Below are positions 1 through 62,187 of a stretch of DNA of 62,187 nt, piece by piece. The first letter of the stretch is position 1. Every line of letters starts with the position of its first letter. Below the pieces are notes generated by a model, which saw only the letters and a list, made by a program, of their open reading frames with translations, had not been told where the DNA came from and searched no databases. Source of the stretch: Thermoanaerobaculia bacterium. Its GTDB lineage: Bacteria; Acidobacteriota; Thermoanaerobaculia; Multivoradales; JBCCEF01. The DNA is taken from assembly GCA_036259255.1 (NCBI GenBank), contig DATACC010000271.1:1-62187 (forward strand), in the 5' to 3' direction. The position numbers and the translations under genes were made by a program.

Positions 1-3000
1 CCCGGTCGATGCCGAGGATCTCCCCCCAGATTCCCTGGAGCAGCTCGGCCACGGGGCTCACCGGCCCCTCGGCATCACGGTCCACGGCCGGGGCTTCGGG
101 CGCCGGCAGGGCCCTGCGGTCCACCTTGCCGGTGGCGGTCAGGGGCAGCGCGTCGAGGACCACGATGGCGGCCGGCACCATGTGCTCCGGCAGGTGCTCG
201 CGCAGCCAGGCGCGCAGCGCCGGCACGCCGCCGGCCGCCGAAGGCGCCGCAGCGGCGCGGCCTTCCGCGCTGGCAGCCCCCCCGGCATCAGCCCCGGCAC
301 CGGCACCGGTACCGGCGATGGCCGCCCGCGAGACGTAGGCCACCAGCCGGCGGTCGCCGGCACCCTGCTCCGCCGCCACCACCACCGCCTCGCGCACCGC
401 CGGGTGCCGGGCGAGGACCGCCTCGATCTCCCCCAGCTCGATGCGGAAGCCGCGGATCTTCACCTGGTGGTCGCCGCGGCCGAGGAAGTCGAGCGCCCCG
501 TCGGGCCGCCAGCGCGCCAGGTCGCCGCTACGGTAGAGGCGTTCTCCCGGTGCGCCGTCCGGATCGGGCACGAAGCGTTCGGCGGTGAGTCGGCGGCGCC
601 CGAGGTAGCCCCGAGCCAGGACGCCGCCGAGCAGCAGCTCCCCGGCGACCCCGGCCGGTACCGGGCCGCCGGAGCGGTCCACCACCCGGGCGGAGCGCGC
701 CGCCAGCGGCCGTCCCACCGGCACCCTCGAGGAGCCGTCGCCGCCGGGAGGATGCAGGGTGGCGGTGATCACGGCCTCGGTGGGACCGTAGGCGTTGAGC
801 AGCCGGGCTCCGGCCAGCGGCGAACGGTGCCAGGAGGCCACGCCGGCGGCCAGCATCTCCTCGCCCCCCGCCATCACCAGGCGCAGCGACCGCGGCGCCG
901 TGGCCAGCGCCCGGGGGTCGTCGACCCAGCGGTGCCACAGGGCGGTGGGAAGGTTGGCGACGGTCAGCCCCTGGCGGGCCATCCAGTCCGACAGCTCGAC
1001 GGGCGCCAGCACGTCCGGCTCCCGCAGCACCAGCCGGGCGCCGGCGGCAAGCGCAGGCAGGATCTGCTCCAGCGAGACGTCGAAGCTGGGGGAGGCGAAC
1101 TGCAGCACCCGGTCGCCGGGCCCCAGGCCGTAGACCTCGGCCACCGCCCGGCAGTGGGCGGCGGCGGCCCCGTGGGGCACCCCCACGCCCTTCGGCTTGC
1201 CGGTGCTGCCGGAGGTGTAGATGACGTAGGCGAGGGCGTCGGGCGGTGGCGGCTCGGCGGACCGGGACAGGACCGGGGGGGACAGGGCAAGCGGGGACCC
1301 GCCAACCGTCCGCTCGGCGCCGGCGGTCGCCGCCAGCGGCAGCACCGGCACGCCACCGGCCCACGGCGGCGCGGCGCCGTCCGCGGTGAGGAGCACGGCG
1401 GCTCCGGAGTCGGCGAGCAGGAAGGTGAGGCGCTCGGCCGGCAGTGCCGGGTCGAGCGGCAGGTAGACGCCGCCGGCGCGGAGGATGCCGAGCAGCCCCA
1501 CGACCAGCGCCGGCGAGCGCTCCACCGCCAGCGCCACCACGGTCTCGAGCCCCACGCCGGCAGCCCCCAGGCGGCCCGCCAGCTCGTCGGCGGCGCGCAG
1601 CAGACCGCCGTAGGTCAGGTGCTCGCCGCCACCGGCCACGGCGACGGCATCCGGAGCGCGTGCCGCCCGCCGGGCGATCGCCTGCTGGACCAGCGGCGGC
1701 GGCTCGTCCCCAGGCGGCATGCTCGGCCCCCGGCCCCAGTCGCGAAGCTGCTGGCGCTCGGCGGGGGTGAGCAGCGGCAGGTCGCAGAGACGCGTGGCGG
1801 GGCTCGCCACGAGACCGGCGAGAAGCACCGCCCAGTGGCCGGCGGCGCGCTCCAGGGTGGCGGCGTCGAACAGGTCCGTGCGGTACTCCCAGGAGCCGGC
1901 GAAGCGTCCGCCGCGCTCGATCATCGCCAGCGTCAGGTCGAACTTGGCGGTGCGGCTCTCGACCTCCAGCGGCGTGAAGCGCAGCCCGGGCAGCTCCAGG
2001 CTCTCGCCCACCGAGGTGAGCAGCGAGAACATGACGTTGAACAGCGGCGCGTGGGCCAGGCTGCGATCGGGGGCGAGCTCCTCGACCAGCTTGTCGAACG
2101 GCAGCTCCTGGTGCTCCTGGGCGCCGAGCACCGTCTGGCGCACCCCGGCGAGGACCTCGCGGAACCCGGCGCGCAGGGACAGCCGGGTGCGCAGCGCCAG
2201 GGTATTGACGAAGAAGCCGATCAACGGCTCGAGCTCGCCGCGGTGGCGCCCGGCCGTGGGGCTCCCGACGCACACGTCCTCCTGCCTCGTATAGCGCAGC
2301 AGCAGCACCTTGTAGGCGGCCAGCAGCAGCACGAAGGGGGTAACGCCCTCGGACAGGGCCAGGGCCTTGAGGCCGCCGGACAGCGCCGCCGGCAGCTCGA
2401 AGGAGAGCCGGTGCCCCGCGAGCCCCGCCTCCGCCGAGGCGGGACGGTCGGTGGGCAGGTCGAGCACCTGCACGCCGTCGAGGGCGGTGCGCCAGTAGGC
2501 CGTCCTGGCCCGCAGCACCTCGCCGGTGAGCCAGCGCCGCTCCCAGGCCGCAAAGTCGGCGTACTGCACCGGCAGCTCCGGCAGTGGCGACGGGGCGCCG
2601 GCCGCGAAGGCGCGGTAGAGGGCGGCGAGCTCGCGCACCAGCACGCCGGAGGACCAGCCATCGGAGACGGTGTGGTGGAGGGTCAGGAGCACCACGTGCT
2701 CGCCGGCGGCGAGGGCGATCAGCCGGGCGCGCCACAGGGGCCCCTTCTCGAGGTCGAAGGGCGCGCGCCCCTCCGCCGTGGCCAACCCCCGTGCCGTCGC
2801 CTGCCGGCGCGCCGCCGGCAGGCCCCGCAGGTCGACGCGGGGTAGCCGGAACCGGGCGGGCGGCGCGACCACCTGCACCGGGTTGCCGCCGGCCAGCGGC
2901 AGGGTGGTGCGCAGGATCTCGTGGCGGCGCACGATCTCGCCGAGCACCCGCTCCAGCAGCGCGGCATCGAGGTCTCCCTCGACCCGGATCACCTTGGGCA

Positions 3001-3202
3001 GGTTGTAGGCGGCGCTGCCCGGGTACAGGCGGTCGAGGAACCACAACCGCTGCTGCCCGAAGGACAGCGGCGCCGGAGCCCGCGGATCGGGACGCCGCGG
3101 GATGGCCGCCGCCGGGGCGGCCGCGCCACGGCCCCGCAGCCGCTGCTCCAGCAGCCGCCGCTTGGCTTCCGACAGGACCGGTGTGGACGATTCCGGCGGC
3201 AA
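1..3202 (-). CDS. NRPS, 3'-truncated by the window: docking helix-C-A-(start of PCP); A domain tentatively for a basic residue (Orn/Lys/Arg)
   Basis: Not in the ORF track, probably because it has no stop in the window. Manual translation from TTG at 3202 (GGAG 8 nt upstream): LPPESSTPVLSEAKRRLLEQRL...PLSFGQQRLWFL...HHTVSDG...YVIYTSGSTGKPKG...FDVSLE...NAYGPTEAVIT...YRSGDL...QVKIRGFRIELGEIE. Manual specificity code about DVENMGAITK. Confidence 0.9.
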   Translation of the reverse strand, partial: MPPESSTPVLSEAKRRLLEQRLRGRGAAAPAAAIPRRPDPRAPAPLSFGQQRLWFLDRLYPGSAAYNLPKVIRVEGDLDAALLERVLGEIVRRHEILRTTLPLAGGNPVQVVAPPARFRLPRVDLRGLPAARRQATARGLATAEGRAPFDLEKGPLWRARLIALAAGEHVVLLTLHHTVSDGWSSGVLVRELAALYRAFAAGAPSPLPELPVQYADFAAWERRWLTGEVLRARTAYWRTALDGVQVLDLPTDRPASAEAGLAGHRLSFELPAALSGGLKALALSEGVTPFVLLLAAYKVLLLRYTRQEDVCVGSPTAGRHRGELEPLIGFFVNTLALRTRLSLRAGFREVLAGVRQTVLGAQEHQELPFDKLVEELAPDRSLAHAPLFNVMFSLLTSVGESLELPGLRFTPLEVESRTAKFDLTLAMIERGGRFAGSWEYRTDLFDAATLERAAGHWAVLLAGLVASPATRLCDLPLLTPAERQQLRDWGRGPSMPPGDEPPPLVQQAIARRAARAPDAVAVAGGGEHLTYGGLLRAADELAGRLGAAGVGLETVVALAVERSPALVVGLLGILRAGGVYLPLDPALPAERLTFLLADSGAAVLLTADGAAPPWAGGVPVLPLAATAGAERTVGGSPLALSPPVLSRSAEPPPPDALAYVIYTSGSTGKPKGVGVPHGAAAAHCRAVAEVYGLGPGDRVLQFASPSFDVSLEQILPALAAGARLVLREPDVLAPVELSDWMARQGLTVANLPTALWHRWVDDPRALATAPRSLRLVMAGGEEMLAAGVASWHRSPLAGARLLNAYGPTEAVITATLHPPGGDGSSRVPVGRPLAARSARVVDRSGGPVPAGVAGELLLGGVLARGYLGRRRLTAERFVPDPDGAPGERLYRSGDLARWRPDGALDFLGRGDHQVKIRGFRIELGEIEAVLARHPAVREAVVVAAEQGAGDRRLVAYVSRAAIAGTGAGAGADAGGAASAEGRAAAAPSAAGGVPALRAWLREHLPEHMVPAAIVVLDALPLTATGKVDRRALPAPEAPAVDRDAEGPVSPVAELLQGIWGEILGIDR

Positions 3203-7977
<4,775 letters not shown>

Positions 7978-7981
<4 letters not shown>

Positions 7982-10900
7982 CGCACCCCCGCCGTGCGCC
8001 GCTGCCGGCGCAGCTCGCGCTGGCGCTCCAGGGCATCGCGCCGTCCCTCACCCCGCTCGCCCGCCGCCTCCGCCTGCTGCGCCGCCTCGCGAGCCGCCGC
8101 CGCGCCGCCGGAGCCGTCCTCCAGGTGGGCGACCAGCGAGGCCACCGTGGTGCGCCGGAACAGCTCGACCATGGTGACGTCGCGGCCGCAGCGCTCGCGC
8201 AGCCGCGTGGCCACCTGCACCAGCAGCAGCGAATGGCCGCCGAGGTCGAAGAAGTTGTCGTGCAGACCCACCCGTTCGAGCCGCAGCACGTCTTGCCAGA
8301 TACCGGCGACGGCGGCCTCCAGCTCGGTGCCCGGGGCCACGTAGTCGGCGGCCAGCTCCGGGCGCAGCGCGTCCGGGGCCGGCAGGGCGGACCGGTCCAC
8401 CTTCCCGTTGGCGTTCAGCGGCAGCGCCGCGAGCGACACGAAGGCGGTGGGCACCATCGCCTCGGGCAGCCTCTCCACCAGGAAGGCGCGCAACTCGCCG
8501 GGGCTCACCGGCTCGGCGACGCCCACCGGCTTGCCGGCAGCGGGCACCACGTAGGCGACCAGGCGGGCCTCGCCACCATCGTCGACGCGGGCTGTCACCA
8601 CCGCCTGGCCCACGCCGCCGTGCTGGCGCAGCAGCGCCTCCACCTCCCCCGTCTCCACCCGGAAGCCGCGGATCTTGACCTGACCGTCGGTACGGCCGAG
8701 GAACTCCAGGGCGCCGCCGGGCAGGCGGCGCGCCAGGTCGCCGGTGCGGTATAGCCTCCCGCCGGGGGTGGACGGATCGGGGACGAAGCGCTCCGCCGTG
8801 CGGCCCGGCTGCCCCAGGTAGCCACGGGCCACCCCGGCGCCCCCGACGTAGAGCTCCCCCGGGGCCCAGGTGGGCACCGGCTGCAGCGCGGCGTCCAGCA
8901 GGTGGACGCGGGCATGGGCGAGGGGCCGGCCCAGCGGCACCGTGGCGCTGCGGTGGCCCGGGCCGGAGTCACTCGGGGCTGGATGGCCCGGGGCGGAAGG
9001 GCCCGGGTCGGAAGGGCCGGGCGCGGCCTCCGCCGGCGCCGGCACGGGGTCGGCGAGCACCCCGACCGTCGTCTCGGTGGGTCCGTAGTGGTTGTAGACC
9101 GCCAGCTTCGGCGCCAGGGTGCGCACCCGCGCGGCCAGCTCCCAGCCGAGGGCCTCGCCGCCGAGCACCAGCACGCGGCGCGGCAGCACCCGGTCGGGAG
9201 CCGAGGCGGTGAGCAGCGCCTCGAGGTGGCTCGGCACGATCTTCAGGCAGTCGATGCCGTGCTCGCCGGCGTAGGCCGAGAAAGCCTCCGGGTCGGAGAT
9301 CCGCTCGGCGGGCACCACGTCGAGGCAGCCGCCGCCGCACAGGGCCGGAAACACCATGGTGTGGCCGAGGTCGGCGGCGAACGTCGAGACGATGGCGAAG
9401 CGGCCTTCCGGGGGCCAGGCGATCCGCTCGCCGACCGCCTGCACGTAGGCGGCGAGCTGGCGGTGCTCCACCGCCACCGCCTTGGGGGTGCCGGTGGAGC
9501 CGGAGGTGAACAGCAGGTAGGCGAGGCTCTCGGGATGCACCGTCACCGGGGCCTGCACCGCCGCCGACTCCTCGGCAGCGCCGGTCTCGTCGTCGTTCCC
9601 ACCGCGCCCGGCGTCCCCATCGTTCCCCGCGTCCCCGGCGTCCCCGTCCAGGCCGAGCACCTCCGCCGGCCCGTCGGTGAACAGGGCCGCCAGCTCCGGC
9701 GCCGCCAGCACGCGGCGAGCCCCGGAGGCGGCCAGCAAGGCATCGAGGCGCCGGCGCGGCTGGGCCGGATCGAGGGGCACGTAGGCGGCCCCCGCCTCGA
9801 GCACCGCCAGCAGGGCCACCACCAGCTCGGGCGAGCGCTCGAAGCAGATCGCCACCCGGTCCTCCGGCGCCACTCCGGCGCGGCGCAACGCGGCGCCGGC
9901 GCGGCGCACCCGGGCGGCCAGCTCGCCGTAGCGCAGCACGCGAGCCCCGCACGCCACCGCCGGGCGCTCCGGGTGCAGGGCCGCCTGCCGGCGGATCTGC
10001 TCGGGGACGCTCACCGGCGCCGCCACCGAGCCCGCCGCTCTGGCGTTCGGTTCTCCGGGGCTCGGCTCTCCGGCGCTCGGTTCTCCGGGGCTCGCCACTC
10101 CGAGGCCCGGCTCCAGCTCTCGGCGCTCCTCGTCGCTCAGCACGCAGGCGTCGGCAACCGTCCGCGGACTGCCGGTGGCGAGGTCGCGCAGCAGGACGGT
10201 GAGCTGCCCCAGGGTGCGGCGGGCGTCGGGCGGGTCGATGCGGCGCGGATCGTAGGCCAGCTCGAGGCGGGGGGGCGCGGCCTCCGGCCCGGCGGCCTGG
10301 CGGCAGACCAGGTGCAGGGTGAACGGGTCGACGAACGAGACCTCCTCGCGGGGCCGCAGGCGGGCCCCACCCAGGCGCAGGGGCGCCGGCTCGCGGCGCA
10401 GCTCGAAGCCGAGCGGGAAGCAGGGCGGCACGCCGTCTTCGCTCTGCGCTCCGTCGCCGGCGGCCTGCCAGCTCCAGTACTCCTGGCTGGCCCGGGCCTC
10501 GGCCACCACCTCGGCGGCCCGGCGCACCAGCTCCTGCGGCGTGCGGCGGCCGTCGACGGTCACGGCCAGCGGTACCACCTTGGCGAGGAGCCCGGGCAAG
10601 CTCTCCAGCCCCTCGTACTCCCGGCCTTCCAGGGTGATGCCCAGCACCAGCTTGTCGCGGCCGGTGAGGCGGCCGAGCAACACCCGCCAGGCGGCAAGCA
10701 CCAGGTCGGCGAGGGTGGCGCCCGCCCGGCGGGTCAACGCTTCCCCGCCGGCCGCGACCGCGGCGTCCAGCTCCACCGCCACCACCGCCGGCGCGAATGG
10801 TGCCGCGGGGTCCGCGGCGCGCTCGCACGGCAGGCGCAGGCGCGCCGCCTCGGCGAGATCGAGGCGGCCCCAGGCCTCGGCCTCCACCGCCGCCTCGTCG

Positions 10901-11511
10901 GATTCGAGCAGGCCGTTCTGCCACTCGGCGAGGTCGGCGTACTGCATCGGCTCCTCGTCGTCCCCGGCCGCGGCGGCGGCATCCTCCGGCGCCGCCTCGC
11001 GAACCAGCTCGCGCACCAGGGCCTCCAGGCCGGCGCGGTCGAGGTGGAGCGGCGAGGCGCTCAGCACCAGCAGCCCGTGGCCGGGAGCGAGCCGGGCGAG
11101 GCACACCCGCAGAGGCGGGCCAGCCTCTGCCATGCCGCCGTCCGCCACGCCCTCCCCGTCGAGGAACTCGCCGCGGGCTTCGGCGAGGAGCCGGTCGACG
11201 GCGGCGGCGCGGTCCTCCACGGGCAGGGTTTGGAGATCGCGCTCCTCGACCTCCGGCACCCGGGCGGGAGCGACCGCCTGGAGCGGCATCGTCAGGCCCG
11301 GGAAGGAGCGCAGCTCGGTGCGCAGGATCTCGTGGCGGCCACCGACCACGGCCAGCGCGCGCCGCAGGAGTGCTGCGTCCAGCTCCCCCTCCACGTCGAA
11401 GGCCCGCAGAACCCGCCCGGGGCTCCGGTGCCGGCCGAGGTGCCAGGCGCGGCGCTGCTGGGGAGAGAGGCGGAACCCGCCCCCGCCCGCCGTCGTCGGC
11501 TCGCTACCCAT
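7978..11511 (-). CDS. NRPS: interface (dead C) domain-A(Asp)-PCP
   Basis: Start MGSEPTT...GFRLSPQQ at 11511 with GGAG RBS (track ORF over-extended). C-like domain has SPLHLDRAG instead of HHxxxDG. A code DLTKVGHVGK (TFAADLGHT, CLKIVPSH, NHYGPTETTVG). PCP FFDLGGHSL. Confidence 0.92.
10047..10091. repeat. 15-bp tandem repeat x3 (SPGEP/SAGEP/SPGEP)
   Basis: tcggttctccggggc / tcggctctccggcgc / tcggttctccggggc. Confidence 0.85.
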
Positions 11512-11525
11512 GGTGGACTCCTGGC

Positions 11526-17179
<5,654 letters not shown>

Positions 17180-17183
<4 letters not shown>

Positions 17184-18268
17184 CGCGCCGACCCGACCGT
17201 TTCCAGCCCGAGGCCCCGCGCCGCGGCGTCGGACTCCTCCCGCGAGCACGGCTCGGCCATGCCGACCACCACCAGCCGCTCGCCGGCGTAGGGCTGGCGG
17301 GCGTGGGCCACCGCCATGTTGTCGAGCATCAGCACGTCGCCCTCCTGCCAGGGAAAGACGATGGTCTCCTCCTGGTAGAGCCGGCGCAGATCGTCGAGAA
17401 CCTCCGCCTCGATGGGGGTACCGTCGCCGTAGTAGGTGTTGTAGGGCAGGTCCTCCTCCGGGAACTCGGCGAGCAGCGACTCGCGCACCTGGGGATCGAG
17501 GGTCGAGACGTGGAAGAAGGTGGCGTGGTTGAACCACGCCGGCTCGCCGGTGCGCGGATTGACCGCCACCGCGTCGCGGACCTGCCGGGTGCGCAGCCGG
17601 TCGCCGCCCTTCCACTCGGTCTCGATGCCCTTGTCGCGGCAGTAGCGGTCCACCTCCGCCGGGTCGTCGGTCTGGAAGGCGTTCTGCCAGCGCAGGCCGA
17701 AGCCGTCGTTGTAGTTGCGCACGTAGAGCACCTTGCGCTCGGCGAAGCGCTGGCGCACCGCCGGGTCCACCCGCTGGTAGATCCGGCAGGTGTCGGCGAT
17801 GGGCGTCTCGCCGCCGCGCTCCGGCGCCTTCAGGCAGCAGAAGTAGATCTTCAGCGGCCAGGTCACCCAGTAGGTACCCTCGTTGTGCAGGAAGATCCGC
17901 TGGTCCGACGGGTAGTCCGTGGAGGTGTACACCTGCTCGCCGACCTCGTGGCGAGGCGACGAGCGGTCCCGGTACTCGAGGCGTTCGCCGTCGGAGCTGG
18001 CCTCGACGAAGCCCTGGAACTCGTCCACGGTGCGCACGCCGAAGCCGCGAAACAGCAGCGCCCGGTGGGCGAGCAGCAGCTCGTCGACCTGGCGCCGGTT
18101 GCTGTGCGCCCAGGCGGCCAGGTCCATGCCCGGCACCGAGGGCTCCACCAGCACCGGCATGGGGCGGTCGGCCAGGAGCGGCCGTGTGCGCACCAGTGCC
18201 TCCTCCGACACGCTTACCGTCTTGCGCCGCAGGGCGCCGAAATCCTTCAGGCTCGGTAGGTTGTTCAT
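17180..18268 (-). CDS. Stand-alone TauD/TfdA-family Fe(II)/2-oxoglutarate dioxygenase (amino-acid beta-hydroxylase, SyrP-like)
   Basis: YTSTDYP...IFLHNEG...GGETP...WFNH...WQEGDVLMLDN...AHARQPY. AGGAG RBS before the ATG at 18268; alternative ATG at 18283 overlaps the upstream stop. Confidence 0.92.
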
Positions 18269-18279
18269 GGTTCTCCTTG

Positions 18280-23051
<4,772 letters not shown>

Positions 23052-23055
<4 letters not shown>

Positions 23056-26000
23056 TCGGCCGTCGCTCCGCCGCGGCCGGTGCCGGGGCCGGCGCCGGCC
23101 AGGCGGCCCGCCTCCTCGTCGCAGAGCAGCTCCAGCTCGGCGAGCTGGCGCTCGATGTCGTCGTCGCCGGTCCCCGGCACCGGCCCGGCGAGCCGGGGGC
23201 CCTCGCCGTCCTCGCCGCCGCCGCCGGCGAGGACGGCGTCCACCGCCGCCGCCAGGGCCGCCACCGTGGGCGCCTCGAACAGCACGCGCAGCGGCAGATC
23301 CACCTGTAGCGCCTCGCGCTGGCGCGAGAAGACCCGGGTGGCCAGCAGCGAGTGGCCGCCGAGCTCGAAGAAGTTGGCGTCGACGCTCACCCGGTCGTGG
23401 CCCAGCACCTCGGCCCAGATCCGGGCCATCACCTCCTCGGTGGGCGTGCGCGGAGCCACGTGCTCGCGGCGCGCCCGCTCGCGCGCCTCGTCGAGGGACG
23501 GGAGCGCGGCGTAGTGGATCTTGCCGTTGAGGGTCAAGGGGAGCCGCTTGAGGTGGACGAACAGGTTCGGCATCGTCTCCTCGAGGATGCTGCGGCGCAG
23601 CTCCTCGCGAAGCTCGGCGACCTCGATCTCGTGTCGCGACACGTAGTAGGCCACCAGCACGTCGCGGCCGTTGCCGTCGCGGGCGAGGGTCACGACGCTG
23701 TCGCGCACCTGGGGCACCCGGTTGAGGGCCAGCCGGATCTCGTTGAGCTCCACCCGGAAGCCGTGGTACTTCACCTGGTCGTCGGCCCGGCCGAGGAACT
23801 CGATGCTGCCGTCCGGCAGCCGCCGGGCGAGATCCCCGGTGCGGTAGCGCCGGCCCCCGGGCTCCGGCGAGAAAGGATCGGGGAGGAAGCGGTCGGCGGT
23901 CAGGCCCGGGCGGCGGAAGTACCCCCGGGTCACCGGCTCTCCGCCCACGAACACCTCCCCGGCAACCCACTCCGGCACCGGTTCGCCGCGCCGGTCGAGG
24001 AGCACCACCCGGGCATTGGCGATGGGGCGGCCCAGGGGCACCGAGGCGCAGCGCGGGTCCAGACCGCCGGGCTCGACCCGGTGGGTGAGCACGCCCACCG
24101 TGGTCTCCGAGGGGCCGTAGTGGTTGTACACCACGCAGTCCGGCGCCCGGCCCGCCAGCTCCTCCACCCACGCCGGCCGCGACGCCTCGCCCCCGAGCAC
24201 CAGGCGTCGCGCCGGCAGGGCCAGCTCCGGCCGGGGCTGGTCGAGCAGCGCCTCCAGGTGGCTCGGTACGATCTTCAGGCAGTCGATGCCGTGGGCGGTG
24301 AAGTACTCCCCCACCGCCTGGGCATCGGCCAGGCGGTCCAGCGACAGCACGTGGAGGCAGCCTCCGGTCGACAGGCTGGGGAAGATCGCCGTGTTGCCGA
24401 GGTCGGCGGCGAAGGTCGACACGTTGGCGTAGGAGGCTCCGGCCGGCAGGTCGAGCCGCTCGGCGACGGAGGTCACGTAGTTGACGAGCTGGCGGTGCTC
24501 CACCGCCACCCCCTTGGGCCGGCCGGTGGAGCCGCTGGTGAAGACGACGTAGGCCAGGTTGCCCGCCGCGGCGCCGGATTCGACCGGCGCTGAGCTCTCG
24601 AGCGCCACCCGGTCCCAGTCGTCGTCGATGCGCAGCCGGCGGCCCGGCCAGCCGGCCAGCCGCTCCTCGACGGCCGCCTGCACCAGCACCACCGGCGCCT
24701 CGACGTCCTCGAGCAGGAAGCCGAGGCGCTGGGGCGGCTGCCACGGCTCCAGCGCCACGTAGGCGCCGCCGGCCTTCATCACGCCGAGCAGAGCAACCAC
24801 CAGCTCGGCGCCGCGGTCCATGCACAGGGCCACCGGCACGTCCGGCCCGACGCCGAGGCCCTGCAGGTGGCGGGCGAGCTGGTTGGAGCGCTCGTCGAGC
24901 TCGGCAAAGGTGATCGAGGTTCCCTCGAACACCACCGCCGGCGCCGCCGGCGTGCGCCGTGCCTGGGCCTCGAAGAGGTGGTGGAAGCAGGCCTCCCGCG
25001 GAAAGTCGGCAGCCGTGGCGTTGACCTCCACGAGCAGGTGCCGGCGTTCGGCCGCGCCGAGCAGGTCGAGGGCCTCGATGGGTGCCTCCGGCATCGCCAG
25101 GGCGCTCTCCAGGCAGACGATCCACCGGGCGAGCAGGCGCTCGGCGTCGGCGGCATCCACCCGGGAGGCGTCGTGGTGGAGGGTCGCCCGGAGGGCATCG
25201 CCCCGGCGCTCGCAGGCGAGGCGCAGAGCGAAGCGCTCCGTGGTCACCTGCCTGCCGACGATGCGCCAGCGCACGCCAGTCCCGCCGACCTGGGCCGGCT
25301 CCTCGGCGAGCTCGAAGGCGGCCGGCAGGGCCGCCTCGCCGGCGCCGTCGGAGCCCTCCCCGGCGAAGCCGTCGGCGTGCTCCCAAGCGGTATCGCGGGC
25401 CTGGCGCAGCATCTCGACGAGATCCGCCAGGCGGTGATCCCGCACCGGACGCACCCGCACCGGCAGCCAGCGGGCGAAGGGACCCAGGGCGTGTTCGAAC
25501 ATCTCGTGACCGCGGCCGTCCTCCGCCAGCGCCACCGTGGTCGATTCGGCACCGGTGGTGCGCCACAGCAGCGCGTGCCAGGCAGCCAGCAGCACCAGGC
25601 CGAGGTCTGCCCCGAGGCGCGCGGCGAGGGTCTCCGCCGCCGCCACGGTGGCGGGCTCCAGGCGGCGGCTCACCGCGTCCGGCGAGAACGGCGCCGCGCC
25701 CGGCCGCTCCCAGGGCAGACGCCAGCCGGCGGCGGCGGCGAGCTCGCGCTGCCAGTGCTCGCGGCTCTCGGCCTCGGCGTTCTCCAGCAGCGAGCTCTGC
25801 CACTCGGCGAACTGGACGTAGCGCACCGCCGGCGCCTCGCCGGCCTCGCCGGCATGAACGGCGGCCAGGTCGTGGACCAGGTTGTCCAGGGTGCGGCTGT
25901 CGGCGCACACCGGCGGCAGGGCGAGCAGCAGCAGGTGGCGGCCCGGCCCGGCCGGCAGCAGGCGGGCCGAGAGCACCGGGCCGGTGGCCGGGTCGAAGGA

Positions 26001-26333
26001 TGCACCGTCGCGCAGCAGCTCGGCGATGCGCTCGGCGGTGGGCTCCTCGGCGGCGGCGGCCGCGGCCGTCTCGTCGCTCCAGGCGGCGGCGCCGGATTCG
26101 GCCATGGCCTGCACGGGGAAGCGCATGCCCGGCAGGCGGTGGAAGCTGGTGCGCAGGATCTCGTGGCGCGCCACCACGCCGTCGAGGGCCCGGGCCAGCG
26201 CGGCGGGCACCACCTCCCCTTCCAGCAGCACGGCGCAGCGGGCGCCGTAGGCACCACCCTCGCCACGCCACGCCTGCCAGGCCCGTCGCTGCTGCGGCGA
26301 CAGTCGAAATCCCTGCAGATCCTCGAACGACAT
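23052..26333 (-). CDS. NRPS: interface domain-A(Asp)-PCP
   Basis: MSFEDLQGFRLSPQQ with GGAG 6 nt upstream (alternative starts 26351, 26369). Dead C motif LPPVCADSR. A code DLTKVGHVGK. PCP FFELGGHSL. Confidence 0.9.
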
Positions 26334-26365
26334 CCGTTGCTCCGTTCCCATGGTTGTGCCCGCGC

Positions 26366-28015
26366 TCACGACGTCAGCTTCCAGCTCCGCACCTCGTCCA
26401 CCAGCTCCGCCAGGTAGCCCTGCTGGAGCGCCGCCTTCTCCTCCGCGGGGACCGAGGCGATCTCCAGCGTCAACATGCGGTTGGCGCGCTCCATGTACCG
26501 CTTGAACTGATCGAGGGAGACACCCTTGCCGAGCAGGTAGGGGATGTACCAGAAGTCGAAGGACCACTGGGGCAGCCACTGGGAATCCTCGATGGTGAGG
26601 ATCATCCGCTCGATATGGTCCATCGCCTCGAGGCTGTCCATCGAGTCGTGGGTCCACACGAAGCCGTCGCCCGTGATGCCGTACTTTTCCTTCTGCTGGT
26701 GGATCGGAGTACCGGCTTCGTTGTACCACATTTGCGCACGGAAGTAATCCACCTTGTTCTCGCGGATGAACTCCACCGTCTCGGCCACCGTGGCGGCGCT
26801 CTCGCCGGGGAAACCGACGATGAACGAGCCGAAGGTGAGGATGCCGTGGCGGCGCAGCATCTCGATGCCGCGGCGGTAGTGGTCGGCGCTCGCCTTCTTG
26901 TTCATGTTCTCGAGCACCGACGGCGAGCCCGACTCGATGCCGAGGAAGACCCCCTTGCAGCCGCTGGCGGCCATCAGCTCCACCGCCTCCTCGTCGGAGT
27001 TGCTGCAACGGAAGTAGGAGAACCAGTTGAAGCCGTACTGCTTGCGGATCATCAGCCGGCAGATGTCCTTGAAGCGCGGCAGGGGCACGTTGAAGGTGTC
27101 GTCGATGAACACCACGTTGCGCACGTTGCCCCGGGCGTGCATCGAGTCGAGCTCGCGCTCGATGGCCTCGAGGCTCGCCAGGGTGAGCTTTCCGGCCCGG
27201 GTGGGGTAGTTGCAGAAGGCGCACTTGAAGGCGCAACTGCGTGCCGTGCGGGTCTGGAGGGTGGCACCGAGATCGTCGCTCGACAGCTCCAGCCAGTCGA
27301 TGGTGTGTTCCTCGAGGGAGTTGCCCTCCGGCTCCACCGGGTTGGTGACGAGAGCGCCGTCGGCATCGAAGTAGAGGATGTTGGGCACGGCGGATAGGTC
27401 GCCGCCGGCGGCCAGGGCCTCGACGATGAGCCCCAGGGTGTGCTCGCCCTGGGAGTCGTTGACGTAGATGTCGGCCCCCAGGTCGCGCAACGCGGAGGTC
27501 AGCTCCTCGCCGGAGTAGTTGCGGGCGTGGTTGGCGATCAGCGGCCCGCCGACGACGATGGGCACCCGCTCGTTGTGCTCGCGGATGAACTCCACCATCT
27601 CGTTGACCGGGAAGTTCCAGACGTAGAAGGTGGTGGTGATGGCGACGCAGCCCGGGTCGCCGGCGAGCAGCTCGGCCAGCCGGTCCTTCTCGTACTGGAA
27701 CAGGTTCACGTAGTCGGCGCTGCGGCCCCGGCGCCGCAGCGCGTTGGTCAGGTAGGCGGCGGCGAGGTTGGGAATCTCCCCCGACTTGAAGGGCGCCGCG
27801 CCCACGCCGTCGCCGCCGCCGTGGGCGCGCTCCCAGGCGAAGTTCATCAGGTCGACGTAGTTGAGCTTGCAGCCGTCGATCTCGACGAAGCTGGTCTTCA
27901 AGTCACGGTACGCCTCGGAGTCCTCGCCGTACTGGCGCAGCAACCCCGCATAGCGCTCGAAGGGTGGGTCGTTGTACCCGATCACCACGCAGTCCAACCG
28001 GTTTCGCGTCGTCAT
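26366..28015 (-). CDS. Cobalamin-dependent radical SAM methyltransferase, PhpK/BcpD-like, 549 aa
   Basis: CAFKCAFC (CxxxCxxC) followed by FIDDTFN, GIESG, FIVGFPGE. N-terminal B12-binding-like region (PNLAAAYL, AITTTFY, IVVGGP). The N-terminus DCVVIGYN...AYRDL resembles the PhpK family as I recall it. Confidence 0.85.
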   Translation of the reverse strand: MTTRNRLDCVVIGYNDPPFERYAGLLRQYGEDSEAYRDLKTSFVEIDGCKLNYVDLMNFAWERAHGGGDGVGAAPFKSGEIPNLAAAYLTNALRRRGRSADYVNLFQYEKDRLAELLAGDPGCVAITTTFYVWNFPVNEMVEFIREHNERVPIVVGGPLIANHARNYSGEELTSALRDLGADIYVNDSQGEHTLGLIVEALAAGGDLSAVPNILYFDADGALVTNPVEPEGNSLEEHTIDWLELSSDDLGATLQTRTARSCAFKCAFCNYPTRAGKLTLASLEAIERELDSMHARGNVRNVVFIDDTFNVPLPRFKDICRLMIRKQYGFNWFSYFRCSNSDEEAVELMAASGCKGVFLGIESGSPSVLENMNKKASADHYRRGIEMLRRHGILTFGSFIVGFPGESAATVAETVEFIRENKVDYFRAQMWYNEAGTPIHQQKEKYGITGDGFVWTHDSMDSLEAMDHIERMILTIEDSQWLPQWSFDFWYIPYLLGKGVSLDQFKRYMERANRMLTLEIASVPAEEKAALQQGYLAELVDEVRSWKLTS

Positions 28016-28046
28016 CTCTAGCCTGTCTCCTCGTTGGTGCCGCGGC

Positions 28047-31000
28047 TCAGGCCGAAGCGTGGTGCAGCTCGGCGCAGCGCACGGTGTCGACGGAGACCAT
28101 GTCGCCCATGGCCACCAGGATCTTGCGGGGGCCGGCGAAGGGGTACCGGCCGTGGGCGGTCAGCATGTTGTCGACCAGTACCAGGTCCCCCTTCTGCCAC
28201 GGGAAGGTCACCGCGTTGCGGCGGTACAGCTCGACGATCTCCAGCACCAGCTCGTCGGGAATCGGCGAGCCGTCGCCGAAGTAGACGTGGCGCGGCAGGT
28301 CCTCGACAGCGAACAGCTCGAGCAGCGGACCCCGATCCTCCTCCGGCAGGCAGGCGATGTGATGGGCCTGGATCTGGTTGAAGAACACCTTGGCCCCGGT
28401 GCGCGGGTGGCGGGCCACCGCCGGGCATACCTTGCGGGTGCGCAGGCCGCCGTCGGCCTTCCACTCGCACGCGATGTCGGAGCGCCGGCACCAAGCCTCC
28501 ACCTCCGCCCGGTCGGAGGTGTGGAAGAAGTCGCGCCAGTCGACGTCGAGGCCCGGCGTGTAGTTGCGCACGTACATCACGCCGAGCCGCTCGAAGCGGT
28601 CCCGCACCTCGGCATCGAGCAGCTCGTAGATGCGGCGGCAGTCGACCAGGGGCGTCTCGCCTCCTTCGAGCGCCGGCTGCACGCAGAGGAAGAGCTGGCG
28701 CAACGGCCAACTGTCGAGCTGGGAGCTCTCGTTGTGGAACCAGATGGTGCGGTCTGGCGGATAGGGGGTGGAGGTGTAGACCTTTCCCGTCACCGCGTCG
28801 TGGGGCAGGTCGCCGTACTCGTCGAACAGCTCGCCGGCCACCGCCTTGGCCACTGCCTCGAACCGCTCGGCGGTGTCGACGCCGAAGCCGCGGAACAGCA
28901 CTGCCCCGTGCTCGTGGAGCCGGGCTTCGAGCACCTCGTGGTTGCCCGCCACCCACTCCGCGAGGTCCACCGCCTCGGCAGCCGGCCGCACCATCAGCGG
29001 CGCGGCGGCACCGGGCACACCGGGGAGCGGCTCCATCTCGACCAGCCGGCTGCGCGAGAGCTGGACGGCCGCCGGCTCCACGTTCATGAACTTGGCGAAG
29101 TCCGCCTGCTTGCGCTGCTTCTTCTCGGTCACGTCTTGCTTCCTTTCGCTCTCGGCGAGATGTTCGAGCTGGCTCAACCGCGCCCCCGGCCGCTCGGCGA
29201 CGCTCGCCAGCAGCGTCGTGAGGTGCCGCGTCAGGGTGCGGATGCCGGGGGCATCGAAGAGGTCGGTGCTGTACTTCCAGGTGGCCTCGAGGCCGTCGCC
29301 GGTCTCGACCAGTACCAGCACCAGGTCGAATTTCACGGTGCGGTTGTCGATCTCCAGCGCCTCGAGCTCGAGCCCCGGCAGCTCGAGGCGCCGGCGGTCC
29401 GGGTTCTGCAGCACCAGCAGGTACTGGAACAGCGGCGCCCGGCCGGCGGTGCGCTCGGGCTGCAGCTCCTCGACCAGGCGCTCGAAGGGCAGCTCCTGGT
29501 GGGTGAAGGCGCCGACGGCGACCTCCCGCTCGCGGGCCAGCAGGTCGCGGAACGTCGGATCGCCGGCAAGGTCGGTGCGCAGCACCAGGACGTTGACGAA
29601 GAAGCCGATGAGCCGCTCCGTCTCCACCCGGTTGCGGTTCGCCACGTCGGTGCCGATGGCCACGTCCTCGACTCCCGTGTAGCGGTGCAACAGGGCCTTG
29701 AAGGCGGCGGCGAGCACCATGAACAGGGTCGCCCCCTCCGCCCGCCCGAGGTCGCGCAGGGCACGGGTGAGCTCGGCCGTCAGCCGGAAGCTGTGCTGCG
29801 CGCCGCCGTAGGACGGCCGCTCCGGCCGAGGGCGGGCGAAGGGGAGCTGGAGCTCCGGCGGCGGCGTGGCGAGGCGGCGCCGCCAGTAGGCCAGGTGGCC
29901 CTCGAGCACGTCGCCGGTGAGCCAGCGGCGCTGCCATGCGGCGTAGTCGGCGTACTGCACCGGCAGCGCTGGCAGCGGCGAAGGCTCGCCGCGGGAGAAC
30001 GCCGCATAGAGGACCGCCAACTCCTGCGTCAGGACGCCCATCGACCAGGCGTCGCTGACCACGTGGTGGATGTCGAACAACAACAGGTGTTCGGCCGGAT
30101 CGCGATGCACCAGGGCGGCGCGCAGCAACCGGCCCGCCGCGAGATCGAAGGCCCGGCGGCCCCAGCGCCGCAGCAGGCGCTCGGATTCCGCCGCCGCGAC
30201 AGGCTCCGGCACGCTCCCGAGATCGATCCTCGGCAGCGGCACCGGCCGTGCCGGCTCCACCACCTGAAACGGCTCGCCACCGGCCTCCCGGAGACTCGTG
30301 CGCAGCGCCTCGTGACGACGAACGATCTCTGTCAGCGCCCGCTCCAGGGCGGCTGCGCCGGTGGCCCCCAGGGGGCCGCGAAGCCGCAGCGCCCGCGGCA
30401 CATTGAAGGCGCAGCTCTGGGGATCGAGCTGCTGGAGGAACCACAGGCGCTGCTGGGCGAAGGACAGCGGCAGACGCCCACGACGCCCCACCGGAACCAG
30501 GGGTGGAGCGGCACCCCGCTCGCCGGCGCCGAGGGCGGTCTCGACCCGCCGGGCCAGGCCGGCCAGGGTGGCGTCCTCGAACAGCGTGCGCAGCGGCAGC
30601 TCGATGCGGAACGCCTCCTGAATCCGGGCGGCGAGGCGGGCGGCCAGCAGGGAGTGGCCGCCGAGAGCGAAGAAGTCGTCGGCGGGGCCAATCTGCTCGA
30701 CGCCCAGGATCCGGCTCCAGATCGTCGCCAGCAGCGCCTCCACCGGACCCAGGGGCCGGTCTCCCCCGCCGCTCGCCGACGCCTGCTCGGGCTGCGGCAG
30801 GGCGGCGCGGTCGAGCTTGCCGGTGCGGGTGCGGGGCAGGCCAGGCAGCGCCACGAACCAGGAGGGCACCAGGGCCTCCGGCAGGTGTCGGCGCGCGAGC
30901 TCGCGCAGCGCCGCGGGCGCCGGCTCGTCGCGCCCCGCCGGCACCCAGTAGGCTGCCAGCGCCTCGCGCACCGGCACCACCGCCACCTCCCGCACCGCCG

Positions 31001-33797
31001 GGTGGGCGGCGAGCACCGCCTCGATCTCGTCGAGCTCCACCCGGACGCCGCGCACCTTGACCTGGCGGTCGCGGCGGCCGAGAAACTCGAGCTCGCCGCC
31101 GCCCCCCCAGCGCACGAGGTCGCCGGTGCGGTAGAGCCGCGCCCCCGGCGTCCCGCCGGGAAACGGATCGGGCAGGAACCGCTCGGCGGTGGCCGCCGGC
31201 CGGCGGTTGTAACCGCGGGTCACCCCGGCGCCGGCGATGGCCAGCTCGCCGGCCACTCCCACCGGCAGCGGAGCGCCCCCCGCGTCGAGCACGTAGAAAC
31301 GCACGTTCTGGATCGGCCGCCCGATGGGCGCCGGACCGCCCTCCCCCGCCGCCGCCGGCAGGCGCCAGAAGCTGGAGGTCATGGTGCATTCGGTGGGGCC
31401 GTACTGGTTGACCACCGCGACGGCGGGGCCGAACAGGCGGCAGGCGGCGGCGCCGTCGGCCCGGTGGAGGACCTCCCCGCTCAGCACCAGAGTGGCCAAC
31501 GGCACCCACGGCAGCTCCCCCTCCGGCACCGAGCGCACCAGCTCCCGGAACAGGGTCGGTACCATGCCGAGCACCGTGTCGACGCCGTGGCGCCGCAGGG
31601 CCGCCAGCAGGGCCCGTGGATCCCGCGCCTCGGCCTCGGCCGGCAGCACCACCCGGCCGCCGGCCGCCAGCGGGCCCAGGGTGTCGCGGATCGAAGCGTC
31701 GAAGAACGGCGCCGCCACCTGGAGCACCACGCTGTCGGGGCCAACGCCGTACTCGCGCAGCACGAAGTCGAGGTAGTTGGCGGCGCCGCCGTGGGTGCTG
31801 AGCACGCCCTTCGGCCGGCCGGTGGTGCCGGAGGTATAGGTGACGTAGGCGAGGCCCGCGGGGTCGACCCGGACCTCGGGCCGGTCCTCCGGCGCCGCCG
31901 CCAGGAGGGCCGCATCGCGGTCGAGGAGGACTACCGCCCGCCCGGCCGAGGCGGCGGCGGGCAGGGCGGCCAGCAGGCGCTCCTCGCTCACCAGCACCCG
32001 GGCTCGGGCGTCGTCGAGCACGAAGGCGAGCCGCTCCCCCGGCGCCGCGAGGTCCAGCGGCAGGGCGGCACCGCCGGCCTTGAGCACGGCGAGCAGGGCG
32101 GCGACCAGGTTCGGACCGCGCTCCAGGGCCAGGGCCACCGGCACCTCCGGGCCGACCCCGAGGCGGCGCAGGTGGTGCGCCAGGCGGTTGGCCCGCCGGT
32201 CCAGCTCGCCGTAGGGCACGGTGACCTCACCGGCCACCAGGGCCACCGCCTCGGGCCGGCGCGCCGCCTGCTCCTCCACCCGGCGATGCAGGCCGGCCTC
32301 GGGCAGGTTTCCGCCGGACAGGGATACGTCGGGCAGGGCTTCGCCGGACCGAGCCTCGCCGGGAAGGGGCCGGGCGGTATCGTTGAAACCTTCCAGCACC
32401 AGCCGCCGCTCGGCCTCGCCGAGCAGCGCCAGGGTGGTGGCGGCGGCCTGTGGGCGGCGGACGGCGTCGGCGATCAGGGCGCTCCAGCCGGCGGCCAGCC
32501 GCTCGGCCGTGGCAGCGTCGCAGCGCGCCGGGTCGAAGCGCAGCGCGGCGGCGAGACCGTCGCCCCGGCGTCGGCACACCAGCTCCACCGCGAAGGGCTC
32601 GCCGAGCACCCGCTGCTCGAGCACCGCCACCCGCAGGTCCCGGACCACCGTCTCCGGCGCCCACTCGTCCCAGGCAAAGCCGGTGGACAGGCGCAGCGGC
32701 CCGTCGCCCTGGCCGGCGGCACCGGGGGCCTCCGGGTCGAAGGAGGTCTGCCAGCCGTCGGCCTCGCGGGCGGTGGCGGCGAGGCGGGCGGCAAGGGTGC
32801 CCAGGGTGGCGCGCGGATCGATCCCCACGCGCGTCGGCAGGCAGCGGGCGAAGGGACCGAGACCGTGGCGCAGATCCTCGTGGGGGCGGCCGTCGGCGGC
32901 GCGGCCCAGCACCACCTCGTCCTCGCCGGAGCGGCGCGCCAGCAGCAGCGCCCAGGCGGCGGCGGCGACGGCCGGCAGCGGCGCTCCGGCCGCCGCGGCG
33001 AGGGCCTCCAGGCCGGCCCGGGTGTCGGCGGCGAGGTCTACGGTCACCGTGTCCACCGCCCCCGTGTCTTCCGCCCCCGTGCCCGCGGCCCCCGTGCCCA
33101 CCGCCCCGGCTACGGCTCCGGCCTCGCCCCGGCCGGCGAAGGGGAAGGCCTGGAGCGGCAAGGAGGCGAGGCCGAGGCCGCGCCAGTACGCCTGCGCCTC
33201 GGGGGCGGGCTCGTCTTCGAGCAGCTCGTTCTGCCACTCGGCGGCGTCGGCGTACTGCAGCACCTCGTCGTCGTCACCCCCGCCCTGGTTCGGCTCCGCG
33301 TACTCCCGGACCAGCTCGCCGGCCAGCAGGCGCAGGCTCCAGCCGTCGGCGCACAGCGCCGGCCAGCCGAGCAGCAGGGCGTGCCGGCGCTCGCCCAGGG
33401 CGACGAGCACCGCGCGGGGCACCAGGGCGGCGGCGCCGGGGCGGGCGTCCTCGCCGAGGCGGCGCTGCAGCTCGGCGCGCTGCTCGCCGGCGGCGAGGGG
33501 GGCGAGGTCCGCCGTCTCCAGGGCCGGCGTTTCGAGGGCCGGTGTTTCGGGGGCCGAGCCGCCCACCTCGCCGATGCGTTGCACCGGCAGCCGCACCCCG
33601 GGCATCCGTTCGAAGCCGGTGCGCAGGATCTCGTGGCGCGCGACGACCCGGCCGAGAGCCGCGGCGAGACGGGCGCGGTCGAGCTCGCCGTCGAGCCGGA
33701 GCACGAGCTGGGCGCGGCACGGGGCGCCCTCCTCGTGCAGCCGCCACAAGCGGCGCTGCTGCGGCGACAGCCGGAAGCCTTGCAGAACCTCGGTCAC
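28047..33797 (-). CDS. NRPS: interface domain-A(unassigned)-PCP-C-TauD dioxygenase, 1916 aa
   Basis: GTG start VTEVLQGFRLSPQQ. Dead C motif WPALCADGW. A code about DARGVSQMTK. PCP GGHSL. C HHVVSDA. C-terminal TauD with WFHNES...GGETP...DNMLTAHGRYPF. Confidence 0.92.
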   Translation of the reverse strand: MTEVLQGFRLSPQQRRLWRLHEEGAPCRAQLVLRLDGELDRARLAAALGRVVARHEILRTGFERMPGVRLPVQRIGEVGGSAPETPALETPALETADLAPLAAGEQRAELQRRLGEDARPGAAALVPRAVLVALGERRHALLLGWPALCADGWSLRLLAGELVREYAEPNQGGGDDDEVLQYADAAEWQNELLEDEPAPEAQAYWRGLGLASLPLQAFPFAGRGEAGAVAGAVGTGAAGTGAEDTGAVDTVTVDLAADTRAGLEALAAAAGAPLPAVAAAAWALLLARRSGEDEVVLGRAADGRPHEDLRHGLGPFARCLPTRVGIDPRATLGTLAARLAATAREADGWQTSFDPEAPGAAGQGDGPLRLSTGFAWDEWAPETVVRDLRVAVLEQRVLGEPFAVELVCRRRGDGLAAALRFDPARCDAATAERLAAGWSALIADAVRRPQAAATTLALLGEAERRLVLEGFNDTARPLPGEARSGEALPDVSLSGGNLPEAGLHRRVEEQAARRPEAVALVAGEVTVPYGELDRRANRLAHHLRRLGVGPEVPVALALERGPNLVAALLAVLKAGGAALPLDLAAPGERLAFVLDDARARVLVSEERLLAALPAAASAGRAVVLLDRDAALLAAAPEDRPEVRVDPAGLAYVTYTSGTTGRPKGVLSTHGGAANYLDFVLREYGVGPDSVVLQVAAPFFDASIRDTLGPLAAGGRVVLPAEAEARDPRALLAALRRHGVDTVLGMVPTLFRELVRSVPEGELPWVPLATLVLSGEVLHRADGAAACRLFGPAVAVVNQYGPTECTMTSSFWRLPAAAGEGGPAPIGRPIQNVRFYVLDAGGAPLPVGVAGELAIAGAGVTRGYNRRPAATAERFLPDPFPGGTPGARLYRTGDLVRWGGGGELEFLGRRDRQVKVRGVRVELDEIEAVLAAHPAVREVAVVPVREALAAYWVPAGRDEPAPAALRELARRHLPEALVPSWFVALPGLPRTRTGKLDRAALPQPEQASASGGGDRPLGPVEALLATIWSRILGVEQIGPADDFFALGGHSLLAARLAARIQEAFRIELPLRTLFEDATLAGLARRVETALGAGERGAAPPLVPVGRRGRLPLSFAQQRLWFLQQLDPQSCAFNVPRALRLRGPLGATGAAALERALTEIVRRHEALRTSLREAGGEPFQVVEPARPVPLPRIDLGSVPEPVAAAESERLLRRWGRRAFDLAAGRLLRAALVHRDPAEHLLLFDIHHVVSDAWSMGVLTQELAVLYAAFSRGEPSPLPALPVQYADYAAWQRRWLTGDVLEGHLAYWRRRLATPPPELQLPFARPRPERPSYGGAQHSFRLTAELTRALRDLGRAEGATLFMVLAAAFKALLHRYTGVEDVAIGTDVANRNRVETERLIGFFVNVLVLRTDLAGDPTFRDLLAREREVAVGAFTHQELPFERLVEELQPERTAGRAPLFQYLLVLQNPDRRRLELPGLELEALEIDNRTVKFDLVLVLVETGDGLEATWKYSTDLFDAPGIRTLTRHLTTLLASVAERPGARLSQLEHLAESERKQDVTEKKQRKQADFAKFMNVEPAAVQLSRSRLVEMEPLPGVPGAAAPLMVRPAAEAVDLAEWVAGNHEVLEARLHEHGAVLFRGFGVDTAERFEAVAKAVAGELFDEYGDLPHDAVTGKVYTSTPYPPDRTIWFHNESSQLDSWPLRQLFLCVQPALEGGETPLVDCRRIYELLDAEVRDRFERLGVMYVRNYTPGLDVDWRDFFHTSDRAEVEAWCRRSDIACEWKADGGLRTRKVCPAVARHPRTGAKVFFNQIQAHHIACLPEEDRGPLLELFAVEDLPRHVYFGDGSPIPDELVLEIVELYRRNAVTFPWQKGDLVLVDNMLTAHGRYPFAGPRKILVAMGDMVSVDTVRCAELHHASA
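33048..33107. repeat. 15-bp imperfect tandem repeat x4 within interface domain
   Basis: cgtgtccaccgcccc / cgtgtcttccgcccc / cgtgcccgcggcccc / cgtgcccaccgcccc. Confidence 0.8.
33513..33557. repeat. 15-bp imperfect tandem repeat x3 (APET/PALET/PALET)
   Basis: cgtctccagggccgg / cgtttcgagggccgg / tgtttcgggggccga. Confidence 0.8.
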
Positions 33798-33804
33798 GGC
33801 GCCC

Positions 33805-36800
33805 TCAGGCCTCCAGCTCGCTCAGCCGCACGACACCGCCGCCCATCGCCACCAGCACCCGCCGCGGCGGGGTGAACGGCATGCGGCCGTGGGCGGTCAG
33901 CGTGTTGTCCAGCATCAGCACGTCGCCCTTCTGCCACGGGAAGGAAACCATTGAGTCGCGCACCACCTGGCGCACGTGCTCGAGCTCCGCCGGGTCCAGG
34001 GGCGAGCCGTCGCCGAAGTAGGCGTTGATCGGCAGCTCCTCCTCCGAGGTGGTGGCGAGCAGGGCGTCGGCGAGGTCGCCGAGGTTCGACGGGTGCCACT
34101 GGTCGACCTGGTTGAACCACACGGGCTCGCCGGTCTTCGGATGACGGATGGTGGCCGGACGCACCTGGCGGGTGGTCAGGCCGCCGTCGTCGCGCCAGCG
34201 GAAATCGATGCCGCCCTCGCGGCAGTAGGCCTCCACGGTGTCGCGGTCGGCGGTCTCGAACACCGTCTGCCACGACAGGCCGGCGCCGCGGTCGCCGTGC
34301 AGGTTGCGGGTGTAGAGGACGCCCTTCTCGGCGAAGCGGCTGCGCACCGCCGGGTCGATCTGCTGCCACACCTTGCGGCTGTCGGCGATCGGCGTCTCGC
34401 CGCCCTGCTGCGGCTCGACGTCGCAGTAGAAGAAGATCTTGCTCGGCCACTTGTGGGCGTAGGACAGCTCGTTGTGGAGCGACACGAAGTACTCCGCCGG
34501 GTACTCGGTGGAGGTGTAGACCTTGTCGCCCACCATCACCCGCGGCGACGAGCCCTCGACGTAGTTGGCGAGCTCCGGCGTCACCGTGTTGACGAAGCTC
34601 TCGAAGGCCGCGGGCGAGGCGACGGCGAAGCCGCGAAACAGGATGCCGCCGTGGACCAGCAGATCCCGCTCGACCTGCTCGGTGTTGCTGCGCACCCAGG
34701 CGGCGAGGTCCACGTCGTCCAGGTTGGGCCGCAGCACGAGGGGCAAGGTCGAGCCGTTGAGCGCTTCGCGGCGCACCAGCTCGTCCTGCGCGAGGTTGAC
34801 GCTGCGGCGCCTGGTGATCTTGAGCTTCTTCAAGTTGGAGGTGCTCACTTCGTCCTGCCTGCTCATTCGCTTCTCCGTTTCTCGGGTGCTGAGGGCGTCC
34901 ACCAGGACGCCGAGACGGGTATCGGGGGCGGTGACGGCGCGCTCGGCCAGCACCAGCAGCTCCTCGCGCAGCCGCGCCATGGTGGCTGCCTCGAAGAGGT
35001 CGGTCTTGTACTCGAAGGCGCCGGCCAGCCGGTCGCCGGCCTCCCCCATGTAGAGGGTGAAGTCGTACTTGGCCGTGCCATGCCGGACCGGCAGCCGCTC
35101 CAAGGTGAGCCCCGGCAGGGCAGCGGGGTCGGCGGGCGCGGCGTTCTGGTAGTTGAATACCACCTGGAACACCGGGCTATGGCCCGGATGGCGCTCGGGC
35201 CTGAGCTCCTCGACCAGCTTCTCGAAGGGCAGATCCTGGTGCGCGTAGGCACCCAGGGTGGTCTCGCGCACACGCGCCAGCAACTCACGGAACGTCGGAT
35301 CGCCGGACAGGTCGGTGCGCAGGGCCAGGGCGTTGATGAAGTAGCCGATCATGCCGTCGAGCTCCGGCCGGCTGCGGCCTGCCACTGGCGCGCCGACCAC
35401 CAGATCGAGCTGCCCGGTGAGGCGGTGGAGCAGCACCTGGAGCACGGCGAGCAGCACCATGAACGGGGTCGCTCCCTCGCGGCGGGCGAGCTCGCGCACG
35501 CGGGCCGACGACTCGGGCGTCAGGGCCACCGGCTCGATGGCCCCGCGGGCGCTCGGCCGTGCCGGGCGCGCCCGGTCGGTGCGCAGGTCGAGCACCGGAA
35601 GCGGCGGCGCGAGACGCCGGCGCCAGTAGCAGAGCTGGGCCGCCAGCAGATCCCCGGTGAGGTATCGGCGCTGCCAACCGGCGAAGTCGGCGTACTGGAT
35701 CGGCGGTTCCGGCAGCGGCGAAGGCCGCCCTGCCACGAAGGCCCCGTAGAGGGCCGCCAGCTCGCCGATCAGCACGCCCGCCGACCACTGGTCGCCGACG
35801 ATGTGGTGCATCGTGAACCAGGCGGCGTGTTGCTCGGCAGCCAGGCGCACCAGCAGCGCGCGCACCAGGGGGCCCCGGGCGAGGTCGAAGGGCCGCCGCG
35901 CATCGCGAGCGGCCGTGAGCAGCATCTCGGGCCGGCGACGCCCTGCCGGCAGGGCGGTGAGGTCCACCCACGGCAGCGGCCAGCGGCCCGGGGGCGCCAC
36001 ATGCTGCACCGGACCCTCGCCGAGCAGCGGAAAGCTGCTGCGCAGCGACTCGTGGCGACGCACCGTCTCGTCGAGGCTGCGCTGCAGCGCGCGGGTGTCG
36101 AGCCAGCCGGTCAGGAGCAAGCCGGCAGACTGGTTATAGAGCGGCGCGTCGGGCTCCAGGCGAGCCAGGAACCACTGGCGCTCCTGAGCGAAGGACAGCG
36201 GCAGGTCGCCGTCCCGCGGCAAACGCTCGATGGGCGGCAGCAGCGCGTCTCCACCGCCACCGAGCTGCGCCACGTGGGCCGCAATCCCGGCCACGGTGGG
36301 CTGCGCGAACAGCGTCGCGGGGGGCAAGTCCACGGCGAGCGCGGCGCGCAGCTCGCCGATCAGGCGCAGGGCGAGCAGCGAGTGGCCGCCGAGCTCGAAG
36401 AAATCATCGTCCAGGCCCACCCGGTCGATGCCCAGCAGCCGCTGCCAGATCTCCGCCACCGCCCGCTCGGTGCCGTCGCGCGGCGCCACGTAGACCGTCG
36501 ACAGGTCCGGCCGCGGGTAGGCCCCGGACGACGCGGCCCCAGGCGACGCGGCCCCGGTCAACGCCGCCCCGGCCGCTGCGGCGGCCCCTACGGTCCCGCC
36601 GCCGGCGACGTGGCCGAGCGGATCCACCACCACCTCGCACCCTCCGTCCCACGCCAGAACCCGGTGAAGAACCTCCACCGCATGCTCGGGCTCGACCGGG
36701 ACGCCGGCACTCCCCAGCCAGTGGATCGACACGGTGGGTCCGGCGCCCCGGGCGCTGCGGGCGTGGGCTGCGGCGTCGAGGGCCGCACCCGCGGCGGCGG

Positions 36801-39800
36801 CCACGAGGGGTTGCACGGCGAGCGGCCCGAGCATTGGGCCAGCGGTGGCCGCGGGAGCAGAGGCTGAATCCGGAGACCAGAAGGCCAGGAAATCGAGCTC
36901 CCCGCCGCCCAATGCCTCGCTCAGAACGGCGGCGCCCCGCACTCTGGCGGCATACGCCCGCTCGGCCTCGTCCCTGCCCTTGCCCGCGTCCTCGCCCTCG
37001 CCGTCCAGCGGGCCGTTCACGGCCTCGCCGGCGGCGTGCACGGCGCCGTGGATCGAGCCGAAGCTCTCCCGCGCCCGGGCCACCACCGCCGACACCTGCT
37101 CGGGGCTGGTGACGTCGGCGGTGGCGGTGAGCACCGCGGCACCGAGAGCCTCGAGCTCCTGCACCCGGCCCGGAGGCGCCGGGAACCGGTCGACGAGCAC
37201 CAGCCGCGCACGGACCCGGCGCGCCAGGCCGCGAGCGACGGCGAGGCCCGTCTCGCCCCACGCACCGGTGACCATGTAGACACCCCGCCCACGCAGCACC
37301 GCGCCGCCGGCGGCCTCGTCGAACGGCCCCGCGACGAGCTCGCGAACCCAACGGCGGCCGTGGCGGTAGGCCACTACCGGATCAGCGGGCGGGGCGGTCA
37401 TCTCGGCGGCGAGTCTGTCGGCAGCCAGCCCGTCGTCGGTCGCCATTCCGCCGGCGACCTCCGGGCCGAGGTCCACCGCCTGGCAGGTGAAGCCCGGCAG
37501 TTGGCCGGGGATCGCCGCGCAGGCTCCGAGCACCGCCACCTGCTCCGCCGTGAGGTCCTCGTCGCCGAAGACCGGCCGGGCGCCGGCGGTGAGCACCCGC
37601 AGGTCGATCGGCGCGCCGGAGGCGGCGGGATCGACGTTCGCGGCGAGCACCTGGACGAGGAGCAGCAGGCTGTCGAGGCCCGGAGGGAGGGGACCGTCCC
37701 CCGCCGCCTCCCGCCGGCCGCAGGACGCCGCAGCACCGAGGCCGCTGGCGTGGACCACGGTGCTCGGCATGTCTCCGGCAGCCCGCAGCACGGCCATCAA
37801 CCGGTGGTGGTCGGCGAGCCGGCGGAGATCCATCCGGTAGCGATGCTCCCCGGCCGCGGTGAAGCCTTCCCCGGCCACCACCGAGACCACTCGCCGCCCG
37901 GTCTCGCGCAGACGCCGCACCAGCGCGGCACCGACGCCGGAGGCATCCTCCACCACCAGCCAGGTGCCGGTGTCCTCGCCGGCCGGGCGCGGCCGGGGCG
38001 ACACCGTCTGCCGCCACACCGGGACCCGGATCCGGTCCGCCGGCCGGCGGTGCTCCGGCGCTGCCGGCACCGGGGAGGCGGCGGCCCGGGAGTCCTCGAT
38101 CCAGTAGCGGCGCCCTTCGAAGGGGTAGGTGGGCAGCGGCACCCGCCGGCGCCGGCGCCGGTCGTGGAAGGCGGTCCAGTCCACCCGCGCGCCGGCCAAC
38201 CACAGGCGGCCCAGCGTCGCCAGCAGGTGCCGGTGGACCGAGGCTCCCGGGGCCCCCTGCGGCAAGCCGGCGAGCGCGCCCGCGGCCTCGGCGCCCGGCC
38301 CCAGGGAACCGCCCGACCCCACCTCGAGAAGCACGGCCCCCATCTGCTGCAGGCTCTCCCAGGTGCCCTGGGGCCAGGATGCCGGCCGACCTAGCCGGGC
38401 CGCCCAGGCCGCGGCATCGGTGGCCTCCTCCGGGGAGAGCCAGGTACCGGTGGCGCCGGACATCAGCCGCAACCGGGGGGGAGCCAGGCGCAGGCGGCGC
38501 AGCGCGGCCTCCGTGGGGCGGGCGACCACCGAAAGGGCCTCCTCCAGCGAGAGCACGCCAGCCACGCAGGCGGCCACGAGCTCCCCCACCCCCTGGCCGA
38601 CGACGCCCTCGGGCCGCAGCCCCCACGAGATCCACAGCCGCGCCAGGGCGTGCTGCACGACGAGCTGGACCGCGTCGAGCTGGATCGTGTCGCCGTCGCC
38701 GGCCGGCTCCGGGCCGCCGACGGGACCCCCGCCGTGGAGGACCGCCTGGAGGTCGATTCCGAGCAGCGGCCCCAGGATGCCGGCGCAACGGTCGATCTCG
38801 GCCCGCAGCACCGGCTCGGCGGCGGCCAGTTCTGCCGCCATCGCGGGGTACCCACCGCTCCGCCCCGGGAACAGGAAGACCACCGGCAGGTCGCTGCGCT
38901 CGGCGGTACCGCTCCAGGCGTGCTCCGGATCATCGCCCGCCAGGGCGGCCGCGCCGGCCGCGAGATCCGGGCAGAGAACCACGCGGCGGTGCCGCAGCTC
39001 CTGCCGCCCGACCTGCAGGGTGAAGGCGACGTCCTCGGGCGTCAGCTCCGGGTGGTCGAGCAGGTACCGGTGCAGGTTGGCGCTCGCCACCTGCAGCGCC
39101 ATCGGCGTGGCGGCGGACACTGGCAACAGGTGCCACGGCCGCGGCGGATGGAGATCCGGCGACGGCGGCGGCAGCACCGGCGCCTCCTCCAGGACGACGT
39201 GGGCGTTGGTGCCGCCGATGCCGAAGGAGCTGACCCCGGCCCGGCGCGGGCCCTCCCCCGGCCACGGGCGCAGCGTGGTGTTGACGTAGAAGGGGCTGGC
39301 GGCGAAGTCGATCGCCGGGTTGGGGGCCGAGAAGTTGAGGCTCGGCGGCAGCTCGCGGTGCTCCAGCGCGAGCACCGCCTTGATCAGCCCCGCCGCACCG
39401 GCGGCGCAATCGAGGTGACCGATGTTGGACTTCACCGAGCCCAGGGCGCAGAAGCCCCGGTCGGCCGTCCCGGCACGAAAGGCACGGTTCAGCGCCGCCA
39501 CCTCCAGGGGGTCCCCCAGGGGGGTGCCGGTGCTGTGGGCTTCGACCAGGGTGACGCTGCGCGGCTCCACCCCGGCGGTCGCCAACGCGGTGGCGATCAC
39601 CTCGGCCTGCCCCTCCTCGCTCAAGGCGGTGAACCCGGCCTTCTGCGCACCGTCGTTGTTGACTGCCGCGCCGCGCAACACCGCCCGCACGGAGTCGCCG
39701 TCGGCCAGCGCGTCCTCCAGCCGCTTGAGCACCACGATTCCCAGCCCGCTGCCGAAGACGCTGCCCCCGGCGTCGGCCGAGAAGGCGCGGCAGTGGCCGT

Positions 39801-40468
39801 CCGGCGACGCCAGGCCGCCCGGGCGGTGGAAGTATCCGGCGGTCTGGGGCACCCGCACCGCCACGGCGCCCGCCAGCGCCAGGTCGCACTGGTACGCCAG
39901 CAGCCCCTGGGCCGCCAGGGAAACCGCCACCAAGGCGGTGGAGCATGCGGTCTGCACCCCGATACACGGACCTCGCAGGTCGAGCCGGTAGGCGACCTGC
40001 GTGGCCAGGTAGTCCTTCTCGTTGCCGATCAACGTCTGCAGCGCCTCCAGGCCCTCCTGGGCCTTGGGGCCGGAGGCGAAGCGAAGCCAATAGGTGTTCA
40101 GCCGTGCTCCCGCGTAGACACCGATCCGCTCCCGGCAGCGCCGCGGGTCGTAGCCGGCATCCTCCAGGGCCTCCCAGGCCGACTCCAGGAACAACCGCTG
40201 CTGCGGGTCCATCAGCTCCGCCTCGCGCGGGCTGTAGCCGAACAGGGCGGCGTCGAACAGATCGATGTCGTCGAGCACCGGCGCCGCCTTGACGTAGGCC
40301 GGGTCCGCCAGCACCTCCGGCGGCACGCCGGCGGCGGCCAGCTCGTCGTCGGAGAACCGGCGCACCGACTCGACGCCGGCCGCCAGGTTGCGCCAGTACT
40401 CCCCGGCGTTGCGGGCACCGGGGAAGCGGCAGGCGAGGCCGACGATGGCGATACTGTCGAGCAGCTCG

Positions 40469-40476
<8 letters not shown>
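33805..40476 (-). CDS. PKS-NRPS hybrid: KS-AT(inactive)-KR(degenerate)-ACP-C-TauD dioxygenase
   Basis: Start MRDELLDSIAIVG at 40476. KS TACST/EAHSTGT/KSNIGH. AT GQGVG, with the catalytic Ser lost and the domain shortened. KR lacks the Lys/Tyr residues. Carrier GGHSL. C HHIVGDQ. TauD SLHNEL...DNTLTAHGRMPF. Confidence 0.92.
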
Positions 40477-54972
<14,496 letters not shown>

Positions 54973-55301
54973 TGATACTCGGTCGTGGCGAACACACGAT
55001 AGAACTGCTTATATTGCAACACAACCTCCGCGACTAAATAGCTGCCGCACAAACGGCAAGCTTCATACGCCACTGGTCCTGCAGTCCCTCTAAAGTGCAC
55101 CCGACTTGGGAAAGCGGGACACCGCAAGGCGAGTTTTACGGCACCTGCTATTCCTAACAAACACTTTTAAATCAGATGAATCTTGTAAAATCAGCATCGA
55201 GATCAGGGGGCGCGGCCGTCATTTCCCCTTTACGCAGGATGCACAGCCGTGTTGCGGTATCCTGCCGAGAGTGTGAGAATTTCCTCGCCCCTGGAGGTGC
55301 C
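54973..55301. promoter_or_regulatory. AT-rich divergent intergenic region, likely holding the cluster promoter
   Basis: Sharp visible drop in GC between divergently oriented genes. No confident -35/-10 assignment. Confidence 0.6.
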
Positions 55302-56147
55302 ATGAAGCTCGAGATCCCGCTCCCCCTCCGGCGCCCCGCGCGTGGTCGTCGCTCCGCCCGCCACCCTTCCCGTCTGGCTGCCGCCCTGCTGCTCGCCCTG
55401 CTGCTCGCCAGCCCGGCCCTCGCCTACACCATCTACCTGAAGGACGGCTCGAAGATCGTCGCCGAGAAGCAGCACGTGGTGCGCGACGGCAAGGCCTACA
55501 TCACGCTGTTGAACGGCACCGAGACCTTCATCGCCGCCAGCGAGATCGACGTCGCCCGCACCGAGCGGGCCAACCGCGACAACTACGGCTCGGCGCTGCT
55601 GGTCGAGGGCGGCGAGGTGCGCGAGCGCGAGGCACCGCCGCCGGAGCCGAAGCGGCGCACCCTGGGGGACCTGATCACCTCGGGCGAGGCGGCGTCGCAG
55701 CCGACGGGAGCGCCGGCCCGGGCCGAGCCCCGGCGGGAGGAGGCGCCGGCGCCGCGCCGGGCGGAGCGCACCGCCGCCGGCTTCCGCGACCTCGCCACCT
55801 ACCCGCGCGAGGCGATGGGCGATGCGGCGGCCTCGGCCGAGCTGCGCGCGTTCTTCGTGCAACGCGGCGTCACCGACGCCGCCGTCTTCCGCGGCACCGA
55901 GGCGGGCAGGCCGCTGGTGGAGGTGACCGCCGGCTCGGAGACGGCCGTGTTCCGCGCCCTGGCGGTCGCCGCCGCCGCGGTGCTCCATCTCCAGGAGGCT
56001 GGCGCCACGCCGGTGCTGGAGCTCTACCTCGCCACCCCGTCGCGGGAGCGCGCCGGCCAGTTCGTCCTCGACCCGGAGAAGGCCCAGAGCCTGCTGGCGA
56101 AGGAGGTGGACCTGCCCACGTTCTACGTGCGCAACGTCCAGTTCTGA
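55302..56147 (+). CDS. Secreted/periplasmic hypothetical protein, 281 aa
   Basis: GGAGG RBS before the ATG at 55302. Signal peptide ending LLLASPALA-YTIYLKDG. GC-rich codon pattern. Confidence 0.8.
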   Translation: MKLEIPLPLRRPARGRRSARHPSRLAAALLLALLLASPALAYTIYLKDGSKIVAEKQHVVRDGKAYITLLNGTETFIAASEIDVARTERANRDNYGSALLVEGGEVREREAPPPEPKRRTLGDLITSGEAASQPTGAPARAEPRREEAPAPRRAERTAAGFRDLATYPREAMGDAAASAELRAFFVQRGVTDAAVFRGTEAGRPLVEVTAGSETAVFRALAVAAAAVLHLQEAGATPVLELYLATPSRERAGQFVLDPEKAQSLLAKEVDLPTFYVRNVQF

Positions 56148-56159
56148 GCCTGGTGGCGG

Positions 56160-56187
56160 GCGGTTCCCGGCGGCCGCCGGGAACCGC
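56160..56187. terminator. Perfect 28-bp GC-rich palindrome between convergent genes (putative terminator hairpin)
   Basis: gcggttcccggcggccgccgggaaccgc equals its own reverse complement. It lies between stops at 56147 (+) and 56190 (-). No U-tract. Confidence 0.6.
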
Positions 56188-56189
56188 GG

Positions 56190-57908
56190 TCAGGGCACGG
56201 TGCGAACCCGCAGCTCGCCGCCGTCGACCACCGCGAAGCCCTCGCCGAGCACCACCCGGCCGGCCGTGAGGGTCACGTCGCCGGAGGCCGTGACCCGGAC
56301 GTTGCGGGCGGTCAGCGTTCCGCAGGTGGCGTAGGTCGAGGTGCTGCTCACCGTCATGCCGGCGAGCAGCAGGTCTTCGCAGCCGGTGCCCGGGCCGGCG
56401 ATCGGCGCCAGGCAGGCCGGCGCGCTCTGGGCGCGCGCCGCCACGTGGGCCCGCATGCGCTCCGGCACCCGCCCCGGTGCCAGGCCGAAGGGGTGCCCCT
56501 GTCCGAACGTCCAGGCGATGTTGCCCACGTTGCCGGAGAGCAGGTGGCAGTAGCTCATCACGGTTCCACAGGCGCCGCCGATGGCGCCGCACGGCAGGAT
56601 CGGCGTGCCGCAGTGGCACCCGGGCTGGCCGCACTGGCTGCTGGAGCACTGGTCGACCGGTGCACTCAATCCGCCGAGACCGCCGTAGCAGTGGGTGTGG
56701 GGCGAGTCGAAGTTGTGGCCGATCTCGTGGGCCACGCCCAGCAGGTCCCAGACGATGGCCGGTGCCGCCGGGTCGAAGCTGCCGCTGATGCCGCCGGTAA
56801 ATCCGTAGGCACCGCCGTACTGGTCGCGCTGCGGAGTGAGCCCCGGGCACGAGCCGCCATGGTCGATCGTGAAGCCGTCGCCGCACAGCACGCCCAGCCA
56901 GGCGATTCCCGAGTTGCCCGGCTTGCCGCTCAGGAAGTGGGCCAGGGTCCGCTCGACCCCGGTGCGGTTGCGGTTCCAGTAGCGGCCGAACTCGTACATG
57001 CCGCAGGAGGCCGAGGTCTGGGTCCACGGATCGGCGCTCGAATCCCACAGCGACAGGTGCACCACCTCCAGGCTGGTGCCGACCTCCCGCTCGTAGAGCG
57101 CCGAGATGTAGGCGAACAGGTCGCCCACGTACTCGGTGGCGGCGGCCCGGCTGCCGAAGCGCTGGAAGAACTCCCAGTCGGTCTCCACCGCCACCCGCGC
57201 GGTGTGGGCCGGGGCGCCGGCGACGAGCGGGGCGAGGAACGCCTCGAAGCCCGCCGCCGGGTCGCTCGCCTCGAGAGTCGACGACTCCTCGCGCACCTCC
57301 GGCGCCTCGTCCAGGCGGCAGTCGAAGGGCACCCCGGGCAGCTCGTTGCGGCGGCCCCGCAGGCGTCCCCGGCCGCGGCCTGGATCGGGCCCTTCGGCCG
57401 ACAGGAGGTAGTAGCGCCCGGCGCGCGCCACCAGGCCCCGGGGCACCCCTTCGCGCGGCACGGCGAGGTAGGCGTGGGAGGCAGGATCGGTGGTCAGCCG
57501 GCCGCGCAGCCAAGCGACGTCCGGCGGGTCGAAGTGGTCGCGGCCGCCGGTGGCGTCGTGGACCACCACCTCGGCGTCGTCGGTGAACACCAGGATCCGC
57601 TCCAGGGTCAGGGCCTCCTCCGGCTCGCCGTCCTCGAGCAGCAGCCCCTCGAGCCTCATGCTCCCGCCCATCGGCAGTCCTCGCGCCGCGCCGGCGATCG
57701 CGGCGAGGTCCCCGGCATGGGCGGCGGCCATCGGCGGCAGCACGGGCCGGGGGGGCGGCCCCTTGGGCGGCGGCGCGCCCTGCGGTGGCGGAAACTGCGG
57801 TCGCGGCTCCTTCTGGGCCGCGGCCTGGGAGGCGCAGACGGCGAGCACCAGCAGGGACACCAGCAGGTGCACGGGCAGCAGGCGGCGAGGTGGGACGGCG
57901 ACTACCAT
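56190..57908 (-). CDS. Secreted reprolysin-like (M12B-type, metzincin) zinc metallopeptidase with prodomain
   Basis: Signal peptide; RVAVETDWEF; HEIGHNFDSPH zinc motif; Met-turn TVMSY; GGAG RBS before the ATG at 57908. Confidence 0.85.
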   Translation of the reverse strand: MVVAVPPRRLLPVHLLVSLLVLAVCASQAAAQKEPRPQFPPPQGAPPPKGPPPRPVLPPMAAAHAGDLAAIAGAARGLPMGGSMRLEGLLLEDGEPEEALTLERILVFTDDAEVVVHDATGGRDHFDPPDVAWLRGRLTTDPASHAYLAVPREGVPRGLVARAGRYYLLSAEGPDPGRGRGRLRGRRNELPGVPFDCRLDEAPEVREESSTLEASDPAAGFEAFLAPLVAGAPAHTARVAVETDWEFFQRFGSRAAATEYVGDLFAYISALYEREVGTSLEVVHLSLWDSSADPWTQTSASCGMYEFGRYWNRNRTGVERTLAHFLSGKPGNSGIAWLGVLCGDGFTIDHGGSCPGLTPQRDQYGGAYGFTGGISGSFDPAAPAIVWDLLGVAHEIGHNFDSPHTHCYGGLGGLSAPVDQCSSSQCGQPGCHCGTPILPCGAIGGACGTVMSYCHLLSGNVGNIAWTFGQGHPFGLAPGRVPERMRAHVAARAQSAPACLAPIAGPGTGCEDLLLAGMTVSSTSTYATCGTLTARNVRVTASGDVTLTAGRVVLGEGFAVVDGGELRVRTVP

Positions 57909-58023
57909 GGCGATCTCCTGTCGTACGCCGCCAGGGCTCCGGCCGGAGGAAGCCGGTTCCGGGGAGGCATCCCAGGAGATCAGCAAGAGACACGCCACCG
58001 TGGGCAGCGACGGCCGGCGAGAG

Positions 58024-58407
58024 CTAGGAGGGGGGCGCCTCGTCGGTGGCGGCGTCGGGGACCGCCAGGCCCAGGTAGTCCTCGACCCGCAAGCCGACGC
58101 GGCGCTCGAAGCGCTGGCGGTAGCTCTCCACCTGGCCCACCGGCTCGTCGAGGAACATGCGCTCGACGCGGAACAGCGGCACGAACATGGTGGACAGCCC
58201 CAGCGACGCCGGCTCGCGGCGGGCCGCCTGGGACATCCAGTCGTCGAAGGAGTCGACGCTCAGGGCGCGCAGGGTGACGCCGGCGACTCCGAGGTCGAGC
58301 AGCACGCCCCAGAACTTCTCGGTGGGATGGATCAGGTGGACCAGCACGAGCTGGCCCGGCACGAAACCAGCCGCGCCGCCGCCCCCCGCCCCGCCCCCTC
58401 CGCTCAC
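58024..58407 (-). CDS. Hypothetical protein, 127 aa, coupled to mce
   Basis: GTGA overlap with the mce stop. Globular-looking sequence (VLVHLIHPTEKFWGVL...FVPLFRVERMFLDE). Confidence 0.7.
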   Translation of the reverse strand: MSGGGGAGGGGAAGFVPGQLVLVHLIHPTEKFWGVLLDLGVAGVTLRALSVDSFDDWMSQAARREPASLGLSTMFVPLFRVERMFLDEPVGQVESYRQRFERRVGLRVEDYLGLAVPDAATDEAPPS

Positions 58408-58802
58408 GGCTCCTCCGCGAGCTCCACCAGCACGCCGCCGGCGCTCCGCGGGTGGACGAACTGCACCCAGCAGCCGCCGGCACCGCGGGTCGGCTCCGGG
58501 CGCAGCACCTGGTAGCCGGCCTCGCGCAGGCGCCGGTCGTCGGCGCGCACGTCGTCGCTGCCCAGGCAGAGGTGGTGGATGCCGGGGCCCCGCCGGGCGA
58601 GGAAGCGGGCGATGGGCGACTCCGGCCCGGTGGGCTCCAGCAGCTCGATGCGGCTCTCCCCGCAGCGCAGCATCGCCACCCGCACCTGCTCCTGGGGCAC
58701 CTCCTCGACGTGCTCGACGGTGAGACCGAGCGCCTCGTAGAAACGCCGCGCCTCGTCGATCGAGGCGACCGCGATGCCGACGTGGTCGATCTTCCCGATC
58801 AT
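58404..58802 (-). CDS. mce: Methylmalonyl-CoA epimerase (VOC family)
   Basis: KIDHVGIAV...IELLEP...FLARRGPGIHHLC...FVHPRSAGGVLVEL; adjacent to meaB. Confidence 0.92.
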   Translation of the reverse strand: MIGKIDHVGIAVASIDEARRFYEALGLTVEHVEEVPQEQVRVAMLRCGESRIELLEPTGPESPIARFLARRGPGIHHLCLGSDDVRADDRRLREAGYQVLRPEPTRGAGGCWVQFVHPRSAGGVLVELAEEP

Positions 58803-59803
58803 CGGGCGACCCCCGCGCCGGTGTCGCTCGCGGCGCCGACGGCGGCGGCGAAAAGGCGGTCGGCCACCTGGTAGGGGTCCTCGTGGCCGTCCAGGGCGCG
58901 CTCCACCTCGCGGGCGAGGCCGAGGCGCTCGTCGGCAGCGGCGAGCACCTTCTCCTTGAGGATCGCCTCCACCCGCAGGCGCAGCAGGGCGCGGCGACGC
59001 TCGGCGAGGCGGCCGCTGTCGTGGAGGAAGCGCCGGTGCTCCTCCACCGCGGCGAGCACCTCCTCGATGCCCTCGCTCTTCGCCGCCACCGTCTTGACGA
59101 TCGGCGGACGCCAGTCGGCCGGTGTTTCGGCGAGCCCCAGCATGCCCTTGAGATCGCGCACCGTCCGCTCCACGCCTTCGCGGTCGGCCTTGTTGATGAC
59201 GAAGACGTCGGCGATCTCCATCAGCCCGGCCTTGATCGCCTGGATGTCGTCGCCCAGCCCGGGGACGGTGACCACCAGCACCGTCTCGACGCTGCGCACC
59301 ACGTCGACCTCGTCCTGGCCCACGCCGACGGTCTCCACCAGCACCCAGTCGAAACCGGCGGCGTCGAGCAGATCCACCGCGTCGTGGCTGGCGCGGGCGA
59401 GGCCGCCCATGGCGCCGCGGGTGGCCATGGAGCGGATGAAGACGCCCTCGTCGAGGTAGTGGTGCTGCATGCGGACCCGGTCGCCCAGCAGGGCACCGCC
59501 GGAAAACGGGCTGGTCGGATCGATGGCGAGCACCGCCACCGTCTGCCCCGCCTCGCGCAGGTGACGCACCAGCCGGTCGACCAGCGTCGACTTGCCGGCA
59601 CCGGGCGGGCCGGTGACGCCGACCACCCGGGCGCGGCCGGTCTGCGGATAGACGCGGCGGATCAGCTCGGCGCGCTCGGCGCCGCCGCGCTCCACCGCCG
59701 AGATGGCCCGCGCCAGCGCCCGCCGCCGCCCCGCGAGCACCTGCGCCACCAGCTCGTCGCGGCGCTCGGCGTCGGGGAGGCCGGGCCGGGGCGGTGCGCT
59801 CAT
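58799..59803 (-). CDS. meaB: Methylmalonyl-CoA mutase-associated GTPase MeaB (ArgK family)
   Basis: [62 protein letters not shown]; ATGA overlaps at both ends. Confidence 0.93.
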
Positions 59804-60999
59804 CGGCCGCCGAGAAGCTGCCGGGCGATCACCAGGCGCTGGATCTCGCTGGTGCCCTCCCCGATGGTGCAGATCTTCGCGTCGCGGTAGAACTTCTCGG
59901 CCCGGTAGTCCTTCACGTAGCCGTAGCCGCCGAGGATCTGCACGCCGCGCTCGGCGCAGAAGACGGCGGTCTCCGAGGCGTAGAGCTTGGCCTCGGCGGA
60001 CAGGCGCGTCACCCGCTGGCCGCGATCCATGGCGACGGCGGCCCGCAGGGTGAGCAGGTCGGCGGCGGCGAGCCGGGTGGCCATCTCGGCGAACATGAAC
60101 TGGATCGCCTGGAAGGAGGCGATGGGCTGGCCGAACTGCTCGCGCTCCTTGGCGTAGTCGCGGGCGGTCTCGAAGGCGCCGGCGGCGGTGCCGAGGGAGA
60201 GGGCGGCGATCGAGATCCTGCCGCCATCGAGGATGCCCAGGGCCTGCTTGAAGCCGGTGCCCGGCTCGCCCAGCAGGTGGCTCTCCGGCACGAAGCAGTT
60301 CTCCATCACCACCTCGGCGGTGTCGGAGGCGCGGGAGCCCAGCTTGTTTTCCTTCTTGCCGGGCCGGAAGCCCTCCATGCCCTTCTCCATCACGAAGGCG
60401 GAGATGCGGTCGTGGCGGCGCTCGGTGTCGGGGAGCGACTCGTCGACCGCCATGATCACGCACACGTCGCCCACCGAGCCGTGGGTGGTGAAGGTCTTCG
60501 CGCCGTTGACCACCCAGCCGCCATCCACCCGTTCGGCGCGGGTCTGGGTGCCGGCGGCATCGGAGCCGGCGTTGGGCTCGGTGAGGCTCCAGGCGCCGAT
60601 CTTCTCGCCACGGGCCAGCGGCACCACCCAGCGACGCTTCTGCTCCTCGCTGCCGAACTTGAAGATGTGGTTGGTGCACAACGAGTTGTGGGCCGCCACC
60701 GACAGCCCCACCGACGGGTCGACGGTGGAGATCTCCTTGACGATCAGCACGTAGTCGACGTACCCGAGCCCGGCGCCGCCGTACTCCTCCGGGATGATGA
60801 CGCCGAGGAAGCCGAGCTCGCCGAGCTTGGCGAACACCTCGCGGGGGAAGCGCTGGGCCTCGTCGATCTCCTCGACGATGGGATCGATCTCGCGCCGGGC
60901 GAAGTCGCGCGCCAGGTCCTGGATGGCGCGCTGCTCGGAGGAGAGGGAGAAATCGACGGAGGCGGCGGTGCGGGCGGGTTCGGCGGCGGCGACGGTCAT
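59800..60999 (-). CDS. Acyl-CoA dehydrogenase
   Basis: [72 protein letters not shown]. Confidence 0.93.
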
Positions 61000-61184
61000 T
61001 TCCTGATCGTACCGCCGCGGCCGGGGGCTTGACAACGCGAGCCCCCCGGCGAGCCCCGGCGTCCCGGTTTCCCTCACCCGGACCACCCTAGAAACGTAAT
61101 CCCTTGATGGAGATGATTCGACCTCTCGAAGAATCTCTCGTCCTTCCGTCGAACCGACGGTCCACGAACCGCCAAGGAGACCCC

Positions 61185-62153
61185 ATGCCGAAACCTCGAG
61201 CCGTTCCCTTCCTGCTCGCCGTTCTCGCCATTCTCGCCGCTGCACCCGTGGGCGCGGCACCGACACCCGCCAAGGCGACGATGCCCCCCGGAGCGACCAC
61301 ACCCACCGTCGACCGGATGATGGTCTGGGACGTTCCGGCCGCCGTGACCCTCGCCGGGCCGGCCGAGCTGCGGGTGGAGGTGTTGCGCGACGGCGCCACC
61401 GTGTACGCCGAGCGCTTCACGGTACTCGTGCCGCCGGGCGTCGAGGGCGGCGCCGTGGAGATCCTCGCCGGCGAGCCGGAGACGCGCTCGCTGCTCGCGG
61501 CGCTCAGCGACCACGGCAAGGTGACCCTCGACGCCCGCGTCCTGCGGGACGGCAAGGAGCTCGACCGACTGCCGCTGGCGGCCCTGCTCGCCCGCGGCGC
61601 CTCCCTGGCCGAACGGCCGGCGGAGCTGCTGCCGCTGCGCTTCGACGCCGTCGAGCCCGCCCCGGCGGACGAGCCGGCCCTGTTCGCCATCACCGCCGCC
61701 GGCACCGACTGCTCCGCGCGCACCGCCTGCATGCAGGAGTGCTGGAACGACTACTACGACTGCGTCGGCTACTTCTGCCCCTCCTACAGCGGCAGCCGGT
61801 TCCTGCCTCCGGAATGCAGCTTCTGCGAGGACGAGCGGCGAACCTGCCAGTGGGCCTGCCCCGGCTGCATCTGCACCGAGCCGAAGAACGTCACCTACAG
61901 CACCAGCGTCCAGATGGTGAGCGCCACGTGGAGCGGCAGCGGCTGCTTCGAGTCCTACTCCGGGGGCCCGGCGTACGACTACGACCGCTACTGGGCCGAG
62001 TACAAGTTCACCAAGTACAAGCACACGGAGGCGTGCGACGGCACCGTCACCACCACCGTCGACAGTGTCTGGTACCAGTACGACTACTGCTGGGACCGCA
62101 ACTTCTTCCAGTGCTCGTTCCCCACGCCCGGGATCCCCTACCCGAGCTGCTGA
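61185..62153 (+). CDS. Secreted protein with Cys-rich C-terminal domain, 322 aa
   Basis: AAGGAG RBS before the ATG at 61185. Signal peptide [24 protein letters not shown]. 16 Cys in roughly the last 140 aa. Confidence 0.8.
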
Positions 62154-62187
62154 GCGATTCGGCCGCGCGTGGACCGCTCCACGGCGG

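Follow-up and report, generated by a model that had tools for sequence, protein, structure and literature searches.

PhpK and BcpD (Pmet) are P-methyltransferases of phosphinothricin tripeptide (bialaphos, phosalacine) biosynthesis. The 3-methyl-Asp of friulimicin, malacidin, and similar lipopeptides comes from the glutamate mutase route, in which free Glu is rearranged with adenosylcobalamin before loading. In siderophore NRPSs, Reitz et al. in 2019 reportedly described a fused TauD Asp beta-hydroxylase plus an interface (I) domain; I domains are said to belong to the condensation superfamily, to lack HHxxxDG, and to stand directly before the A domain of the TauD-hydroxylated residue. The TauD/I-domain cases known to us are proteobacterial siderophores with no radical SAM gene at the junction, and we know of no natural product that contains 3-hydroxy-3-methyl-Asp. 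The fused TauD domain is expected to hydroxylate Asp on the adjacent module (PMC7100376), and profiles for I domains and fused TauD Asp beta-hydroxylases are included in antiSMASH 8 (PMC12230676). Among cobalamin-dependent radical SAM enzymes, CysS methylates a PCP-bound substrate (PMC8992657), and DscE of discodermin biosynthesis is a B12 radical SAM C-methylase that occurs with an NRPS, an "unusual combination" according to its authors (PMC12858407). AptU is a PhpK-like enzyme, 42% identical to Streptomyces viridochromogenes Pmet (PMC9169493). In a cluster without phosphonates, it is the proposed C-methylase of a glutarate unit, and the proposed methyl group lies beside the distal carboxylate of this acidic unit (2-hydroxy-4-methylglutarate) (PMC9169493). 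Literature searches turned up no radical SAM enzyme that makes methyl-Asp or methyl-Asn in an NRPS pathway.

P0001, encoded in the window (the whole 62,187-nt stretch of DNA analyzed here; Table 1), is a cobalamin radical SAM enzyme and a member of the PhpK family. The NCBIfam model TIGR04479, "PhpK family radical SAM P-methyltransferase," matched it with 640.2 bits against a cut-off of 600 bits and covered model positions 2 to 502 of 504. The result was unchanged in a genome-wide profile search, and the second-best NCBIfam family reached only 96 bits. The relation to PhpK rests on this score together with the published identity between AptU and Pmet (42%). Pfam identified both domains (Table 1), and C261, C265, and C268 were invariant in an alignment with 14 homologues (alignment A1). 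These results bear out the sequence-only reading, which had described a PhpK-like protein with a B12-binding domain and a CxxxCxxC motif. The open reading frame is intact, with GGAGA ahead of the ATG at 28015 and zero internal stops. Local GC content dips at P0001 (0.67 versus about 0.75). Horizontal transfer was considered as the source of this dip and rejected, since third-position GC is 0.93, like that of the flanking genes; the dip thus reflects amino acid composition.

Table 1. Positions of the radical SAM gene, its junctions, and the adjoining NRPS domains in the window
Feature	Position	Strand	Details and basis
NRPS protein gI: I-like, A (code DARGVSQMTK), T, C, TauD	28047..33797	-	Upstream of P0001; domain search and code reading
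Catalytic C domain (HHVVSDA), terminal C domain of gI, preceding TauD	29058..30512	-	Active-site alignment
TauD-type Fe(II)/2-oxoglutarate hydroxylase domain at gI end	28050..29000	-	PF02668, 159.9 bits, gI residues 1605-1896
Junction, C-TauD protein stop to P0001 start	28016..28046	-	31 nt, GGAGA before ATG; sequence read
P0001, PhpK-family cobalamin-dependent radical SAM gene	26366..28015	-	549 aa; B12-binding and Radical_SAM; TIGR04479, 640 bits
B12-binding (Rossmann) domain, P0001 residues 79-166	27518..27781	-	Pfam PF02310, 34.7 bits, cut-off 32.1
Radical SAM core, P0001 residues 258-417	26765..27244	-	Pfam PF04055, 92.4 bits
CxxxCxxC (CAFKCAFC; C261, C265, C268)	27212-27235	-	Inside P0001 radical SAM core
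Junction, P0001 stop to Asp module protein start	26352..26365	-	14 nt; sequence
NRPS protein gG: I-A(Asp)-T, stand-alone split module	23052..26351	-	Downstream of P0001; domains and code
Interface-like (I) domain of gG	24978..26351	-	LPPVCAD replacing HHxxxDG; Pfam Condensation only 138.8 bits
Adenylation domain of gG, code DLTKVGHVGK (Asp)	23481..24995	-	Specificity code reading
Thiolation domain of gG	23223..23450	-	GGHSL serine motif (residue 998); domain search

The AlphaFold2 model of P0001 (pLDDT 86) resembled TsrM, MgmA, CysS, and TokK in a fold search, and it could be aligned to TsrM, OxsB, and TokK structures that contain bound cobalamin. The search also retrieved AprD4 and OxsB, which are not methylases, with similar scores. 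A sequence search of solved structures with P0001 gave only remote matches, at no more than 62 bits. The fold search confirms the enzyme class; it carries no information on the substrate.

P0001 lies between the C-TauD end of gI and the I-A(Asp)-T protein gG. No promoter- or terminator-like site was found on the coding strand in either the 31-nt or the 14-nt gap, in agreement with the earlier description of a gene placed at this junction inside a coupled operon. The TauD domain of gI carries the iron-binding motif HNE at residue 1688, and the C domain before it presumably joins the chain to the Asp on gG. Residues 1 to 455 of gG gave a weak match to Pfam Condensation (138.8 bits), with LPPVCAD aligned at the motif position; I domains of this kind matched normal C domains with 100% probability in hhalign. 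The gG domain lacks HHxxxDG and forms part of an I-A(Asp)-T protein that follows the C-TauD end of gI, as is reportedly characteristic of I domains. The gG code DLTKVGHVGK is also found after a homologous radical SAM gene in 21 other loci. A-domain codes were read against a GrsA-PheA segment; the recovery of many canonical codes speaks for the soundness of this reading. The cluster has two more I-A(Asp)-T proteins, gK and gD, with no TauD domain ahead of them and no adjoining radical SAM gene, so an I domain is not enough to specify an enzyme of the P0001 type. In a six-frame domain scan, gD spans 7978-11511, and a free-standing TauD gene lies at 17180-18268; gF has the order C-A(Gly)-T-C. The predicted product is a PKS-NRPS peptide with much Asp, hydroxy-Asp, hydroxy-His, and thiazole, and it looks like a metal chelator.

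Comparison across loci linked homologues of P0001 to Asp and Asn modules. The first downstream A domain had an Asp or Asn code in 40 of 50 nonredundant loci (21 Asp, 19 Asn; 41 when one truncated code, DLTKIG, is counted), while such codes made up 20 of the 116 other A domains of the same loci (Fisher P = 2e-15). When neighbor contexts were reduced to the 39 distinct ones, 16 were Asp and 13 Asn. Modules other than Asx (Val, Thr, Glu, Gln, and Phe-like) adjoined the gene in 9 of the 39, so the family also occurs beside modules for residues other than Asx. On the upstream side, the nearest A codes were diverse, and a PKS module often preceded the gene instead. Many type-1 loci share the cassette TauD/radical SAM/I-A(Asp)-T/C-A(Gly) and are therefore not fully independent. 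Contrary to expectation, the enzyme tree did not divide cleanly into an Asp clade and an Asn clade; Asp- and Asn-linked enzymes are interleaved, so the Asx link arose or was kept repeatedly. Actinomycete members adjoin stand-alone A-T genes, of which one has a Gln-like code, and some homologues (L014, L070, and L072) adjoin KS genes. The rare DAR-type code of the upstream module turns up again close to the homologous gene in three further types of cluster. Among codes of the DAR/DGR type, DARHLSLMTK is the first downstream A code in L037, DGRHLALMAK occurs in L087 and L082, and DARSLSQMTK is the last upstream A code in L090 and L103, which have no NRPS downstream.

Several relatives are fused to assembly line domains. 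Radical SAM-T fusions were found in P0238 (59% identical to P0001) and in L098, and about 26 of 150 family representatives end in the C-lobe of a condensation domain (hhalign, 98%). A distant relative, P0271 (38% identical), has the order radical SAM-C-T-TE. Such fusions (T, half-C, and C-T-TE) point to activity on the assembly line. A PEP_mutase gene lies 4 kb from P0271, which shows that phosphonate-linked members exist in the wider family.

Taken at its word, the database name of the family would make P0001 a genuine P-methyltransferase with an H-phosphinate residue as substrate. The TIGR04479 score above cut-off and the PEP_mutase gene beside P0271 both speak for this activity. As had been noted from the sequence, no PEP mutase was found in the window. 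Genome-wide, TIGR02320 (PEP mutase; cut-off, 319.55 bits) had no match at E <= 0.001 in the 4.07-Mb, approximately 80%-complete assembly, and it did not pass the cut-off in any of 62 other genomes with close P0001 homologues (13 + 49). Matches near the cut-off (about 290 bits) occurred in genomes G005 and G022, neither of them at the radical SAM locus. In addition, the A codes of the neighboring modules are those of ordinary Asp or Asn. With PEP mutase above cut-off in 0 of 63 genomes, P-methylation by P0001 is very unlikely, and the earlier proposal that the unusual residue of the adjacent module is P-methylated is not sustained. Radical chemistry other than methylation on Asp or Asn, such as rearrangement, cross-linking, or dehydrogenation (as with OxsB, AprD4, or BchE), is only slightly less improbable. 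It would be in keeping with the similar fold-search scores of AprD4 and OxsB, but P0001 passed TIGR04479, a family whose characterized members, PhpK and BcpD, are methyltransferases, and it shares 42% identity with AptU, an enzyme from a cluster whose product bears an extra C-methyl group.

Two other sites of C-methylation deserve somewhat more weight, although each is unlikely. In one, a weaker variant of the earlier P-methylation proposal, P0001 would act on a carbon of the unusual, probably acidic residue loaded by gI and not on the downstream Asp; a Glu- or isoAsp-like unit, for instance, would be methylated in the way proposed for the glutarate unit and AptU. P0001 comes directly after gI, and homologues in other types of cluster (L037, L090/L103, and L087/L082) also have DAR/DGR codes nearby. 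Arg at code position 239 suggests an acidic side chain, as in Glu and Aad codes, and PhpK works on a five-atom acidic chain. AptU is proposed to work on such a chain as well (PMC9169493). Most type-1 loci, however, have no DAR module; a PKS-C-TauD protein or Cys, Ser, or Asn modules lie upstream in these loci, while the downstream Asp is constant. The other site, to which we give equal weight, is elsewhere in the product: a released or nearly finished peptide-polyketide, a PKS-derived carbon, or a thiazole, with adjacency to Asp a relic of operon history. DscE sets a precedent, since it methylates a free nonribosomal peptide (PMC12858407), and the 9 of 39 contexts that have no adjoining Asx module, together with L014, L070, and L072 beside KS genes, fit the same view. 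Against it, the Asx adjacency is strong and repeated in different clusters, and relatives are fused to T, half-C, and C-T-TE.

The lack of a phosphonate pathway and the position of the gene before an Asp module make a carbon of carrier-bound Asp the most likely site of methylation. We consider it slightly more likely than not that P0001 is an assembly line cobalamin radical SAM C-methylase acting on carrier-bound Asp, for which gG is the proposed carrier. Together with the fused TauD domain, it would yield beta-methyl- or beta-hydroxy-beta-methyl-Asp. The Asx link in 40 of the 50 loci favors what the sequence-only reading had suggested, that the adjacent Asp module has its residue C-methylated on the carrier. 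The exact carbon is one that we infer. The same reading had supposed recruitment by an I domain. Asp and Asn modules that start with an I or half-C domain and the fusions to carrier and C-like domains agree with recruitment, and the docking site itself is proposed by extension from these relatives. Its further claim of a new role does not hold for class B radical SAM enzymes in general, for which CysS, DscE, and AptU are precedents.

In the proposed mechanism, the A domain of gG would load L-Asp onto its own T domain, as its code predicts. P0001 would then reach the Asp-S-pantetheinyl arm, probably held by the dead I domain of gG, the C-TauD end of gI, or both; we infer docking at these domains because of the fusions in relatives. 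Following the general class B mechanism expected from family membership, SAM would be cleaved at the [4Fe-4S] cluster, the resulting 5'-deoxyadenosyl radical would take a hydrogen atom from the Asp side chain, the carbon radical would take a methyl group from methylcobalamin, and a second SAM would remethylate the cobalamin. C-beta is the predicted target, as the only sp3 C-H position in Asp outside C-alpha. The TauD domain fused to gI would hydroxylate the same beta carbon before or after methylation, so that the residue would be 3-methyl-Asp or, as is more probable for this cluster, 3-hydroxy-3-methyl-Asp. The chain would be joined to the modified Asp by the C domain near the end of gI, and gF would continue.

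P0001 has more than 3,000 close matches in public databases. Thousands of proteins carry the name "PhpK family P-methyltransferase," and genome miners could misread them as signs of phosphinate or phosphonate products. Our data indicate that most proteins so named sit in NRPS clusters without a phosphonate pathway and are tied to Asp or Asn modules. Tentatively, and with less confidence than for P0001 itself, we suggest that the "PhpK family" may be mainly a large group of assembly line radical C-methylases for carrier-bound Asp or Asn (Glu or Gln in other clades) that bind, at split modules, to condensation domains that are dead or halved, with true PhpK a specialized offshoot; here, the enzyme together with TauD may give 3-hydroxy-3-methyl-Asp, with a fully substituted beta carbon, in a metal-chelating product. 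If the proposed activity holds, it would offer a direct radical route to beta-methylated Asp and Asn on the carrier, distinct from glutamate mutase. It would also give a rule for product predictors (methylated Asx is expected wherever I-A(Asp/Asn)-T is preceded by a radical SAM gene), provide a concrete case for the function of dead and half C domains at split modules, and aid product prediction for the large NRPS clusters of soil Acidobacteriota to which no product is assigned.

P0001 shares with PhpK and BcpD the TIGR04479 family, the B12-binding and radical SAM domains, a length of about 550 aa, an NRPS-made product, and, as proposed for P0001, an acidic amino acid substrate. It differs in that no PEP mutase or other phosphonate pathway was found in its approximately 80%-complete assembly or in the 62 genomes with close homologues, and in that its gene lies at a split NRPS Asp module. 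AptU (allopeptimicin, Actinoallomurus) is 42% identical over 510 residues, and both are PhpK-like enzymes of PKS-NRPS clusters without phosphonates; AptU falls in a separate actinomycete clade of the enzyme tree, and its cassette consists of a free A domain, a dehydrogenase, and a thioesterase, whereas P0001 is found at a C-TauD/I-A-T junction. CysS (cystobactamid) and TokK/ThnK (carbapenems) have the same fold (Foldseek E, 1e-13 to 1e-14) and, like P0001 as proposed, substrates on pantetheine or PCP in NRPS-type pathways (PMC8992657; PDB titles). They are only 15 to 17% identical to P0001, are not encoded at an NRPS module split, and carry out iterative methylation of an aryl methoxy group or a carbapenam side chain, which differs from the reaction proposed for P0001. 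DscE, a cobalamin radical SAM methylase, likewise has its gene together with an NRPS, but it acts on free peptide at Ala and Val positions (PMC12858407). The TauD/I-domain NRPSs of siderophores and this locus have the same order, in which a C-TauD end precedes a protein that starts with a dead C-like domain before A(Asp)-T. The difference is the radical SAM gene, which in this locus occupies precisely that junction. Finally, the glutamate mutase route and the pathway proposed for P0001 both lead to a beta-methyl-Asp-type residue and both need cobalamin, but for P0001 we propose direct radical methylation of Asp on its carrier.

The radical SAM gene is an uninterrupted open reading frame encoding a product of 549 residues (P0001). 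Pfam placed a B12-binding domain at residues 79-166 and a radical SAM core at residues 258-417, and the cluster motif reads CAFKCAFC. P0001 scored 640 bits against the NCBIfam model TIGR04479 ("PhpK family radical SAM P-methyltransferase"; curated cut-off, 600 bits), as the PhpK-like label of the sequence-only reading had anticipated; the second-best family reached only 96 bits. The nearest folds to an AF2 model of P0001 (pLDDT 86) were TsrM, the MCR glutamine methylase MgmA, AprD4, CysS, OxsB and TokK. On its upstream side, 31 nt separate the gene from the stop codon of gI, which closes with a condensation (C) domain and a TauD domain (Fe(II)/2-oxoglutarate hydroxylase); downstream, a gap of 14 nt leads to gG. 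On the coding strand, nothing resembling a promoter or terminator was found around the gene. The adenylation (A) domain of gG carries the classic Asp code DLTKVGHVGK. The locus had been described as a B12-binding, CxxxCxxC protein between a C-TauD end and an I-A(Asp)-T protein (I, condensation-like domain lacking HHxxxDG; T, carrier), and this description was right in all points checked.

The contig (75% GC) belongs to a metagenome-assembled genome (4.07 Mb, 364 contigs) that is about 80% complete. Plotting third-position GC and scanning all six frames for domains revealed a single long series of tightly coupled minus-strand genes across the window.

Assembly-line genes in order of transcription, followed by domains within gI and gJ and by frames past the first PKS gene (Cy, cyclisation-type domain)
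Feature	Coordinates	Strand	Domains or remarks
gL	47878-55008	-	KS-AT-DH-KR-ACP-C
gK	40469-47881	-	I-A(Asp)-T-Cy-A(Cys, with oxidase)-T
gJ	33805-40476	-	KS-AT-KR-ACP-C-TauD
gI	28047-33797	-	I-A(DARGVSQMTK)-T-C-TauD
radical SAM gene	26366-28015	-	B12-binding, radical SAM
gG	23052-26351	-	I-A(Asp)-T
gF	18280-23055	-	C-A(Gly)-T-C
free TauD gene	17180-18268	-	TauD
gE	11526-17183	-	I-A(His, with FkbM-type methyltransferase insert)-T-C
gD	7978-11511	-	I-A(Asp)-T
gB	3203-7981	-	KS-AT-KR-ACP
gA	3-3202	-	C-A; cut by window edge
gI A domain	30777-32300	-	code matches no standard amino acid
gJ AT region	36600-40476	-	Pfam acyltransferase match, 56 bits, model positions 1-114 of 319
ORF	56190-58259	-	M12B/reprolysin-like metallopeptidase
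ORF	58404-59828	-	glyoxalase/bleomycin-resistance-type domain at C-terminus; tentative frame
ORF	59800-61416	-	acyl-CoA dehydrogenase; tentative frame

The Asp code is identical in three I-A-T units (gD, gG and the first module of gK), and among these only gG is preceded by a TauD domain and a radical SAM gene. The proteins preceding gK and gD end in a plain C domain. Since gK and gD have no TauD in front, the I-like domain marks all five split junctions between a C end and an I-A-T start, not only hydroxylated residues. Between gF and the His module gE lies the free TauD gene (362 aa, HNE motif, RBS AAGGAG); together with the I-domain start and the FkbM-type methyltransferase in the A domain of gE, it suggests a beta-hydroxy, methylated His. 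The PKS module gJ may be partly inactive, as its AT matched the acyltransferase model over the first third alone and its KR scored low.

More than 3000 close relatives of P0001 were found (60 to 82% identity). Those with organism names were mostly from soil Acidobacteriota (Pyrinomonadaceae, Blastocatellia and Thermoanaerobaculia), and cultured myxobacteria with the gene include Archangium minus, Vitiosangium and a Myxococcus xanthus strain. The gene was present in none of 7 same-family and 3 of 23 same-order genomes, a patchiness expected for a cluster-borne accessory gene. About 90 loci were annotated with domain models derived from the window's own domains, and in nearly all of them an NRPS or PKS-NRPS operon houses the gene. 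Two arrangements predominate. In type 1, as in the window, the gene stands between a protein ending in C or C-TauD and one opening with an I domain of ~460 aa, followed by A-T; in type 2, it stands between a C end and a protein opening with a half-C domain of ~265 aa, again followed by A-T.

Ten-residue specificity codes were taken from all A domains of the homologue loci, and exact recovery of numerous canonical codes validated the read-out. Downstream of the radical SAM gene, the first A domain specified Asp (DLTKVGHVGK or DLTKIGHVGK) in 21 of 50 non-redundant loci and Asn (DLTK[IV]GEVGK) in 19, with a truncated DLTKIG code in 1 more, compared with Asp or Asn at only 20 of the 116 other A domains of those loci (Fisher's exact p = 2e-15). 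Collapsing to 39 distinct neighbour contexts left 16 Asp, 13 Asn and 9 other. Upstream, the closest A domains were varied (Asn, Cys, Thr, Val, Ser, Glu-like and others), and many type-1 loci have a PKS module with a C-TauD end as the protein preceding the gene. Asp-linked and Asn-linked members are interleaved in the enzyme tree, so the association does not stem from one inherited cluster. Two Pyrinomonadaceae loci (L038 and L059) have a half-C-A-T module with the Val code DAFWLGGTFK, not Asn, after the gene, and their enzymes may methylate Val.

Domain fusions suggest that family members work on assembly lines. A search without profiles across 1.84 billion cluster representatives yielded 150 family representatives, about 26 of which (P0241-P0338; 740-815 aa) carry a C-terminal extension of 250-290 aa. 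Profile-profile comparison (hhalign, 98-100%) identified this extension as a condensation domain's C-terminal lobe, the same half-C piece that opens the Asn modules after the stand-alone gene in type-2 loci. Radical SAM-T (PP-binding) fusions were found in P0238 (59% identical; L109:10001-12409) and at a second locus (L098:7926-10445). Both follow TauD and an I-A(Glu code DAKDLGVVDK)-T unit and precede a SAM methyltransferase gene and C-A(Asn)-T-TE. Actinomycete members adjoin A-T genes that stand alone, one of them with a code resembling Gln. CysS and TokK, among the nearest folds, act on pantetheine-borne substrates. In a same-order genome, a family match of 585 bits, just below cut-off, lies inside a 980-aa open frame (L116; G085:C3:678980-680482) that is possibly another fusion.

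PhpK and BcpD both methylate an H-phosphinate derived from PEP mutase, and the sequence-only reading had offered P-methylation as one option and noted that no PEP mutase was visible. The PEP mutase model TIGR02320 had no match at E<=0.001 in the incomplete source assembly, and no match above cut-off in 13 and a further 49 genomes with close homologues of the enzyme; in two (G005 and G022), a hit of about 290 bits, near cut-off, lay away from the radical SAM locus. Given this absence, P-methylation is disfavoured, and it is very improbable that P0001 is a true P-methylase. On the other side stands a distant relative, P0271 (38% identical; L110:2398-7017), a radical SAM-C-T-TE fusion whose gene lies 4 kb from a PEP_mutase gene (L110:10811-11674), with PPTase, glycosyltransferase and SPASM radical SAM genes also near. 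P0271 is thus a candidate for a true phosphonate-linked member, and such members seem to be present further out in the family. For most of its members, the name PhpK family probably misleads.

Methylation of the upstream residue loaded by gI instead appears unlikely. Codes related to that of gI (DARSLSQMTK, DARHLSLMTK and DGRHLALMAK) recur near homologous radical SAM genes at L005, L006, L037, L090, L103, L087 and L082; DAR/DGR-type codes were found near homologues in three other cluster types, and D-x-R-H codes presumably resemble the iso-linked MeAsp and Glu module codes of microcystin synthetase; most type-1 loci, however, have no DAR/DGR-type module. Methylation elsewhere on the product seems equally unlikely, and radical chemistry other than methylation somewhat more so.

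The other option of the sequence-only reading, C-methylation of a carrier-bound residue, is favoured and gains the Asp/Asn link and the fusions. With moderate confidence, we read P0001 as carrying out radical methylation of Asp bound to the gG carrier, giving 3-methyl-Asp or 3-hydroxy-3-methyl-Asp. In the scheme that follows, we infer which substrate is used, which carbon is attacked, when methylation happens relative to hydroxylation, and that the I domain serves for docking. Asp would be loaded onto the gG T domain, where the enzyme, perhaps anchored by the I domain or by the C-TauD end, would gain access to it. The 5'-deoxyadenosyl radical would take a side-chain hydrogen, and a methyl group would then pass from methylcobalamin. 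The fused TauD would hydroxylate the same beta carbon, all prior to peptide bond formation by the terminal C domain of gI. This methylation of gG-bound Asp is a sharp prediction, open to test.

Our literature search turned up neither a characterised member of the P0001 clade nor any published radical SAM route to methyl-Asp or methyl-Asn. AptU, 42% identical to P0001, has a reported 42% identity to the P-methyltransferase of S. viridochromogenes; its gene lies in the phosphonate-free allopeptimicin cluster, and the enzyme is proposed to add the 4-methyl of 2-hydroxy-4-methylglutarate (PMC9169493). CysS methylates a PCP-bound substrate (PMC8992657), and the substrate of DscE is discodermin, a nonribosomal peptide that it methylates in free form (PMC12858407). 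NRPS pathways with B12 radical SAM methylases are known already; on balance, P0001 appears to belong to the class B radical SAM methylases, with ties to split NRPS modules for Asp/Asn. Reitz et al. (2019) reportedly described siderophore NRPSs that combine a fused Asp beta-hydroxylase with an interface domain. The C-TauD end followed by I-A(Asp)-T in the window has the layout of that siderophore system (PMC7100376; PMC12230676).

What the first reader, a model, noticed from the sequence alone, without database searches (positions are those of the whole stretch)
31370..31900. Adenylation domain with an unassignable pocket (about D-A-R-G-V-S-Q-M-T-K)
Seen: FFDASIRD, VLGMVPT (one-residue insertion before the 278 position), LVLSGE, NQYGPTECTMTS. 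The code matches no standard signature I know. Arg at 239 suggests an anionic side chain (Glu, aminoadipate, or a sulfonate/phosphonate amino acid). The module sits between two TauD domains and next to the PhpK-like gene, so a non-proteinogenic residue is plausible.
Basis: partly seen in the sequence, partly recalled or inferred. Interest (0 to 1): 0.68.

Follow-up and report, generated by a model that had tools for sequence, protein, structure and literature searches.

The report
Unassigned arginine-pocket adenylation domain, hydroxylase-coupled
This peptide-assembly domain has a real substrate pocket (D-A-R-G-V-S-Q-M-T-K) shared by a widespread, uncharacterised lineage of such domains and paired here with its own hydroxylase, so it probably supplies an unidentified hydroxylated, probably acidic amino acid, with no sign of a phosphonate.

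Summary
The gene is on the minus strand (28047..33797) and encodes Ci-A-T-C-TauD. Alignment to GrsA with verified 1AMU numbering gives DARGVSQMTK, and all catalytic motifs are intact.

The pocket is not a one-off. In a 134-domain tree, A3 sits in a supported clade of 28 domains that all carry D[A/S/P]R[S/A/G/H][L/V]S[Q/L]M[T/S]K. Arg239 is invariant in 34 of 34 codes. The family occurs in at least six phyla, including Saccharothrix, Streptomyces, Dactylosporangium, Mycoavidus and Dictyobacter. No paper or labelled set I could search assigns it.

All five readable TauD genes or domains at least 61% identical to the one just upstream of A3 precede a His-less C-like domain plus an A domain with this pocket. 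That TauD lineage is separate from those paired with Asp, His-like or Glu-type (AmbC/AmbD) pockets.

The pocket co-occurs in single assembly lines with canonical Asp, Asn, Ser, Thr, Gly and AmbE-type Glu pockets. Downstream C domains are LCL type in 14 of 14 cases. No precursor genes recur, and the genome lacks PEP mutase.

Best reading: an L-amino acid with an anionic or strongly polar side chain, hydroxylated on the carrier. Its identity is unresolved; Glu-like is my first guess. The phosphonate/sulfonate idea is not supported.

The parts
30783..32327 (-). Adenylation domain A3 (P0001 aa about 491-1005) with pocket DARGVSQMTK. Core motifs present: TSGTTGRPKG, NQYGPTE, YRTGD, GRRDRQVKVRG, PRTRTGKL.
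   Evidence: Pfam AMP-binding E 5.5e-80. TIGR01733 scores 411 bits against a cut-off of 317. Code from the GrsA alignment. Motifs. Member of the 28-domain DAR clade, SH-aLRT 96.
31374..31706 (-). Pocket-forming stretch from A4 to A5. D700/A701/R704 lie in FFDASIRD, G744 in VLGMVPT, V771/S773 in LVLSGE, and Q798/M806/T807 in NQYGPTECTMTS.
30807..30821 (-). A10 motif GKLDR, holding K994 (the K517 equivalent).
32388..33797 (-). N-terminal C-like domain Ci with no catalytic His pair (reads PALCADGWS where HHxxxDG is expected). It is an interface-type domain and the presumed docking site for the upstream TauD.
   Evidence: Pfam Condensation 131 bits, covering only profile positions 6-323. Motif. 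The His-less domains form their own clade at 99*.
33814..34740 (-). TauD-1, an Fe(II)/2-oxoglutarate oxygenase domain at the C-terminus of the preceding PKS-NRPS protein (33805..40653). It is the proposed hydroxylase of the A3-loaded residue. The HNE...H triad is intact.
   Evidence: Pfam TauD E 7.8e-45. Triad. It falls in its own clade, in which every member has a D[A/S]R-pocket partner.
34903..36216 (-). Catalytic C domain (HH motif) of the preceding protein. It should join the polyketide chain to the A3 residue.
30528..30752 (-). Carrier (T) domain of the module, with GGHSL at aa 1046-1050.
29118..30497 (-). Downstream C domain (HHVVSDA), LCL type. It passes the A3 residue on without epimerisation.
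28050..28997 (-). TauD-2 at the C-terminus of the same protein. It groups with TauDs whose partners are Asp pockets, so it is assigned to the next module (A4, Asp) and not to A3.
26366..28015 (-). B12/radical-SAM gene of the PhpK family. It is a neighbour, not a conserved partner of the DAR unit.
   Evidence: TIGR04479 scores 640 bits against a cut-off of 600. Absent from the G008, L150, L151 and L152 units. No PEP mutase in the genome.

Best explanation
A3 is an active amino-acid adenylation domain. It belongs to an old, widespread and so far uncharacterised specificity lineage whose pocket is D-[A/S/P]-R-[S/A/G/H]-[L/V]-S-[Q/L]-M-[T/S]-K.

Shown: the code, the intact motifs, membership of the lineage, the module architecture, and the co-variation with one TauD lineage.

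Inferred:
1. Arg239 has no acidic partner in the pocket, so it binds an anionic or strongly H-bond-accepting side chain of a readily available L-amino acid. My first guess is a Glu-like carboxylate. It is not the residue read by the canonical Asp pocket (DLTKVGHVGK) and probably not the one read by the AmbE-type Glu pocket (DSKDLGLVNK).
2. The residue is loaded on the module's T domain.
3. TauD-1, fused to the end of the preceding PKS protein, docks on the His-less C-like domain at the N-terminus of this protein. It hydroxylates the tethered residue, most likely at C-beta. This is the logic of potashchelin/cupriachelin-type C-TauD | C-A(Asp)-T units and of the AMB pathway (AmbC/AmbD acting on AmbE-bound Glu).
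4. The upstream C domain joins the polyketide chain to the residue, and the LCL-type downstream C domain passes it on as an L-residue.

Rough odds for the substrate class: anionic about 0.55 (Glu-like 0.25, Asp-derived including side-chain-activated 0.15, other acids 0.15); neutral polar such as Gln about 0.25; other about 0.2.
For: - Code and motifs.
- A3's nearest relatives by sequence (47-54% identity) share the pocket.
- In the 134-domain tree A3 sits in a clade of 28 that are all DAR type, SH-aLRT 96. Among 34 collected codes, R239 is present in 34, D235 in 34, Q322 in 30, M330 in 28 and S301 in 28.
- Named carriers occur in Actinomycetota, Pseudomonadota, Chloroflexota, Acidobacteriota, Gemmatimonadota and Hydrogenedentes.
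- Hydroxylase coupling: the window, L150 (83%), L151 (70%), Nonomuraea L152 (61%) and G008 (61%) all read TauD then A(D[A/S]R...), with a Ci domain detected between them in four of the five (not in L152). These five form a clade, 99/98 with their sister, split at 98/94 from all other TauDs.
- Architecture precedent: in potashchelin the C-terminal TauD acts on the adjacent downstream Asp module (PMC7100376). In the AMB pathway AmbC and AmbD hydroxylate carrier-bound Glu (PMC4357302 and PMC10880069).
- Basic pocket residues in acid-activating domains.
- Readily available substrate: no shared accessory genes and none at the visible cluster edge.
- L configuration: 14 of 14 downstream C domains fall in the LCL clade.
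Against: - No member of the lineage has a known substrate, so the chemistry rests on pocket logic and context alone.
- The pocket co-occurs with an AmbE-like Glu pocket in one protein (P0047/L076). TauD-1 is not related to the Glu hydroxylases AmbC and AmbD. Both points weaken the Glu guess.
- The nearest A-domain groups are Dab, Ser, Gln and beta-Ala types, not Glu types. The substrate could therefore be a neutral polar residue.
- I recalled microcystin R239 pockets from memory and could not verify them.
- That the TauD acts on the downstream module is inferred from conserved gene order and from published analogues. It is not shown here.
- Most family members have no TauD nearby, so hydroxylation is not intrinsic to the pocket.
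Confidence: 0.55

Rival explanations
1. A3 activates a phosphonate, phosphinate or sulfonate amino acid such as demethylphosphinothricin, AP3/AP4 or cysteate, and the PhpK-like radical-SAM neighbour acts on it.
For: Arg239 would suit such anions. The neighbouring gene passes the PhpK-family cut-off.
Against: The MAG has no PEP mutase (about 80% complete, and the contig is cut at both ends of the cluster). DAR modules are common in many phyla, with no shared accessory gene in the three neighbourhoods inspected. No rSAM lies in the four related TauD-Ci-A(DAR) loci. In the window the rSAM sits ahead of the next, Asp, module. A labelled cysteate domain has an Asp-like pocket, not a DAR pocket.
Confidence: 0.06
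2. A3 loads ordinary L-Asp through a non-canonical pocket. The unit would then be a variant of the classical integrated beta-hydroxy-Asp unit.
For: The C-TauD | interface-A-T architecture is known almost only for Asp and His. The sister of the TauD-1 clade lies in a cluster whose last module has an Asp-like pocket (L149). The lineage is nested among small-residue A domains. A labelled 3-OH-Asp domain uses a non-canonical K239 pocket.
Against: Three canonical Asp pockets sit in the same window, and canonical Asp pockets co-occur with DAR pockets in at least four lines. TauDs with Asp partners fall in other clades.
Confidence: 0.12
3. A3 activates the side-chain carboxyl of Asp or Glu, giving an iso-peptide link, and Arg239 holds the free alpha-carboxylate. 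ACVS handles aminoadipate this way, and from memory so do the microcystin MeAsp and Glu modules.
For: ACVS A1 reads E-P-R239. This reading would explain co-occurrence with canonical Asp and Glu pockets, the lack of precursor genes and the need for a separate TauD lineage.
Against: PvdL's gamma-Glu module uses R322 and not R239. The microcystin codes could not be verified. Nostocaceae A domains scored no better than Ser and Gln types against the family profile. D235 and A236 are in the normal alpha-amino register.
Confidence: 0.1
4. The substrate is a neutral polar L-amino acid, for example Gln, and Arg239 and Gln322 act as hydrogen-bond partners and not as a salt bridge.
For: The nearest A-domain groups are Ser, Gln and Dab types. 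Q322 is conserved in 30 of 34 codes. Co-occurrence with a canonical Gln pocket was seen at most once (L079), so Gln is not excluded.
Against: An invariant, uncompensated Arg is unusual for neutral substrates. Two TauD-coupled members have Leu at 322.
Confidence: 0.2
5. A3 is a degenerate or skipped domain with no substrate of its own.
For: Nothing specific. It has no close orthologue in 40 relatives.
Against: All core motifs, D235, K517 and the T-domain serine are intact. The pocket is conserved across phyla. A near-orthologous unit exists in L150.
Confidence: 0.02

Closest known systems
Integrated or stand-alone Asp/His beta-hydroxylase plus interface-domain units of NRP siderophores (IBH_Asp, TBH_Asp, IBH_His; cupriachelin, potashchelin, cyanochelin)
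   Same: The module order is C-TauD at the end of one protein, then a His-less C-like domain, A and T at the start of the next. The TauD is of the Fe/2-oxoglutarate type and acts on a carrier-bound residue. The same cluster has Asp and His-like units of this kind.
   Different: The A pocket is neither Asp (DLTKVGHVGK) nor His-like (DSAxxAEVWK). The partner TauD forms its own lineage. The published pHMMs for those classes were not available, so I could not test membership.
AMB (methoxyvinylglycine) pathway of Pseudomonas aeruginosa: AmbE (Q-A-MT-T1-C2-T2-TE) with AmbC and AmbD
   Same: TauD-family oxygenases hydroxylate an A-domain-loaded acidic residue on the carrier. AmbE's code also gave its authors no clear prediction. 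Relatives of the unit (G008 DAR, G013 DAKD) carry the same embedded FkbM-type methyltransferase.
   Different: AmbE's pocket reads DSKDLGLVN(K), with K239 and D278, not DAR. AmbC and AmbD fall in other TauD clades. AmbE's Q domain shows no detectable similarity to the Ci domain. A3 has no MT insert.
Glu-activating A domains with a basic residue at position 239 (DAKDLGVVDK type)
   Same: Asp235 and Ala/Ser236 are the same, position 239 holds a basic residue, and position 299 is Leu or Val.
   Different: R replaces K. There is no D278 or D331. Phylogenetically the two are not close. Both kinds occur side by side in one protein (P0047).
ACV synthetase module 1 (L-alpha-aminoadipate, E-P-R239)
   Same: Arg lies at position 239 of a pocket that takes an acidic amino acid.
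   Different: Position 235 is E and not D, and the rest of the pocket is unrelated. It activates the delta-carboxyl. No Aad supply genes are present here.

Membership tests
NRPS amino-acid adenylation domain (ANL superfamily) | Core motifs A3, A5, A7, A8 and A10, and a score above the curated model cut-off | tested here: met
   TSGTTGRPKG, NQYGPTE, YRTGD, GRRDRQVKVRG and PRTRTGKL are present. TIGR01733 scores 411 bits against a cut-off of 317. Pfam E 5.5e-80.
NRPS amino-acid adenylation domain (ANL superfamily) | Asp235 and Lys517 for an alpha-amino acid, followed by a carrier domain with the Ser motif | tested here: met
   D700 and K994. GGHSL at aa 1046.
Canonical Asp-specific pocket (DLTKVGHIGK) | Lys278 and His322 binding the beta-carboxylate | tested here: not met
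   A3 has G278 and Q322. Three true Asp pockets lie in the same window.
K239-type Glu pocket (DAKDLGVVDK; AmbE DSKDLGLVNK) | Lys239 paired with Asp278, and relatedness to Glu-type domains | tested here: not met
   A3 has R239 and G278. Its common ancestor with a DAKD domain spans almost the whole tree.
Siderophore-type beta-hydroxylase / interface-domain unit (Reitz et al. 2019 classes) | TauD with an intact Fe/2-oxoglutarate site placed directly before a C-like domain, A and T | tested here: met
   Precedent in PMC7100376.
Siderophore-type beta-hydroxylase / interface-domain unit (Reitz et al. 2019 classes) | Partner C-like domain lacks HHxxxDG and belongs to a separate C-domain clade | tested here: met
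   Motif PALCADG. The His-less domains form a clade at 99*.
Siderophore-type beta-hydroxylase / interface-domain unit (Reitz et al. 2019 classes) | Partner A domain specific for Asp or His, and hydroxylase within the IBH_Asp, TBH_Asp or IBH_His classes | tested here: not met
   The pocket is DAR type. TauD-1 is separate from TauDs with Asp or His-like partners. The published pHMMs themselves were not available.
Phosphinothricin-type phosphinate peptide system (PhsA/PhpK) | PEP mutase and a phosphonate pathway in the genome | tested here: not met
   TIGR02320 has no match in the MAG. Caveat: the genome is about 80% complete.
Phosphinothricin-type phosphinate peptide system (PhsA/PhpK) | PhpK-family radical-SAM methyltransferase | tested here: met
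   TIGR04479 scores 640 bits against a cut-off of 600. The gene is not conserved with DAR units elsewhere.
DAR-pocket A-domain lineage (defined here) | Monophyly together with an invariant Arg239 and the S301/Q322/M330/T331 constellation | tested here: met
DAR-pocket A-domain lineage (defined here) | Experimentally known substrate | not testable with these tools
   No labelled member was found.

The most novel reading that the evidence does not exclude
The DAR pocket selects an L-amino acid that is not on the usual NRPS list. Candidates are a side-chain-activated Asp or Glu, 2-aminoadipate, or a phosphorylated or sulfonated small residue. The TauD-1 lineage would then be a new class of carrier-dependent hydroxylase that, with the interface-like domain, makes a new hydroxylated building block. 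In this thiazole / OH-Asp / OH-His-like product that block might be metal-binding. The unit is used across several phyla.
Probability: 0.3. Interest if true: 0.72.

Novelty: new variant of a known kind. Interest (0 to 1): 0.55.

Why it matters
Genome mining predicts peptide structures from A-domain pockets. A pocket family present in many soil and symbiont genomes with no assignment is a blind spot for every one of those predictions.

The hydroxylase-plus-interface-domain logic is known so far for Asp and His in siderophores, and in another form for Glu in the AMB pathway. This work shows that it extends to at least one more substrate class with its own hydroxylase lineage.

Culturable carriers make the question directly testable. 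They include Saccharothrix, Streptomyces sp. BBFR51, Nonomuraea sp. NPDC049400, Dactylosporangium and Dictyobacter. One assay on one member would annotate the whole family.

Tried and rejected
- **Literature string searches.** I searched full 10-mers, 7-mers and spaced letters. There were no hits. Codes split across table cells, and supplements, are not covered.
- **PARAS supplement.** It holds no code table.
- **DeepAden supplement.** It holds labelled sequences, but the stored copy is truncated. It contains no FDAS?R or DAS?R motif and no AmbE.
- **AmbE as a DAR-type anchor.** Rejected. Four amb clusters read DSKDLGLVN.
- **Arg239 as the hallmark of side-chain-activated acids.** PvdL's gamma-Glu module uses R322. 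The microcystin codes I recalled could not be checked. A scan of 389 Nostocaceae genomes found only one truncated relic of the family.
- **Direct loading of D-Glu or D-Asp.** Not supported. All 14 downstream C domains are LCL type.
- **Orthologues in 40 related genomes.** None; the best match was 52% identical.
- **Homology between AmbE's Q domain and the Ci domain.** Not detectable.
- **Reitz et al. 2019 and the nodularin paper.** Neither is held in the library.
- **Structure prediction and docking.** Not run. The tools return no coordinates, so pocket geometry could not be examined.


Full report
**1. What is there**

The window is 75% G+C DNA. It holds one large hybrid PKS-NRPS cluster whose big genes all lie on the minus strand.

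Pfam gives Condensation, AMP-binding (aa 508-863), AMP-binding_C, PP-binding (1022-1085), Condensation and TauD (1605-1896). The plus-strand ORF over the same DNA has no hits.

I checked that my GrsA-PheA fragment is identical to PDB 1AMU residues 231-526. I then aligned the window's eight A domains to it.

| A domain | Pocket | Reading |
|---|---|---|
| A1 | DLTKVGHVGK | Asp |
| A2 | DLWNMSLIWK | Cys, with an oxidase insert |
| A3 (this finding) | DARGVSQMTK | unassigned |
| A4 | DLTKVGHVGK | Asp |
| A5 | DILQLGVIWK | Gly |
| A6 | DSALVAEVWK | His-like, with an FkbM methyltransferase insert |
| A7 | DLTKVGHVGK | Asp |
| A8 | DVENMGAITK | unassigned |

The domain looks functional. Motifs A3, A5, A7, A8 and A10 are intact, as are the T-domain GGHSL and the downstream HHVVSDA. 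It passes NCBIfam's adenylation-domain model, 411 bits against a cut-off of 317. Its best solved relatives are ordinary amino-acid-activating NRPS domains.

**2. Module architecture**

A tblastn domain map shows a repeated junction. A protein ends in a catalytic C domain, sometimes followed by TauD. The next protein starts with a second C-like domain (Ci), then A and T.

Around A3 the order is KS-AT-KR-ACP-C-TauD-1 | Ci-A3-T-C-TauD-2 | radical SAM | Ci-A4(Asp)...

In P0001 the Ci domain reads PALCADGWS in place of HHxxxDG. In a tree of 80 C-type domains the His-less domains form their own clade at 99*.

This is the layout published for potashchelin: FAAL-ACP-C-TauD | C-A(Asp)-PCP. There the C-terminal TauD is assigned to the adjacent downstream Asp module (PMC7100376). 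[quoted passage not shown] The curated metallophore rules recognise only Asp and His hydroxylase classes, and they note several unexplored clades (PMC12971057).

**3. The pocket is a family, not a one-off**

I extracted the A domains from the best database proteins. A3's closest relatives (47-54% identity) carry DARSVSQMTK, DARSLSQMTK, DARALSQMTK or DARALSQMSK. They sit in ordinary C-A-T modules.

A scan of one genome per species returned many named carriers:
- Mycoavidus cysteinexigens
- Streptomyces sp. BBFR51
- Dictyobacter arantiisoli
- three Dactylosporangium species (DARSLAQMTK)
- Kitasatospora and Micromonospora (DARSVS[H/Q][L/V]TK)
- Stackebrandtia
- MAGs of Chloroflexota, Acidobacteriota, Gemmatimonadota and Hydrogenedentes

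In a tree of 134 A domains, A3 lies in a clade of 28 that are all of this type, with no other type inside (SH-aLRT 96). Its weakly supported neighbours are Dab-type (DIWE[I/L]TADDK), then Ser, Gln and beta-Ala types.

Across 34 collected codes, D235 and R239 are invariant. S278 occurs in 27, L299 in 26, S301 in 28, Q322 in 30, M330 in 28 and T331 in 27.

None of 40 related genomes has an orthologue of A3 itself; the best match is 52% identical. The genome is a MAG of 4.07 Mb in 364 contigs, about 80% complete. The window is the whole of contig C271.

**4. Coupling to a dedicated hydroxylase lineage**

I tabulated TauD-Ci-A units in relatives. The partner pockets were:
- Asp (DLTKVGHVGK)
- Asn (DLTKVGEVGK)
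- His-like (DSAxIAEVWK)
- Glu-type (DAKDVGVVD, with an FkbM methyltransferase insert)
- DAR-type

Searching with TauD-1 alone found many free-standing relatives. For all five TauD genes or domains at least 61% identical whose context I could read, the next gene or domain leads to an A domain with the D[A/S]R pocket. A Ci domain was detected between TauD and A in four of the five, but not in L152.

| Source | Identity to TauD-1 | Partner pocket |
|---|---|---|
| Window | 100% | DARGVSQMTK |
| L150 (also follows a PKS-ACP-C) | 83% | DARSVSQMT? |
| L151, Thermoanaerobaculia | 70% | DSRSVSQMTK |
| L152, Nonomuraea sp. NPDC049400 | 61% | DARHLSQMTK |
| G008 (FkbM insert) | 61% | DARSLSLMT? |

A 55% relative named 'AmbD' in Dictyobacter lies beside an Asp-like module instead.

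In a 40-sequence tree:
- The five TauD-1 relatives form a clade, 99/98 with that Dictyobacter sister, split at 98/94 from everything else.
- TauD-2 groups with TauDs whose partners are Asp pockets.
- TauD-3 lies in a mixed clade near those with His-like partners.
- AmbD groups with a G013 TauD whose partner is DAKDVGVVD (94/97).
- AmbC lies elsewhere.

TauD-1 keeps the H-N-E...H triad and the 2-oxoglutarate Arg. The upstream modules differ between these loci (PKS, Asp-like, or a bare T-C). The downstream DAR module is the one constant. I therefore assign TauD-1 to the A3 residue and TauD-2 to the following Asp module. This assignment is an inference from conserved order and published analogues.

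**5. What the substrate is not**

*Phosphonate or sulfonate.* PEP mutase is absent from the MAG. Three unrelated DAR-carrying NRPSs share no accessory gene nearby. The visible cluster edge encodes a peptidase, MeaB, an acyl-CoA dehydrogenase and hypotheticals. The PhpK-family gene is not found in the four related units. A labelled cysteate domain has an Asp-like pocket.

*Ordinary Asp, Asn, Ser, Thr, Gly, Pro, Val, Cys, Dab or His-like.* Canonical pockets for each of these co-occur with DAR pockets in single assembly lines.

*Ordinary Glu as read by AmbE.* The AMB authors found AmbE's code unpredictable and showed L-Glu by PPi exchange and loading (PMC4357302; pathway summary in PMC10880069). 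I located four amb clusters in Pseudomonadaceae. AmbE reads DSKDLGLVN(K) and carries an FkbM-type methyltransferase. That pocket is a K239/D278 Glu type like G013's. An AmbE-like pocket and DARSLSQMTK sit in adjacent modules of one protein (P0047/L076). This argues against Glu but does not exclude it.

*Directly loaded D-amino acids.* All 14 C domains following DAR modules fall in the LCL clade (98*). None falls with the DCL references (99*) or the E domains.

**6. What the substrate probably is**

The pocket carries an invariant Arg at the floor position. It has no acidic residue at 278 or 331 that could neutralise it.

Labelled or well-established acid-activating domains also use basic pocket residues:
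- ACVS aminoadipate reads E-P-R239.
- A KtzN-like 'glutamic acid' domain decodes to DATRIGRVAK.
- PvdL's Glu module reads DVWHFGRINK.
- AmbE has K239.
- A labelled 3-OH-Asp domain has K239.

The first three pocket positions, D-A/S-R, parallel the Glu types D-A/S-K. The weakly supported sister lineage is the Dab pocket, which has acidic residues where DAR has R239 and T331. That fits a short side chain ending in the opposite charge.

The family is widespread and lacks supply genes, which points to a common metabolite. I therefore favour an L-amino acid with a carboxylate-type side chain. Odds:

| Substrate class | Odds |
|---|---|
| Glu-like | about 0.25 |
| Asp-derived, including side-chain activation | about 0.15 |
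| Other acids | about 0.15 |
| Neutral polar such as Gln | about 0.25 |
| Anything else | about 0.2 |

**7. Comparison with what is known, and novelty**

A3 works like the known TauD/interface/A-T hydroxylation units and like the AmbC/AmbD-AmbE system. It fails the defining features of the Asp, His and AmbE-Glu versions in both pocket and hydroxylase clade.

I found no paper containing the pocket strings. I rate it a new variant of a known kind: an unassigned but conserved specificity lineage, plus an additional hydroxylase lineage for the interface-domain logic.

Its anionic-substrate idea remains the best guess. Its phosphonate/sulfonate link to the PhpK-like gene is not supported.

**8. Limits**

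- No biochemical data exist for any family member.
- The labelled dataset I could read was truncated.
- Several code readings in other loci come from pairwise BLAST alignments. These can shift in the Asp-type clade, which is the likely source of the 'NT-K...' readings.
- TauD substrate assignments by gene order are inferences.
- The MAG is incomplete and the contig ends inside the cluster at one end.

Noticed in passing
window 46619-47866, 32388-33797, 25032-26324, 15846-17192, 10114-11478 (all minus strand): Five His-less C-like (interface-type) domains each open an A-T module. Two of them, before Asp modules A1 and A7, have no TauD fused upstream. The MAG has further free-standing TauD genes on contigs C47 and C192 that could serve them.
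   Followed up: partly
window 26366-28015 (-): The B12/radical-SAM gene scores above NCBIfam's PhpK P-methyltransferase family cut-off (640 against 600 bits), although the genome has no PEP mutase. It sits between TauD-2 and the Ci-A4(Asp) gene and is not conserved in related loci.
   Followed up: partly
L050 and L051 (G013:C91): Two TauD-Ci-A(DAKDVGVVD)-FkbM-MT-T units sit inside large multimodular NRPSs of a genome in the same order. They look like AmbE-type hydroxylate-then-O-methylate Glu modules outside Pseudomonas.
   Followed up: partly
L166-L169 (four Pseudomonadaceae genomes; G506:C1 about 2.94-2.96 Mb): The amb clusters read AmbB DLYNNALTYK and AmbE DSKDLGLVN(K). AmbE's embedded methyltransferase is FkbM type (PF05050). 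AmbE's N-terminal Q domain (aa 1-466) has no Pfam hit and no detectable similarity to the interface-type domain.
   Followed up: yes
L150 (ENA ERZ25039586 contig_36577): A metagenome contig carries what looks like an orthologous stretch: PKS-ACP-C-TauD (83%)-Ci-A(DARSVSQMT?)-T-C. The gene calls are fragmented, suggesting assembly frameshifts.
   Followed up: partly
L066/P0091, L072, L080, L081, L084, L085: In actinomycetes the DAR module is preceded, directly or with a Gly module between, by another unassigned pocket that has Asp at position 236 (DDVQ[I/V]SQIDK or DDVR..A[V]TK). This may be a conserved di- or tripeptide motif.
   Followed up: no
L202 (G862:C42:3930-5606): The only DAR-like domain found in 389 Nostocaceae genomes (DSRSLAQMTK) is an N-terminally truncated A-T fragment among CHAT/TPR and regulatory genes. 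It is probably a relic.
   Followed up: yes
window 95-1612 (-) and 13310-15815 (-): A8 reads DVENMGAITK, with an acidic residue at 239 that suggests a basic substrate. A6 reads DSALVAEVWK with an FkbM methyltransferase insert. Neither was studied further.
   Followed up: no
L170 (G506:C1:2756000-2772500): PvdL's Glu module reads DVWHFGRINK. It has a pocket Arg at position 322, so the basic residue is placed differently from position 239 as in ACVS.
   Followed up: yes

Follow-up and report, generated by a model that had tools for sequence, protein, structure and literature searches.

Relic acyltransferase and ketoreductase domains in the polyketide synthase module that follows a thiazole module in an acidobacterial gene cluster

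The polyketide synthase (PKS) module of gene C combines a ketosynthase (KS) that keeps its catalytic triad with decayed acyltransferase (AT) and ketoreductase (KR) domains, and it does not contain the dehydratase (DH) of its orthologs. Intact versions of the gene are present in two syntenic clusters, and the two relics evolve faster than the remaining domains of the same protein. With modest confidence, sequence comparison points to a non-extending relay, whose product would be two carbons shorter than that of the orthologs.

Locus organization and orthologous clusters

The window, which is the whole stretch of DNA analysed (62,187 nucleotides), is a continuous 62 kb contig, one end of which carries housekeeping genes with affinity to Thermoanaerobaculia. 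It belongs to a metagenome-assembled genome (MAG) of 4.07 Mb in 364 contigs that is approximately 80% complete, and the cluster is truncated at window position 1. The source organism is an uncultured acidobacterium and the cluster encodes a peptide-polyketide assembly line. A literature search on Thermoanaerobaculia clusters found nothing specific.

33805..40476, minus strand: gene C, KS-AT0-psiKR/KR0-T-C-TauD, 2223 amino acids, a single open frame with zero stops
40469..47881, minus strand: gene B, interface-like C, A, PCP, Cy, A with embedded Ox, PCP
28047..33797, minus strand: gene D, interface-like C, A, PCP, C, TauD

The true start of gene C is the ATG at 40476, inside the minus-strand ORF 33805-40653, and it overlaps the stop of gene B by 8 nt; residue numbering counts from this Met. 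The gene product exhibits Pfam matches to the KS N-terminal domain (1.6e-68), the KS C-terminal domain (1.1e-41) and KR (2.7e-21), and further matches to PP-binding, Condensation and TauD. The upstream neighbour of its module is the Cy-A(Ox)-PCP thiazole module at the end of gene B, which hands a thiazolyl-acyl chain to gene C, and the amino acid that the gene C Condensation domain uses as acceptor sits on the gene D PCP.

The gene order A, B, C, D, rSAM is common to this cluster and two syntenic metagenomic clusters, P0018 and P0021 (L003). Both encode an intact counterpart of gene C (KS-AT-KR-DH-T-C-TauD) with the GHSxG and HAFHS motifs, the KR residues Lys, Ser, Tyr and Asn, and the DH; the lesion is therefore specific to the gene C lineage. 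Identity to the L003 counterparts is 64% for gene B, over its full length, 64% for gene D and 78% for the rSAM gene. The downstream gene F is merely 37% identical to that of the ortholog cluster, and the far half of the cluster thus differs. No closer relative with the same lesion was found in a database of 5.8 billion proteins (the protein itself, then 45% identity), among genome contigs (41% at best) or in forty related genomes (43% at best).

Acyltransferase relic

38107..38886, minus strand: AT relic (AT0), identified by Pfam and alignment
38581-38598, minus strand: GQGVGE of AT0
38101-38127, minus strand: post-AT motif YPFEGRRYW, retained

The Acyl_transf_1 match of AT0 covers profile positions 1-114 of 319 only (4.6e-15). 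The GQGVGE of the relic aligns with GHS(V/I)GE of the orthologs, and an in-frame deletion of 84 residues runs from ARGRLMQ through HAFHS to MEPALE, with its junction near 38520/38521. The deletion removes the carboxylate-binding Arg, the entire small subdomain and the catalytic His (HAFHS); comparison with the solved structure 8xjy places the same gap at chain residues 653-732. The first-pass annotation had described an AT with GQGVG in place of the Ser motif and an apparently lost small subdomain, and the 84 columns missing from the ortholog alignment bear this out. A shifted yet intact GHSxG site was rejected, as GQGVG falls exactly on GHSxG in alignments with both the orthologs and solved ATs and the deletion is visible.

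Ketoreductase relic and missing dehydratase

37342..38034, minus strand: structural (psi) KR subdomain, moderately conserved
36718..37341, minus strand: KR catalytic subdomain relic (KR0)
37246-37269, minus strand: TGAWGETG of KR0, in place of TGGWGGxG
36934-36951, minus strand: AARVRG of KR0, in place of APKVRG (Lys to Arg)
36853-36882, minus strand: scrambled Ser/Tyr/Asn segment of KR0
36703..36732, minus strand: junction VSIHW/LGSAG, where the ortholog DH segment is missing

Within KR0, the FSSTIG...DY(S/A)AAN segment is swapped for an unrelated stretch with an insertion, and the Ser, Tyr and Asn are gone. The alignment thereby extends the earlier claim that the KR had lost its Lys and Tyr, with the cofactor loop, Lys, Ser, Tyr and Asn all lost. 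A compensated frameshift was considered for the scrambled segment and discarded, as no alternative frame restores the ortholog sequence. A segment of approximately 330 residues containing the DH follows the KR in both syntenic orthologs and is not present in gene C, a difference that the first-pass annotation had missed. The KS tree makes gene C the outgroup within the trio, which leaves a formal ambiguity between deletion of the DH from gene C and its insertion into the orthologs.

Ketosynthase

39187..40476, minus strand: KS domain, identified by Pfam and alignment
39937-39951, minus strand: TACST with KS Cys178
39523-39537, minus strand: HSTGT with KS His314
39412-39426, minus strand: NIGHL with KS His354
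38887..39186, minus strand: KS-AT linker domain (KAsynt_C_assoc / CurL-like / RhiE-like linker), identified by Pfam

Cys178, His314 and His354 are all present, which agrees with the initial observation of a retained Cys-His-His triad with HSTGT replacing HGTGT. HSTGT is found in 0 of 147 homolog KS motifs. The KS retains 89 of the 93 columns that show at least 95% conservation, and its private changes at conserved columns are G204A, P285L and G315S, the last adjoining the catalytic His314. Typical KS0 domains of the trans-AT literature have lost the HGTGT His; this hallmark is absent from the gene C KS, in which HSTGT retains the His.

KS phylogeny had been proposed by the first-pass annotation as a way of separating hybrid from KS0 clades. 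In a tree built without reference trans-AT KS0 sequences, which identifies only the nearest relatives of the gene C KS, no KS0-clade placement is obtained; the gene C KS clades with the KSs of the two complete, fully equipped cis-AT orthologous modules (support 1.0) on a branch of normal length. Faster evolution of the KS was considered on the basis of private-substitution counts (1.6x, p 0.014) and rejected, as rooted trees give the KS a normal branch and trace the excess to topology.

Carrier, condensation and hydroxylase domains

36262..36516, minus strand: carrier (T) domain, PCP type, evolving at the ortholog rate
36376-36390, minus strand: GGHSL of the T domain (residues 1363-1367), phosphopantetheine Ser retained
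34867..36225, minus strand: Condensation domain, evolving at the ortholog rate
35788-35808, minus strand: HHIVGDQ of the Condensation domain
33808..34764, minus strand: fused TauD-family Fe/2-oxoglutarate hydroxylase domain, 80-81% identical to the orthologs

The carrier is PCP-like (FFELGGHSLL, with YVAPR before it), as are those of the orthologs.

Rates of evolution

Root-to-tip lengths measured from the ancestor of the trio are as follows, in the order gene C / P0018 / P0021.

AT: 1.04 / 0.27 / 0.44
KR: 1.14 / 0.26 / 0.51
KS: 0.21 / 0.20 / 0.25
C: 0.31 / 0.30 / 0.22
TauD: 0.18 / 0.11 / 0.26

The AT0 and KR0 branches are approximately three times the ortholog length, and the KS, T, C and TauD domains evolve at ortholog rates. 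Private substitutions exhibit the same pattern when gene C is set against P0018/P0021: 69 versus 21/24 in the AT (p 8e-12) and 47 versus 13/19 in the KR (p 3e-8), both tested against a T+C+TauD reference with 69 versus 84/80. Pairwise dN/dS against L003 is 0.65 for AT0, 0.66 for KR0, 0.31 for KS, 0.30 for C and 0.25 for TauD, and the crude omega of the gene C lineage branch is 0.97 for AT0, 0.94 for KR0 and 0.21-0.38 for the other domains. This contrast between domains therefore indicates an old lesion in a protein that has remained in use. The first-pass annotation had considered a recent, strain-specific lesion absent from homologues; the absence holds, with P0018 and P0021 intact, and the recency does not, given the threefold AT0 and KR0 branches and a crude omega near 1.

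Search for a loading acyltransferase

A six-frame PF00698 search finds ATs in the window inside PKS genes only, consistent with the earlier statement that it holds no trans-AT gene. Across the whole 4.07 Mb assembly, the search returns three matches on the gene C contig, all within PKS genes, and the free ATs of the approximately 80%-complete genome are limited to FabD (contig C122) and one AT on contig C115. The 62 kb contig, in which window position 1 interrupts the cluster, carries no linked free AT. The search for a free AT that had been suggested earlier thus yields only two enzymes, FabD and an AT that belongs to a conserved, unrelated cassette of type II FAS/PKS-like character. The latter was rejected as a linked missing loader, as its homologs lie in a conserved TauD-AT-(APH)-SDR-SDR-KS-ACP-DH-ligase cassette without NRPS genes.

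The homolog set contains eight other AT0 modules. The KS is intact in all eight and the KR in seven, and each has a sibling AT on the same polypeptide, which gene C does not. Within this set, the gene C module is the only one that combines a dead KR with no sibling AT.

Predicted function of the module

As a non-extending relay, gene C would descend from a complete KS-AT-KR-DH-T-C-TauD subunit in which malonate loading was lost, leaving an AT without its Ser, His, Arg and small subdomain. The KR, left without substrate, would have decayed, with the DH absent; the loss of loading would be a single cause that fits AT decay, KR decay and the missing DH. AT0 and KR0 would remain as spacer relics under roughly neutral evolution, kept in frame because a stop or frameshift would destroy the still-needed T-C-TauD. 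The KS, under full purifying selection, would most likely take the thiazolyl-acyl chain from the gene B PCP onto its Cys and pass it unextended to its own T domain, the same route as that of KS0 domains in trans-AT PKSs; alternatively, the chain may move directly from carrier to carrier. The C domain would then join it to the amino acid that gene D carries in hydroxylated form. With the absence of extension and the transfer route inferred in this way, the predicted gene C junction is a thiazole-4-carboxamide, two carbons below the thiazolyl-acrylamide junction predicted for the orthologs. The literature documents programmed PKS module skipping as well as skipping set off when a single domain is lost (bioRxiv 10.1101/560987; PMC6916388). 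The first-pass annotation had framed the choice as borrowed malonyl or a relay; that framing stands, both being possible, and its reading is partly supported, with the relay favoured here.

Possible, though doubtful, is a module that still extends. Malonyl would then be trans-loaded onto its T domain by the cis-AT of gene A (47878-54972), that of gene I (3203-7981), FabD, or an AT encoded past the end of the contig. The KS would condense and, without KR or DH, a thiazolyl-beta-ketoacyl unit would reach the C domain; C domains that take beta-ketoacyl donors are ordinary in PKS-NRPS hybrids, which counts for trans-loading. The retained triad, including both His residues, and a KS rate equal to that of working modules are what continued decarboxylative condensation would predict, and they speak against a relay. 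The eight related AT0 modules, with intact KS and mostly intact KR, must extend using an AT from elsewhere, and such clearly still-extending modules are common among relatives. One dead and one live AT occur together in related PKS proteins of acidobacteria and actinobacteria, a hint that the family may share ATs as a rule. FabD is present in the genome and a trans-AT farther downstream is possible, as the cluster is cut. In thalassospiramide lines, an AT-less module relies on a primary-metabolism AT of the host, and complementation of an inactivated cis-AT restores 8-24% of the wild-type yield (10.1101/560987).

Against this, the helper AT lies on the same polypeptide in all eight precedents and none is encoded in gene C, no AT is linked to the cluster, and the sole accessory AT belongs to a separate conserved cassette. 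The private G315S change beside the catalytic His, seen in none of the 147 homolog motifs, would also favour the relay, as would the sibling ATs and largely intact KRs that set the other AT0 modules apart. Trans-loading needs separately tolerated losses (AT, KR, and DH if deleted) and a changed product, whereas the relay needs one cause. It seems rather unlikely that the module elongates despite its dead AT on malonyl supplied across subunits by the gene A or gene I cis-AT or by FabD, as a cis-AT module in mid-transition to trans-AT; were cross-subunit loading true, the product would contain a thiazolyl-beta-ketoamide unit.

Very improbable is a broken or bypassed line, in which the chain stalls at a dying relic or the gene B PCP feeds the C domain of gene C directly, with KS and T as passengers. 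Three domains of the module are dead or absent, and the lesion is unique among the 5.8 billion database proteins, so no cross-strain conservation backs a function. A passenger T or KS would, however, be expected to decay as the AT did; over the time in which AT0 and KR0 gained approximately one substitution per site, the rates of KS, T, C and TauD matched those of the orthologs (dN/dS 0.25-0.43). The 2223-codon frame is unbroken, and genes B, D and rSAM are full length and 64-78% identical to their orthologs. Assembly or binning artefacts, conceivable in a fragmented MAG of 364 contigs at approximately 80% completeness, have a negligible chance of explaining the lesions, as mis-joins do not account for dozens of scattered substitutions and in-frame indels in diverged sequence on a continuous 62 kb contig with Thermoanaerobaculia-affinity housekeeping genes.

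Significance

Inactive domains and skipped modules are already known; this locus adds a natural before-and-after pair, as two syntenic clusters preserve the intact module and this one its decayed form. According to the domain rates, AT and KR have lost their importance, and KS, T, C and TauD have kept theirs. The locus is a clonable test of the tolerance of a hybrid line to a lost extension step and of whether a full-triad cis-AT-type KS can act as a pure chain-transfer domain, and it bears on the origin of AT remnants in trans-AT systems. A two-carbon product difference is predicted between related clusters of uncultured Thermoanaerobaculia. For PKS engineering, the locus reveals the linkers and relics that nature retains in a silenced module.

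Comparison with known systems

In epothilone biosynthesis (EpoB to EpoC), the thiazolyl thioester of a Cy-A-Ox-PCP module is passed to a hybrid-type KS, the same hand-over as from gene B to gene C, and the KS, AT, KR, DH and carrier set of the intact orthologs would give a vinyl-thiazole-type unit, as EpoC does. Unlike in epothilone, the extension machinery of gene C is dead, its carrier is PCP-like and followed by C-TauD, and the ortholog DH is placed after the KR, not before it.

The gene C module resembles the KS0-ACP modules of trans-AT PKSs, in which the KS precedes a carrier, a functional AT is lacking and AT-like remnants lie after the KS, and whose proposed job is to take the chain onto Cys and hand it on unextended. 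It differs in that its KS retains the HGTGT-type His and groups with extension-competent cis-AT KSs, its relics are recognisable decayed cis-AT and KR domains, and the visible cluster has no trans-AT gene.

Modules whose missing or inactive AT is replaced by one acting in trans, as in trans-AT PKSs and, with a primary AT of the host, in thalassospiramide Ttc/Ttm, likewise place an intact KS and carrier beside the missing or dead AT, and their carriers can be loaded by FabD-type enzymes. They retain their beta-processing domains, whereas in gene C the KR is dead and the DH absent.

Skipping is described for the KR switch of aureothin/luteoreticulin (PMC6916388) and PKS module 1b of thalassospiramide (10.1101/560987), and further examples are ACP-to-ACP skipping in hybrid PKSs and skipping in myxochromide S (Thomas 2002 and Wenzel 2006, as cited in 10.1101/560987). 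As predicted for gene C, the loss of a single domain lets the chain pass a module unextended and the skipped carrier still takes part. In those systems, unlike gene C, the skipped module is otherwise intact or the skipping is partial; here, AT and KR decay is long-term and an intact orthologous version is available for comparison.

Cluster organization

The window is an entire contig (C271; 62,187 bases, 75% G+C) and belongs to a Thermoanaerobaculia MAG of 4.07 Mb in 364 contigs that is approximately 80% complete, and the housekeeping gene MeaB at the right end of the window exhibits 66-72% identity to Thermoanaerobaculia/Acidobacteriota MAGs. A hybrid PKS-NRPS line takes up almost the whole minus strand, beginning at 54972 and running off the contig at position 1, and is composed of the following genes:

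54972-47878, minus strand: gene A, KS-AT-DH-KR-ACP-C
47881-40469, minus strand: gene B, C-like domain without HHxxxDG, then A-PCP-Cy-A(Ox)-PCP
40476-33805, minus strand: gene C, with KS, KS-AT linker, partial AT, KR, PP-binding, Condensation and TauD identified by Pfam
33797-28047, minus strand: gene D, C-like, A, PCP, C, TauD
after gene D, minus strand: B12 radical-SAM gene (rSAM), then further NRPS modules and a second PKS module
7981-3203, minus strand: gene I, this second PKS module

Gene C starts with an ATG at 40476 that overlaps the stop of gene B (ATGCGTGA). The contig end cuts the cluster within a C-A module (window 1-3202), which leaves out of sight the release domain as well as tailoring or AT genes that may lie downstream. 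The N-terminal C-like domains of genes B, D and H (window 47881, 33797 and approximately 11500) open with GFRLSPQQR and lack HHxxxDG, and the proteins upstream of such N-termini, gene G excepted, finish in a true C domain, to which genes C and D append a TauD. This pattern indicates that modules are split between the C domain and an interface-like domain.

Lesions in gene C

The KS of gene C (residues numbered from the Met at 40476) contains Cys178 (TACST), His314 (HSTGT) and His354 (NIGHL). The Pfam match of the AT is restricted to profile positions 1-114 of 319, GQGVGE occupies the GHSxGE position, and the alignment to solved ATs is interrupted where 8xjy has chain residues 653-732. Three-way alignment with the metagenomic orthologs P0018 and P0021 shows that 84 AT residues (ARGRLMQ to MEPALE) are absent, a stretch containing the Arg, the small subdomain and HAFHS. 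The best solved relatives of the KR are MlnE and PksJ; compared with these and the orthologs, the cofactor loop reads TGAWGETG, an Arg stands in for the Lys, and other sequence takes the place of the Ser/Tyr/Asn segment. A frameshift behind this replacement was ruled out, as no alternative frame restores the segment. The intact KS with dead AT and KR described in the first-pass annotation is thus borne out by the Pfam, solved-structure and ortholog alignments. Approximately 330 residues following the KR, containing the DH, are also absent relative to both orthologs, the junction lying at window 36703-36732. It is ambiguous whether this reflects a deletion in the gene C lineage or an insertion in the orthologs, and both KS-AT-KR-DH and KS-AT-KR are common domain orders among relatives.

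Intact orthologs and domain rates

A search of 5.8 billion proteins found no close relative of the AT-KR region; P0018 and P0021 exhibit 43-45% identity to gene C over this region and much higher identity elsewhere. Both are ordered KS-AT-KR-DH-T-C-TauD and feature GHS(V/I)GE, HAFHS, APKVRG, FSSTIG...DY(S/A)AAN and the DH motif HxxxGxxxxP. Their clusters follow the order of the window: gene A, gene B (with Cy-A-Ox-PCP), gene C, gene D and rSAM. Identity to L003, the P0021 locus, is 64% end to end for gene B, 64% for gene D and 78% for the rSAM gene. The NRPS gene following rSAM (window 18280-26271) and the gene at the corresponding place in L003 (25364-27988) share only 37% identity, against 64-78% for genes A-E; module-by-module orthology thus does not extend to the downstream halves of the clusters.

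The DH sits ahead of the KR in textbook cis-AT modules. In the intact orthologs (P0021, L003 10001-17989, and P0018) it follows the KR catalytic subdomain (KS-AT-psiKR-KR-DH-T), as in at least 18 of the best 120 homolog proteins. The linker of the C-TauD fusion (window 34764-34900; RETEKRM-S/I/V-RQ-D/E-E...NLKKLKIT) is kept in both orthologs, and the fusion is therefore older than their split rather than recent. The PKS-module carriers of genes C (36262-36516) and I (3203-3500) are PCP-like (FFELGGHSLL, preceded in gene C by YVAPR) and not ACP-like; the orthologs also have a PCP-like carrier, there necessarily loaded by the cis-AT.

Domain identities, gene C to orthologs; ortholog to ortholog
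KS: 77-78%; 80%
AT: 49-52%; 67-71%
KR catalytic part: 48-51%; 65%
T: 64-65%; 62%
C: 71-72%; 70%
TauD: 80-81%; 78%

The comparison covers three taxa (gene C, P0018, P0021) and the DNA of one ortholog (L003). Private substitutions in gene C versus the orthologs number 69 versus 21/24 for the AT, 47 versus 13/19 for the KR and 69 versus 84/80 for T+C+TauD, relative to which the excess is significant (p 8e-12 for AT, 3e-8 for KR). In rooted ML trees with outgroups, root-to-tip distances are 1.04 versus 0.27/0.44 (AT), 1.14 versus 0.26/0.51 (KR) and 0.21 versus 0.20/0.25 (KS), with T, C and TauD of gene C inside the range of the orthologs. A 1.6-fold KS acceleration seen in substitution counts vanishes in the rooted tree, where gene C branches outside the two orthologs. 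Against L003, the decayed AT and KR have a pairwise dN/dS of 0.65-0.66, and KS, T, C and TauD lie at 0.25-0.43. A crude partition gives an omega on the gene C lineage of ~1 for the decayed pair and 0.2-0.4 for the other domains, values that assume an equal dS split with NG86 at high GC3 and are firm only as a contrast between domains.

The first-pass annotation had allowed for a recent strain-specific lesion. The orthologs are intact, yet from the domain rates we conclude that the lesion is old, dating back about as far as the divergence from them and not a recent strain defect, and that the protein has been kept in use since.

Phylogeny of the KS

A tree of 159 KS domains groups the gene C KS with the KSs of the two orthologs, whose modules are fully equipped (clade support 1.0); in this tree it does not belong to a KS0 group, the alternative to a hybrid clade in the first-pass annotation. 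It departs at three columns conserved at ≥95% (G204A in AGGV, P285L in TAPS, G315S in HGTGT), against none in P0018 and one in P0021, and none of 147 homolog KS motifs reads HSTGT. These departures are no more than suggestive.

Role of the module

The module is somewhat better read as a non-extending relay than as anything else, since loss of loading alone would explain the AT decay, the KR decay and the missing DH, and the conserved T domain argues that the chain still crosses this carrier. Module skipping, with chain passage through silent modules, is on record (PMC6916388; 10.1101/560987 and, as cited there, Thomas 2002 and Wenzel 2006).

Continued extension, in which trans-loaded malonyl would yield a beta-keto unit, is possible but the less probable reading. 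The KS retains both His residues and evolves at a normal rate, and AT sharing seems common in the homolog family. Within the homolog set, a degenerate AT with no Ser and no intact HAFHS (e.g. GEGSGS, GTGYGL, GSGVGE) follows an intact KS in eight further modules (P0010, P0016, P0026, P0041, P0049, P0052, P0066, P0122). All eight share their polypeptide with a sibling module whose AT is intact, and seven retain an intact KR (none was detected in P0122), so these seven must still extend via the shared AT; the sequences suggest that one AT for two modules is a recurrent design. Gene C stands apart from these eight: its KR is dead as well, and no sibling AT accompanies it.

Modules that lack an AT can be supplied by one from primary metabolism, and in thalassospiramide lines complementing an inactivated cis-AT gave 8-24% of the wild-type yield (10.1101/560987). 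PF00698 matches in the whole assembly comprise three ATs embedded in PKS genes of this contig, a FabD on contig C122 (TIGR00128, 324.7 bits) and a divergent AT on contig C115 (338 residues, GFSLG, Arg and His retained). Metagenomic homologs of the C115 AT (54-66% identity) always lie within one cassette type, of hypotheticals, TauD, AT, (APH), SDR, SDR, KS, ACP, FabA/ApeI-like DH and AMP-ligase (L002, contig C115, 4307-8204; L097; L098), with no NRPS nearby; this AT belongs to another pathway and was rejected as a linked loader. The cassette would fit a type II FAS/PKS-like (aryl-polyene-like) pathway; its TauD-like gene resembles gamma-butyrobetaine hydroxylase and APH is an APH-type kinase. 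Neither the cassette nor an ortholog of its AT was found in 20 related genomes.

That the line is broken or bypassed at gene C is improbable, the continued use of the protein making a dead pathway unlikely, and an artefactual origin of the lesions is very improbable indeed. What makes the locus valuable is that an intact ortholog exists for comparison and that its domains differ so cleanly in rate; a silenced module with domain relics is in itself an already known kind of thing.
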